In this document: piece by piece, positions 1 to 64,000 of the stretch
Layout of the letters: every line of letters starts with the position of its first letter
Numbering within the stretch: the first letter of the stretch is position 1
Origin: Entomortierella parvispora E1425
Taxonomy: Eukaryota > Fungi > Mortierellomycota
Reading direction: 5' to 3'
NCBI GenBank assembly: GCA_020891255.1
Contig: BQFW01000003.1
Coordinates: forward strand, 744,001 to 808,000
Length of the DNA: 64,000 bases
Position numbers and translations under genes: made by a program
Notes under the pieces: model-generated
What the model saw: the letters and a program-made list of their open reading frames with translations, nothing else
Told to the model about the DNA's origin: nothing
Database searches by the model: none

Positions 1-2294
1 GCTTTTTGTACTCGGTTTTAAATTCCGGCAGGATCAATCCATCTGGACCTCTAGGGAGCGGAGGTCGACCGGGACCACGCTTTACTCCATTGGCGTCATA
101 TCCTTTGATAACCCTGTTGGGGTTACGGGGTCTGCCAACACTTCTCTTGGGGGGTGGAGGTGGAGGGATAAATCCAGGAGGGTACTTCCATGGTGGTCTT
201 CCTGGTCCTCTTTTAACTGGGGGCGTCACGACAGCTGGTATTAACGAAGCCTGACTCGAACCGCCGGCTGCGTTGTTGTTCAGGAAAGCGACCTGGTTGG
301 CTGGGGTAAGGACCTGGGCCATAGGCTGTTGTGCTGACACGGACATTCGAACGGGGAATGGAGGAGGGCGCCCTGCTCCAAGGGGTGGACCAGGAACAAG
401 AACAGGAACAGGGGTCCGTAAAACTCTGCGTCGCAAATTTGGCATGTTGGGAGATGTAACAGATGATGCTGTCTCAGGGGTTGATTCCTGCATACCCGTA
501 GATCGCGCTTTGGATGAAGATTGTGAAACTCCTCCCACGGAGGCTCTGTCATCCTCCGCCATGTCAACATCCACTACCGAGGAAGTATCGCTTGTTGAGC
601 GCTCTCCTGATTTGTTCGAGTTGACTTCTTTCTTCATACTTGAAGTTGATCTAGATCCTCGCTCTTGGTTTGTGTCATCCGCCCTCGCGCCATCAACGGA
701 TCCTGTGCGTGAAAGGGACTTGCGATCGTCTACTTTGGCTGCCACCTTGGCAGCTTGGACGGCGGCTCGCTGCATCCAGTTTCCTTTTGGTGTAATGTAA
801 ACACTGGGGTCGAATTTTTGAATGGGCATTACAGCCGCCCTTCTCTTGGATCGTTGTTCAATAATGTTGTCCCTGCAGACATCACTCGGACTTGGCGTTC
901 GGCGTCTCTTGACACTAGCAGCAATCCCTTCTGAGATGACAGACTCGGCTGTCGAGTCGGCACGTGCACGTGATTTGGGTTCAATGGGGATAGCCCATCC
1001 TGCTGCCACAGCCGCTGCAACTGCAGCCTGTGCCTCGGCCTTCACCGCAATTCTGGCTTCACGAACAATCACTGAGGGGCGATCCACGGTATCGGATCGA
1101 TCACATGGAATTTTAGCCTTAACGCAGCGATGACATACAGTATTGTAGTCGCATCGACGATGTGATTTGCGGCAATGGGCACACGACGTAGGGCCCAAGA
1201 AATAGCCGGGAGGTCTTCCAGGTTTTCTTTTTTGGGGCATCGTCGATGCGCCATTGTCAGAAGATGTTGAGCTCATGGCCGTGCTTGGGTTAGGTGCATA
1301 CGTAGTACGGGCCTTGTCTGCGATCAGCGCATGTGTAAGTCGTGGTTTAGCAAGCACGCTGAGGGGAACTCCGAATCCGGGTACGGTTGTCGACTCTGGA
1401 GCCAAACTGCTATCGATTTTGAATATTGGGACATCCCGCAGTCGCAGATCATCTGAATTAGCGAAAGAAAAGACATCCAGTCTCTCTTCCTTGTCTGATG
1501 CTGCCTCCAGATCGGCCTGTGGTGTTTGGGGACCTGAGGACGATGCATTATCAGCGGGCTCTTCCCTCCATTCTTCTGGATTGGAGTTGGTGACCAAATG
1601 CTGGGTCTGCGGATCAGGCATTGGTACAACCCTCTTAAGTCCAGATCTCAAAGTGGACACAAATGTCCTCCTGGGTCTTTCTGTCAAAGTCTTTTCGGCT
1701 GTGACCGTTGCCGCCCCGTTGGCCTGAAGACGCTCTTGCAGATCTTGCTCCTCATGGGCTCGGTTTTGTCGCTGCATGTTGGCCACCGTCAGATCGGCCA
1801 ACCATCGCCCGCCTACTGGTGTATCCGACGATCCTGAACCATTATCCTTTGTGGGCACTGTTTGATCTAAGGTTATAAACTTCATGTCAGAAATGTTCAA
1901 GATCGGAACAAAACAGTCATCTCAACTCTAGGCAACATTTGGTAGTTTTCTTACCAAAGCTGACAACTCGCTTACTTCGGGTGGCACGCGTCCCTGTGAC
2001 AGCTGCTGGCATGGGTGCATTCACGGCTTTTGGATCCTCCTGTTGGATTCCAGCAGAAGTGGGTGAAGGTAGACTGTCCGGGATCTCTGGGCTGTTTGCG
2101 ATTTCTGGAACTGGTGCCTCCATGGTCAAAGCGTCCAGGCCGGTGTCACGAGAACGCACTGTGATCTCTTCCAGAACGTGGCGAGCCATTGCAATCATGT
2201 CCTCAGTCGCGACCGTCTTTGACAGCTGCATCTGGGCCAACATCTCTTCCTCTGCAGGAAGCATCGCTACCTCGGACTTCTGATCCCTGGGCAT
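1..2294 (-). CDS. Zn(II)2Cys6 binuclear-cluster protein with multiple AT-hooks (3' end runs off the window)
   Basis: Exon 2294-1955, intron GTAAGA..TAG (1954-1867), then an open frame from 1866 to position 1, absent from the ORF track because it has no stop in the window. It encodes CAHCRKSHRRCDYNTVCHRCVKAKIPC (1183-1103) and the AT-hook-like motifs KRKPGRPP, KRGPGRPP, KRSVGRPR and KRGPGRPP. Further upstream exons are possible. Confidence 0.85.
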
Positions 2295-3147
2295 GCTCAC
2301 AGACAGTTTTCTAGATGTTCAAAAGAGAATCGGTCAAAAAGATTGATACAATAGGTTGAACTCAAAGATTGGGAGAGACGCTCTGTTGCTCCCGAGTATG
2401 GCAATGGGATGCAGTCAAAAAGGGTGGCGGATGTAAATCGTAAAAGTGATTGACCGCACGCGATCGAAACACAAAGTGCCCTGAGCTCCTGTGAGAGAGA
2501 GAGCAAAAAGCATTCAGAGGTGGGTGGATTTACAGGGGTAGTCTGTGTGATTGTGCAGGCTGCGTTGAGTGCTGTGGCGACGGGGGATGCAATTGTCCTT
2601 TGCAGGTGGTGGTGTGGGTGTCGAGTGGAGAGTGTAAATAACAAAGAATGAGAGCCGGTGGAGACCGACAGAGGGGACGGGCAGATTGACTAGGGGCATT
2701 TACCTTTTCTTTGCCTTCACGGCCATAGGGGAGCGATGCGGGGAGTGATGCTGGAGATGTTATCGAGTGCCAAACTGGAGAATGGGCCAAGGTCAGATAA
2801 ACAGCAAGGGAGAGTAGAATGAGAGAGAACAATAGAAAAAGGAAAACAGCGAGTCAAGAGACAAAAGAGTGGGTGAGTTCAGGGTCGGACAATCGAATGG
2901 CAGTCTGGAGGGTTCGCGCTGCTTTTGATTGAATTGCCTGCCTGCCTGTCTGTCTGTCTTGAGAGTTGATAACGGACGGGAGTGGCGGATGAGCAAAGTC
3001 GCCTGGAAGCGGACTCTGGGGTGGGAGGACGGATAGTGTGAATGTGGAATAAAATATAAAATATAAGAAAGCGAGAATAACACGGAGGAGGAATGGTGGC
3101 AAATAAGCTCGATGAGGATGGTCGATGATCCCAACACAGGACAGCGT

Positions 3148-3198
3148 GGATGGGATGGATGGATGGATGGATGGATGGATGGATGGATGGATGGATGG
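3148..3198. repeat. (GGAT)n microsatellite
   Basis: About 12 tandem GGAT units, read directly. Confidence 0.95.
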
Positions 3199-4145
3199 CG
3201 GGAGAGAAGAGTGATTGACGGGAGAGAGAGAAGGAGAGAGAGGAAGAGAAGGGAAGAGAGAAAGGGAAAGAAAGAGGAGAGAAAGAGAGGAAAGCAGCCC
3301 GTAGACGCGAACAGAGGCAAATAAAGGGGGGGATGAGAAGCAAAGACAAAAGAGCGCCTGCGGGAAAGAAGGGAGCCAGCCACGACGGCCAATGCCTGTC
3401 CTGTCGGCACATAAACCCTGCCTCTTCACCCGTCTTTCTTTATCATGCCTCCGTGGAGGTGCCTTCCGCGCTGCCAACATGGTCGTCGTCATCATCACCC
3501 TCCGAGGATTTACTGGGTAAAGAATGCCCGCCATATCGAAGGATTTGATGAATACCGACAATTGGACATCCAGCTCGTCCATATGTCCATCTCGCACCGT
3601 CATGGCCCCAATGCTGATAGAGGTTCCATCTGGAAGAAAGTAGGGACTGGCCCAGGAGGAAGAGCAGCAAACATGGGTAGATAGAAAGCAAGTGAATATG
3701 CTTGAACACTCAGGGGGGACCGCCACGGTTTTCCCGAGGACAGACACACCCCACCCTGAAGAGTCCCCTCCTTTGGCCCTTACGTATGTCATCCCCTCAA
3801 AGGATTGTTGACAGCCCGTGACATGGGAACAAAAGAAACACAATCTCATATTTCCAGACCGCGGCGCTGGCCCTCAACCATGGCATGATCACAGATTAAA
3901 AGGAGAGTTTAGTCCGCAGAAGACAAGTACCGCGCCCAACAAGGACACTTGCCGTTGTCAAGGTCCCAGAATGTTATCTCAAAGACTCAGCTTGTCAGAG
4001 GACGGTTTCCTTATCGATTCTGGTTCCCTTTTTTTTTTTTTTTTTTTTTTTATTGTTATGATATGACTGAGGCAAAGAAATCACTTCCGCAACAGCAGTG
4101 AAAATAAAAGAAAAAAAAATGAAAAAAATGATGTATGATGTTCTT

Positions 4146-6308
4146 TTAAAAGAACCTTGGACCCCAAGTCGAGGATGGCGGTGTCTCTTCAGGATTGCAG
4201 GTCGTACCCATACACCAAGCACTGTCTTTGACCCTGCCAATGCGCCAGCGTTCTTCTGGCTTTGACCGAAACATGTTTTGCAGCAACTCCTTGGCCTCTG
4301 GACTGCACTGTGGAGGCTCCTCATACCGTCCATTCAGGATCTGGAACTGCAGTCGGGGCTCATATTCGTCTTGGAAGGGCAGTCGTCCGGTCAAAAGTGC
4401 ATACAGAACCACCCCCAAGGACCACACATCCGAGGAGGGGCATCGCAGGGGCTTGGAAGACCGCAACTGCTCGGGTGAACAATAGGCGAGTGATCCCCCC
4501 ACAGTGTCTTCCTCCAAGGGGGAGTCTTCCTCCAATGGGCCACCTCCGCCACACGAGGCCGCCACCAGACCACCACCGCCACAAGCCGGTGTGGTGGGTG
4601 AATACAATGTGTCCCCAAACTGAGCCGCCACCTCTGCATCCTGGTACTCGGCCAGCCCAAAATCACAAATCTTCCAAGAGCCGTCGTCATGCAACAGGAT
4701 ATTTTCGAGCTTAATATCCCTGTGAACAATTTTGAGCACCTCATGAAGGTACCGCAATGCCTCCGCGACCTGGTTGAAGATCACCCGGGCTTCGCCTTCA
4801 TCCAGACCTTTGGTCGCCACATCACCAGCAGTCGGAATCGTGGATCGTTGGTTCGTAATGTAGTCCAAGAGGCGGCCTCCGCTGCAAAGCTCGCAAAAGA
4901 TAAACGTGCATGCTTCCAGCTTTTCAACCTGCACTAGCGACAATGCATTGGGGTGAGCAATTCGAGACCAAATCGCAATCTCCTTATTCAACATCCTCTG
5001 CACTCGCTCGTTGTTCGCCGCTCCTGTCTGGGTTTTGACAATCTTGACCGCCAGTTTGCTTGGTTGAGTGTCTGGGTCCATTCGAAAAGCTTCACGCACA
5101 ACAGAGAATCCTCCATGGCCAATGACCTTTCCCATAATAAAACCCCCCACCTGTGCTCCTTCTTCGTCCGGTTGAACCGTCGGTGCAGTCACGTCGACAA
5201 AGTTGGACAGAAAGGCAACGGCAGGAGAGTAAGGAAGCGAACTATAGGAGGATGAGGTGACCATTAGAATCTGGCTTTTTTGACTCCCCCCTGAAGAACC
5301 TTGGGTATGTTGTGAGGACCGCGATCCTGGATAGTTCAAAGAAGATATAGACTGTGCGCGATGGTTACGGTTAATAGGGACGCCGGGGGTGGTCGAGTAG
5401 CCCTCCCGGTCTCTCCAAGTGAAGGAAGGCGAGGCAGCAATGCTATATCGCCTCGTGTTGTCTGTTGGCATGGGGGGCGAAGGAACCGGTGCTGAGGTCT
5501 GATTGTCCCGGGGTGTGCTTGATACTGTGGAGACATTTGCAGCAGACGGCTTTGACTGAGAAGATTGTGGGGTTGCAGTATTTGAAGATGGGTCTTTCTT
5601 TTGACCATCCTTGGTTGATCCGCCTTTTTTCTGCCTATCTCTGTCCAGTGCTAGCGACAACTGACTGGCACTTCCTGCACTTCCTGGTTGCCATGAGGAC
5701 GACTGGACTGAAGGTGTCCAAGACCGTGTCAAGGGGGCCGATGGCCACCCTTCCTTCACAACTGGGACCCGGTCTGCACTCGGCCCCGAGCTTTTCAACT
5801 GAAGAGAGAGCGCAGATGTCTGCTGACTAGGTGCTGGTGCAGGACTGAAACGCTTTTGAAGACTGAGTGGCGATGTATCGATAGAGATCTTTGGCCGATG
5901 GTGAGGTCGTCCACTGGGAGACGCAGAGCCTGGATCTGGTGATCCTGGAGAGATAAACTGGCTGCTGTCTACGCTACGTCCTAGAAGGGACGTGTCAAAT
6001 CCTCTTTCAAGATGCGGCTCCTTCTTCCTTTGCTTTCTCTGATCGGCTGCCGAGTCTGCTGGGTTTGTCTTTAGAGCATCAAGACGTTTGATCAAGCTTG
6101 GACTAACGATGCCGTTGCGGGAGTGGCCCTCTGGCGGTCCTTTTGGATAGACATCTTTGTCATCTGGGTCGCCCATACCGGGACCAGAGAGCTCGATCTC
6201 CGAGGCCAACGAAGTCTGGGTCTTATGGTGAGAATGAGAAGGACTGGAAGAGGAAGAGGATGGCGGCGGGGAAGGAGGGAGTGGCTGTGCGGCGATCGTC
6301 ATTCCCAC
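4146..6308 (-). CDS. Ser/Thr protein kinase, CAMK group (Nnk1/SNF1-like), long S/P-rich N-terminus
   Basis: Single 720 aa ORF with GKVIGHGGFSVV, AVKIVK, HRDIKLEN, DFG, GGSLAYCSPE and DVWSLGVVLY motifs. Confidence 0.95.
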   Translation of the reverse strand: MGMTIAAQPLPPSPPPSSSSSSPSHSHHKTQTSLASEIELSGPGMGDPDDKDVYPKGPPEGHSRNGIVSPSLIKRLDALKTNPADSAADQRKQRKKEPHLERGFDTSLLGRSVDSSQFISPGSPDPGSASPSGRPHHRPKISIDTSPLSLQKRFSPAPAPSQQTSALSLQLKSSGPSADRVPVVKEGWPSAPLTRSWTPSVQSSSWQPGSAGSASQLSLALDRDRQKKGGSTKDGQKKDPSSNTATPQSSQSKPSAANVSTVSSTPRDNQTSAPVPSPPMPTDNTRRYSIAASPSFTWRDREGYSTTPGVPINRNHRAQSISSLNYPGSRSSQHTQGSSGGSQKSQILMVTSSSYSSLPYSPAVAFLSNFVDVTAPTVQPDEEGAQVGGFIMGKVIGHGGFSVVREAFRMDPDTQPSKLAVKIVKTQTGAANNERVQRMLNKEIAIWSRIAHPNALSLVQVEKLEACTFIFCELCSGGRLLDYITNQRSTIPTAGDVATKGLDEGEARVIFNQVAEALRYLHEVLKIVHRDIKLENILLHDDGSWKICDFGLAEYQDAEVAAQFGDTLYSPTTPACGGGGLVAASCGGGGPLEEDSPLEEDTVGGSLAYCSPEQLRSSKPLRCPSSDVWSLGVVLYALLTGRLPFQDEYEPRLQFQILNGRYEEPPQCSPEAKELLQNMFRSKPEERWRIGRVKDSAWCMGTTCNPEETPPSSTWGPRFF

Positions 6309-6914
6309 TCGAGTGCTGAACAGCAGAGAAGCTACGGGTGAAAAAGGAAGATGAAGGTGTATATGGTCGAGCGGAATGAAAAAACAGCTCCAGCAGCGGC
6401 AATGGCGTTTGAAAGAGGATAGGCAGAGTCAGTGGTGGAGAACAAAGGGAAAAAAAGAAACGTTCCCCGGACGGTACCAACAATGTGATTATTTCGCACA
6501 CCCCACGCCAGCAGAGCAAAGGTGGCGGTGTGACCATCTGAGACCAGGGCCTTTGTTGCACCTGGCCAATGGGAGCAGGGGGTCCCCTCCGCGACTGATT
6601 GTTTCGTTCCTTCTACGACGTTTTGCTTCTTTCCTTCTGCCTCGTCCTGGTTGGGCCCGCCTGTTGTTCTGTCGAGATCCAAATGACGTTTTTAGGCAGG
6701 TAAGAAAAAGATCCGCCTCTGCCCTGGAACCGGCCGCGTCGAGACTCCTAGCGCAACTTGCCAGATCAAAACAGGATGTTTATTGTACATGTTCATGGGA
6801 ATGGGGCGTAATAAAAGTACACAAAAATGAGAGGGAGGGAGGGCGATCACGAAAAAAAAAAGAAACTTCAAAACGAGACCAAGGGTAAAGTACTCTCGCT
6901 CATTAGCAACGGGT

Positions 6915-9900
6915 TTAGTTTGAACGGTTCAGTGCGCGCTCGTGGCCTCCATGCAACGAGACCTGATCTGCACTTTGGATATCTACTCCGGGGAGCACGG
7001 TTTCGATAAGCTCCGCAGAAAATACGGCACGCAATTGCTCCATCGGGACAGAGTCCAGTCCAAGGTCGGTCAGAACCTCAGTGTCCGAGATGATGCTCAT
7101 CTCTTCTTGATGAGGGATCGAGATCTCGATGTTAGCTGTAGACTCTTCAGAAGGATGATGTCGCTTGCTCTTGCCGCTAAAATGGGTTGGGTAGATTGTA
7201 TCGGATCGTCAGCATCGATTGCAGACACAGGTAAAGCAAACAGCATAGGAATGAAGGATTTACCTGGATCTTGCTTTCTGTTCATCACGAACTCGTCGGA
7301 CAACTGTGATTCCGCCTTCAGAGTCTGAGCTCTGTCCAGCGTAACCCTCCATCTGCACCATGACAAAGGGCAGTTGCAATTTCTGGGCTTCTTTTTGCTG
7401 CCTCTTCAGTGCCCTCTTCTCCTTGCGCTCGCGTCTTTCTTTTCGCTCTCTCTTTTCTTGCTCCTTTCGTAGAGCTGCATCCTCACTGTCACCAGTATCC
7501 GTATCCATGATTGTGACTCCTTCCATATCCTCACCCCTTCCGATGGGTGTCTGGGAAGGCTGCCGCGAGGATCTCCTCCGTCGGCGTGGCTCAGACCCAG
7601 CACGAAGACGGACCTCACTGTGGTCATCGCTACATCCTTGTGGACCTACGTCGGTCATGTCTTGATCCCCACCAGACGATGCAGCTTGCGCTCGTGCAGC
7701 TCGTTTTTCGGCTCTTCTCTGTCGTCGCCGCTCCTCCTTTTCTTGCTCTTTGGATTCGCGGCGTTTGTTTCTCTGAACGAGATTTAGAACTTGCACATGC
7801 TAAGAGGGTTGGTACAAAGAGACAAGACGTGACAATGAGTTCATCTGCTTTCTGTGCCATTGTTGCGCTGTTGCATTGTTGTCAAATTGACGCATGCTCA
7901 CCTTAGCGGCCTGATCTTTGAGTTGAGCAAGCTCCAATTCGTTGCCCAACTTTAAAGCATCGACTTCTCGCTTTGTTAGCAAAAAAAAAGGGGATACAAG
8001 ATGGTTAGCTTTACCATTGCAGAAATGCCCATGATCCTCCTGTCCAGTTGGAGTCTTTACCTGCAACTTCTCAATCTCCATGTCATCATCCTCAGGCTCC
8101 TCGCTCTCCTCATCCTCGGGTTCCTCTGATGGCTCATCCACGCCTGTAAGCGCAGCCACGGCAAGACGTTTCGCAATGGTCTTTGAGATACTGTTGACCA
8201 CCAGAGATTCTTGGATACCGACCCAACGAAAGTCCTTGTTTTCGTCCATGGAAATAACACCCAGTGCTTCCAAAACATTCAGTGCATCGTAAACGCGCCG
8301 TCGAATGTTCTACATTCAGAGACAAAAAATTGGTGGCGTTAGTTTCGAAACATGAACGGGATGAAAAAAAACCCTTCGTTGTTTGTCTCGGTCGACTCAC
8401 CTCTTGACCAGGGGCTTCTGGTGCACCCTCCACTAGCTCGCCTTTTGCCCCAGAGAGTTCGTGCACAATCTAATGAAAATTGAATCGTACACAAGAAAAT
8501 GGGGTGAGATTGAGTATTGGAGGACGGAGATGTGCACAAGCATCAGTACAAAAAAAAAAAAAAAAAACGCGTCAAGTATGCTTTCGCGCGTTCATCAGCG
8601 TCCATTCTTACTCTTGAAACCGAGACCACGTCGGTGGTGGCCTGGACCCTTTCACAAACCCGTTGAGCGTAAATGCGAAGGCCATGGCCCGTCATCGACT
8701 GATTGCCAGTGGCAGCATTGGCCTCCTCTTCGATTCTGCACACAAAGATAAACAGCAAAACAAAAGCGGTCAAATTTACCATCCTCACGAAACACCTCTT
8801 TTGTGTTGTTGTTGTCGTTGTTGCCAAACAAAGACAAAACAACAAAGAAAAAAACAGGGTAAAGACTTACTCGTCCAAAACATCCCCTAACGACGTTCTC
8901 CGTGAGGTCGCCGGGATGGCTCGTTTTCGAGACGTCTTCACCTTTTTGGATGATTGGGATAGATGGAGATCATCCTCATCCTCTTCGAGATTAAAGCTGT
9001 CAGTGAGACTTTGCTTTCTGCTGCTAGAGATGGAGATGTCTCCAGACATGGCCATGGATACTTCTGCTCCCCCGCAAACATCGTGTCCGTCTTTCTCAAC
9101 AGAGTCCGTTTTCGCAGGTTTACGGGAAGAGGCGGGCGACGAGCTGGCTGACATGCTAGTCTTATTTCTGTCCATCGCTCGATAGTGACCCTGTTCCCGT
9201 TCTCGCATTTCCATGTCGTCCTCGTGGTTCCATGAATACGAAGTCGCGCTCATGGCATGGTGCGATGTCGGCGTTTTGATTCGCTCTCGATAATCGACAG
9301 GCGAATCCATGAGTGGATACGAAAGGACTGCACCCCCCAAGTGGCGTGGCAAGGAACGTGGTGTCGCAGGGGACGGTCCAGACCGACTGGAAGTGCTGCT
9401 GATAGTCAGACCGCTGAGAGGAGGACAATCAAAGGAGGAGGAGGAGCTATGGCGTGTGTTGGATGAAGTGGAGAGTTGGGTGCGAATTGGTGGCGGTGGC
9501 TGTACTCCTTGGGAGCCTTGATCCACGGGCAACCTCCATGATGGTGAGTGATGTTCTATCGGTTGTTGAGGGCGGTAGAGGCCCTGTTGCTCCTCGGCAT
9601 GGGCCTGGTCGTGGGCCTGGTCGTGATAATGTGGATCGCGATGCAGCAATGGCCGCCGGGGCAGAGGGGGGATATAACTGTATCGCTCTTGATTGGAATG
9701 ACTGTGAGTGGCTCTGTGACCCAACTGGTGCACAAACGACTCTGGTCCGTGATTCAATCGCTGGATGGACCTGGGAAAAGTGTCGGCGATATGGGGAGGA
9801 TAGGTGGAGCGTGTGGGATAGTCAAGGGGCGAAGAAGAAGGAGAAAAGGCAGAGACCGAAGACACAGAAGTTGGAGGTGAAAGAAGTTGGTCATACGAGG

Positions 9901-10132
9901 AAGGAGATGTAGCCGTGGAAGGGTACTGTGTGAATGAGGAATGTCGATGGTGATGACTTTGTGGAGGATGTTGATTCGAATGAGTGGACAGGTGGTGGTG
10001 TTGACTAGGGTGCTGGTGCTGGTGCTGGTTGGAGTGCTCCTGCTGAGTATGATGCGCAGGGTGGTGCTGAGGTGCAGCAGAGGCGTGTGGAGGACCCGCC
10101 GGGACTGAGGGGTGGCCGGCAAGAGGTCGCAT
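6915..10132 (-). CDS. E2F/DP-family transcription factor, DP-type
   Basis: Spliced exons give GLRIYAQRVCERVQ, IVHEL, NIRRRVYDALNVLEALGVISMD..FRWVG (DEF box / winged helix), then LNLVQRN, LPFVMV and ISDTEVLTDLGL (DP dimerisation-domain landmarks). The first exon is long and H/Q/S/P-rich. About 6 GT-AG introns. Confidence 0.9.
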
Positions 10133-11727
10133 GGGGCGTTTGGGATCTAAGGACTATCTATGTGCGCGCTGCGGTCTGCGGGGGACAAGCGGGCTTGTGC
10201 TGTGCAATGTGCCTGGGTGTCTGTCTGCTTGTTGTCTGTCTATCTGTGGCGTGCGTGTGTGTGTGTGCAGGTGCAGTTTGTGGGAGAGAAGAGGAGAGAA
10301 GAAGCAACAATGCAACAAACCATGGGCCAAAGAGGAGGGCGAGGAAAGAGGGGGGGAGAGGAAGAGGACGGGGGCGACAAACACAACATGGTCAGTCAGT
10401 CAGTCAGTCAGTCACTGGGTTCATTCAATTCATTGCACAAAATGAAAGGTGCCGTTGCACTGCAGAGCAGAGTGCAGTGCTGCAAGCACAAAGTGAAGAG
10501 CGGAGTGGAGAGGCGGATGGTCAAGGCAACGCAGCAAGGCAAGGCACACAGGGGTGGAGGGATGTGGTTTTTTTGCTTTCTTTTGTTTTTGTTTTTGGGT
10601 TATTGTTGTTTGTCACTTTTGGGTCCGCCTCCATGCGTGCGATCGGAGCAGGCTTCGCCATGGTTGCTGTTGATGCTGGTGCTGCGACCGTTGCAATCAT
10701 ACAAGGGGTAGGTCTGTGGAAGGATAGAAGGGTGGACGGAGGATACAAAAAAAAAAAAAAAAAAAAGGGAAAAAGAGAGGGCAAGAAACAGAGGTGGAGC
10801 AATGGCCAGGAAGGTGCAGGGGACACGATAGTCAAAGGTGCGATGGTAGCAGCAGGCGCGCACAACGATGTGCCTGCACCCTTCACACAACACATACCCT
10901 TCGCACACGCCAAGGGAGGGAGGAGGGATGTCTACATTGTCCGTTCCCGCTGCTTATCCAACCGATATGTTGTCATCAGAGGGTCGCTCCTGCCCGTGCA
11001 GGCTGACCCTTGAAGGGCACCCTTGCTCTCTCCTTGCTTCTCCGTCTCTTCTCTGCCTTTTTTCAATTTTTTTTTTTTTATACATGTCGCCAAAGTGAGT
11101 GATTCTGATCTTCTCTTTCTCATCCTCTCTTCATCCTCATCCTCCTTCTTCCTCATGTTCAAATAGTCACTTCCCAAAAAAACAATTCTCTTTACTGCGC
11201 GCGCACCCTTTTTTCCCATGCATGCCCTGACTGATCCCTTTCCACTCACTCCCCATGGAACAAAGCGAATGCCTGCTCAGTCAAGGGGTTGAGGTGGTGA
11301 CTTTGCACTATTCTCCCTTCTCCCTTGACTGCCTTGTCGTTTGCATCCCCAGACGTGTCAATGTTCAGTGTCTCTTGAACTGAATAGCCCAGTGTTTGCC
11401 TGGTTGAGAAAGTATTTGTGAGGGTAGCGTAGAAGCTATGTTTACCTTTTTTTTTTTTTTTTTTACTATTTTGGTGGCGATAGAGTAATGCAAAGGTCGT
11501 TGGTCGGGGACGTGTTCGCAGGAGGGGGAAGGGAGAAAGCGTGTGTCTGTCTGTTCGTTGTGCGTAGGTGCTGTGTGTATGCGTTCTGTGTGCCGAGGAA
11601 GATAAGAGGAAAATAAATTTTGAGGAAAAAAAGAGGAGTGCAAAATGGGAGAGACAAGGAAAGAAATCCGACCATGGCCCATGGTCTCTCCCCCCAATCC
11701 CCCCTCCCCCGTCTTTGCGATAAACAC

Positions 11728-11750
11728 CATCCATCCATCCATCCATCCAT
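11728..11750. repeat. (CCAT)n microsatellite
   Basis: Tandem CCAT units, read directly. Confidence 0.85.
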
Positions 11751-12711
11751 ACAGCATGCCTTGTTGTCAGTCACTTTCAGTACAGGCTTTTTTTTTTTTT
11801 TTCCCTCCCTGTTTGCAACCCTATTCCCGATTCGTTACTCAACCGCCTCTTGGTTTATTTTTATTCTCTTTTTTTTTTTGTGTGTTCATGTTCTCTTGTT
11901 CCCTTGCTTCTCGTGGATCAAAGCATTCAATTTTTTTTTTTTTTTTGTGTTCGATTTTCGATGTGGCACCAGAGGCCAATTCGCGGTTTTTTTTTTGTTC
12001 TTCAAGGTTTTTTTGTAGCCAATATTGGCTCAGTGCGCGGATTGGGGCGCGCGGCGGCCTCATTTCCTGGGTCCGCGGCTCATTGATGTGGTGCGCATCT
12101 GACCTGCTTGATGGTCACCAGACGCACCTCAATTTGACGCGTCTCGTTGGCCAGAATACGCGTTTGCTCCGTTTCCTGTTCACAAAAAAGCCTTTTTTAT
12201 TCTTTCTGACAAAGCGCCCGGGAACATACAAAATAATAATAATAATAATAATACAAGGAAGGCGAACGCGTGTTCCTTGGCAGGAGAGTACAACCACTCC
12301 CTCGCCCCTTCCACTATCGCTCTCAGCTCTACGGGAATACTTCGCCTCCGACAACTCGGTAGAGACTAAACCACATGTTATTTTCGATACGAGAGCTAGT
12401 TCATTTGTGCCTGTGCGTGGGGACGGCTTGTTTGCTGGTACGAGTTCCATGAACAGCTTCCAAAGCAACAGGGCATAATGTTGCAGTTTTCAGTTCTAAA
12501 TCCCTTTTACTGAATGTTTAATATTTCTATTTCGACACTGGCATCTTCAGACAACGAACAAAGAAAACAGAGGTCTAAAGTTGAAGGTCCTGCACACTGC
12601 CGGTCAACAGCAATTGCTCACGATGAGAAGGAGAAGGCGGAGAGAGGGGATGGAATAAATGTACATGATAAAGTAGAGGATTCGTAGCTGGCCAATCGTT
12701 CATCTTGTCCT

Positions 12712-13629
12712 CTACTTGTTGTGCCACAAGAAGTTCTTGAGGGTGTTCCAACGGTTCGAATCGATGTAAATGTACTGCATAGAGGCCTGGAGAGAGGGCT
12801 GGAGCACATCGCGCTCGTTCTGGAACAGGAACATGACTGTGGCCCAGACAAGCGAGGCAAAGATGGGGAAGGTTTGTGTTGGCTCTGCGATGACGTTCTT
12901 CTTGACAGGCAACTTGGCAAGACCCATCATAATACGCGAGAACAGATACAAGACAATCTGAAGGTTGTGGGAGTGAAGGAAGAGAGGAAGCGATTAGGAT
13001 TCGTGGTTATTTCCATCAATTGGTGGCAATCCAGTCAAGGCAGCCCTTTATCCAATTGATCCTAAATTCTCCAAATACGGCTGCTCCAAGATCCTTTCGT
13101 GCAAGAGACGAGTATCCTCAAGGTGATAAGAATGTGGTCAGTCATCACAACATACCTGCTGGTTCACGTTGTTGTTTTCGCCAAAGACCATGTAACCTCC
13201 GACCAATCCGGCCAAGAACGAATCCAAAGGTCTTTCCTTGCCGTGCATCCTCCGTTGCACAATCAACAGGGTCTTGTAGATTGTAGCAAAGAAGGCCAAG
13301 TTCCTGGCATGCTGCCTTGTCGCCTTGAGTACGAAGTGAGACATGTCCTTGAAGCTGGCAAGTGTGGAGTAGAAAGTCGCGGATCGGGAAACGGAGTTTT
13401 CGTTAATATGAATAGCTCAGAGTCTCGGTGTGTCTTTTCATTTTTGTTCCTTCTATAGTCTGAGAACATACTTTGACCGACGGAAGAGCAATGTCATGAC
13501 CAAGGCATGAGGGAAGCGGATCTTTGCTCCATAGACGAGACCATTCCTGAAACCCTTGACGATGGAGAGGATGTCATGGTACTCGGGGGTGAGGATGAAC
13601 TGAGTGGCGGCCTGCTTGATGGAATCCAT
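12712..13629 (-). CDS. PXMP4: Peroxisomal membrane protein 4 (PMP24, Tim17/22/23 family)
   Basis: Three exons: MDSIKQ..KGFRNGLVYGAKIRFPHALVMTLLF / KATRQHARNLAFFATIYK..DSFLAGLVGGYMVFGENNNVNQQ / IVLYLFSR..LQASMQYIYIDSNRWNTLKNFLWHNK. Confidence 0.93.
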
Positions 13630-14954
13630 TGTCAAATAGAATGCCAATGCGTAATGAAAGGAAAGGAGTGAAGAGAAAAGAGGAGGGGATATCGAAGAGT
13701 AAATGAGTGAAAGAGAAAGAGAGAACAAGAGCAGGAAACAGAGAGAGGGAGAGAGGGAAGGAAGTGAAAGAGAGAGAGAGAGCGAATCCCTTCATCCTGG
13801 AAAGTAATTTCGCTTGGTCATGCCCGCAAGATTACAGTTTACAGATGCGAATCTCCCCCTCGCTTTGTCGTCGTCATCTTCACATTAGCTGGTCTTCTGT
13901 GCCTGTGTCTCTCCCTCGCTCTCTTGCGATGCAGTTCATTCCTTCGTCTTGGCATTGGCATTGATTCCCCTCTCTGGTTCACTCTCTCCCTGGCTCCTAC
14001 TCTTTTCTTCGTTCTCCCTCTAGACGGACTTGATCGCCGCGAGCGCCCGTCCCTTGAACCAGACCGGACCGCTGTTTTCCCTGAGTCAACCTTGCTGGGT
14101 GGCACGAGTTTGCTCTCAGGAGGGGAACACACGTGAAAAAAGAATATTGTTGCTGTTCATGTTGAAGTTCCTTGTCCTCCCTCTCTGTCCCTCTGTCCCT
14201 CTGTCCCTCTCTCCCTCTCGTTCTTTTCTCTCCACGGACACACTCCCTCCACCAACCTGCTCCCTGTCCTTGTTTGTCCTTCTCTTTCTCCGAGACGCGT
14301 GGCACCGCATGCGGACAATTAAAACCAGAGGCACCTTCAAACGACTGGCTGCACTCGATCGAATGTTGTTTTCCTGTCCCTCTTCTTCCTCTTCCTCCTT
14401 TTCCAACCCAACAGACTGGAGCGGTGTGCGTGCAAATAGTCTGGAGAGAGATGGCTAAAGTCGCCTAAAAAGGCTCAGTGATCCTCCACTTTCTTCCCCA
14501 CATGCGGGCGGGCACCAATGGCACCAGAAATGATCTACAGTCATCAACACCATGCCCTTGTACTGACTGTTAGCTTTTAGTCCTTTACACTTATAGTTAT
14601 TAGTTTGTAGGCCCTCGTTCCGATCTCGATCAGGTGCTGTAGCTCATCATGGTCACTTGCCCAATCTCACATTGTATAGAATTAATGTGAACAATAAAAG
14701 GCACAAACAAGAGGACGTCAAGGGACACATTTGTGGAGGTGCAATTTTGCTGGCTGCATCTTTCCGCCTCATGTGGGGTATATTTGGAAGAGAGGTAGGG
14801 TTGGTCCTGAAAGGTCCCTTCAAGGAAGGCCCTCTGTGAGTGTAGGTCAGAAAGCTGTGCCGACGTGCGCGATACAGGCAAGAAAGAACGACAAAGAAAC
14901 CGTTTCTCACGGTGCTCAAAGGTTACTCGTTGTTTGTTTGTGATAATATCAACC

Positions 14955-15019
14955 CACGCGTCCCACGCGTCCGTCTATCATTCATAAGTTTACTGTAGAT
15001 GCAGCAGGGCACGCGTCCC
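14955..15019 (+). promoter_or_regulatory. Three CACGCGTCC (MCB-like ACGCGT core) motifs upstream of the septin-like/ankyrin gene
   Basis: ACGCGT at 14956, 14965 and 15011, each flanked by C before and CC after, about 500 bp 5' of the ATG at 15504. Confidence 0.4.
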
Positions 15020-15503
15020 TGGTCGAACCCTGCGCTTTCGCTCAACTGGGAACAATCGCACTGTCCCTCTCTGCACGGTCAGGATTGACAAAGTGCCTGA
15101 AGATGACGCAAGGGATGCTCTGGGTTCCGCGGGATGACTCTTGTCATTTCATTCTTCCCCTTTTGCTGTGGTCGTAGATTGGGGTTGTTGTGCCTCTGAC
15201 CTCTGGCTCTGGATGTTCTCAGCCCGAGCCCCGGCTGGTTCAACTCTAGCGCTCACATCCTCTTTGGCACGGCAGCATAGCCGTAATTATCCAGAGCTGG
15301 GCAGCGCACTAGATGAAATTAGCCTGTCTTTGCCATCCTGCAGTGCTAGGCTTGGCTCTCTGACCTCCGCTTGCATTACCCGCCCTTGCCTGGAATCCAT
15401 CCACTGCATTCCTTTCCTTCATTCCCCTTCTCTCCCTCTCTCCCCTCCTCCCCCCCTACATTCCGCCAGTCATTAGCATCTCCACTCTCTCATTCTTTCC
15501 ATC

Positions 15504-18330
15504 ATGACCCTGGCCACACTCGATCCTTTCGGTAACTTTTTGCCCACCCTTTTGTTACAAAGTTACACCATGGCCAAAAACACACCAGAACTTGAACGTT
15601 GACCAATGTTGCATTTGGGATGGCATCCCTTTCTTCCATTAGCTACCGGCGTCAATGACCAAACTTCGACTTCTTCAGCATCTCTTCGTTTCTTGCTACT
15701 GGGAGATGTTGGCGTGGGTAGACGCGCCTTTGTCGACACATTCATTGCCTCCCTCGAAGGCGTGAACTCAAACACAGTCCTTCAGGAAAATATCCCTCGA
15801 CCCAACATTCAGTCTTCAACCTCTCTTTCTCCCTCGGCAATCTCTTTGCCCGCCGTCCATGTCCAGACATCTCCTGTCTTTGGCCCAGGAAAGAAGGGCG
15901 CTTCGTCGCCTTTTGATGACCCTCTTGGACTAGTTCCACCAAACGTGCAAACCCCTGGACGAGATCTGTGGTTTGTCACGTTGCCTGGGTACTCTTCAAC
16001 CACCAATCCATCCTCGGTCCTCTCGATGACCGATGACTATCTCAACCACCACCTCCTGACGACCACCTCCATCTTTTCGCCTACTATCCCATCCGCTCAA
16101 CTGGCCTGGTTTCTCATGACTGGAGGTCGTGCTCACACCTTGCCCACATGCGCTTTCTATTTTGTACTCTATGAGCTCAAGCCGGTGGACATCCTTTATA
16201 TGAAACTGGTGCATGAACGCGTCAACTTGGTCCCGATCATCACCAAAGCCGACACTGTCTCGTCCAGAGAACTCTGGATCCTCAAACGGAGAATGATTCG
16301 ACAGCTCAAGCTCAACGGTATCAAGTTTCATACGTTTGGCATGGATTTGGAGACGGTCGAGGCCATGACAGATCGTCATGAATGGGGTGCCCCTCCATTC
16401 GCAGTGAGCTCTCGCAGGGATCAAAACGGACAACTGCCACAAAGTGAGTTGGGCCAGTTGATCAAATTGTGCCTTTATGAACAGCTCAGACACAGCCAGG
16501 AGGAAGCAGCGCGCAAGGTCATCGAATGGAGGTGAGAGCGAGTATATTTTTTAGTTTGTGACGATGCTTCCAGAACAACTGGATCCCGATACAACCGTTC
16601 ATTGTACAAAATGGATTGCAATCCTCTCCCTAACACATGGAATTCGCTTTGTGAGCTGTAGAAGAGCGTTCGGTCCGTCTGGATACCCGGCGACCACCGT
16701 AGCTGAAAAGGTTTGGGGAGAGCGTGCGGCAGATGACGGCACAAGCTCATCTGATCGACGACCAGCACTGGCCACAGATACGCGACCGACTGAACTGACA
16801 ACGTCCGGTAGTTCTTTTTACAACAATCCGGAATTTGAAGCGCAACTCATCAGCCAATACGTTTTACGCCAGGAAGATGTCGCCAGCCCGCCTTCGGCAC
16901 AGGCAGGGACGTTGGGATTTGAGTCGCCGACTGGAGAGACGTCCCCTGTGAAGGACATGTCGACTAAGCCCTACGGCGTGTCGATGTATACCTCACCCAA
17001 TTTAACAGCGGCTGAGGCACGGTTGTCTCTGATCCATCAGACGACAGGAATGAGTGTGGACAGCTCCACTCGACCGAATGAGATCATGGACGACAAGGTG
17101 AACACTGTTCATACACTTTCCGATGGCCAATATGCCGCCTCTGGCGCAGCCATCGAAGGGTAAGGGCTCATTCTTGAATTACAATAGTGGAATCAAGGAA
17201 GCAGATGACGAGCAGTTTCAAGGTGCTCAACAAACTGAATCGACCCTAATCGCTCACACACCTTTCTTTTTGTATTTCGATTATAGCACGGAGTTCAAAG
17301 TAGAAGTTCCGAACTCGGGAACCTATCAACAAATGCAGTACCACCAGCCCTTGCCACAGCAGGAGCCATCGTATCTAGTGCAGGGAGGATACCCGACCAC
17401 GGCTGGTGCCTATATTGTGCCAGACATGTACCAACCAGGATTAGCATTTTCTTTGTCACCAGGAGAGGCGCTGGGTGACATTTGGGAAGCAACAGAATTG
17501 GGTGACATTGCGACCGTTCAACGGCACCTGAACAATGGCGCGTCACCGGATCAACGCAACGCGTCTCGATCGACCCTTTTGCACCGCGCTGCATGGCAGG
17601 GATCCCGACCCTACGGGATGATGAACCTCTTGATCTCTTATGGAGCCAACGTAAATTTGGCCAACGAAAACGGTAATACCGTTCTGCAAAACGTGCTGAT
17701 GAAGCACGATGATCCGGCTTTGATCAAGTTGTTGCTCGACAATGGAGCAGAGACCAACATTCCCAACAAGGAAGGAATGAATACTTTGGAGGTCGCGGCA
17801 TTGTTCAACAAGTTGGATTCTGCAAAGTACTTGCTGGATCATGATCTGGAGTCCTCGGAGCCACAGAGTATCACGAATGCATTGACTCGGGCACGCAGTC
17901 CCGACAAGAAGCTGATGAAAATGTTGCTCAAGAGTTGGCAGGGCAAGGAAGGAGAAAAGAAACGAAGCGACCTTGTGGAGAGACTGCTGAGTCCTCCGAA
18001 TAGCAGCCCCAATCCAGTTCCGGTACAGGGACAGCAGGCACCAACAACACATCCTGTCATGCACAACCGTAGTTTGAGTCAATTGCAGAACCAAAGCCAG
18101 AGTCAAATTGCGGACGCCACCAGTATCCACAGCACGGATACGCAGAAGGGAGGCGATGGAAAGTATGTTTTTGTGAAGTGGGCTCGGCAGATAAAATGAC
18201 AGGATGTATGGATATAAGACCTGAAGTCGGACAAGTTGTCTAAACCAAAACACAATGGTCAACCCTTTTCTATAACCATAGCGCCAACTCGAGCAAGGCC
18301 AGCTCCATCCACTATGAAGGTAGGTGTTCG

Positions 18331-18363
<33 letters not shown>

Positions 18364-18581
18364 GGCTCGTGATCTGTCATGGCGTTGTATTCTTATTTTG
18401 GTGGCAAACATCCCCTGACCAATTTTTTGTTGTTTGGGACACAGAAAATGGAACGACGATCTCCTCCAACTCATCGACTGCCCAGTCAAGCAGTCAGTCC
18501 AAGCATACGAGCCGATTCAACCTCAAGACCATGCGAGCAGCAGCACCCTCGATGAGCAACCTGTTTAGCCGTAAACCGTAA
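15504..18581 (+). CDS. Septin-like GTPase domain fused to ankyrin repeats (~821 aa)
   Basis: Exons 15504-15531, 15643-16531, 16662-17159, 17287-18162, 18282-18319 and 18445-18581 total 2466 nt in frame, all GT-AG. Septin landmarks: LRFLLLG..G, LPGY, CAFYFV..LKPVDILYMKLVHERVNLVPIITKADT..EL..LKRRM and PFAV. About 4 ANK repeats at ~17480-17840. Confidence 0.85.
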
Positions 18582-18739
18582 TGATATTTTATGACAACCC
18601 GACATTGTTTTTTAGCATCGTCCTACGAAAAAAAAAACCCCCCCTTGCTCCTTTTACACGCATTCCCGTCATCCGCCTTGGTCCTCGTCCTCGTTCTCGT
18701 TTCTCCAATTCCTTCTTGTCTTGTTGGACAGATCAGACT

Positions 18740-19085
18740 TTACGGAATGCTAACGTAGCGAAGACGACGGCGCTCTCGGTCATTGACGAGGCTATGGTTA
18801 TAAAAAAGAGTCAGTAGAGTAGATGAGTAGATGTTAAAATAAGACAATGCATGATGACATGACAAACAAAGAGCTCTTCCTTTTGTCCACCCGAGACACG
18901 TACAAGTAGATGATAAGTCCAATAATAGGACATAAAAAGATGAGAAGGCTCCAAAGAATCTTTGACGAGAAGGGCTTGTTGGATTGAAGGACTTGGATGA
19001 CAGCGTAGAGATCGAGGACAAAAATCAGGACGCTGAGCACTGAGCCAGAGTAATAGAGGCCAGGGTCGATGGGAGAAGAAATCAT
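18740..19085 (-). CDS. Small membrane protein, stand-alone PLDc_N (cardiolipin synthase N-terminal) domain, 77 aa
   Basis: Exons 19085-18904 and 18791-18740 (intron GTACGT..CATAG) give MISSPIDPGLYYSGSVLSVLIFVLDLYAVIQVLQSNKPFSSKILWSLLIFLCPIIGLIIYFLVNDRERRRLRYVSIP. The D..A...v..S....K.lW...I...P.iG.i.Y pattern matches PLDc_N. Confidence 0.8.
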
Positions 19086-19140
19086 TGCGTGTGAATAGGT
19101 CAGAGATATGTATTGGCCAGAAAATGTATGTATGGGGGAC

Positions 19141-19192
19141 AGAGAAAGAGAGAGAGAGAGAGTGTGTGTGTGTGTGTGTGCGTGTGTGTGTT
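19141..19192. repeat. Compound (GA)n(GT)n microsatellite
   Basis: Read directly. Confidence 0.9.
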
Positions 19193-20080
19193 TGTGTGGT
19201 GGGGAAAGAGAGAGAGGGGAAAAGAGAACGAGAGAGAAGTGTGAGAAGAAGGGCAGGGAGAGACGACGCCAAGGAAAGCCAAGCCAATGGTCCACCCCCG
19301 CCTCTGTGCGCGATCTCCACGTGATTCAACGCAAGGCGCAGACGCGACACGACACGCATGGGAGGGGGGTTAGTCAAACCCCACACACTGCTGCGAAGGT
19401 ACACTGACCATCGCACACGACAAGTGGCACGCAGATGGGCACGGTTTGGGTGAAGGAAGTACTTTGTGGTGCGAGCTGGGAACTAGACTGGAGTTCAACA
19501 TAAAGAGGGGTTAAAGAGGCGTTGGTGCAAGCACGTTTGTAGCGTAACTGTACTGTACAGTACTTTTTGATGTCCATACGTGCAAATGAGAAGGAGGTGA
19601 AAAGGAGAGAAGAAAAAAGCAGGACCAGGAGATCACGTCCGGAGGAAGAACAGCGCCGAGGAGGGGTCCAGCGATAGGCAGACAGGCAGAGTGGGGAGTG
19701 AGTGGGAGGTGGGGCCAAGAAGCAAGACAAGGTGGGGTCCGAAGGCAGGGAAGGAGGGGAGCGGATGGACGAGCACGACCCGCCGAGGGAGGCACGGACA
19801 CTGTCGGATGGATCGCAGTGCTGTCGCACCCAACATAGCGAGCAAGGATTACAAGTAAGAGAGAGAACAGAAGAAAGAAAGAAAGAAAGAAACAGGAAAC
19901 GGTCACAAAACCCAAAAAGAGCGGAACTCAGCTCCCTTCTCTGACTCTGACTCGATCCCTTTCTGAGTGTGCCCATGCCGCCACTCTCTGCTGGGAGTGG
20001 TACCAGTCAGTCAGTCGCCTCTCTGGTCCGCTTTGTCTCTTTCCTTCTTCACTCCCTGTCGTCTGCATCCCCACATCCCC

Positions 20081-20136
20081 TTCCTCTTTTCCTCTTTTCC
20101 TCTTTTCCTCTTTTCCTCTTTTCCTCTTTTCCTCTT
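20081..20136. repeat. (TTTTCCTC)n octamer tandem repeat in the 5' flank of PFK2/FBPase2
   Basis: About 6 near-perfect units. Confidence 0.9.
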
Positions 20137-20233
20137 CCTTGCATCCCCCGCATCCGCTTCTTCATTTCTTCGCGCTCTTTGCATCTTTCATACCTTCCAT
20201 CCCTTTTCATTCTCATCTGCATCTACCTCCACT

Positions 20234-23838
<3,605 letters not shown>

Positions 23839-24058
23839 TCATGCCTCTCAGCCGCTGGACGCTCCTCCAATTGGATAGTCTTTGGAGAAAGAGAAAGACC
23901 TCAAAAAGTCTGCCTCCTCCCATGTGTCGTCGTCAACTCCATCCTCTTCATGTAAAATAACTATAAAGTCAATATTGTTCTCATTGCTTTTTTTCGATAT
24001 CAATGTTTGTTGTTTTTTCAATTGGGAGAATGAGAATCGCTACGGGGTTGAACGAGAG

Positions 24059-26396
24059 TTACGCTGTTGTTTCGCGCGCTCCAAGATTTCCAGAGTACCG
24101 CAACAAGCCTCCGTCCTTGGTGATGGCCGTCAGGGCGGGTCCACCTGCCACCAATCGCGCATGGCAGGGACCATCCAAATCAAAGCCGACATATTCGCGG
24201 CGAAGTTGGATAGCGGGATCTCCTGCAGCCTTGGTTTCGTATAATCCGCTGTCATCTAGGGTCCAAACAAAGGCGTCGCCCATTAGATTCAGGTAGCAAA
24301 GATACCATCGAAGCTTTTGTTGACCCAAATATCATACAAGAAACTTACCACATCCGACAATCAAATGGGGAGTCTCCCCTGCTGCGTCCTTTGCCTCTGA
24401 AAAGAGGAGACTGGAGACGCCAGCCGTGCCTCGCTGATGCCTACTCAAAACTTGACTATAGAGACAGAATCCATCGTTGCAAAGTCATGAGTATACAGAT
24501 TATTCGATCATCACCAGCAAACATCTTTGGCTTTGGAAGCAATACGTACTCAAATTTTCGAATATCAAAAACCTCGACAACTCCCTCTGAGGTTCCCGTG
24601 GCCACAAGCGAATGTTGTGCCGAGTAAGCACACGACCGAACAGGGGCCTGGTTGAATGATCTCTTTTGGAAGGCCTTTATGTAGGAGAGGATGGGTAGGA
24701 AGAAAGCATTAGTGTTTTTCTTCCCAAGCAAACTACAGAAGATGATGTAAATAAGTTACCTCCTCCGACGCCCTGACATCCAGTCCGTAGATGTGTCCGT
24801 CGTTGGATGCAGCAATGACCAACTTTCCTTCTGTTCCAATTTCACGAGTGTCTATAGGTTGCGGACCAAATAGTGAGTTACATGTCACCCTATGACATTT
24901 GATAAGAACGACTTGGATTTTTTAAAGCAATATCTTACCCACAGGAATCTTGGATTCCAAAGGCGTTGCCCAAGTATCCACAGCAATTGCATTCACTTTG
25001 TCATTTCCGTGCATCAACGTTCTAATGGTGGCTCCAGATGCTATCAAAGTCCCAGGAATGAAGTTATTAGATCCTGTGTGTTTATAGACTGCTGCAATAT
25101 AAAAAGTTCAAGGCAACACCTACCAACTTCCCACAGCTTGACAGTGCCGTCGCTTGAAGATGCTAACGGTCGCAAAAGGCAAAGGTTCCTGTATTAGACA
25201 TACGTTTCACTATTGCACATGGTCACTCAGATAGTCCAACGACATACACAAAATATTTCTTCCTCTGTCAATGATGGCGGTATCAGTTACAGCTAAACGG
25301 TTCAAGTAAGATCAGACGGTCAGAACTGGTTCTTCCTTCCAATATTATTTTCTCTGCCAAGTTCAAACCTTTAACATGACCCTTCATGGTGACGGGGCAA
25401 GAGCCATCCAGGACAGACCAAACCTTAAGTAGAAAATCGCCGCCACCACTCAGAATGACTATATCCAGAAATCGGTGGAAATGTTTAGTTAATGCTGTTG
25501 TCATGTCCAGGGTCGACATTTCAGGTCCTCGATGGATTACCTTGTCCTGATGGGAAGAACTTGCAAGTGTTGACGTACTGCACATGACCTTTCAGCTCTT
25601 TCTGTGATCCACAAGACAAAATTGATTAGAAAGTTTGTCTTGACCAACAAGAAGCATAGAGGACATGGACCAACATGTACCGTAACGCGTCCAGTAGCGG
25701 ATTCGCCAAGACGCAAGATCCCGTCTTCTGATCCAGTAACAAACAGTGCTCCCTCTGGCGAGACATCCATGCATGCGATCTAGTCCAAGAGGATTGAAAA
25801 TAACTGTTAGAAACAAAAGTAGGGATAGATGCCTAGCCCATTTGGGTTCTCTGGTCTCTATTACCTTGGCAATGCTAGTCTTTCGTCCAGTGCCGTAGAC
25901 TTCAACTTCGATATTGTCGTATTCGGGAATCTGCACCTTGAACGAGTACTTTGGGCGATAGTGCAATAATAGAAAAAAGTTCAGTCTTCAGAATGAACCC
26001 TGTTCGTTCATTGAATGTGTCGTGGACCATGCTCAATGGAAACATACATTCGAGATCGCCTCGAGAACAATTCCGTCGCGTCCGGAAAACTGAGCCTGTT
26101 TGTCTCCAACCACGGAGACCTTTGCAGCTCCATGAACGGAGGGAGAGCCTAGTATGGAATCAAAGAAGTGTCGAGAAGATATCAGTTTTGGTATTTTTCA
26201 TTTTAAATAGAAGGTGAATCCTCCAAGCAGCAATGGTCACCCAAGACTCTCTTCCTCATGGGGTACCTCGCTTGTAACATGAGACCCAGAATGAGCCAGT
26301 GCTGTTAAGTCTCAACGCCTCGGCCACGACGTCTGTCCAATCAGCCTGAACAGTGACCTGGACCAGCGTTGTTGGTGAGTTGCCTTCGATGCCCAT
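24059..26396 (-). CDS. PAAF1: WD40 proteasome assembly chaperone PAAF1/Rpn14
   Basis: N-terminus VTVQADWTDVV..GSFWVSCYK, and WD repeats DVSPEGALFVTGSEDGILRL, LKGHVQYVNTCKFFPSG, VILSGGGDFLLKVWSVLDGSCPVTMKGH and SSSDGTVKLWEV. Multi-exon; internal boundaries not fully resolved. Confidence 0.85.
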
Positions 26397-27955
26397 TGCG
26401 TAGTTAGAAAGTAGGTAGAGAAGAATGAAGACATTCCCGTTCTTTTTTTTTTGGGAGTTGAAGAAATGGTCACGTGAGCGACCGACGCGTACCGCGACTT
26501 ACGCGTCCTTTTCCCTATCTCGATCTTCCTCCAATGCTCTGGGCATCTTGTTCGAAAGTTCACTCGCCTAGGTCTATCCTAGAGAGATGAGGCGCAAGAT
26601 GGAGATGTCCAAAAAGAGCAAGTTGTCATCATTTACCCACGCTTCGGCTGTCCTGCCTCTTCACTTTGTCAGTGTTCTTCTTCTGTGCCTCCTACCACTT
26701 GAGGGACAGGATAATTCCGGTTCCGAAAGTTTTTGCTGCCTCGAAAAGACAGGTGCCACCCTGCCTGCATCATGCATGGGATCACAATCGTGCGGGGTGT
26801 GTGCAGGTGCAGGTATCTGGATAAGGTACCTTCGAAATCAAGTTGTGTTCACTAGGGCTCCTATGCAAGGGTTCAACCGTTTGTCAAGCCTAGACCTGCA
26901 GTTGTTCCTTTATCGCCGCCTCAACTGTTTGCTCCCTATGTCATGGAGTCACTTCATCCAGGCAGGGCAATCAACACAGTGAATCTTTTCCAAAAAAAAA
27001 CGGCACATGGACAATAAAAACCACTGTCCGCCTGCCAATTTTCCGTAGGAAAGGGCCGCTTTGTTCTCTTTTGACCTGGGTAAATTTTTTTATTTTTATT
27101 TGTTTGTTTTTTGTTCACCCAGGGGTGAGGGGACCCTGCCAGGACGTTGTCATGGTCAGATATCATTTCTTCCTCATGACCTCAAAACGCGACTCTTTGA
27201 CGAACGTGCTTCGGACTTTGGTCAAGAGTTGACAAAGGATCATCCACTGACAGAGCGAAGGATCTGTCAAGCATGGAACGATTGGCTCAGAAGTCATCCG
27301 CTTTTCTCCCAAAGCGCTCCGATTGTGCAACGTATCTGAGCCTTTGTAACAGGGACCCAGGGGGAGGGGGAACTAAATAATGACTAAAAATCATTTGACA
27401 AAAACACCAAGGGAAAGGGTTTTGCAGTCCGAGCAAAAAAAAATGGCCATCGGTAGTGCGAGGATAGTGCATGAAGGAAAAATTGTGGCTAGGGAAACGA
27501 GAGCCCTTGCCCTGTTCACATTCAGGGAGCCTTGGCTTGGCTCTCAAAAAATAAAGACACGATCACCGAGGAGAAGAGGAGAGAAGACCATCGTGTTTGT
27601 GGGAAAGTTCTTTTCCATTACCCTTTGGAACGTGTCTCGATAGTCAAAGGGACAATGGAGCATCCTTGCCATTTTGAAAGTGTTTTTGAATGGGTTGATT
27701 GGCTCTCAGTGAATCCTGTCAACAGTTCAGAGACGCTGATTGGGGAGGAAGGAGTGAGAGAGCATCGAAGGATATTGCCATACCTCTTCTCTCATCTCCT
27801 CCCATGTATTTTCCATTGAAGGACACAAGTCTTCAAATTCCTATAAAGACAGAAGCGTACCCCTAGTCTTTTTTCTGCTGTTACTCACCACTTCCTCTGG
27901 CTCAATCTCCACTCTTCTCCTTCTCTTCCTCAAAAAAAAAAAAATCACGACAACC

Positions 27956-29313
27956 ATGCGTTTGTCTTCCGTCTCATTCGCCGTCGCGTCTCTCGTCGCT
28001 TTTGGCACTAGCCATGTTCATGCCTGGGGCGCCGTTGGTAAGTCAAGGTCTTTGTCCAGAGACCCTCTCTCCGCTGACATGATATTTTCTTTTGTTGTCT
28101 CCACATTGGATGAAGCATCTAATTTGTCTCCATCAACTTGTTTTATTATCCCCCGAATGCTCAAAAAAAAGGCCATACCATCACTGGTCAAATTGCTCAA
28201 CAATTCTTGACCGCCCAGACCGCCAGTCAGGTCGAGCAGATCTTGTCGCCTACTTACCAAGGACTCTTGGGCGATGCCGCTCCCTGGGCTGACACGGTCA
28301 GGTACATTTCTGGTTACAAGTAAGTGATCCCTTTTTGAAAATCGGGCAACAATCAATTTTGAAGGCAACATTTTGAATTGGTCCTGCTATCCAAAGTGTA
28401 ACCGTCCTTTACTTCTTTCCTCGTCTCTTGCAGGTGGGCAACTCCTCAGCATTTCATCAACCCGAAAGGTGATGACCCTCCAAACCACTGTGTGATGGAG
28501 TACGTGTACAGCGGTCAAGATAACGTCAATGCCATCTTCAACATGACGGCCACGTTGGTGCAATTCCAGGCCAACCCTCCTACCTCTTCTGAGGATATCC
28601 AGACAAGAGGTGATGCCCTCAAGTTCTTGATCCACTTTGTGGGTGATGTCCATCAACCACTCCATGATTCTACCCGTGAACGCGGTGGAAACGAGGCCCC
28701 CATCAAGTGGGGCAAGACAAAGAACAACCTGCACCACATGTGGGATACTCTCATCTTGACGGTTCGTCCTGTTTTTTTTCCCTCTCTCCTGACTGTTTTT
28801 TCTTCTTTGCTGGACTGATTTTCAAAGAAGACCTCCCTAACACTATTTTCACTTTACCACCATACCACCATTCGGATAAAATAGAAAGATATCGAAGACC
28901 GTTTCAACAACGATCCTTCGGCCTACGTGGCCGATACCCTCTCCCTGATTCACAACTCCTCTGTCTGGTCCTCAGAAATGCCCACCTGGACCGCCTGCGA
29001 CTCTTCCCTGAACAATGTCCAGACCCCCTGGTCCACCACCATTGATACCCTCAAGACCGTTTGCCCCATCGAATGGGCAACGACCCAGAACCAGCAGGAC
29101 TGCACCTACATCTGGCAAAACTACTCTCCCACCAAGGATTACTCGACGACTTATTTCCAGTCTGTCACTGGACCCGCGAACGGCTATTTGCTCCAAAAGT
29201 GGTTGGCCGCTGCGGGTGTCCGCATGGCCACTCTTTTGAACGAGATTTTTGACCCCACCGCCGCGCCTCCCCTTTCCAAGCGTGGCATTTCCCGCCTGCC
29301 AAAGGAAGTTTAA
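27956..29313 (+). CDS. Secreted S1/P1 nuclease
   Basis: Signal peptide, then WGAVGH, WADTVR, HFINP, LKFLIHFVGDVHQPLH and NLHHMWD (Zn ligands intact). Four introns. Confidence 0.95.
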
Positions 29314-29493
29314 AGGCGCAATTCCATTCACCACGAGAGCCGCCAGAGTGAACCGTCCTCTCTTTCTCCAATCTCAATATATCAATATTTATATCCACTG
29401 CCAATTATTGCGGGGACGTGTTTTTGTTTTTTGTTTTTATTTTATTTTTATTTTTATTTTTTTCATGTGTGGTGAGCAGACAGACCTTGCACA

Positions 29494-32400
29494 TCAATCG
29501 TCCTCGTCATCAAAGATATTCACTAGTGGACTAGACTGCCGTTGGGAATGACTGCCTCCAGTACTTCTAGACGGCTGACCTGATGCTGAGGGTCCAAATG
29601 CTCTACCACTTGGTCGATTTGAAGTCGATGACGGCCGATTTGTGCCTGGAGCGCCTGGTTGTGACACACGTGTTTGAGGCTGAGGACTATGTCCTCGAGA
29701 ATGAGATCCACTGCGACTACTGGGTATCCTGGACTCTCCAACCGAGAGCAAACGATCCCGGTCAGCATCTCCGTGGGAAGAACGAGGCTGCTGCTGAACA
29801 GACGCAAACATCAAGGCGGGTCCACTTCGGGCTGCTGACGCAAACCGATCCGGCCGATAACCTTGTCCTCCTGCGGTCAGTGAAGGGGGATGCGAGTCAT
29901 GTCCGGTGCTTTCTGTACTTGAGCGTGCGCCGTCATTGTCGATCAGATTGGGTGTATCGGCCCCCTCTAACGCAATGGCTTGCTTGGGCTTTATGATTTT
30001 TTGCCAAATCGATTTCAGAGGCCCAGGCTCTGAAGAGCTTGGTGGATCGAGCGCAGCAATATTCCTCTGAGAGTTCCTTGTGGATGAGTTTCCAAGGCGA
30101 CTAGGCGTCTCAAAGGATCCACGAACGCCTCCTACATTTGCTCCCCCGGTACCAAAGTGATCCATGGAATCCCGTCGACCAAATCCAGCAAATACACTGC
30201 TACTATCATCGTCATCTGTCGAATCGTCAAAATATGCATCGCCGTAGGGCCGCTGGCTAGAGCCACTTGGATGAGGACGCACATCACGCCATGCATTTGC
30301 ACTAGAACCATCGCCTAAAACTCCGTGGGATGGCCCGTGTGCGTCACCTCGTCTCCTGCTCTTATTGGTATTATATGTCTAGGTAAATTCAGAAGATAAC
30401 ATTAGTAAGTGGGAAAATGGGGCCGTCAAAGTTGAACCACTGTGCGAGCATAAAGCTCCAAGAGACACTCACCTCAAAAGCGGCCCCGCGTCTGGCTGTG
30501 AAATCACGGTTCACGCCGGACCGATCTGGCATCAACCGCCTCTCTTCATCTCTACGAGCTATTTTGCACAATGTGAATAAACTATTAGTAAACAGAAAAA
30601 CCATATATCCACTGATGAGCTGCATCATGGTTGGCAACATACCGTCTTTCAGAACTTGCTGACCTTCCTCCAAGTCTCCGCCAATACCACCTTCATCGTC
30701 GTCATTGTCGAAAAAGTTGTCCGAGATGCTGCAAATAGCAAACATCTTTGCAAAGACGTTGAATAGGGTGATGAGGGTAGGGACAAGAATAACATAGGGC
30801 ATGTAGTAATTGAATTCACCCAAGAACGGCACCATGTCGATCTTTCCCATGTACTATACGGTTTCAAAGATTCAAGAAGGGTGGGTTAGAATCTAGAAGC
30901 TGGAACGGTACACCAAGGATCATATCGTGTAGTCGTACCTGAGCAAATATGGTGCTGTCTTCCTTGCCAATAGTGGAGATGGTCAAATAGTTGTAGACCA
31001 AAGGGAACCTACGACCAAAGGGTAAAGAGTTAGCCAAAGCACATAGCTGGATTTTCTTGCATCACCGTCTTGTTGATACTCACGTGAGTCGGCAAAGGTA
31101 CGATCCGATAAACAGTAATGTTGGTTCATCCGTGTGGTGGTTCGGTACAAGAACATAGTTGTTCAGTAGCTTCATCTTCATCAATGTCGTGTAAGCGCAT
31201 GTACACATGTAACACATCGTAAGGAAACTGATGGCCTCGATCGAACCATAGGATACGTTTTGCCTGGCTATTTGGACCAGCAGTCCAATGACACTAAGAA
31301 TTGGATTGACGTTTTGGTATGTCATCTCGGACCAGACGATCAAAAGGGAAAGTGCTGCACAAATCACCGATGCAGATTTCAACAAGACTGGGCGAATATT
31401 CAAGTGCCAGTGCCACTCCAATGATAACCTCCAGTCTTTTGGTTTTGAGCCCAAAGGTCGCAGCGTGGATCGAAATTTCCTATGGGAACGAGATTGTTCA
31501 AAGGTGAGATGTTGTTCGGCACCCCCCTATTTTTTCAAAGGCAAAGTTTGGCAAAGGCGATAAGGTGCTTCGGGGCTTACTTCTCGGGATTATCCGCATT
31601 TTCCTGAATATCCTGTGCCAAGAATCCCGCTTTGAGCAGATCGTGCCAAATGCTATGTGTGCAACAAACAAAGCGTGTCAGCCAGCTGGACAAAAGCCAC
31701 TCGTCCTCCGCTTTGACAACCCAAGCCGAGACGAGATCGCCACTTCCGACACGAGATTGACCACAAAAACAATATATAAAAATTCCCCCACTTACGCCGT
31801 CCATCTGTCCTTCATCCGCAGTGCCCTCTTGATTCGAGCATGTAGATCTGCCAAATATTTCTCTGTGATGATTGCTGGAACCAAGCCATCCATTGAGTGT
31901 TTGCGAGCAGCAATACCACCGACAAGTGCCGGCCGTGTGGGTGGTCCAGAGGTGGCTCCGCCTGTGTTTGCTCCTCCTGCGGCGTCATTTCTAGGAATTG
32001 GAGATGATGTCCTGCTAGACTCAAACTGTACGCCTCGGACTGCCGGGAAATCCGCTACCATTCTGTCGACATGGACTCGCAGCGGATCGGAAAGCTGAAG
32101 CTTGTGGCAAACCACAGAAAGTTCCTATCACAAGCACGAGAGGAATGAGTCGTTGGTACACCTCTGTATTTTTTTTTGGGGGCAATAGGGGGTTGATAGT
32201 GTCTCTGCAAGAAAGCATGCATATCACTGGTCCTGCATATCTGTCCATCTATCCCTACCTTTGCCACACTCAGCACTTCATCCTCTGTATCCTGACGCTT
32301 GTCCTTGACAACACTTGCTTTAAAACTGATCCTTCGAAGCTCTCTGGCATTGTCGCCCTGGTGCCAGAGTCTTCTGGGCACATCGACCATTCCATAGCCC

Positions 32401-33208
32401 ATGAAAATGACAACAAGGATCAGCCCCCAGCTGTTACTCAAGGCCATGATATAAGCGCGCAGATTGCTTGTTCCCTGCGCATACCAGACATACACGAGAC
32501 CCAGCAAAGCGATGGATCCCACGACGAGCTGGTATAGAATGTTGTAACGAACGGCGCTCCTGATCCTCTTCATCACTGTGAACTCGCCCGATTGAGTGTA
32601 GGCTTGCAGCAGCGGGATCAAGGCCCTGCAGAGGTGCACATGAGAAGAAGAGAACGGGAGAGAAAAGAGAGAGAAAGAGGAGGATGTCAAGTTAGAGACT
32701 TGCCCTGAAGCGGCGCCATGGTTTTTCTTTTTTTTTTTTTTTTTTTTTTCTGCATGGGCCATGGGCCAGCACACTGTTCTTTACCATGTAAGTGCAAAAC
32801 TGCACCAGTAGATTGTCCTCCATGCAGCGACGAGGAACTCGCTCGAGACGTACATGAGCGGCGGATTGCATAGAACTTCTTTGCATCCTTGAAAGAGAGT
32901 CTAGTCAGTCGGTCAAGTCAGTTGTTGTGGGGTCAGTCGGTCAGTCAGTTGGCGGCAACCCCATAGGAATGTTGATGCATGCATGCATGCAAAAAGTAAC
33001 GCTGCAAAGACCGGTCCATGAATGAATGAATTACCGAAGAGAGGTCCAGAGGCACCAAAACCACGATGGAGAAGGGGAAGAACCATGAGACGTAGGCGAT
33101 GAGGCTCACGTACCAGGCGTGCTCGGCTCTGTTGCCAAAGTAGTTGAGCAGCCCTGCCACGAGGGCAATCAGGGTGATTGCACCGGCGACCAGCGAGAGG
33201 ACTGCCAT
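29494..33208 (-). CDS. LMBR1-family multi-pass membrane protein (LMBRD2-like)
   Basis: Motifs VSWFFPFSIVVLVPLDLSS, IPLLQAYTQSGEFT..RIRSAVRYN, SNSWGLILVVIFMGYGMVDVPRRLW, YLCRLTFPLVYNYL and MGKIDMVPFLGEFNYYMP, with an S/G-rich C-terminal tail. Many introns. Confidence 0.9.
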
Positions 33209-33315
33209 GGGATGCAAGGGTCTATGCTGCGGGATGCCAATGCGGGGGGATAGGAGATGTTGGCCAAAAGAGAGAGAGAGCGGAGAGTAAAGAGGAGAGG
33301 AGAGGAGAGCAGCGA

Positions 33316-33350
33316 AGGGAAGGGAAGGGAAGGGAAGGGAAGGGAAAGGG
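33316..33350. repeat. (GGGAA)n pentamer repeat
   Basis: Read directly. Confidence 0.85.
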
Positions 33351-33628
33351 ACGAGAGCAGAAGGAAGCCAAGGAAGTGAATGAAGAGAAATGTAAAGCGA
33401 AGGAAGAAAGAAAACGAATCTATTCCGTGGCTGTTTGCATGGCCTGGATCACCCCTCTTTTTTTATGGGTCGAGTCTTCTTTTGGTGGCATGCCATGACC
33501 CGGCCTGTTGGGTGTGTGTCTTCTCGGTCGGTCTACTGTCTCTGGATCCGGGTCCTCCTTCTCTGCACCACTCCCTCCAAGAGGATCATGTATCAATGGT
33601 CCTTTATCGACAAACGGTCTATCTATTC

Positions 33629-34018
33629 CTACAGATCGCTAGCTTTCGTGTTGCGGAGGTAAAACAGCACGTCCTGCTCAGTCATCCGTGGTGTCCAGCC
33701 GTGCCTGAGTGCTTTCGAGCCAGCATCAATATACCCCATGAAGACCTCGGTCGGGTGCACTTGGAAGTACTCGGCAATGGTGGAGAATGCCACGTCCTGG
33801 TGGCGCATCTCGGCCAAGAGCATGTCTTTGGGCGACACGCCATGGAACTCGTAGACAGGGGTTGGAATGAACTGCGCTTCGGTTGGTCGATCCGGATGCA
33901 ATGAGCTCTGACAGCGACGGGTCCATGCAGCCTGAGGGTATACACGGCGGTAGGGACTGATCCTGGACGAGGCGCCGAAGCCGAGTTTGGAAATCAACGA
34001 TATCCGTGGCATCATCAC
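33629..34018 (-). CDS. Hypothetical protein, possibly with a mitochondrial presequence
   Basis: 129 aa ORF. R/S-rich, acid-free N-terminus, then a globular-looking segment (DVAFSTIAEYFQVHPTEVF..GWTPRM). No family recognised. Confidence 0.35.
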   Translation of the reverse strand: MMMPRISLISKLGFGASSRISPYRRVYPQAAWTRRCQSSLHPDRPTEAQFIPTPVYEFHGVSPKDMLLAEMRHQDVAFSTIAEYFQVHPTEVFMGYIDAGSKALRHGWTPRMTEQDVLFYLRNTKASDL

Positions 34019-34155
34019 AAGGGTCCGAAAGAAAGAGTGAAGTTGCGTTGAAGAGACGGGGATGTGATTTCAATACAAAGAGGCGCGTCGATTTCTTTGA
34101 ATAATTTATTCATATCCCTTGTTTTTTATTCTTTGTGCATTCCTCGCCCAGTCTC

Positions 34156-35885
34156 TCAAACACGAACCTCCTGCAACACATTCAACAGCTCAAAGTCGGT
34201 CGTGTCCTGGTTGATGGCCCAGAGCATCACGCCTCCAAGGTTCTTTTGTTTGGCAAAGTCGACCTTCAGTTTCAGTGACTCGCGATCGTCGTAGCTAATA
34301 AATTGCTTTGTCACTGGGTTGAACAACCACGGTGTCTGTGACTCCTCGTCAAACTTGCGCACCCAAGGAGCACGGGCATTACCATTGGCATCAATCACGC
34401 CTTGCTCTCTCAAGTTCTTGTACTTCCACACACCAGAGTAAGCTGCAGTCTTCTCACAAGGGTCCGTCCACAACCCATCGTTGTTGTCTCCGATCGGGAC
34501 CTTCTTGTCAAAGGGTGCCGCCATCGATTGAGCAGAGGTCATATCTCTCTTGGTGATCAACGACCGACCGTAGAAAGGAACGCCCATGTTGATCTGCTCT
34601 GGGGGGAAACCTGCATTGATCCATGCTTCTGCTCCTCCAACGTAGGTCAAGCCAGAACCTTCCAAGGGAGCGTTCGCGCCGGTGACCGTTCCCCAAGACC
34701 CATTGATGTCGTAGGCCATGACGTTGATGTGGTTGACAACCTTACTAAACTCGCTCACGTCCTTCATCGGGCCATCGGGTCCGTCAAAGGGAACAATTCG
34801 AGTGGCCAGTGAGATTTCAAGACCTTCTCCGTTTGGAAGATCGTTCATCGCGGCTCGGAGTTCGCGAAGAAGCTTCAAAAAGTTTTTGGAGTCGTTTTGT
34901 TCATCAAACTTGTTACAGGCGCTGCCCAGTCGGCCAGGATACTCCCTTCGAGCGTACAAAAGTGATCAATGAATACAAGTTAATAGGAGGCTCATGGCTG
35001 TCGATGCGTATACAATAAGAAGAACTAATAGATACACCACATACCAGTCAATGTCAATACCATTGAGATCATACTCCTTAATCATGTTAATTGCGCCATC
35101 GACAAAAGTCTTGCGACCTTGCTTAGATGCAGCAAGGGGACTGAAGTACTGTGATCCTGTCCATCCTCCAATGGACATCAAGACCTTGACGTTGTTGGCA
35201 TGCGCACCTTTGACAACTCGCTTCAACAAATAGTCTGTCTCAAACACGGGCCTGAAGTCGGGCGTAACAATCGAAAAGGCATAGTTGACATGCGTCACCT
35301 TATTGAAGGGAATGTCCTCTGGGGGCATCGTAGCCGAAGTCCAGTCTGTCCAATACGCCACCACCATCTTTTCCTTTCGTCCTGCAAATGGCATGACATT
35401 GTCCCTATTCTTCCTGCCATCCTGATCCTTCTTTTTCTTGTGGTCCACAATCTCCTCGACCTCGTCATGGTCAGGTTCGCGCTCCTTAGTGCCTGATGGG
35501 GGTGGGCTGTGCTGCTCCTCAGGGACAACAAATGGGGTTTGATTTTCTTTGATCTGGACATGATCATCCTTGGCTTTGTCTAGCGTCAGTGTGTGCGTTT
35601 TTTGTCAGAAGACAGCTGTGGAGCCAAGGACCTATTTGATCTATGATTTGACGTGAAGACTATACCTTCGTGGCCTCGGTAAGGAACATGGGGGATGGCA
35701 TCTGCAGCTTTGTCATGAGCATTATGATGATGGTGGTGGTTGTTCGTTTTCTCTCGAACGTGGACCTTGTTTGATCCATGGATCTTGGCATCGTGGTGGT
35801 GTTTTCCCTCTCGTTGATGGGCGTCCGTCAGGGCAATCAACGATAATCCCAAAGAGAGGATGCAAAGAGTAGTGGGGATCTTCAT
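34156..35885 (-). CDS. Secreted GH18 chitinase with His-rich N-terminal extension
   Basis: Signal peptide MKIPTTLCILSLGLSLIALTDA, then VVAYWTDW, THVNYAF, KVLMSIGGW, catalytic NGIDIDW|EYPG (spliced), INVMAYDING and GGVMLWAINQD. Two introns. Confidence 0.95.
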
Positions 35886-37512
35886 GACTGATTGAGTATC
35901 GGGGAGGGGTTGAAAGAGTGGTGAAGAAGGTGGACAAGTTGAGAAACCATCTGGCAGGTCGAGAACAGACGACCAACCTAGACGATTTGAATATGATCCA
36001 AGGTGCATTCCCGGCATTCACCCGCACAAATGTCGCGTTTTTCCCGATGTGCCCCTTTTTTTCATATACCTGTGCCTAGTTTGAAAAGACCCCACCCTCC
36101 TCGACGCGGAACGAGTTGCAAAGAAGCCACCGGATGACCATCCACTGTGCGCCAAGGCACAGCTCGTTGTGTCCCTTCATTGTTCTTGTCACTGGAAGCT
36201 GTTGTCATCCTAGTTTTCAAGTCGGCGACATCATACCCCACCACTGGTGCCTGCTTTAAAGTCCCTCTTAATCAATGCATGGGCTCCCCTCACTCTTCTC
36301 CCTTCTCCCCATTTTTCCGGATTCGCAGTAGTCTGACGCTTGCAGTTTTGCTGGCAAAAAAGGACTGGCCCTTGGACCAGCCAGTTGGGAATCCTTTGGG
36401 GCTTTTGTTTGTGCTTGTCAATGAAGAGGTGATTCGTCGTGATACAAAGCTACCGGTGCGACTCTCCCTGGTGCTCTCGCCGGGATCCCTTCATAAGGGA
36501 AGAACTTCACGTCTTTGAGTTCATCATCTCCCGTCCTTTTTAAATTCAAAGCCTCCTGAATGTCGACCCGGGTCGTAAAACGTCATAGGCTTTGCGCGCA
36601 TTCTTTTTCTCGGACTGACCGAGTGTACTTTCTTTTATTTCCCTTTGTTTGACCCTTTGTTTGATCTCGATGGAGTGCAATTTCAGACTTGGCCTGGGCA
36701 CCACGCACAGCACCCGAGTGTCATCATGGCCTTGAACCCAAACTTATCGTATTGTATGTTTTGTGTGCACACTGAGTGTGCGCATTGCGTTGCTTTGCTC
36801 AGGTGCCTTTTTTCATGTGTCTTGTGCAGTGCAGTGTGTTTTGTAGGTGTTTTGTGTGGGTGTTTTGATTGCCTGTCTTCTCGCCACAGGTGGCAGGGCT
36901 ATGTGGTACAGTGTGGTGATGATCTCGATTCCTATGGCCCTGGATGCTGCTTTTGCCCCCTCCTTAAAGTGCCCCCTCGATTTTTACTTGAATGCCCTTC
37001 TCCCCAGCATTCCAAAATCATCCTCCTGGCCTCTGCTTCCGTGATCTTCCTTGAGGCTTTTTTCCCCCTCTCTTCCCTTGCATCTCTCCCATCCCATTTC
37101 CTCATGATATCACACGAACGAGCACTTCTTTTCCCCATAATTGCAAGTTTGCAACTGAAAATATCGCCTTAGGGGATCACACGGAGTCGTTTCGTTCTAT
37201 GCACAACGTGGTTCATGCTTTGGTGCCAACTGGAAAGCGCGCACCCGATCCTTCCGATGAGTTTTGCTCTTCCGATGATGACTCCTTTGCTATTGCTGTT
37301 GATCCAATGGTGCTCGATTCCTTCAATGGGCTGTTTGCTGGCTCTTTGTCTATAAAAGAGACCATCAAAACTGTTTTTTTCATCAAAAGCCAAAAACACC
37401 TACCTTATTTTTCTCATTCACCTTCCTCTCTCTTCCTGTCTCCTCACGACACGAACAGAGTCACAAACTCCCCACTTTTCTCACTCCAGGAACCATACCC
37501 TAACTCTCCATC

Positions 37513-39494
37513 ATGATGGCCAATAACGAACAAGTGAAGGCGGCCGCCGCCCTCGCCGCCGCTCAAGCCAAAAAGGCCGCTGAGCACAACACGGAAACCC
37601 TTCTTGAGCCCACGACCGCACCTACCAACGGAGGTGGACCCCTCGGACAACTCCAATCGACCTCTGCGACATCCTCCACCCATACCCTCGCCAGCGAGCA
37701 CTCACATCACTCCTCGACTCATTCGCATCAAACGGTCCTGCCTCATCACCCTCAACAGTCCCACCCGGGTATTCACCACAGGGCCTACCACCCCGATCCC
37801 GAGGTTCTTTATCACGACAGTGGAATCGACTACAACCATGTGTTGATGAACCGCAATGCCTCTGCTGCCAAGTGCTACGAAGATGCGTTGAGATACGAAC
37901 CTGGAACCATCATTTCATCCGCCGGAGCGTTGGTGACGAGCTCTGGCAAGAAGACTGGTCGTTCACCCAAGGACAAGCGTATTGTTGACGAGCCTAGCAC
38001 CAGCAACGATATCTGGTGGGGACCCGTCAACACAAAGTTGAGCGAGCACGCATTCTTGATCAACCACGAACGTGCAGTCGACTACCTGAACACGAGAGAG
38101 AGACTCTATGTCTTTGACGGTTACGCAGGTTGGGACCCCAAGTACCGGTAAGAAATCCATATTCTCTTCAGGAAGCTGGTAGTTGTTGGATCGGACCACT
38201 TGACTGACTTTTTAATTATTTTTTTTTGGCGATCTGCAGAATCAAGATCCGTGTGGTCTGTGCGCGTGCGTACCATTCGCTCTTCATGAGAAACATGTTG
38301 ATTCGCCCCACGGACGACGAACTCGAAGATTATGGTGAGCCTGATTTCACAATCCTCAACGCTGGTGCTTTCCCCGCCAACAGGTACACCACTGGAATGA
38401 CCTCCACCACTTCGGTCGCCATCAACTTCCGTCGAAAGGAGATGGTCATCCTGGGAACTGAGTATGCCGGAGAGATGAAGAAGGGTGTCTTCACCATCAT
38501 GCACTACCTCATGCCCAAGGCTGGGGTGCTCTCCTTGCACTCGTCTGCTAATCAGGGTGAGGATGGAGATGTGTCCCTCTTCTTTGGACTCTCGGGTACC
38601 GGCAAGACCACTCTCTCCGCTGACCCCCGTCGCCATTTGATCGGAGACGATGAGCACTGTTGGTCCGATACTGGTGTCTTCAACATTGAGGGAGGCTGCT
38701 ACGCAAAGTGTATTGATCTGACTGAGGAGAAGGAGCCCGAGATCTTTGGTGCTATTCGCTACGGAGCAGTGTTGGAGAATGTGGTTCTGGATGAGGACAC
38801 TCGACAGGTTGACTACAACGATTGCTCCTTGACCGAGAACACCCGCTGTGCTTACCCTATTGAGTACATCCCCAACGCGTTGATCCCTTGCATTGGAGGT
38901 CACCCCAAGAACATTATTCTCTTGACCTGTGATGCCTTTGGAGTCTTGCCTCCCGTCTCCAAACTGACTCCCGCCCAGGCCATGTACCACTTCATCTCGG
39001 GCTACACTGCCAAGATTGCAGGTACAGAGGAGGGTGTGACAGAGCCAGAGGCCACCTTCTCGGCCTGTTTCGGCCAACCGTTCTTGGTCTTGCATCCAAC
39101 AAAGTACGCGACCATGCTGGCCGAGAAGATTGAACAACACAAGAGTGATGTCTGGTTGATCAACACTGGCTGGAACGGTGGTGCCCATGGATCTGCCAAC
39201 GGATCCCGCATCTCCCTCAAGTACTCGCGGGCGATCATTGACGCGATCCATGCCGGAGAGCTCAAGGATGAGAACCAGGTCGAGTTTGTAAGGGACCCGG
39301 TCTTTGGATTGGCGATTCCTACCCGTGTCAGGAACGTGCCTGATCATGTCTTGAACCCCAAGCAGGCCTGGGGTCGAGAGACCGCGGCCTTTGATGCCAC
39401 GGTCAACAAGCTTGCAACCTTGTTCACGGCCAACTTTGAAAAGTTTAAGTCTGAGGCTTCAGAAGAGGTTCTCATGGCCGGTCCCAGGGTCTAA
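37513..39494 (+). CDS. PCK1: Phosphoenolpyruvate carboxykinase (ATP)
   Basis: Exons 37513-38147 and 38240-39494. Motifs [61 protein letters not shown] and FSACFGQPF. Confidence 0.98.
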
Positions 39495-41329
39495 GCCTAT
39501 CAAAATTAATCGTGTCAGCCCCTGCCATGGCTATCATAGAAAATAAAGAATAGAAAGAAAAAAAGCAAGATCTCGATGCTATGAAATGCCACCAAACCCG
39601 GGTTTTGACCTTCATTTCGAGATATCCAAACCGTATTGACCATGCTTTGTATCTATCTTTGTTTTCCCTGATCATAAATGACCGCCGTCCACAGGGTAGA
39701 AGCCGGATCTCACGCCAAAGGCATCTCTTCGAAAAGGCATCCTCTTCAGCATGCGAAGTGGGCAAAGTCCTTTTTCCTGACTGCCTTGTTGGCTTGTAGC
39801 GGTTCCCACGCAAACAAAAAAAGGAATGCTGCTAATTCGCATGCGACATGGTGAAATGCAACCACCTCCATCTGATCCTCCATTCTCGCAAGTTCCTGCA
39901 TTCATTGTCCATTCCATTCCACGACTCTGCGTCGCCGAGAACTTTAGAGACAGAGCTGGCACTTCATACCAGATGTTGGATGCTCTATTTCTCTCTCTCT
40001 TTCTCTCTCTCTCTCTGGCTTGTCAGCCAATCAGCGACTCGCAAGCCAGTTGTCATCGACAGTGCGTGAAAAGGACGGCCATTGTTACATGGCGAGAATG
40101 ACCCGGACGCACTCGATGGATGTCCGCTGCTTTTTTGTGTTTATCTGCTTCGCCTTTTCCCCCTTCTCTCTTTTTCGCTTCTCCTTCACCCCCACCCGCC
40201 CTTCCTCTCCCAGTCCACCACCACCATCACCACCACCACCACTCCCAGTCCATCTCCACCCACTATCCACCTTCACTTTCACACTCCACAGGGATCACGG
40301 TCCGTCCACGCCCATGACCCAAGGTTGCACCACACTCGCGTTAGTCTACATTCAGACACGAGAGCACAGCTCGCGCTTTTAAGGTATTTTGAAATCCAGC
40401 CAAACAAACACAGCCTGGCCATACACTTTGATCCCTTTCAGTCTCTGACGCCCCCTGCATGCTGCGTTCCTTTTCCCGTTCCCTCTTTTCTTTTGCAGCA
40501 CTGCCAGCCTGCGGGTAGCAGACCACGTTGCTTAGCCGAGTCTCGGTCGCTGTTCGTTTCGTTGCCACCTGTGCAAGCTGACTTTGTGAGGCGCAGGCCT
40601 TGCAGAGCGCCTCTCTGCCCTCCAAGGTCTTCAAGACTCTGCCTCCCTGGCAGATGGCTGTGCCCTTTGGAAAGAAGCTCTTTCCCTTTGGTACCTTCCG
40701 CACTTCAAGAACGTTTCTTGCCCAGAGTGGTCCGGGTTTGAGTGCAACCTCCCAAGCACACAAGTTCCACCTCTGAGCAAGCAAGGCCACGCTCCCTGCC
40801 TTCAAGACCAGCTGTGCCTCGGGGGACTCTACAGCAAGACCACTCTCTGGAGCATGCTCGGCCCTCTCAAGCCCTCTGCGTGCCACTCTTCCAAGGCGCC
40901 CTCCTCCAGAGCACCCTCCCTGGCTGTGCTTCCTGGCCGTGCCACTGCCCGTTTCGCGTTTGGGTCAACAACGAAAAGCAGTCCCACGTCCGCTGTGCCC
41001 CTTAAAATTGGCCAATCCGTCCTGGCCATCGACGCGTCTGTCCATCCATCTCTCCAAGGCCTGGGAGACAAGTGCGCGCCTTCCATCCAGTCAAGATTCT
41101 GTCAAGAGACCGCTGCCGCCTCCTTGCGGTGCCTTTCTCTTCAACGGCAGTCATCTCACGCCCTTGTCCGAGGACATGATGCCGCCAACAAGTTACACTG
41201 TGCCTGGTCGGTTGCCTAGAAGCTTGAAAAGGTACGAAAGTATGGCAGTAGGTAGCGCTTCGGGGCAAGGTGTCTGCAAGCGCCCATGCGGATTCAATGA
41301 TGAATTGGAGATCTCGAAGTGAGGGAAGT

Positions 41330-41960
41330 GGTCGTGGTCGTGGTTGTGGTTGTGGTGGGTTGTGAGTGGTGAGTGGGGAGTGGGGAGTGGTGAGGATTAT
41401 TACCCTGAGAATCATCTCTGCGGCGACCATTGTTACGGAAGACGATGGTGCCCTACCCTCGGGTAGCGTAATAGTGATCAGAGTAGGTTCAGTGAAGGGC
41501 TGGGGAGAATGAGAGGTGATAGTGGCATGGGTGATTCCGGAGAATTCGTCTCTGCGGCTGTCAACGTTCCGGAAGACGTTCGGGGGCCTCTTCCTACGAG
41601 GAGGTTAATAGTTGGAGGTGGTTCAACGAAGGACTCGGCTGGGGGGTTGGGAGTTGAAGAGAGGGATAGTGAGGGTGAGGGTGAGGGTGGGGGTGAGGGT
41701 GAGGGTGGGGGTGAGGGTGGGGGTGAGGGTGGGGGTGAGGGTGGTGTGGGGCATCTCCCTGAGAATCATCTCTGCGGCGACCATTGTTACGGAAGACGGT
41801 GGTGCCCTGCCCTCGGGTAGCGTAATAGTGATCAGAGTAGGTTCAATGAAGGATTCGGTTTGGGGGTGGAATTCAAGAGGGGAAGAGTGAGAGTGGTGTG
41901 GAGTATCTCTCTGAGAATAATATCTGCGGCATCAGAGATCAGCCGAGTCTTGACAACGTC
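41330..41960. repeat. Degenerate direct-repeat array with interspersed G-rich microsatellites
   Basis: A ~95 bp near-identical pair at ~41401-41497 and ~41757-41852 (ctgagaatcatctctgcggcgaccattgttacggaagacg..gatcagagtaggttca), with diverged copies at ~41540 and ~41905, and (GAGGGTGGGGGT)n at ~41669-41745. Confidence 0.9.
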
Positions 41961-42788
41961 CACTGACCATACTGGAGTCCTCTCCATTACGGATAGCAAA
42001 AAAATCAAGAAAGGCGGCCTTCCATCCAGTCAAGATCCTGCCCAGGCACTGCAGCCGCTTCTTTGCGATACCTTTGCAGTGCTGAAAGGAGGATTGTCAA
42101 CGCGTGGCAATAAGAGGTTCCCTCTCTTCAACGTCAGTCCTCCATTGACCACATACTGACCATTCCGCAAGTGGCAGACCTTTTATCACGAATAGGTGCG
42201 GCGACTTTCAAGCAAGTGGCCGGTCAACTCGTAGTCCTGTAGTTTTCTTTCACTTATATTAAACTGGTCATGAACATAACAGAAGCGCACTCAGAGAAGA
42301 AAAGATGACCGCGGACAACTGTTTCTCATTGCAAGACTGAGAAGGACGGTGGTGCTGGTGCTCCAAGGGAGCCAAAATATCAAAAAAAAAAAAATAAAAA
42401 AAAAACACCACTGGAGCCGCAGAAGGGATTCCAACTCAATCTCCCTTCGCCGATCGCCGATCCTTTTGTTTGGCATCCGGTATATGAAGGTGTGTATTTG
42501 CACCATGCGTCTCCCCCCACATCACAACCTCTGATCCACTGTTCTTTCAACTGAACATCTTTCCAAGCTCCTCTTCCTAAAACAACACTCCAAAAAAGAG
42601 GGACAGAATTTCTTTTTTTCAATGACCTTGCTATCGCTACCTTGCTATTGCTACCTTACTATCGCTGCTGCAGAACAATGAATGATTTTTGAGGTTCACA
42701 CAACTCACTCTCGTCCTTGATCCCATCGCCCCATCTCGTTGTGGCATATTCAGTTTGAGTGCCATTGATTCCATCATGCAGAAAAAAC

Positions 42789-43091
42789 ATGTCGCAGCTT
42801 GCCTTGAGCATGCTGCTGTTTGTCTTGTCTACATCGGTGTTGCACACGTGCGTGACGACCCAGCAGTCCGTGAGTGCAGGAGGGGCCGTGTCCGAGAACG
42901 AAGAGGACGATGAAGTTTGCAAGAGAGGTGCCAATGGGGCGCTGTATCGGCGAGGAGAGTGGTACCCGTTGTCGGGGCAACGCGAGTGCTTGTGGCGCTT
43001 GCAGCAAAAGAACAATGGAATTGTCTGTGTCGATGCTGCTGGAGACGCTTTGGTGGACGAGGTATTGTATAAATGTGACCGCACAGGCTAG
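42789..43091 (+). CDS. Putative small secreted cysteine-containing protein (100 aa)
   Basis: Hydrophobic N-terminus MSQLALSMLLFVLSTSVLHTCVT, an acidic patch, then C..Y..GEWY..C..NG.VC..C. Intronless ORF; no family confirmed. Confidence 0.5.
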   Translation: MSQLALSMLLFVLSTSVLHTCVTTQQSVSAGGAVSENEEDDEVCKRGANGALYRRGEWYPLSGQRECLWRLQQKNNGIVCVDAAGDALVDEVLYKCDRTG

Positions 43092-44850
43092 CAAAGGAAT
43101 GTAAAGAAGCCTCATTTTTTAATATAGGGGGGGGGGATGGTCCAACCATTGACTCCGTCAAGCGGTGGTTGCCGGAGGGGGATGTGGGGTTGGATGCGGC
43201 CGCCCGGGGTTCTAGTTGACTTTCTGGCCAAGGGTTTCGTCCATGACTGCAACAACATCGCGGCTGATGGTCATGGGGTAAGTCGGATAATTGGTATTTT
43301 GGGCCTGCCCGAGTAAGCTGCTGCAGGAAATGGCTCTGAAGCTATCATCCGTTAGATGATGACTGAATGCCTTCTAAGTCGGTTGTCCCAGAACGCGGCC
43401 ATTACGGTCTTTTTTTTCCTTCTGATATTGAACTGAATACGAATAGGACTTTGGTTCCTGAATCATATTTATTACGTGTTGGTACAGCTAGACTAATGAT
43501 GAGAATGGTATGCAAAGGATGATGGTACGAGGGGAGAGAGGGGGTATAAAAGGGGAAGTGAGGGAAATGCTAAAGTCAACCTGGAAAGAGGCACCAGCAC
43601 CTTTCTTTCGAGTCCTTGTGGAGACAGAGGGAAAAGACAGACATGCTGCACAAGACCAACAACACTCCACATATCTACGAATGGGTGTTTTTTTTTCAGC
43701 TCGGATGAGGTGCTCTCGTCCTCTTTCCAAAGATCTCAACACTCCTCCCCCCCAGAAAATCTGGAAAGGAGGGCACATTTGTTGATTTGTTGTTGTGCTG
43801 AAAATGGCTGAGGACTGGGGGAGGCGCTGGTTGACTGCTGACTGTTGACTGTCCGCTTGTGGTGGGGTGCCTTTGACTTGTATGAAAAGGATACAATGCA
43901 GTGTTTTTTTGGACCAAAAGAAGAAAAAAGAAAGGGTCCCCATCCCCTAAAAGAAAGGGAAAGCCAACCGGACAGATCCGGTGGCTCGATGATTCGTGGA
44001 CAATGAAAGAGGGAGAATGAAAAAAAAAAGATGCTCGGCTTGCAGAGAGAAAAAGACAAAAAATGCAATGCATGCATGTTGGCGCAGCGGACGACGAAAA
44101 CAAAAAGAAAAAAAAAATGCAAGTGAAAATGAGGGGGGAAAGAAAATTCGAGCATGGTCCAAGCGGAGACCAACCCTCTCAGGAGAACTCTGTTCTCCGC
44201 TGATTTTTGTCGGGAAGGAGCCAAAAAGAAATAAAGAAAGGGCCTGAACCACCCTTCACAGTAAAAAAAAAAAAAATTGTGACAGGATGGGGTCAAGATC
44301 CCCGGGTTTCCAGTATTTGCAAAAGATAATGGGTGAGGAAAGAGGGTCGAATTGAGTTCAGACAGGGTTCATGTTGTGGTCGATCGATCCTGTATCCAGA
44401 ATCGTCAGGGCTGGTCCTTGTGTCGCAACGTGGGTGATTGTGTCCTCCTTTGCTGTCAAGCTGAGATCCAACTGTGAATGGTATCCACTATCCAGTGTTG
44501 AACCATGGGCTATTATAACGATATAAAAAACAAGTTCAGTCAATGGGGTTACAATCGGCATCTTTGACCCGTTGAGTTCATACTCCGCACATTGTTGCCC
44601 TGTGAAAAAACAAAAGAGAGACGGGCTCGCGTCTGGACAGGGGGTAGGGCGACAGACTTACCGGCTGTTGTTTGGGCAACAAGGCCAAAAAATTGGCCAA
44701 CGGAACAAGGACAGAGACACGGGGAAGACAGGAGAGCATTTTGTCTCGACCTCATAAATCCGATGCAGACCAGACGAAACAAGAGACACAACCGAAACGC
44801 ACAGTTTAGACACGAACAGGAGGATGAGTAACGCGTCGAGATCACGTTCA

Positions 44851-45252
44851 TCAGAAGTAGTCTTCGTTGGCCGAATGAAAGCTCATAGCGGACGTAGCGG
44901 ACATGTAGGTGTCGGAGGACGAGACCGAGGACCAGGAGCCGACCATGATGTCGTTCAATGGGTGGTCGTCTTCCTCGCGCAGAGGGACAACAAACTCGCA
45001 AAGTGAAGACTTGGCTAAAAAATAAAGTTGAGACAACAAGGATGAAAAAACACGGCTTAGTCAAAGGCCCATTGACACGCGTCTGGTCTCGCGTCGTACA
45101 CACAAAAAAGTAGTTTGTCACAACAAAAAAATAAGGAGGGAATGAAGACATGTGGCGCCAGAGGGCCGGCAATGGTCGGAAACACAGGAAAGGAAACAAC
45201 ACTAACAACAATGCCAATCTACGCCATGCTATCATTCATCACCATTGTTCAT

Positions 45253-45287
<35 letters not shown>

Positions 45288-46802
45288 AAACAAAAGGATA
45301 CCATGACGACCAACCCCAAAGTAAGTTCCGTCCACCTGTTCAAAAAGTCCTTGGGGTCAATGTTTTTTTTTTGTTCACTCTCTCTCTTCTCCCCCCCCAC
45401 ACGACAAAGGAACCATAAATATAAAAAAGGGGAGCGCAGGAAAGTAAAAAAGAAGGGACAGGGGGTAAAAGGATAATTGACTTGCAAAAGAATCCAACTT
45501 GAGCATACCATAGCGGAAAGGATCCTTTCTTCGGGGGAGATATCCTCTGGGCTTTAAGGGGGAGATGAGCTTGCGGGACCGAATCATTCTCAACTCGGAA
45601 GCCATCATGCGCAGATAGTCGGCGTTGGAACGAGTCTCGCGTGTTAAAAGATGGCGAGGAAGAGGCGGTGGCAGTAATGAACTGTCACGACGCTTATTGC
45701 TGCTGTCCTTTGGAGCAGTTGCGCAAGCAGCAGCGGGAGGAGCTAGAGTCCCCGTGGTCTTTGTAGCCTGGTTCTTAGTGTGGATAGTCACGGAAGACTG
45801 TGATCTAGGTCTGTCCACAACGGGTGTTTCCAGATACGTAAAGGTCTTTAGTGGGATCGTGTCCGAACGAGCCACCTTGAACTTGTCCATGGCGGCCACA
45901 GAGACTGGGTAAGAGACGGATCCGTAGTAGGATTGCATTGTCGATGTGGAAGATATGGAGGAGGCAAGGTTGGGTAAGGAGAGAGGCGCATCCGATAGAG
46001 TGAGGGGAGTAGCTCGTAGTGGGGTCGCATCGACAGCGGCAACGGGAGCGCTGTTGGCGACACGGAGTGCAGCTGGAGGCAGGAGAATGTGGGCTTCGGA
46101 ATTGGCGACGGAGCCTCTCCTTCGCTGCGAACGATCGTTGCCGGACCACGAAAAGGACGTCGTTGATGCTAGGTACTGGGCTTTGAGGTTGGCCCAGAAT
46201 CCCAAGCGGGAGGAGGACGTTGCCGATTCGGGAAGCAAAGATTGTAATGAATGGAACAACGGTTGGATAAAGTGGGATTCGCTACTTTCGTTGTTGCTGT
46301 TGCTGTTGGTGGTGGTGTTGTCGTTGATGCCCTTTGTCGTTGGCAGCAACTCGAGCGAGTTGCTAGAAGAAACAGGGGAAACGGGGGACGGTGGAGTGGA
46401 CGAGGAATTCCTTGAAGAGAGGGAGACCTTTGACACGCTGCCGGCAGCGCGGGCGGTGGGTCCTGTTCTCTTTTTTCGAGGAGGAATCACACCGTAGGGT
46501 TGGGGCGCGTTCGCAGTGAACTGGGCGATAAAGGCCTTGTAGTTGGCAGCATTGTTGAGAGGCGCGGGAGCTGGTTTGAACTGGGGTCTATTCCTTTGTG
46601 GGGCAGAGTGGACGGTCGCAGTTCTGGCAGGGAATGTGGACGTGTTTGATAATGAAGAGACAGGAGAGGGGGCAGAAGTAGCAAGGCCTTCAGGGGAAGC
46701 AATGTTGCTAGGGGCAGGGGCAGGGATGGTCGCACACAAGTCCAGGGAGTCCGGGTGCGGGTTCGAACAAGGAGAAGAGGAGGGTCGTATGAGCGACAGC
46801 AT
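44851..46802 (-). CDS. S/P-rich hypothetical protein with a compact C-terminal motif
   Basis: A long exon 46802-~45505 ends RETRSNADYLRMMASELRMIRSRKLISPLKPRGYLPRRKDPFRY. Donor GTATGC, acceptor TTTTAG at 45015, then an in-frame last exon AKSSLCEFVVPL..NEDYF*. Confidence 0.75.
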
Positions 46803-49482
46803 CGGATGGCTGTGATGGATGTCGATTGAGAACGAAAGAACGAATGAGTGAAGAGTGAGACGCAGTACGAGGTGAATGTGAAGGAGGAGAGGAGTAGGAG
46901 AGGAGGAGGAGAGGAGAAAAGAGAATGCAATGAAAGTGGAGAGTGGAGAGTGGGGGGAATGAAGAGAGAAGGGTAAAGAGAAGAAAAGAGGGAAGAAGAG
47001 AGGCGAGAGAAATGAGAGGAGAGAATAGAGAAAGAGAGCACTCTCCCAGGTGAAGGGAGGGGAAGGATTGGCTGTTGGGATATGTTTGTCTGAATACGGG
47101 TGGGGTCGCGCTCTCTTTTGTTTCTTTCTTTAGGAAAGGCAATTGAATGCAGGGAACGGGAAAGAATACATTGCATGGCCGCAAATGAACTTGCTCTTGT
47201 TGATTCCTGTTGGGTGAGGGCTTGTTCCTTGTTCCTGACTGGCGAGGACCAACGACGCGTGTTGTTTGTTTCTGCTTGTTGTCTCTTGTTGTTGTTGCTG
47301 TTCCTGTTCCTGTGCTTGTTCCTGTCCCTGATGCTTGCACTCGAGACATCAACAGCCCTCCTCACCTCCTCCATGGGCAACATGTTGGGGGAAAGAAGAG
47401 CTGCTGTTGTTGATGTCGATGGTTCTCTTCTCTCTTCTCTCGTCCTGTTCAGCTGCTCTGCCATGATGGGATCGCGTTCCTGAAATCAACACTTTTGCCA
47501 CCAAAGACAAACAAGCGAGTCAGGGGTCCATCATGTTGGGGGCATGAAGAGGGCCGACGCAGAAGCACGCGACATACAAGATGTCCACCACACCTTGTCC
47601 CTTCCTGCTTCTCTCCCCTCCATCTTGTCTTTTTTATATATCTCGGCAAGCTCGTTTTCCACATACCAAGATGTGGACGTGTGGAGGGTGTGAAGATCGT
47701 GTGTGGCACTCTTTTTTCAGTATTGTTTTGACTTTCATTTCTGTTGTCATTCATCCTCATCTCGTCTCGTCCTTTGCCACGAACCTCCTTTTCCCTTTTC
47801 TGCCCCTTCTCCCCCCACAATCAGCTGACAAGATAGAGAGACAAAAGACAGACGCGCGCGACGCACGCGGGTTCATGTTTCCAAAAAAGAACTGTGAACA
47901 GGTGTTTGTTAAAAAAAAAAGGGACATGCAACAGACGGAGCGGGAAGGGATGGTCCTCGTTTTTACTTCTTTTTTTTTAAAAAAAACAGCTAGCAGGGGA
48001 TCTTTAAAAAAAGGGCGTAGATGGACAGGCGTACTTTTCTTTCAGAGTTGAAGTTTTTCAAACACATGGCCGGGGAGGGGAGTGGCGTGGAGTGGAGAGT
48101 GCAAACACTATCCAATCTGTCTGAGCATCTTCCCTTGAACCTCAATGATAGGCGGATACATGTTCGATTGGTGGGAAAACAACGACCATTTGTTAGAGCA
48201 ACAGACAACACACACAGACACACACGACCTCGGTCTTGTTCTTCGGGTCATGTAGCCATGTACTCCAACCTCGTACTTTACCGATCAACAGTCTACCGCC
48301 CACCTTACCCCCCTCTCTCTCCCAGACAGTTCCCTAACTGTTTTTCTCTGCAAGCTCATGATGCTCTTGTTTTGTGAACTCGAGTTCTCGAACTCGTGTC
48401 TTTGTCCCACGCTTGGGTATCAGTTTGATATTTTTTGTTGTTGTTGTCGTTGTCGTTGTTGATTTTTGACAATCAAGACTACGGTTGATCTGTCCTTTCT
48501 TCCCTCGCCCCAGCCTAGTGAATTGCATGCGATGACGAAAAATAAGCACGAGGATGGGGAATGAAAATTGAATACAAAAAACACGGCGTCCCTCTTGTTG
48601 GTGGTGAGAACGGGTCCTGTCCGATTCATGGACCCCATTGGTTGGAAGCCTCCGGCAAGGGTCTAACACCTTGGGGGTACAAATGAGTGTAATAGACTAT
48701 GAATCCGCGAGTCCGTGTCTGCCTGCAGACTACCTCTCATCTTGGTAAGGGACCTTTCTTCGTTTCTGCATGTTAACCCTGGTCGCTCTTGTTGTTTTGT
48801 TCTAGTTCGGTGAACAACAACAAAAAAAAAAAAAGTTTTTTAGACCAGACGGTGGGTCGCGGTCGTGATCAATCGGAAGAATGAAATAAGGGTTCAACTT
48901 TCTCTCGTAATGATGGGCACGCCGTCGAGAAACTGTTTATGAAGCACAAAAAAGGATGCAATCAGCACAACTCCTTGGCTTCCGACTCACTGGATAGACA
49001 GACTTTGTCCTTTTGAACTTTTCTCAACCTTTTCCTCCCTTCTCTCGGCTATTCCTAATTCAACTTTGTTTGCGACCCTGATGATATTCTCCAAAGCTCT
49101 CAATTCTCAGTTCCCCCCATCCCCCCTTCTTTCACCAACGGAACACAGGGGCAGAGCGACCGTCAATTGTGACCAAGAAACTCTGAGCAAACAAAATAAA
49201 GAAAAAAAAAAACTTTGACGCCACGCCACGTTACATGAGCGAATGGCAAAAAGTGCGAAATTGCGTTTGCTGATTGGCTGCGGTTCCTGAGAATGCCTTC
49301 CTTCCCTTGATTGGCGCCGGTCACCCAAGAAGTTGCACAACAGCGTTTCCTTGTTGCCTTGCTGCAAGTGACGTTTGCTTCTTGCAGCTCTCTTTGCTGT
49401 TTGCAATTGATTCCTTTATTTTTGACGCCCCGGGGACTCTCGTGGGTGTCAGATACATTTTTCACTCATTCCCTTTCATTCT

Positions 49483-49781
49483 TTAGCTAAGATCCATGGC
49501 CTCGCCCTTGAATTGGTTCGAGTAGAGGTCCTCGCGACTCTCGCTCTCGGCCACATATTGGTTCAAATCGTAGGCATTGGGTCCCTGACGCACCTCGTGC
49601 AAGAACAATGCGAACTTGGGCGTCAAGGTTGGGTCCGCAAGCTTGGACAAGAAAGCAATCGCACGCAGTGCTGATCGAACCAATTCCTGGTTCTTTTCAA
49701 TCTCCTGCTTCACAGCAGAGGGCTTGAGCTTGAAGTTGAGAGTTGTCTGCAATGGTTCAACCATATCATCCAAACCTGTAG

Positions 49782-49815
<34 letters not shown>

Positions 49816-52800
49816 AAAATAAAGAAAGAGGTTAGAATCGTGTCATCACAATGTGGTTAGAGTAAAACATGGACAAGTGACAAAACATACGTTGAGCGAC
49901 TGCAGTAGGGGACACAATCGAAAGACGGACGAGGGTCAAATGGCAGAGCATCTTGATGTCGGGCTGATCCACCAAACCGACCAGAATACGATCAATAAAG
50001 GCAAAGATCTCGACTTTGTCGCGGCACTTCTCCAAGAGCGTGTACATGCACTCGAAGGCAGACTTGCGAATCTCAATACCGTCATCAACTCTGTGCTTGA
50101 AGGGTCCCATCTCTACAATGTGAATGAGCTCCTCCACAACAGCAGTCTCCTGGTAGAGCAGGGGCAGAAGCTGACCAAGAACATCGCGAATCAGATAAGG
50201 CTTGTTGTGTGCGGCCGAGTCAAGAGTCGTGAGAGACAAACGACGAACGTTCAGATCACTGTCCTTCATCAAGGACAAGAACTCGACAATCAAAGGACGA
50301 AGAAGCTCATCATAGCTTCGAGTGTTGTCCGTGAAAGTGTACTTGAATGCAGACACAACAGTACCACGGATCTGTGGAGAGCTTGATCGGAGGCGCTCCT
50401 GTAAAAGTCATGAAAACGATACCAAAAACGTCAGACTCTGCAGTGCATCACTTATTGTTAGACAGTCAAGAGCTCGTCTCATACCTGCAGTTCGGGCAAG
50501 AACTTGTAAGGGTTGGTGAGTGTCAGCTTTCCGAGACACTCTGCAACGACATTGCGTGTTCCTTCCTCCTTGCTCTCACAGTTGTCAAACAAAAGGGTCC
50601 TATGTGGCAAAGAAGGGCAAAAAATAGGTTAGTAACACTGACCTCACTCTTTGTCAAGACAGCAGGGTCATCTCCAAAGTTGACCACGAACCAGATTTCC
50701 GAAGCGTGAGCCTCCAGTTCCTGACTGCCTTGCTTCTGGGTGTAACGAGTAATGACCTCCTTGAGAGCATGCAACAACAAGTAACGCTTCTTGGGGTCAT
50801 TTTGAATCTCCTGCATGATAATAGGGACGTATACGCCAACGTTACCAGCACTCACGTTACCTAATTGCAATAAGTGAAATAGATGTCAGACAAAACTCAG
50901 TAGCACACAGTTATCTGTTATAGGTCTCCAGCAATAGTTACCAATAGCAAAGGCAGCGGCAGATCGGACCTCCTCCGAGTGCACATTGAACATTGCCAGG
51001 ATGGACGTATGAAGAGTGGCATGACCTGTCAATGACACGCGACGACCAATCTCTCCCAGCGTGATCAAGGCAAGGTACTTTTGAGAGTCAGTGGTGCGTG
51101 CATCCTCGATCTTGTGCACAAACTCAGAAACAGTTGCGTTGGCGTTCCTATCCGAGTTCAAACACAAGACGGCGATACATTGGGCAATGGTGGAGAAAGC
51201 TTGCTTGGAAAGAGCGAGCTGCCCATCGCGAGGAGGAGCATTGGCGGGTTCCAAGAGGCCGTTGATAAGAGTCTGGAACTCCTTGTCGTTGGTGCGCACA
51301 AGGGCAGCAAAGAGTGCCAACAAAGAGTCAAGGGCCTGTCCTTGGATCAAAGGAGACTTGACCAATTGGAGGACCGAAGGCAGGATCTCCTGCTTGACGA
51401 CATTGATGCTGGTGGGGTTGGCGTGAAGAATAGAAACAACGGACGTAAGACCAAGAGGCAGCAGGTGAAGGTCCTCTTCAGAGATCAAAGGCTTCAGCTC
51501 GTTCAAAAGCTCGTCATAAGTCGAAGCGGGCAAAACCTTGCCGAATCTACCAAAGAGTGACAGGAAAGGGTTAATATCAAGCACACACTGGCATCCTTTT
51601 GCTTGCCATCAGTGATCCATAATTGTAGGAGCACCAACGTTACCTTCGAATGGAAACATCCAAAAAGTGAAGACTGGCAACCTTGAGGGGGCGGTTGCTC
51701 TTTCTCAACAGCGAGGCAACCTCAGGAACAGCCTGCAAAATGGGCGCCTTGATTTCAGCGTCACCACATACAGGGCTCTCTACAATCTGAGAAAGGGTCT
51801 TGACAGCCATCAGACGAGTAAGCTCGTTTTGAAGCTTCTCAAGTAGCAGGGGCAAACTGTTGGCCAGCTCGACCCTGAGCTCATCACCTACACGGGAGAG
51901 CAATACTCCCAAACAGAGGATACTGCGCTCCTTGACCTCCTGATCAGCATCTGCAGTTGAAACGCGCTGCAAGATAACATTGTAGATATTGAGGACATGG
52001 GGCTTGGCCTCAGCTCCCAAGGGGCCGTACGAGTAGTTCTGAGCATCCTCGTCAAAGGTCATGTGACGAATGACCTTGATGAGCTCCATGCAACAGATCA
52101 ACGCCTCGGAGGAAATCTTGTAAAACTTGTCCTGAATGGCGGTAATAACGGGAGGGCAGAGTGCATCCAAATGACCCTGGAAGACCTCTGGGGGATGGGT
52201 CCTGAACAGGCTGCGAAGGAATCCCAGGGCCTCAATCTTCAAGTTGGAGTTGGTGGCCAAGTGGTGGTCGTGCTGAGCAGATGCAGTGAGTGACTGACGG
52301 ACTGAGGGAACAAAGAGCATGTAGCTGTTCTCCAATCCACCCCTCAAAACCGTCACCAGTTCCTTCAGCAGGACGAATCCCGAAACACGCGTCTGGAGAG
52401 ACTTTGAGGACGCCTTTGATAACATTTGCTTGGACAGGTTCTTGGTGAGGCGAGGAACTTGGCTGCGAAGCAGGGCTTTTGGACTAGATAAAGCATATTG
52501 TGTTAACATAAACCGTGATGCGGGTAGGGTGGCTACATTTTGAATGATCTTTTCCTTGATTCATCCGTTGTTACCTTTGATCGGTCTCAATAGGAGTTCC
52601 AGGACGGCTGCCTTTGCGCTTCTTGGTGATACTCTCGACGCTGAGATCCACTTCATACTCTGCGCCACCATATGTGTTTGTCTGACGGAGAAGAGTGATG
52701 AAAGTCTGAAGAATTTCGATCCGCACAGTTTCTTCACGTTCCTTGAAGCGGTTGATAAGAGACGGGGCGATGGTAGAGTAGAGCTGTCCAAGAAGGTCCT

Positions 52801-54453
52801 GGCGAGTACCAATAATGGCGGCAAGCAGTTTTGCAGATGTACGACGGACTTTCCATGACATGTCATCATCATCCGAATAGTCGCTATGAGAAAGATTCCA
52901 GAAATGATAAGCATTTGCCCAAGTGAAAATCATATAGCCTTGTCCACTCTTACCCATCATCATCGTCCTCATCTTCATCCTCATCGTCAGAATCCATCTT
53001 TTCGTCTTCATCTTCGTCCTCATCCTCGCCATCATCGTAGTTGGGGTCATAGCGAAGGAACTTGAGTCCAAGACTAATGATGGTGTCAATGAAAGGCGTG
53101 ATTTCAGAGGGGCAACGAAGCACGAAAGACTCCAAGGACTGGAGAGCGCTCTCACGAAGTTCGTCGTCTTCCAAGTCCATGTATTTGATAATTGTAGGGG
53201 CAGTGCTACCCAAAAACTTTCCGAATCTTGGTGCATTAGCTCGACTAGAAAACAAATTGCGAAAGTTAGTAAAGCTTATGCAGAAAGAGCGCGGAAAACG
53301 GCCTTGTTGGTCATAAAACCTGAATCGTACCTGATGGTTCCAGTGGCTTGAATATAGGTTCTAAGGCGTTCGGTCGAGTTCTTTGAGGTTTCCAGTCCGG
53401 CGAGAATCTTCTTCATCAAGTCATCAAAGATGTCATCTGGTACGTGGGCGACAAGGTTTCCAATGGCCATCGAAGCTCTCTTGCGCAAAGCGGGGCGAGA
53501 GTGACTGAGAAGGGCAAAGAGGGTATTGGCGGTTGGTTTTTGGAAATTGGTTGTGGCAAGGATGTTTCCGAATCTGAAGAGAACCTCGCTCAAAATGTCC
53601 AGAGCATCCATTTGGGCATCATAGCTTGAGTTTGCCTAGAGATCGAGGCTAGGTGTTAGTATATCTGTGGTGGCTGGACAGAGTTGCACTACGAGACAAA
53701 GACGGCTTGAAAATAGAGGCCATACACTCTCCAACTGGGACAAAAGACGAGGAACAAGGCGCTTGCAAACATTGACAGCGACGACGGAATTGACGGGAAC
53801 TTGAACAATAACGGTCTTCAGACCGATGCTGGCAATTTCCCGCAAGTCTTCCTTGTCCTGAGAAATGAACCCACAGAGACTATCGACGATCTGTTGAAGC
53901 TGGTTCTCCTGGACTTTTTTCACAAGAGGACCAAGACTAAGGAGAGAATTAAATAAAAAAAAAAAAAAGAGTTGGTCAAACAAAGCTTCACTTGCGCCGC
54001 CTTCCTGCGCCCCCAACCAGCCTTTTCTTTTTTTTTTTTTTTTTTTTTTTTTTTTGTGAAAACGCATGTTTTGGCTCGTACCATTTAACGGCAATGTTCT
54101 GCACTTCGCCGTTTTTGTCCTTCATGAGGAGCAAGATCTTGTCGACAATCTTCTTCTCCGTGTTCTCTTCAATGTTGAAGGAGGGGTTCTGCAACTCGGT
54201 GATGAGATCATTGGTGGCCATGAAACGGAAGTCTGCGTCGTCCGAGTTCATCTATATGCATGCAAACAGATTGGACGAGTCAGTCCGCCAGTTTTCGTTT
54301 CCTTTGGGAGGAGGGGAAGGGCAGGTGTGATAGCCACAGAAAAGACGGTGGCGGCAAAGGTAAACAGAGGAGGGGGGAGGGGGCCGCAGCAGTTGGCGGA
54401 AGGTTTACCTTCTCCAGCAGGGTGCCGACCAGGTACGCGCTTGAGTTTGACAT
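49483..54453 (-). CDS. CAND1: Cullin-associated NEDD8-dissociated protein 1 (TIP120)
   Basis: [15 protein letters not shown]|[89 protein letters not shown] and [26 protein letters not shown]. About 12 introns. Confidence 0.97.
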
Positions 54454-55238
54454 GGTGTCTTTGGTCTGAGTAGAGTAGAGGATAGAGACAGTGAAGAAAG
54501 AAAGGAAGGAAGGAAAGAGAAGGAGCAGAAAAGAGAAAAGAAAAGAAGCAGAGGGTAGGGTGACAAGAGAACAGAGTGTGGGAATGAAAGAATGAATGAA
54601 ATGAATGAAAGAATAAAAGAAAGAAAGATGAGGCAGTGTCCAAGTCAAAGTCGTGTCAAGGACCCAGAAAGAAAGAAGCGAAAAGAAAAAAAAAAAAAAA
54701 AAAAAAAAAAAGGCACGCGTCCCATCCCATCGCATCGCATCAGTCCCCCTTGCCTTCCCTTCCCCGAGACAAGAAGGACACACGGGCAGGGCAGCCAGAT
54801 AACGCCACCAATTTTTGTGGCTCCTGCTGACGTCGCTCGCTGTCGCAGTCACGTTTCTCTCTCCTTGGGCTGATTCCAGCAGGGGACACGTCCACGTCCA
54901 CTTCCCAAGAGAGGCGTGCTTTGCCCAGTTGTGTGTCCTGTCCTGTCCTTGTCCTGTCCTTGCCCTGTCCTTGCCCTGTCCTCCCTTTGGGCGTCCCACC
55001 TGCGTTTCTTGTGTCCCTTTGTGTCTCTTTGCGTCTCTTGCATCCCTTTCGTCTCTTGCATCCCCCTTCTCTCATTGGCGTCCTTCTCATTCCTTCCTGC
55101 TCGTACTCTTTCATCACTTTGTTTTTCTCCTTGCTGTGCTTTGCTGCACACTCCTCCACTCGCTCATTCACTCTCCCGACTGCACCCACCGCGCTTTCTC
55201 TCAAACGACCCAACCACGGCCAAGGAACAAAAACACGT

Positions 55239-58200
55239 ATGGATATGGATATGGCCATGGCTACCTCCACATCCGATATCAACCTCGACAACTGGGAGCA
55301 TTACACCCCAGAGACCACGCTGCCAGCTCTCGTCGACAACCAAGGGCATCTTTTGACTGCTCTCGCTCTTGGTCTCAAGGGCTCTACCCCACACCGTTGG
55401 CTCGTCGATCTGGCCTTCCACGAGATCGGACTCAACCCACACGGCCACGTCTTTTACCATCAAAACCCCCCACCAGAAGCCAAAGAGGATATCGACACCC
55501 CTTTGAGCATCTGCTGCCAGACCTGCTTCAAACTTTACACCGTCTATATCAACAGGGGCGACGTCTGCGGAGGCCAAACGCACCACCTGCACACCAAATT
55601 CTCCGAAGACTCGGTCGTCTCGGAATGCTGCCACTGCGGTCTGCAGATCACGGCCTCGCTTGAAACTCCTGCCCTTCCTCAGAGTCTTCTCTACCGCATC
55701 CGGACAGCACGACAGCCCAAAGTCTCTTCATTGACGAACGCGCCGTTCTTTGTGGACACGCTGGAGACCTTGATCCGGATACTGCAAGGGGCTGCTCAAC
55801 CAGAGAAACCTGGTGTACCAAACTCCATTAATACAGGGTCAAAGGCATTCACCAACAAAGTCTCCCTTGACAACGACATGTAAAGAAAAGAGTAGAGTAG
55901 CATGACTCGCCTCACAACGGAGATTTTTATACTGGGTTCTTGTCACTAATACCTTCGTGTCATCCTTTTGAATTCTGGTAGAAAAGAGTTTTTTCGTCTT
56001 ACTGGATTCACGTTTTCGGACAATCGATTTCATCCTCCAGAGCGTTCAGTGGCAACACTCGAGCTGTTGAGTCGTGCCACCATGCAAATGCAGTTGCTAC
56101 TGTCCCAAGAAAAGTCAACCGCTTTGACAGGTACTGTTTGTTGTGTTATTGTAAAACGGACGTCAAACATGTTCCTGAGTTGTGCTCATTTTTCAGGGCC
56201 ATCATTAACGAATAGTTTGTGCTCTGTCAGGCCTGACAACTGCTTTTCAAGCAATACTGAGTCGAATGGACGTAGCGAATTGTAAGTGTCTGGGACAAAG
56301 AACAAAAATGGCAGAATCGACCAATTTGCAGATGTGTACCGAGAACCTACGCTGCCCCTTCTTGCCTGCTCACACTGTTCATACTCTATTGTTGGTAGAT
56401 TTCACGTATGAGGGAATGAAAAAAGTGGACCTTGCTAGTAAACCTCAGCTGATGAAAGAGCGCGATTCCGCCCTCGGCAAGCTTGGATGTCTCAGCAGTA
56501 TGGACGACGACTTGGTCCTGGATGCGCTTCAATCTCAGATTGACCATGATGTCACCAAAGCTCACATCCTGGTCGATGCCCTTCTCGAGATCCAACAGAC
56601 CCGAAAGAGCGAACGTCTGGATTTTGAGATTGTCCGTTTACGGTCTGAACATATCGTCTCCACCACCGAATTGAGGGCTGCCTACAGAGACTTTGAGATT
56701 GGTGAGAGTGGGGACGGGATCAGTACCGAGGTCTTGATCGGCCTACTCAGGGCTTCCTTACATACTGCCACCTTTTCGAATCTGGAGATCATTGTAAAGT
56801 CAAGAAAGGACCTGGAGCTGGGTCAGATCTTGGAGAGCCCATACATGCCTCTGGAGGATATACCGCAAGAGGATCCTATCTTGGACATGTACTACGCTCA
56901 GAATCCGGTTGGACTGGCCAATATCGGCAACACATGTTATCTGAATTCACTTCTTCAGTACATCTACACCATCAAGGAGATTCGGGAGACAGTCTTGAAC
57001 ATGGACGCCTATGTCGAGAACGAAGATGATCCAAACTGGAAGGAAAAGGTCATTGATGGTCGTACTCTGAGTCGTCAGGACGTTGCAGAGGTCAAAGAAA
57101 GTATGTTGTTTTGTTGACAGCATTGTGAACAAAGTGGGATGAACATGGATTGACTCTTCCCTTTTTTACCCGTTCTAGTTGTTTTCGAGCTCAAAAAGTT
57201 ATTCACACTCATGCAGACAGCCAAGGCTCGATCCGTCACGCCCTCTGCGAGACTGGTGGAGCTCCTCCTTTCGACGGGCAAGGACGGTCTGACAGATGCG
57301 AGTGGCACACGGAATCCTGGCCAATTTTTCGAACAGCAGGATGTGTCAGGTGAGCGAAGGCTATTATGAAAAAGCGCTTGTCGTTCAGCTGCGTTTGACT
57401 TGTATTCTAGAGTAATATTGACCCTTTATTTTTTTTTTTCTTCGACCGATGCTACTTATTAGAAACTATGTCGATCTTGATGTATAGACTGAATGCTGCC
57501 TTTCAACCCATCACTGCAGAAGAGGGTGGCAGTTCGATTGATAGATTCTACAAGTAAGACTGACCTTCTCATGATCTATGCTCCCTGTCTTCCCTCGATC
57601 GCTTTGTTCTTAATAATGAATTAATGATTGTCAACATCCTAACTAATTTCTTGATACGACTTTCTTCTTCTTAGATTATTCTATGCCAAGGCCAGCAGGA
57701 GAGCCTCACACGATAAAAAGCACTCGGCAGGAGGTAGTTCGCAGGAACGAATAACTGAAGACTTCAATACGCTCTTGCTGAACGTTCAAGAGGATACCAC
57801 GATGGAGGAACTTGTGGATGGCTATTTCGATGCAGGACATCAACACCCCCCACCACAAAGTCCCCTCGGCAGCCAGAGCAGCAGCAGCAGAGTCCATATA
57901 CCAAGGGACCTGATCGATTCCTCCCAGGGCAACGATATCACCGTCACAGAGCTTCCACCCATCCTTCATATTCATCTGATGAGAACCCAGTTTGACCGCA
58001 TCGACAAAAGATCCTTCAAGTCCAACGCCAAGGTCTCGATCCCAAAACGACTTTATTTGGATCAGTACCTCGAGTCGTTTCATACGGGGGATGAGACTCG
58101 GGTGAAAAGAATCCGACTCTGGAAAGAGGAGCGCTCTCAACACCACAAAGTATTGGACAGTTTGTTGGCAGAGAAGAAGTCCTTGGCGATGGAAATTGAT

Positions 58201-58715
58201 CATTCTCACCCGACTAAAGAAAACACACCGGGAGAGACATTGTATTCTATTGAGGAGGATGGAGCTAGTGAGGACAACTCGACACTACTGAGCAGCGATG
58301 CGCCAGAGGCGACCATGTCTGTACCGGATGACAGGGAAAACGAGCTTGATGCTCTTGAAGCAAAAAAGAAAGGTACCCCATTACAAGAATCTGACAACGA
58401 AGCCATTTACGAGACCATGTACTAAGTGTTATTGTCCTTTTTTTCTCTCCAGAACAACTCGAGAAGATTGAAAGACTGAATAGGAGAATTCAAGACGAGG
58501 TCAAGGACTTGGCTTCGGCAGAGTACAAAATCCATGCGGTGTTTCATCATGAGGGCGGAGTCAACTTTGGGCACTACTGGGTCTACATTCTCGATGAATC
58601 TTCCAACAATTCTTCTTCAGAGGGTCCTTCTGATCATGAGCAACAACCTCGCTGGCTCAAGTACAGTGACGATGTTGTGTCAGAAGTCGGAAAAGTAAGT
58701 TCTCTTCCCTTTGAT

Positions 58716-58749
<34 letters not shown>

Positions 58750-58909
58750 GAATACTGACGCCTGACCACCTTTGACGATGGATGAGATTTTCTAGGCGCA
58801 AGAGGACGAAGTGTTCAATGGCTTGGAAGGATCCACGGCCTGCTTTTGTGTCTATGTTCGTAACAATGCACTAGATGTTGTCCAGACTATTGCACGGTCC
58901 ATCGCGTAG
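55239..58909 (+). CDS. UBP2: Ubiquitin carboxyl-terminal hydrolase, Ubp2-like (N-terminal Cys/His-rich and PUB-like regions)
   Basis: Cys box [39 protein letters not shown], His box [22 protein letters not shown], and [10 protein letters not shown]-terminal CCQTC..HHLH..ECCHC. Confidence 0.9.
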
Positions 58910-59829
58910 GGCCCCCACAGCTGCTTCTCGGTGCCGTCATTCTCACCATTGGTCCAACACGTAATAAACATGGTGCAGCGACCAAGATCCTATTCGTATT
59001 CAATAAAACATAAAAATGAAAAGGCAATGGTCGCGTTCTCGAGCGACAAACTCAAAGGCATTCAGTCATTCGTAATTCGATGGATGCTAGCTTCAGAGCC
59101 ACTGCCTGCCCAAGCAGATCCCAAAAATACCAAACTATCCAAATAAAGTGTTGCTCGTAGCCTTCAAAAAACGAGGCAAGGCGCTGAATTGTCGTCTCTG
59201 CACGACGGCCCCAGGTTTCCAGACGACTTTTGGGCGTCTTCCTGCTCATACTTTCAATGCGAAAACAGCTGTCCATGATTTGAATATTACCGGTTTCTCT
59301 TCTCTGAGGGCACTTCAGTTATGTTCATGACCAGTTTGATGTAAATGAAAGAAAACTACGGGACTATGAGTTGACTAGCCACTTGCTTGAAAGTCGCCGC
59401 ACCGATTCGCGATAAAAGGATTGCCGCTTGCGTAAGGTAAGCTCGGACCAACAGCTGTACGCAAGACTTCAATCCCTCTATTTGAGTGTATCTTCCGCAC
59501 GCGTGTAATTTGAATTGCAGCGCTGAAAAAAATGGATCGTTACTTGGGATTGGATTTAACGATTCTTTATTTCCAGCCCCTACTTCAAAGGTCTTGACGC
59601 GCATTTGTTTGACCGCTGCAATCATTTTCCAACCACTTGCCACTCCCACTTCTCTTCATGCACCTCTACATTCACCGCACATTACCCTTATTCCAGCTGC
59701 CACTGTTTATATTGCAGAACAAGGTAACTATAATTGTTCGCCACGAGCGCGATGTCGAGTAGATTCATGAGAAAATCACCCAATCTTCCCTCAAGCTCTT
59801 GCTGCTCCGCTCTCATGAACTCTACAAAT

Positions 59830-60175
59830 CCTAATGTGCCATCGGGCTGCAGGAGAAGACATCTAGATGTACTGTTGTCGTCCGGGCAGGTACATCCCGC
59901 TCGTGATTTATATATCGCGTTGGCTGTTTCGTATTTTTTTTTTTTTTTTTTTTTTTTTTGGATTTGAGATCAAGTGTGCTTGGTAGGGGTGTGACGAGAA
60001 TGCTATTATTTTCTCTGTTGCTACACTCCTGATGTGCCACCGGGCTGCGGGAGGGTTTGACAAGAATGTTGCCAGCTTCTCTGATCCTTGTACTCCTGAT
60101 GTGTCAACCGGGCTGCAGGAGATGCCACCTTTGTGCACTGTTGTCGTCCCGGCAGGTGCATCACAGGTGTAGCAT
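59830..60175. repeat. Three degenerate direct copies of a tgatgtgcca(c)cgggctgcagg..ctgttgtcgtccgggcagg unit
   Basis: Copies start at ~59832, ~60027 (truncated) and ~60093. Confidence 0.8.
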
Positions 60176-60929
60176 CGAGTGGACTACTGTCACCGGACAG
60201 TTACACTCGCGAGGTTTGAATGTTTGCGTGAGTGTTGCAGTAGATTAATGTAGATCATCTCCCTTGCTTGGGGACTCTAGATCACCTGAGAAGCACTGCA
60301 CTCGAACATCAGTGCGCCATGTCTGCAAGAATGAGGGCGAGGCACGCAGGGTGGTTTGGCTGCGGGACAGGAGGTATTTGGGGAGGTGACAGGCAGAGGC
60401 ACATCGGACAGGCGACGCACTTGGGAACGGGCAAGGGGAGCCATCGTAGGCGAGATCAATGAGGAAAAAAAGGAACAAGAAGTCAATGTAAAGGAACGCC
60501 CAGTATATGGGAGAGCTTGACATGCAAACTGGAAAAGTGGAAGGAAATAGTTGAGTTGGGAACCACTGCAAGCCAGCAAAGCAGTCAGGAAGAAGGTCTT
60601 TGCCCATTTCGCATGCTGAAGAGGATGCCTTTTCGAAGAGATGCCTTTGGTGTGAGATCCAGCTTTTACCCTATAGAACAGAGGGTCATTTTTGAACGAG
60701 AGGAATCAAGGATAGTGGAGAGAGAGACACAAAACATGGTCAATACTGTTTGGGTATCTCGAGATGAAGGCCAAATGCTGGGTTTGGTGATTTCTAAACG
60801 ATGGCTGCAACAGCCTGCTTGGAGGTATTCTATGGTGAAAAACAAATGGTGCGGTCCTTAAAGTTCAGTAGCCTGTGGCTCTCGATGCACATCTTCAAGA
60901 AACCGTTCCAGGACTTTTAGACTTGTAGC

Positions 60930-61104
60930 TCTCCTGCATCCTCGGTTCCCAAAATGACCATCTTTCGACGGAGGTTGACAGCGACTGAGGTGGCGAATCA
61001 ACATGAGTCGTTTGAAGAGCGAGTGGCAAGCACGCGCACAGACCTCACGGATCTTGATTCTGCAGATCCCCAAAAAAAATGGACGTGCCTGAAACTGATC
61101 TTAC
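60930..61104 (-). pseudogene. PCK1 pseudogene fragment (intron remnant plus pieces of exon 2)
   Basis: The minus strand reads GTAAGA..TTTTTGGGGATCTGCAG|AATCAAGATCCGTGAGGTCTGTGCGCGTGC.., translating as RIKIREVCARACHSLF against PCK1 [16 protein letters not shown]. It then jumps to the [14 protein letters not shown] region with a frameshift. Confidence 0.9.
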
Positions 61105-61548
61105 CTTTCATTCTCCCTTTCATTGTCCACGAATCATGAATCTCTGCCAGTTTGTTTTCCTTTTCTTTTGGGAGGAGGACGGTGAACGTGGCTCTTTTCC
61201 TGCAAATCACTGCATCGTATCATTTCCACCGTTAACAGACCATTGCAGCACAATAACAAATAGGCCTCCTTGCCAGGTTTTCTGGAGGGAGGAGTGCTGA
61301 GAGCATCGGAAAGCGGACGAGAGTACATCATTAGAGCCCACAGATAGGTGCAGGATCGATCTTACGCGTTTGCCCTGTCTTGGCCTTTCCATTTTCACAA
61401 GGGTCCAAAGAGGGGTTCCTTATCCTTTGTCCAGATTCTCTTTAGCATCACTTTCAAAGGGCGTGTTCCTTCAGATATGGCAATAAAGTTTTTCTTTCTT
61501 TCTTTTTATTCTATTGTGCTTTAATCTCTCGAATCCAGTGTACTTCAT

Positions 61549-64000
61549 TTACGCACTGGCAATGCTTCCATTCAGCGTAAACCATTGACTACGGCACTCG
61601 ACAGCCTCTCTTCTGACAAGGCGCTTCCTGTCATCCAAGGATTTCTCCAACTCCTTCAACACCTGTGACTTGTAAGGGCGAAGGGCAGTGAATGGCAAGG
61701 ACTTTGGCTGGGCACCCAAGCACTTGAGAGCCGCCATCCTGACCTTCATTGTGTTGGCAGGATCTTGAGCGCTGGTCAGACTGATGAGGAGGGGTGTCAA
61801 GGTCGAAAGGTGGTCCGCCATCAATCCAGGAGCATCCTTGGTAATGATCTGGAATGTCTCGATCGTCGATGACTTGAGCTCTGGGTCGGGGAACGACAGC
61901 GAGTGAACAAGCATTGGCAGCAGCTAAATTTACAGAAGAAATCAGTGTCAATGGATTTTTTGTGGCACAGTCGAGGAACCGATCCCTTTTTTTTAAAGAC
62001 TTACAGGTGGAAGCTCAGTCAAGAGAACTTGCTTGGGGATATTCCTCAAGACATGCGAGAGGGCAATCAAGAAGTTATGACGCACTTCATCCTTTGAACT
62101 CTCAAAGCCCTTGACAAGGACAGGGATACAGTAGTTGAAGAACCTTTGCTTGTACAAGAGCTAGAAATTGCAGAAATTTAAAATCAAAGAACGCGGTCAG
62201 ATCTAAAAAAAATGATATGAGAAAGCGAGAAAAAAAGAGGTGATAGTTTCAACTTACGCGAAGGACAGCAAAGGTTTCCTTGGTCAACACATCACGCTGC
62301 TCGCCAATGACAAGGTTGAAGCCATCCGCTGCAATCTTGCCCAACCTTGGTACTGCGAAGATGTTCATCAACTCGCCCGTCATGTCATAGCCGAGGCTGT
62401 TGGTGCTCAACACCAAGGCCTTGGTGATCCAGGTGTACATGATCAAAGCAGCCTCGCGGGCCTCGAAGGAGGCCTGCTCCTGTCGAATGATCAAATGAAG
62501 CTCTGGGATTAAGGTCTGACCAATGAACGACTCGAGCACATTGGCCTTGTTATACTTGTTGAGAATAGTCGCCACAGCCTTGGACAAAGCCGTGCGTTGG
62601 GTAACATTGGCAGTCTTGATCGCCACCTCAACCAAAGAGCCTGTGAACTGCTGGAGATTTTCGACGGGCAATGTTGTTTGCTGACGGCAGCCATCAATAA
62701 CAGTGGAAAAAAGGGTAGCGGTGTTTTGTTGAGAGACTCTGCCAATCGCGCTCAATGGACTAAAGGCGACATCGCCTGCGTTTGCCTGGTAGGCTGGTAC
62801 GATGGCGAGGTCTCCGTGGACAAAGATATTGAAAATGGACTTCACAAACTCGTTTTGGGCGCTAATTAGGTTAATTGGCAATAAAAGTCAGAAACGAGCA
62901 AGTATTCCGCTTTTTGAAAACATCTCCACATTGAAGTATACAAAAAACACTTACGCAGTTTCGACATGAACCATCACCACACGGGTAATGCCAGCAACGA
63001 CCTCCAGGATTTCTGCATTCTTCATGATATGGTCGGCATCATCCTGAGTCAAGGTTGGTGCAATGCACTTGCCGATCAGCTGTGGGACCAAGTTGCTCAA
63101 ATATTGCGGGAGATCAGCATGCTTGCGCTCGGCCTTGGATCGGAGAAGAACCAAGAGTGTTGTAAGCAAGGCAATGGGGTAAGTGGTGCTGGATCCGTTA
63201 AAGTCGGCAGAAACCTGGTCAATCTTTTCCAGAACCTGGGGCACAACATCGGCAAAGAGTGTAGGTTCCATGCCGATCTTGGTCACAGCGTTCAGAATAT
63301 ACTCGGGGCTCTTTCGTTGCACAACAGTGTCGACCTCCATGTCGTTCTGAGTGGTGGGGAGCATCTCAAAGAAAGCGGGCAAAGCCATCGATCGGACAAC
63401 CCCTGGCATGATCAAAGCCAATGAGGCCAAAGACTCCAATGCAGTCTCCCTACGATTGTGAGCACATTTTAGTACTGAATAACGACAAAAAGCAAAGCGG
63501 AGCAAACTCCCAAGTTCTTACTGCAACTCTGAGTCTGGATCCTCCAGGACGATACGAACAAAATATTGAACGGCGTATGAAATCTCTGTCTCTGAGAGGA
63601 ACTCGCGGAGCAAAATCATTCCATGCAGGCCCTTCACTCCAGCAAGTCTCAACGCGTTGTACTCGTTCGATGAAAGGAGAGCATTGGTGAAAAGCTCAAA
63701 GAAGCGATCCTTAAACGTCAAAAGAGGGGTAACAAAGTCGGAATCGTCTAAATATTTTTAAAGTGTCCCAATACAGATTCATGTTAGTTTGAGGGACCGG
63801 CACCCAAGATATCCAGCAACTCGATGGACTTACGTTCGGTGGGCTGTCCAGCGGTTCCATAGAGCACACGACTCGCCTCCAAAAAGTCGAGGAGGACATC
63901 CAGCAACGCCTTCTTCCGCGTGGATTGTTCGCTGGTTGTATACTGGGAGAGGAGAGTGGGGATCGTCGCAAGGGTAATCGCAGTGCAAGCAGGATCTATG
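61549..64000 (-). CDS. MMS19: MMS19/Met18 cytosolic Fe-S assembly scaffold, 3' part (5' end outside the window)
   Basis: HEAT-repeat exons ending KVRMAALKCL..LRPYKSQVLKELEKSLDDRKRLVRREAVECRSQWFTL, the MMS19 C-terminal signature. Confidence 0.9.

Follow-up and report, generated by a model that had tools for sequence, protein, structure and literature searches.

Septin research has been concerned almost entirely with filament-forming hetero-oligomers. A locus in the soil fungus Entomortierella parvispora E1425 appeared to join a septin-like GTPase domain to ankyrin (ANK) repeats, and it raises the questions of whether the two parts belong to one gene, where the septin-like domain came from, and what such a protein might do. 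All positions below are those of the window, the whole 64,000-nt stretch of contig BQFW01000003.1 that was analysed.

Gene structure and transcript

The locus is a single expressed six-exon gene at 15504-18581 on the forward strand, with a spliced frame of 2466 nt that encodes 821 aa and contains no internal stops (Table 1). One 3008-nt contig from run X2 aligned to 15488-18791 without mismatches, and its pieces broke exactly at five GT..AG introns. The first four junctions were taken from the joints table, and the fifth (18319/18445) was read from neighbouring pieces of that contig. The assembly is unstranded, and in it the 3' end of the transcript runs into the convergent PLDc_N gene. X2 and the genome run X1 were made from one sample, and X2 carries the automatic kind label 'DNA?'; it came from a search across runs of any kind, and no runs labelled RNA were listed over the locus. 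The introns were present in the DNA run X1, and because the X2 contig is intron-less and starts with an Illumina adapter remnant we regard it as cDNA. An earlier note on this DNA, made from the letters alone, had joined three open reading frame fragments (309, 201 and 358 aa) and small terminal exons into one 2466-nt frame. The contig reproduced that model at all five introns, including the junctions 16531/16662 and 17159/17287 for which transcript reads had been suggested.

The septin-like and ANK parts are thereby carried on one spliced mRNA. Genomic-frame stops do separate the three fragments, and prokaryote-style gene calling split the related metagenome locus L003 into separate genes, but a single cDNA contig connects both parts through in-frame GT..AG introns and the junctions are colinear in the alignment of all compared relatives, so a false fusion of two separate genes by prediction has next to no probability. 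L003, at ~12% exon divergence, is divided into exons in the same way and keeps its frame open, and the protein N-terminus is colinear with both L003 and Gryganskiella P0204. Residues 1-776 are identical to EMPS_02318 (P0166) of E. parvispora, and the NCBI model of that gene differs solely at the last intron, where the intron 5 donor is read through. The last intron of the earlier note is right and the public EMPS_02318 model has a wrong 3' end.

Table 1 Features of the septin-ANK gene in the window, with the evidence for each.
Feature	Position	Strand	Evidence
5' UTR	15488..15503	+	X2 contig start at 15488, adapter remnant ahead of it
Exon 1 (ATG; MTLATLDPF)	15504..15531	+	X2 contig
Intron 1, 111 nt, GT..AG	15532..15642	+	X2 joint 15530/15642, cut +1
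Exon 2, bulk of septin-like G domain	15643..16531	+	Pfam Septin, AF2, Foldseek
Degenerate P-loop (G1) GDVGVGRR, consensus GxxxxGK[S/T]	15702..15725	+	Read from sequence
G3 remnant TLPG, DxxG aspartate gone	15978..15989	+	Alignment vs DTPG[FY]G of related clades
G4 motif TKAD, kept	16242..16253	+	Motif alignment
Intron 2, 130 nt, GT..AG	16532..16661	+	X2 joint 16529/16660, cut +2
Exon 3, final G-domain helix (until ~16734), then disordered linker	16662..17159	+	Alignment, AF2
Intron 3, 127 nt, GT..AG	17160..17286	+	X2 joint 17158/17286, cut +1
Exon 4, linker end, ANK module, start of low-complexity tail	17287..18162	+	Pfam, alignment, AF2
Four ankyrin repeats and three-helix C-terminal cap (residues 531-706)	17462..17989	+	Pfam, AF2
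Intron 4, 119 nt, GT..AG	18163..18281	+	X2 joint 18162/18282
Exon 5, 38-nt mini-exon	18282..18319	+	X2 contig piece 18282-18317
Intron 5, 125 nt, GT..AG, with long poly-T tract	18320..18444	+	X2 pieces 18317 and 18443
Exon 6, coding part; stop TAA 18579-18581	18445..18581	+	X2 contig
Conserved C-terminal peptide	18510..18578	+	Relatives' alignment, L003

Domain content and motifs

G domain. The N-terminal module (residues ~22-330) is a septin-type G domain, as the earlier note had proposed. Pfam Septin (PF00735) matched with an E-value of 2.4e-14 and 53.7 bits (gathering score 26.2), and the match was partial, covering only positions 115-207 of the 280 in the profile. No other P-loop family scored better on this domain. 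The AF2 model of the G domain reached a pLDDT of 91.6 and a pTM of 0.90. In Foldseek every one of the 50 best PDB and 30 best Swiss-Prot matches of this model was a septin, with TM values of 0.52-0.62 by query for the best and Shs1 leading the Swiss-Prot matches; the atlas neighbours were likewise septin clusters throughout.

The protein shares the TRAFAC septin-type G fold with canonical septins (human SEPT2/3/7/9, yeast Cdc3/10/11/12 and Shs1), as well as G4 ([AT]KAD), the hallmark 'CxxYF...LKPxD' strand, and the alpha-5', alpha-5 and alpha-6 helices. The xKxD of G4 is TKAD here, of the AKAD type, and the three helices, which belong to the septin unique element, were present in both the alignment and the AF2 model. 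Canonical septins score 260-430 bits across most of the Pfam profile or its full length, against ~54 bits across a third for this protein. Unlike them, it lacks the alpha-0/polybasic region, the beta-meander (GRxYPWG), the coiled coil and the G3 aspartate, and it carries a 55-residue insert after alpha-1 together with the ANK fusion. The ~25 residues ahead of the G1 strand (MTLATLDPFATGVNDQTSTSSAS) contain no basic residues; no alpha-0 helix preceded G1 in the AF2 models, and the sequence holds no polybasic region. In place of the beta-meander with its Sep3 motif, only ~15 residues of loop separate the PFAVSS strand from the last two helices, and a coiled coil was absent from the 821-aa protein. 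Sequence, alignment and AF2 thus agree with the earlier note that none of these three septin elements is present. The invariant His of the family in 'AHxLP' was considered as the trans-acting septin G-interface His and rejected, since the canonical His aligns to a Thr/Asp position.

Nucleotide-binding motifs. The P-loop reads GK[ST] in 45 of 49 scorable relatives and GDVGVGRR in the E. parvispora copy, where GRR is supported by DNA and cDNA contigs with zero mismatches. G3 is [TS][LVI]PG across the whole ANK family, which has lost the aspartate, compared with DTPG in related clades. Orthologues with GK[ST] include the proteins of Linnemannia elongata and Lobosporangium. The earlier note mentioned neither the degenerate P-loop nor the G3 aspartate that is missing throughout the family.

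Linker, ANK module and tail. The modules are separated by a disordered linker of ~200-225 aa, with AF2 pLDDT <50 for residues 331-530. Conserved islands within it are EKVW, ARLSLIHQTTGMSVDSSTRPNEIMDD and NTVHT in exon 3 and FKVEVPNSG in exon 4. The ANK module matched Ank_2 (6.3e-21) and Ank_4 (2.4e-14) in Pfam, and AF2 folded it into four helix pairs and a cap at pLDDT 81-98. The architecture that the earlier note had read downstream of the G domain, an S/T/P-rich linker followed by about four ANK repeats and a low-complexity tail, therefore holds, with a linker of ~225 aa by AF2. The best PDB sequence matches of the module were ankyrin-1/2 and DARPins, and outside the family there were no close relatives, only generic multi-ANK proteins. 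No other region of the protein is as conserved: its mean pairwise identity within the family is 0.82. The C-terminal peptide SRFNLKTMRAAAPSMSNLFSRKP was common to Podila, Gryganskiella, the relatives from Mortierella sp. NVP41 and NVP85, and L003. Downstream of clade B genes the SRFNLK...SNLF peptide was sought and absent; these genes end in a mini-exon of their own, SSKWLKLKF. The full-length AF2 model (pTM 0.44) gave no confident inter-domain arrangement.

Distribution and selection

Around 60 Septin+ANK orthologues were found in at least 11 Mortierellaceae genera, all with the same architecture, and the family was kept in every Mortierellaceae genus sampled. They fall into two old paralogue clades (24 and 37 rows), with one to few copies per genome and stable synteny. 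In the searches made here the ANK fusion occurred in Mortierellaceae only. The earlier note had suggested a septin-derived scaffold or adaptor specific to early-diverging fungi; scaffold or adaptor remains the best reading, while the range contracts from early-diverging fungi generally to this one family.

Purifying selection was strongest on the ANK module (dN/dS 0.046) and the G domain (0.07), with higher values in the linker (0.20) and the tail (0.15). P-loop K-to-R changes arose at least twice independently, both times in clade A, and the GRR state also occurred in L003. The divergence of GDVGVGRR from the GK[ST] of most relatives could mark the loss of the P-loop Lys-Ser in an incipient pseudogene, but decay of the E. 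parvispora copy is very improbable: an open frame is expressed with all five introns spliced correctly, L003 retains GRR at a dS of ~0.5 with a G-domain dN/dS of 0.07, and the terminal branch is no longer than that of its sister (0.15 vs 0.17).

Origin of the G domain

In a G-domain tree whose canonical outgroup consisted of animal septins only, with fungal Groups 1-4 and Group 5 (AspE) not included, the ANK family was monophyletic (support 100) and sister to ANK-less Mortierella paralogues (support 98). The G domain grouped with a pan-fungal septin-like clade (support 99), which was separated from the sampled canonical (animal) septins by a branch of 2.05. The alignment showed the meander replaced by a short loop across this clade. 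Elsewhere in the clade the G domain is partnered by SH3 in chytrids, by DUF6780 in Pezizomycotina, or by nothing; Pfam found neither SH3 nor DUF6780 in the 821-aa protein. When the Orbilia septin-like domain was used as query in a word-indexed search, all 120 matches listed belonged to its own Septin/DUF6780 clade. The tree thus places the G domain as a descendant of the pan-fungal septin-like lineage and not of the core filament-forming septins sampled (animal).

The fungal septin-like proteins with SH3 or DUF6780 belong to the G-domain clade of the E. parvispora protein and, like it, have a short loop where canonical septins have the beta-meander. These and the unfused septin-like proteins keep DTPG[FY]G and GK[ST] and carry no ANK, and the E. 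parvispora protein differs from them in all three respects. Pan et al. 2007 set aside the fungal septin-like (Slk) proteins GzeHyp7 and NcrHyp7, and we infer that their Slk proteins correspond to the septin-like clade found here. A wider reading, which we hold only tentatively and consider rather doubtful, is that the pan-fungal septin-like proteins form a distinct unnamed lineage of meander-less, septin-derived, non-filamentous adaptor GTPases, in which the G domain may serve as a dimerising or switch cassette attached to varied binding modules. Such a lineage would take in the SH3 (chytrids), DUF6780 (Pezizomycotina) and ANK (Mortierellaceae) types and perhaps the Zn2Cys6-fused Bhr1 type. 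If it exists, the ANK family of Mortierellaceae supplies natural K-to-R P-loop variants with which GTP-dependent and GTP-independent scaffolds can be compared.

Comparison with described septins and public annotation

Bhr1 of Dichomitus squalens is a septin-like pseudo-NTPase fused to Zn(II)2Cys6 and found in Agaricomycetes (PMC13532241). As in the E. parvispora protein, its septin-type domain is divergent, G1 and G3 being degenerate and G4 intact, and is joined to an unrelated effector module in a single fungal lineage; it differs in its DNA-binding partner and in its lineage, Agaricomycetes, and any homology between the two domains deeper than family level would be putative. Group 5 septins (AspE) stand outside the core set of fungal septins; they have no coiled coil, and their interface residues are poorly conserved (PMC6323724, PMC8801916). 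Compared by published description, they resemble our protein as non-core fungal septins lacking the coiled coil, but they are reported with a full-length septin domain and the meander-region residues R360/W364/H374 (PMC6323724), which the E. parvispora protein lacks. Septin pseudoGTPases are also on record, for example Shs1 and Cdc11-type subunits (PMC10731463). Their nucleotide pocket is naturally degenerate and the fold is kept, as in the E. parvispora protein; they stay in hetero-oligomers, whereas this protein is without the interface elements and carries ANK repeats.

EMPS_02318 is annotated as an 'uncharacterized protein' and the ~60 relatives as 'septin 2', 'Septin-14' or 'Septin-type G domain-containing protein'. 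Automatic orthologue names such as 'septin 2' and 'Septin-14' are misleading. The searched literature contained no paper about septin-ANK proteins, about DUF6780 or about Mortierella septins, and the supplements of the 2024 septin phylogeny contained no Mortierellaceae entries. The septin-ANK architecture, of which the earlier note was aware of no described class, is new to the searched literature and already present in databases, as EMPS_02318 and its ~60 annotated relatives.

Proposed function

The reading we favour, and think reasonably probable, is a septin-derived scaffold that forms no filaments, is probably a pseudoGTPase in this species, and presents a highly conserved ankyrin binding module. 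In canonical septins the alpha-0/polybasic region and the beta-meander build the NC and G interfaces. Both are missing, so the domain most likely forms no septin filaments. After loss of the meander canonical G-interface pairing is unlikely, and contacts of other kinds with core septins may occur. From the motifs, most orthologues probably still bind guanine nucleotide, because GK[ST] and [AT]KAD are kept, and hydrolysis is probably impaired in all of them because the G3 aspartate is lost throughout. Replacement of the P-loop lysine by arginine usually disables NTPases. The E. parvispora copy is most likely a pseudoGTPase in which fold, not catalysis, matters, since its P-loop Lys-Ser has become Arg-Arg while purifying selection on the domain stays strong. 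On architectural grounds, the G domain may self-associate or behave like a switch, positioning or regulating the ankyrin platform. This platform would bind a conserved putative partner, with the linker motifs and the C-terminal peptide as possible further docking sites.

A filament-associated septin subunit would instead pair with core septins as a cap or side-binding unit, its ANK repeats recruiting cargo to septin structures. The fold is clearly septin, and from the septin unique element the alpha-5/alpha-6 helices are kept, as is G4. We nevertheless judge this role unlikely, as the alpha-0/polybasic region, the Sep3-motif beta-meander and the G3 aspartate are gone, the Pfam match spans only about a third of the septin profile, and the branch to the sampled canonical (animal) septins is very long. 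A still less probable alternative, for which we see little room, is an NLR/STAND-like sensor whose C-terminal repeats recognise a non-self or modified host target. Fungal NLR architectures show a similar order of NTPase then ANK, and unusual NLRs abound in E. parvispora (PMC12258605), but the NTPase is of the TRAFAC septin type, neither NACHT nor NB-ARC. The ANK repeats number only four, and conservation within the protein peaks in them (82% identity, with the lowest dN/dS), contrary to what diversifying recognition repeats would show; the low copy number and stable synteny also stand against a sensor.

Implications

As a septin-derived scaffold, the Mortierellaceae protein represents reuse of the septin G fold as a module that has lost its filament-building elements and been tethered to a protein-binding ankyrin platform. 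It also draws attention to a wide fungal clade of septin-like fusion proteins passed over by septin classifications. Natural P-loop-dead copies under strong purifying selection exist beside P-loop-intact orthologues and paralogues, which makes the contribution of nucleotide binding directly testable. Conservation of the ankyrin module is high enough to expect one defined partner, identifiable by pull-downs.

Gene structure and transcript

The three long ORF fragments on which the earlier note built one spliced gene were all found on the plus strand. Six exons, the first of 28 nt and the last two small terminal ones that complete the gene, are joined by GT..AG introns into a frame of 2466 nt encoding 821 aa with no internal stops. 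An RNA-restricted run search listed no runs over the locus; the unrestricted search returned X1, the genome's own sample, and X2, a second run of that sample that holds 74% of the sampled words. Among contigs placed on 15300-18800, a single X2 contig of 3008 nt spanned 15488-18791 with no mismatches, and its gaps coincided with the five predicted introns, each of them GT..AG, within one- or two-base ambiguity (the fifth junction was read from adjacent positions of the X2 record, the joints-table rows near a poly-T repeat having been dropped). The introns were retained in the X1 DNA contig. The kind of run assigned to X2 is the tool's guess only, and we read its contig as cDNA because it is intron-less and carries an Illumina adapter remnant at its start. 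The septin-like and ankyrin (ANK) parts therefore share one spliced mRNA. An artefact joining two separate genes is contradicted by these data and is the least probable of the alternatives.

Coordinates of the septin-ANK gene and neighbouring features in the window
Feature	Position	Strand	X2 contig piece
ORF fragment 1	15606-16535	+	
ORF fragment 2	16558-17163	+	
ORF fragment 3	17123-18199	+	
Exon 1	15504-15531	+	15488-15530
Exon 2	15643-16531	+	15642-16529
Exon 3	16662-17159	+	16660-17158
Exon 4	17287-18162	+	17286-18162
Exon 5	18282-18319	+	18282-18317
Exon 6	18445-18581	+	18443-18791
Intron 5 (contains poly-T tract)	18320-18444	+	
PLDc_N gene	18790-19420	-	
GT/CA dinucleotide microsatellite	~19110-19260		
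6-phosphofructo-2-kinase/fructose-2,6-bisphosphatase	20796-23757	+	
LMBR1-like ORF	32055-32774	-	
Family 18 glycosyl hydrolase ORF	34156-34959	-	

Past 18791 the X2 contig enters the sequence of the convergent neighbour gene, so the true 3' end of the transcript is not fixed. The product of this neighbour is a small membrane protein in which a PLDc_N domain was recognised (2.3e-10). From the septin-ANK 3' UTR the unstranded contig passes into one of the neighbour's spliced exons, and the two transcripts therefore probably overlap at their 3' ends. Just past the PLDc_N gene, the microsatellite gives ORF translations with runs of 'HTHTHT' and 'VCVCVC'. The downstream 6-phosphofructo-2-kinase (6PF2K) gene has a His_Phos_1 match. 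Further along are two ordinary neighbours: one ORF has its match in an LMBR1-like membrane protein (3e-34), the other in a chitinase (2e-42).

The public protein P0166 ('uncharacterized protein EMPS_02318', Entomortierella parvispora; UniRef name 'Septin-type G domain-containing protein') showed no difference from the model over the first 776 residues and departed from it at the last intron only, where its translation continues past the 18320 donor into the long poly-T tract and finishes with a run of phenylalanines. The last exon proposed in the earlier note is the one used by the X2 cDNA contig, and its peptide SRFNLKTMRAAAPSMSNLFSRKP was kept in proteins of Podila, Gryganskiella, and Mortierella sp. 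NVP41/NVP85 as well as in the metagenome locus L003. By the cDNA contig and orthologue conservation, the true C-terminus of EMPS_02318 is this peptide.

Domains and G-domain motifs

Pfam matched Septin (2.4e-14, profile positions 115-207 only) and Ank_2 (6.3e-21) along with other ANK models, with no Pfam match in the linker. PDB sequence matches of the N-terminal part were all septins (~1e-10 over the G4 region). The AlphaFold2 model of residues 11-305 (60-row alignment) had a pLDDT of 91.6 and a pTM of 0.90; its best 50 Foldseek matches in the PDB and best 30 in Swiss-Prot were all septins (TM 0.52-0.62 by query), with Shs1 the top Swiss-Prot structural match, and the atlas neighbours were septin clusters. 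No other P-loop family competed, so the refuting condition set in the earlier note, a better score to another P-loop family, did not hold. The full-length model (P0166:1-776, 50-row family alignment, pTM 0.44) had two folded parts, residues 22-330 and 535-706, the second consisting of four helix pairs, in line with the roughly four ANK repeats expected, and a three-helix cap. pLDDT was <50 at residues 331-530 and everywhere past 707, and a weak helix at 422-434 fell on one conserved linker island.

The G1 P-loop reads GDVGVGRR instead of GxxxxGK[S/T] and G3 reads TLPG (DTPG[FY]G in related clades), while G4 is kept as TKAD. The ~25 residues N-terminal to G1 contain no basic residues and no helix. 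Past the PFAVSS strand a ~15-residue loop leads to the last two helices; therefore the beta-meander bearing GRxYPWG is absent; the helices that flank it in the septin unique element are still there. The full-length model contained no coiled coil, so all three septin hallmarks reported as missing (polybasic region, GRxYPWG, and coiled coil) are indeed missing. To that account we add that the nucleotide pocket of this copy is itself degenerate. The gene encodes two folded modules joined by a flexible tether and has lost its filament-interface elements. A filament-associated septin subunit is the best surviving alternative, though an unlikely one.

The family in Mortierellaceae

An exhaustive G-domain HMMER search of 1.8 billion representatives returned 606 proteins at E <=0.001, and the top full-length matches had the Septin+ANK architecture (Lobosporangium, Podila, Mortierella). 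A word-indexed search with a Podila orthologue contained ~60 Septin+ANK proteins among the matches listed. The architecture occurred in Podila, Mortierella, Linnemannia, Entomortierella, Dissophora, Gamsiella, Lobosporangium, Gryganskiella, Haplosporangium, Benniella, and Modicella; many of the proteins were automatically labelled 'septin 2', 'Septin-14', or similar. One prediction from Mortierella sp. AD094 (P0187, 1458 aa) wrongly fused septin-ANK to 6PF2K/bisphosphatase.

The family alignment was colinear across every exon junction, with conserved islands in the linker. In a 61-row tree the family fell into two old clades, one with 24 rows and the other with 37, and most genera occurred in both; EMPS_02318 lay in the smaller clade, adjoining a Gryganskiella copy. 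The Gryganskiella locus had PLDc_N and 6PF2K/fructose-2,6-bisphosphatase neighbours as in the window, which supports orthology with that copy. The gene order septin-ANK, PLDc_N, 6PF2K is retained there (6PF2K counterpart at 7086-8138 of L004). Two larger-clade loci, L001 and L002, from Lobosporangium and Linnemannia, had a GAT-domain gene downstream and shared a separate terminal mini-exon, SSKWLKLKF (~6060-6098 and ~6050-6085, respectively), in place of the SRFNLK...SNLF peptide of the smaller clade.

The ANK module was the most conserved part of the protein (mean identity 0.82). Outside the family its identity fell from >=68% to <=42%, the remaining matches were generic multi-repeat proteins, and no close relative of the module was found. 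An NLR-like sensor is improbable, given the small number of repeats and their high conservation.

L003, an ENA metagenome contig of 4359 nt, contains the whole orthologous gene of an organism closely related to E. parvispora, divided into the same six exons. A prokaryote-style gene caller had split this gene in two, a 'Septin' and an 'Ank' protein, which shows how septin-ANK fusions go unseen in protein sets built from metagenomes.

Origin of the G domain

The nearest relatives without ANK were Mortierella paralogues, followed by proteins of Endogonales, Calcarisporiella, Mucorales, chytrids, and Pezizomycotina. An N-terminal SH3 was present in 36/77 of the nearest non-ANK relatives and DUF6780 in 4/77; the sole ANK bearer was a truncated family member. 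SH3 precedes the septin-like domain in, for example, P0025, P0027, P0030, P0035, and P0036, and those traced to an organism were chytrids. Literature searches found no paper describing this SH3 architecture.

In a 50-row G-domain tree (quick search, SH-aLRT support only) rooted on canonical septins that were animal or unnamed, the ANK family was monophyletic (support 100), its sister was the Mortierella paralogues without ANK (98), and both fell into one clade with the groups from chytrids, Mucorales, and Pezizomycotina (99). This septin-like clade was divided from the canonical septins by a branch of 2.05 changes per site, and the alignment showed the short loop replacing the meander to be a shared feature of the clade. 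The tree places the clade clearly outside the core septins sampled, which did not include AspE (Group 5). The 'septin-like' proteins of F. graminearum and N. crassa that Pan et al. 2007 left out had half a septin domain only, and we think that they are probably the Pezizomycotina branch of the clade.

P-loop state and selection

GK[ST] was found in 45/49 scorable relatives, GRR only in E. parvispora, and GRS in one Gryganskiella and one Mortierella sp. NVP41 copy. At least two K-to-R changes are needed on the tree, both within the clade of EMPS_02318. A GRR P-loop would normally not be expected to support nucleotide binding or hydrolysis. GRR is not a sequencing error, because DNA (X1) and cDNA (X2) contigs match the window at the P-loop; L003 has the same GRR at ~88% exon and 65-84% intron identity. 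Nei-Gojobori dN/dS against L003 (dS ~0.5) was 0.07 in the G domain, 0.046 in the ANK module, 0.20 in the linker, and 0.15 in the tail. Such strong constraint on the G domain despite its GRR contradicts decay of this copy, which we consider very improbable, and would fit a pseudoGTPase in which structure is the selected feature.

Novelty and proposed function

No paper on septin-ANK proteins, on Mortierella septins, or on DUF6780 came up in full-text searches of the literature, and the supplements of a 2024 septin phylogeny contained no Mortierellaceae entries. Among published proteins the nearest parallel is Bhr1 of Dichomitus squalens, in which a septin-like pseudo-NTPase is joined to Zn(II)2Cys6 domains; its G1 and G3 are degenerate and its G4 is intact (PMC13532241). 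Septin pseudoGTPases are likewise a known theme (PMC10731463). The septin-ANK architecture is real, conserved, and unstudied, with gene models already in public databases.

Taken as a whole, a two-module gene encoding a putative non-filamentous scaffold is the account we favor, with reasonable rather than high confidence, and nearly all of the doubt lies in the functional half. The septin-derived domain would act in self-association or as a switch; in most orthologues this would depend on nucleotide, and in this copy it would be fixed. The ANK repeats would bind a conserved partner, and the linker islands and clade-specific C-terminal peptides may serve as short docking motifs.

What the first reader, a model, noticed from the sequence alone, without database searches (positions are those of the whole stretch)
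58928..61453. Circularly permuted inverted duplication: likely footprint of a reintegrated ~5.9 kb DNA circle
The gap between the convergent UBP2 and MMS19 stops is built from sequence found 15-20 kb upstream, all in inverted orientation. Left to right, the copy maps to source 43530->43285, 42340->42160, 39808->39590 and 38475->38148 (PCK1 exon 2 and intron), then jumps to 44022->43555. The source order is C-B-A|D, so the left end (43530) and right end (43555) of the copy are neighbours in the source, and the source extremes (38148 and 44022) are joined inside the copy. That is the arrangement expected if 38148-44022 was excised or copied as a circle, opened at ~43540 and inserted at 58.9 kb. 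Circular-intermediate duplications are described in yeast wine strains, cichlids and cattle; I know of none reported for this lineage (inference). The best blocks are about 88-93% identical by eye (e.g. 7 mismatches in 94 nt at 60557-60650) with large deletions, so the event is old. A copy across a transient tandem-duplication junction would give the same order.
Basis: partly seen in the sequence, partly recalled or inferred. Interest (0 to 1): 0.88.

Follow-up and report, generated by a model that had tools for sequence, protein, structure and literature searches.

The report
Rotated, inverted copy of PCK1 neighbourhood
A soil fungus of the Mortierella family carries, between two unrelated genes, an old and decayed backwards copy of a 5.9 kb stretch lying 15-20 kb away; its pieces are in the rotated order expected if the copied DNA passed through a ring, and the copy now gives rise to a spliced non-coding RNA.

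Summary
Seven inverted blocks at 58938-61448 match 38147-44022 (60-202 bits; best of 30 shuffles 28). Their order is rotated. The copy's outer ends (43507, 43567) lie 59 nt apart in the source, and the source extremes meet at 61105/61106.

The insertion is derived. Mortierella claussenii keeps CAND1-UBP2-MMS19 with 183 nt between the convergent stops. A closer relative, seen in two metagenomes, has 276 nt. The window has 2640 nt.

DNA unitigs and an RNA contig support the assembly, including the inner junction. Divergence fits an event after the split from that relative: K2P 0.25-0.32 in unconstrained blocks against 0.40-0.42 in introns between the species.

New here:
- The inner junction lies within 1 nt of the PCK1 intron-1 5' splice site.
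- The stretches between blocks (17, 134, 1115 and 99 nt) have no source homology.
- A spliced + strand transcript (59644-59723, 60281-61340), apparently non-coding, runs antisense to the PCK1 pieces.
- UBP2 now uses an AATAAA inside the insert.

Best reading: a one-off insertional duplication through a circular intermediate, a kind known in human, cattle and yeast. Whether the ring was DNA or RNA was not tested. A third partial copy elsewhere in the genome is not excluded.

The parts
38147..44022 (+). Source segment: the last base of PCK1 exon 1, intron 1, exon 2, and 4.5 kb of ORF-poor but transcribed DNA downstream of PCK1. Blocks are A 38147-38474, B 39583-39808, C1 42156-42346, C2 43285-43507 and D 43567-44022.
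   Evidence: blocks. (PEPCK; intron 38148-38239). (no credible ORF in 39.8-45.3 kb). (the RNA run X2 holds 47% of the words of 39850-45000).
43508..43566 (+). 59 nt of source missing from the copy. This is where the ring was opened, or where copying began and ended. It is purine-rich, starts with GTATGC and holds TATAAAAG at 43545-43552.
   Evidence: No homology to either flank of the copy.
58938..59140 (-). Block C2 of the copy (source 43507-43285, 79% over aligned columns). Its first 49 nt now serve as the UBP2 3' UTR, with AATAAA at 58963-58968.
   Evidence: The UBP2 mRNA contig ends at 58986. Sequence read.
59240..59441 (-). Block C1 of the copy (source 42346-42156, 85%).
59442..60556 (.). 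1115 nt with no counterpart in the source gap 39809-42155. It holds exon 1 and the intron of the new transcript, a T26 run, and three copies of a short palindromic motif (59829-59896, about 60020-60050, 60094-60162).
   Evidence: alignment scores at shuffle level. (local repeat). (loose ends show that 59468-59530 resembles another place in the genome).
60557..60794 (-). Block B of the copy (source 39808-39583, just past the PCK1 AATAAA; 87%, with a 43-nt perfect run at 60608-60650).
   Evidence: The 43-mer unitig has depth 248 against 66-79 for its flanks.
60929..61105 (-). Block A of the copy: PCK1 intron 1 (donor GT at 61104-61103, intron shortened from 92 to 45 nt) plus two pieces of exon 2. 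A 99-nt deletion between CCAC microhomologies separates the exon pieces. Conserved residues are replaced, so this is a pseudogene fragment.
   Evidence: It is closer to the window's PCK1 (81-89%) than to the M. claussenii orthologue (73-76%).
61105..61106 (.). Circle-closing junction. An A-run at source 44020-44029 (three As kept) is joined to G + GTAAGA of PCK1 intron 1, so it lies within 1 nt of the 5' splice site.
   Evidence: The join is spanned without differences by DNA unitig X1 record 7 and by RNA contig X2 record 10.
61106..61448 (-). Block D of the copy (source 44022-43883 and 43792-43567; 70% and 65% by BLAST).
59644..61340 (+). Spliced transcript: exon 1 59644-59723, GT..AG intron 59724-60280 (557 nt), exon 2 60281-61340. 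The longest ATG ORF is 82 aa. It is antisense to the PCK1-derived blocks A and B and runs into D.
   Evidence: X2 record 10, depth 17.3 against 17 for UBP2, adapters at both ends. (splice sites and ORFs).
61449..61548 (-). Native spacer and MMS19 3' UTR that survived the insertion. 61466-61548 aligns to the relative's spacer.
   Evidence: The MMS19 mRNA contig ends at 61509.

Best explanation
After this Mortierellaceae lineage split from its nearest sampled relative, one copy of the 5.9 kb segment 38147-44022 entered the short spacer between the convergent UBP2 and MMS19 genes, about 15-20 kb away on the same chromosome, in inverted orientation. The segment runs from the PCK1 intron-1 donor to an A-run in the non-coding DNA downstream.

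The copy passed through, or was templated on, a circular form of the segment. The ring joined 44022 to 38147/8 and was opened or entered at 43508-43566, which gives the order C-B-A|D. The ring was most likely double-stranded DNA, either an extrachromosomal circle or a unit popped out of a transient tandem duplication. It was either ligated into a break or used as a template during break repair.

The copy has since drifted neutrally. It now keeps about 1.25 kb of recognisable source in seven blocks, mixed with about 1.35 kb of unrelated DNA.

It was then put to secondary use. It supplies the UBP2 polyadenylation signal. It also carries a spliced, apparently non-coding transcript that is antisense to the PCK1 fragments.

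Shown here: the topology, the direction of copying, the relative age, the soundness of the assembly, and the transcription. Inferred: the ring itself, its chemical nature, and whether the losses happened at insertion or later.
For: - Block order, orientation and significance.
- The outer ends are 59 nt apart in the source and the source extremes are joined at 61105/61106.
- The D|A join is derived, because the PCK1 exon 1-intron 1 boundary is shared with M. claussenii, M. antarctica and Podila.
- Empty site: 183 nt between the stops in M. claussenii with the same CAND1-UBP2-MMS19 order, and 276 nt in a closer relative from two independent metagenomes, against 2640 nt here.
- Dating is coherent. 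K2P is 0.25-0.32 in the unconstrained blocks C2 and D, and 0.12-0.15 where the source is constrained (A, B). Both are below the 0.40-0.42 of MMS19 introns between the window and the relative.
- The PCK1 pieces are closer to this genome's PCK1 than to orthologues, and they have lost coding constraint.
- Assembly: X1 unitigs match with 0 differences and break only at homopolymers and the shared 43-mer. An RNA contig spans B-A-D.
- The same A-B to B-A signature is the published criterion for circle-mediated duplications: PMC7188851 and PMC7450558.
Against: - No circle was observed. The topology is equally produced by copying once around any circular template, including RNA, or by a linear insertion followed by a swap of two adjacent blocks.
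- The junction falls within 1 nt of a 5' splice site. That is about 3 chances in 5900 for a random DNA break.
- There is no clear microhomology at the junction beyond one G.
- The inter-block stretches in the copy are unrelated to the source. 'Insertion then deletion' therefore needs extra insertions, or the copy was a mosaic from the outset.
- Unitig depths at block B (109, 168 and 248 against about 70) hint at a further copy elsewhere. Two short stretches, 59253-59288 and 59468-59530, resemble other loci.
- The rest of the genome could not be scanned.
Confidence: 0.55

Rival explanations
1. RNA ring. A rare read-through PCK1 transcript was spliced from the intron-1 donor (38148) to a cryptic acceptor just past 44030 (TTGCAG at 44040-44045). 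This released a 5.9 kb lariat whose 5' G was bonded to an A of the run at 44020-44029. A retroelement reverse transcriptase copied once around the loop, starting and stopping near 43508-43566 and reading across the 2'-5' branch. The cDNA was captured at a break between UBP2 and MMS19.
For: - The junction is [A-run]|G GTAAGA, exactly the form of a lariat branch read-through. The single ambiguous G could be a misread branch A.
- Intron 1 is retained, as expected if its donor was used for the larger splice.
- One turn around a closed template explains the unit length.
- 47% of the region downstream of PCK1 is represented in RNA.
- cDNAs of circular RNAs are known to become pseudogenes (PMC4897178).
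Against: - A 5.9 kb intron would be about 60 times the usual intron length seen here (80-560 nt).
- PCK1 has an AATAAA at 39542-39547 that should end most transcripts.
- The sequence before the A-run (AATGA) is a poor match to the CTGAC-type branch sites seen in this genome's introns.
- There is no poly(A) tail and no target-site duplication.
- The strand of the downstream transcription is unknown.
- No other internal deletion has GT..AG ends.
Confidence: 0.15
2. Replicative patchwork. During repair of a break in the UBP2/MMS19 spacer, a polymerase switched templates repeatedly (MMBIR/FoSTeS type). It copied 70-460 bp pieces from the nearby PCK1 region and from other loci. No complete 5.9 kb copy ever existed at the site.
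For: - The copy is a chain of short source blocks separated by 17, 134, 1115 and 99 nt of DNA with no homology to the intervening source.
- At least two of the non-source or poorly matching stretches resemble other places in the genome (loose ends and record 3).
- Donor and acceptor are only 15-20 kb apart.
Against: - All seven blocks keep one orientation and strict order around the ring.
- The chain ends 59 nt from where it began. Free template switching does not predict this, unless the template was itself a ring, which merges this rival with the best explanation, as argued in PMC7450558.
- Block divergence follows source constraint as expected for ordinary decay of one old copy.
- The 99-nt loss inside exon 2 has CCAC microhomology typical of a later deletion.
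Confidence: 0.15
3. Linear inverted insertion of 38147-44022, followed by a second local event in the copy that moved block D from one end to the other. One route would be tandem duplication of the insert and loss of the outer halves.
For: Swapping two adjacent blocks gives the same final order, and the copy has clearly suffered several later indels.
Against: It needs more events. It also requires the original insert to have ended exactly at the PCK1 splice donor and at the A-run, and then to have been cut again at 43508-43566. No trace of a second unit remains.
Confidence: 0.1
4. The blocks belong to a dispersed repeat or mobile-element family, and the resemblance between the two loci is a by-product.
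For: The 43-mer in block B has about three times single-copy unitig depth, and short matches to other contigs exist.
Against: - One block is a piece of the single-copy, conserved PCK1 gene with its intron.
- There are no terminal repeats, no target duplication and no transposase or reverse transcriptase ORF.
- There are no further copies in the 64 kb.
- Five source intervals are kept in order.
- None of the blocks is present in relatives' PCK1 flanks.
Confidence: 0.05

Closest known systems
Circle-mediated (eccDNA-type) insertional duplications: human A-B to B-A segmental duplications (Takahashi & Innan 2020, PMC7188851; Chicote et al. 2020, PMC7450558); cattle colour-sidedness KIT translocations (summarised in PMC12235870)
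   Same: The duplicate sits at a distant site. Its two parts are in reversed order but in the same relative orientation. The copy's outer ends are neighbours in the donor, and the donor extremes are joined inside the copy. The donor locus is left intact.
   Different: This one is far smaller (5.9 kb against tens to hundreds of kb). It is intrachromosomal, only 15-20 kb away, and inverted. It is old and heavily eroded, with unrelated filler between blocks. Its junction lies at a splice donor. It is in an early-diverging fungus (Mortierellomycota), for which a full-text search returned no paper with both 'Mortierella' and 'extrachromosomal circular DNA'.
circRNA-derived pseudogenes (Dong et al. 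2016, PMC4897178)
   Same: A non-collinear junction in a genomic copy, taken as the footprint of a circular RNA template that was reverse-transcribed and inserted.
   Different: Those junctions are back-splice joins (exon end to exon start) and the copies lack introns. Here intron 1 is retained, the join is intron 5' end to an A-run (lariat-like, not back-splice), and most of the copied DNA lies beyond the gene's polyadenylation signal.
Templated insertions by replicative template switching (MMBIR/FoSTeS, chromoanasynthesis-like events)
   Same: Short pieces copied from nearby DNA are stitched together at a break site with little or no junctional homology, interleaved with DNA from elsewhere.
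   Different: The pieces here keep one orientation and a strict cyclic order, closing to within 59 nt of the start.
Pseudogene-derived antisense non-coding RNAs (established knowledge, mainly from animals)
   Same: A decayed fragment of a gene, inserted in inverse orientation relative to local transcription, is transcribed into RNA complementary to the parent mRNA.
   Different: Only about 130 nt of mature PCK1 coding sequence is covered, at 81-89% identity. The longest perfect match inside the mature mRNA is about 14-15 nt. The 43-nt perfect run lies past the PCK1 AATAAA. No effect on PCK1 was tested.

Membership tests
Circle-mediated insertional duplication (A-B to B-A type) | Two or more donor blocks appear at the acceptor in cyclically rotated order with the same relative orientation | tested here: met
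   Order C2-C1-B-A|D, all inverted.
Circle-mediated insertional duplication (A-B to B-A type) | The outer ends of the copy are adjacent in the donor, and the donor extremes are joined inside the copy | tested here: met
   The ends map to 43507 and 43567, 59 nt apart. 44022 is joined to 38147/8 at 61105/61106.
Circle-mediated insertional duplication (A-B to B-A type) | The acceptor copy is derived: outgroups have an empty site and the donor has the ancestral arrangement | tested here: met
   Spacers of 183 nt and 276 nt in relatives with the same gene order. The PCK1 intron position is ancestral.
Circle-mediated insertional duplication (A-B to B-A type) | Breakpoints show only microhomology or short indels, with no long repeats | tested here: inconclusive
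   At most one shared G at the inner junction. The outer junctions are blurred by age, and only 61466-61548 aligns to the relative's spacer.
Circle-mediated insertional duplication (A-B to B-A type) | Physical existence of the circle (Circle-seq, outward PCR) | not testable with these tools
   The event is ancient, so only a living strain could show whether the region still circularises.
circRNA-derived or processed retrocopy | Introns removed, junction at exon-exon (back-splice) boundaries, and a poly(A) tail or target-site duplication for processed copies | tested here: not met
   Intron 1 is retained with both splice sites. The junction is intron start to A-run. There is no poly(A) at either end and no duplication of the flanks.
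Lariat-derived cDNA copy (hypothetical kind) | Junction of the intron's first G to a branch-site A lying 10-40 nt before a usable acceptor | tested here: inconclusive
   The 5' splice-site side is met to within 1 nt. There is an A-run with TTGCAG 10-25 nt downstream, but the branch consensus is poor and no RNA evidence for such a splice could be obtained.
Transposable element or dispersed repeat | Terminal repeats or other element ends, target-site duplication, element-encoded enzyme, multiple copies | tested here: not met
   None of these within the window. Genome-wide copy number could not be tested; unitig depth hints at one more copy of part of block B.
Known structured RNA genes (for example snoRNA clusters) as the reason for island-like conservation | A match to a curated RNA family | tested here: not met
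   No Rfam hit at gathering threshold and no tRNA in the whole window. The blocks are not conserved in relatives.

The most novel reading that the evidence does not exclude
The copy is the cDNA of a giant intron lariat. A read-through PCK1 transcript was spliced from the intron-1 donor to a cryptic acceptor 5.9 kb downstream. The lariat loop was reverse-transcribed once around, across the branch, and captured at a chromosome break. This would make it a 'lariat-derived pseudogene', a kind of retrocopy I have not seen described, and a natural record of reverse transcription across a 2'-5' branch in a fungus. A second, independent novelty is that the resulting antisense transcript may now modulate PCK1.
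Probability: 0.12. Interest if true: 0.85.

Novelty: new member of a known kind. Interest (0 to 1): 0.45.

Why it matters
Rotated duplicates are among the few lasting footprints of circular intermediates in genome evolution. The well-documented cases are large and come from mammals and yeasts.

This case is small and datable, in an early-diverging fungal lineage. It has a demonstrated empty site in relatives, so polarity and rough age are not in doubt.

It also shows what becomes of such an insert. It turned a spacer of about 200-300 nt between two convergent genes into 2.6 kb. It donated a polyadenylation signal to one neighbour. It acquired its own spliced transcript.

The position of the ring-closing junction at a splice donor gives a concrete, testable way to ask whether some 'circle' duplications are in fact RNA-derived.

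It remains a single, eroded event, so its general importance is modest unless more cases are found in the genome.

Tried and rejected
- **Chance similarity.** Rejected by shuffles.
- **Misassembly.** Rejected as far as the data go. X1 unitigs match exactly and break only at T26/T30 runs and the shared 43-mer, and an RNA contig spans B-A-D. X1 may be the data the assembly was made from, so it is not fully independent.
- **Structured RNA genes as the cause of island-like conservation.** No Rfam or tRNA hit, and no conservation of blocks B, C or D next to PCK1 in M. antarctica, Podila minutissima or M. claussenii.
- **Remnant of an old PCK1 paralogue.** Rejected. The fragments are closer to this genome's PCK1 than to orthologues, and they include intron and downstream non-coding DNA.
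- **RIP-like mutation.** The substitution spectrum is symmetric, with 91 transitions and 71 transversions and no C-to-T excess.
- **Spliced RNA intermediate behind the internal losses.** No GT..AG at the gap boundaries. The 99-nt loss has CCAC microhomology.
- **Residual homology in the inter-block stretches.** None.
- **Block D as native MMS19 downstream DNA retro-copied to the PCK1 side** (suggested by the A-run after 44019). Rejected, because the relatives' spacers are too short or show no homology to D.
- **Protein-coding potential.** No credible ORF in the new transcript or in the source interval.
- **Searches that gave nothing.** The 32-mer from block B in metagenome contigs. Contig L008 was not a close relative. 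The Logan contig with a 91%-identical PCK1 could not be read. The scan's notes by words and by sequence were blank.
- **Distant relatives.** Two more distant MMS19 loci (L004, L006) have different neighbours and were uninformative.
Full report
**1. What is there**

The window comes from a member of the Mortierellaceae. The PEPCK encoded at 37513-39494 has its best named matches, 82-85% identical, in Mortierella antarctica, Podila and M. claussenii.

Genes on the right half of the window:
- PCK1 on the + strand, with its intron at 38148-38239.
- A conserved gene of unknown function at 45375-47464 (-).
- CAND1 (-).
- A UCH-domain UBP2-like gene on the + strand, with its stop at 58906-58908.
- MMS19 on the - strand, with its stop at 61549-61551.

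The 2640 nt between the two convergent stops is the subject of the finding.

**2.

blastn of the spacer against the window, a whole-window self-comparison and a word-7 search with shuffles give seven inverted blocks:

| Copy | Source | Block |
|---|---|---|
| 58938-59140 | 43507-43285 | C2 |
| 59240-59441 | 42346-42156 | C1 |
| 60557-60794 | 39808-39583 | B |
| 60929-60993 | 38474-38407 | A |
| 60992-61079 | 38307-38220 | A |
| 61106-61228 | 44022-43883 | D |
| 61246-61448 | 43792-43567 | D |

Positions 61080-61105 are a shortened 5' part of PCK1 intron 1, including its GGTAAG donor.

Scores are 60-202 bits. The best of 30 shuffles reached 28.3 bits. These are the only sizeable repeats in the 64 kb apart from two local ones.

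Identity over aligned columns is 89, 87, 85, 79 and 74% for A, B, C1, C2 and D2, and 82% overall.

The copy's outer ends correspond to 43507 and 43567, which are 59 nt apart. The source extremes are joined at 61105/61106.

**3. Assembly**

Run X1 is genomic. Its unitigs lie on the stretch with no differences. They break only at the T30 and T26 runs and at a 43-nt word shared perfectly by source and copy.
- Record 2 spans the left end of the insert.
- Record 7 spans B, A, the inner junction, D and the right end into MMS19.

Run X2 is evidently RNA, because four UBP2 and MMS19 introns are skipped with GT..AG ends. One of its contigs covers 60281-61340 without a difference, and therefore the inner junction too.

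Both runs come from the sample that may have given the assembly, so this supports the assembly but is not independent of it.

**4. Direction and age**

The join of PCK1 exon 1 to intron 1 is shared with M. claussenii, M. antarctica and Podila minutissima. The D|A join in the spacer is therefore the derived one.

The PCK1 pieces in the spacer are closer to this genome's PCK1 (81-89%) than to the orthologue (73-76%). They carry replacements at conserved residues.

Relatives have an empty site:
- The M. claussenii contig that also carries PCK1 has CAND1, UBP2 and MMS19 in the same order and orientation, with 183 nt between the stops.
- A closer relative (MMS19 coding DNA 81-83% identical), present in an ENA and a JGI metagenome, has 276 nt.
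- Of that spacer, only the MMS19-proximal part aligns to the window, at 61466-61548.

Divergence agrees with this:
- K2P between source and copy is 0.25-0.32 in blocks where neither copy is expected to be constrained (C2, D).
- It is 0.12-0.15 where the source is coding or lies just past the gene (A, B). That is about half, as expected if only the copy drifts there.
- MMS19 introns differ by 0.40-0.42 between the window and the closer relative.

The insertion is therefore younger than that split but old. The substitution spectrum is symmetric, with no RIP-like bias.

**5. Details that bear on mechanism**

(a) The inner junction reads [..GAGAATG AAA] G [GTAAGA..]. The left part ends in the A-run at 44020-44029. 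The right part is the first base of PCK1 intron 1, preceded by one G that could be the last base of exon 1. A random break would fall this close to the donor about 3 times in 5900.

(b) The 59 nt missing at the opening point are purine-rich, contain TATAAAAG (43545-43552) and begin with GTATGC.

(c) The stretches between blocks in the copy (17, 134, 1115 and 99 nt) show no homology to the source intervals they replace (90, 1108, 2347 and 938 nt). Alignment scores are at shuffle level. The 134-nt stretch cannot be diverged PCK1 exon, since that exon is conserved in the source.

(d) One internal loss, 99 nt of exon 2, is flanked by CCAC microhomology. No gap has GT..AG ends.

(e) Unitig depths at block B hint that part of B has a further copy elsewhere. 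Source-type unitigs have depth 109 and 168, and the shared 43-mer has 248, against 63-79 for the copy's own unitigs. In addition, 59253-59288 and 59468-59530 resemble other contigs.

**6. What the insert does now**

The UBP2 mRNA contig ends at 58986. That is 18 nt after an AATAAA (58963-58968) lying inside block C2, so UBP2 now terminates in inserted DNA.

A separate RNA contig, with depth equal to that of UBP2, lies on 59644-59723 and 60281-61340. It has a 557-nt GT..AG intron on the + strand. Its longest ATG ORF is 82 aa and nothing looks coding.

Because the insert is inverted, this RNA is antisense to the PCK1 intron and exon pieces and to block B. Complementarity to mature PCK1 mRNA is short and imperfect. 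The 43-nt perfect run lies beyond the PCK1 AATAAA (39542-39547).

A regulatory role is possible, but there is no evidence for it. The divergence pattern in paragraph 4 needs no selection on the copy.

The source interval downstream of PCK1 is also about half represented in the RNA run, although it has no credible ORF.

**7. Explanations**

The cyclic order, the single orientation and the closure to within 59 nt are most simply produced by one passage around a circular form of 38147-44022. I take a DNA circle as the best reading (0.55). It could have been cut and ligated, or used as a repair template. This is the criterion used for human circle-mediated duplications (PMC7188851 and PMC7450558). 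A unit popped out of a transient tandem duplication is one way to make such a circle.

Rivals:
- **Lariat-derived cDNA (0.15).** It uniquely predicts the junction at the splice donor, but it needs a 5.9 kb intron, read-through of a good polyadenylation signal, and a poor branch site.
- **Template-switching patchwork (0.15).** It explains the unrelated filler, but not the closure, unless the template was itself a ring.
- **Linear insertion followed by a block swap (0.10).**
- **Repeat family (0.05).**

circRNA-derived pseudogenes (PMC4897178) are the nearest RNA precedent, but their defining features are not met here.

**8. Verdict**

The finding is a real feature and was correctly described. 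It is a new example, in Mortierellomycota, of a known kind of rearrangement. It comes with a demonstrated empty site, a coherent date and two secondary uses of the inserted DNA.

The nature of the ring is open. The splice-donor junction makes the DNA-versus-RNA question testable. Interest is moderate.

Noticed in passing
window 59644-59723 and 60281-61340 (+): A spliced transcript with no credible ORF lies between UBP2 and MMS19, expressed at about the level of UBP2 in the RNA run. It has a 557-nt GT..AG intron, long for this genome (the other introns seen are 80-101 nt).
   Followed up: partly
window 60608-60650 and 39720-39762: A 43-nt perfect match between copy and source sits inside blocks that are otherwise 13% diverged. 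Its genomic unitig depth is 248 against about 70 for single copy, and the source-type flanking unitigs are at 109 and 168. Either part of block B has a third copy elsewhere, or the source region is over-represented in the sequenced culture.
   Followed up: no
window 59253-59288 and 59468-59530: Genomic unitigs from other loci match these short stretches at 90% or more, then run on into unlike sequence. One is a 3307-nt single-copy contig. Parts of the spacer therefore have relatives elsewhere in the genome.
   Followed up: no
window 59829-59896, about 60020-60050, 60094-60162: Three copies of a short motif with palindromic ends (CTCCTG..CAGGAG around CCGGGCTGCAGG) flank a T26 run inside the intron of the new transcript. 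This may be a small foldback element or a local duplication.
   Followed up: no
window 39850-45000: The 5.9 kb between the convergent PCK1 and the gene at 45375-47464 has no credible ORF, yet 47% of its sampled words are present in the RNA run. Relatives also keep a 2.4-3.2 kb gene-free gap here. An unannotated non-coding transcription unit is likely, possibly driven by the TATAAAAG at 43545.
   Followed up: partly
window 41078-41498 vs 41675-42075: A local direct duplication (about 82% identical) in a G+C-rich stretch with GTGAGG x12 and GTGGTGA x6 tandem repeats, inside the part of the source that has no counterpart in the copy.
   Followed up: no
window 58719-58748, 59934-59959, 45254-45295, 49785-49827, 54023-54055, 54681-54711: Pure A or T runs of 26-43 nt recur in introns and spacers. 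They break the short-read unitigs and cross-match each other in every similarity search.
   Followed up: no
L001 (Podila minutissima contig JAAAUY010000077.1): The 61 kb contig ends 93 nt after the PCK1 stop. The DNA just downstream of PCK1 may be hard to assemble in that species too.
   Followed up: no
one search hit list: Several Mortierellaceae (Linnemannia zychae, Podila clonocystis, Actinomortierella wolfii) list two or three distinct PEPCK proteins. Many PEPCKs are mislabelled 'Protein kinase C-like 1' in NCBI records, apparently from confusing the gene names PCK1 and PKC1.
   Followed up: no
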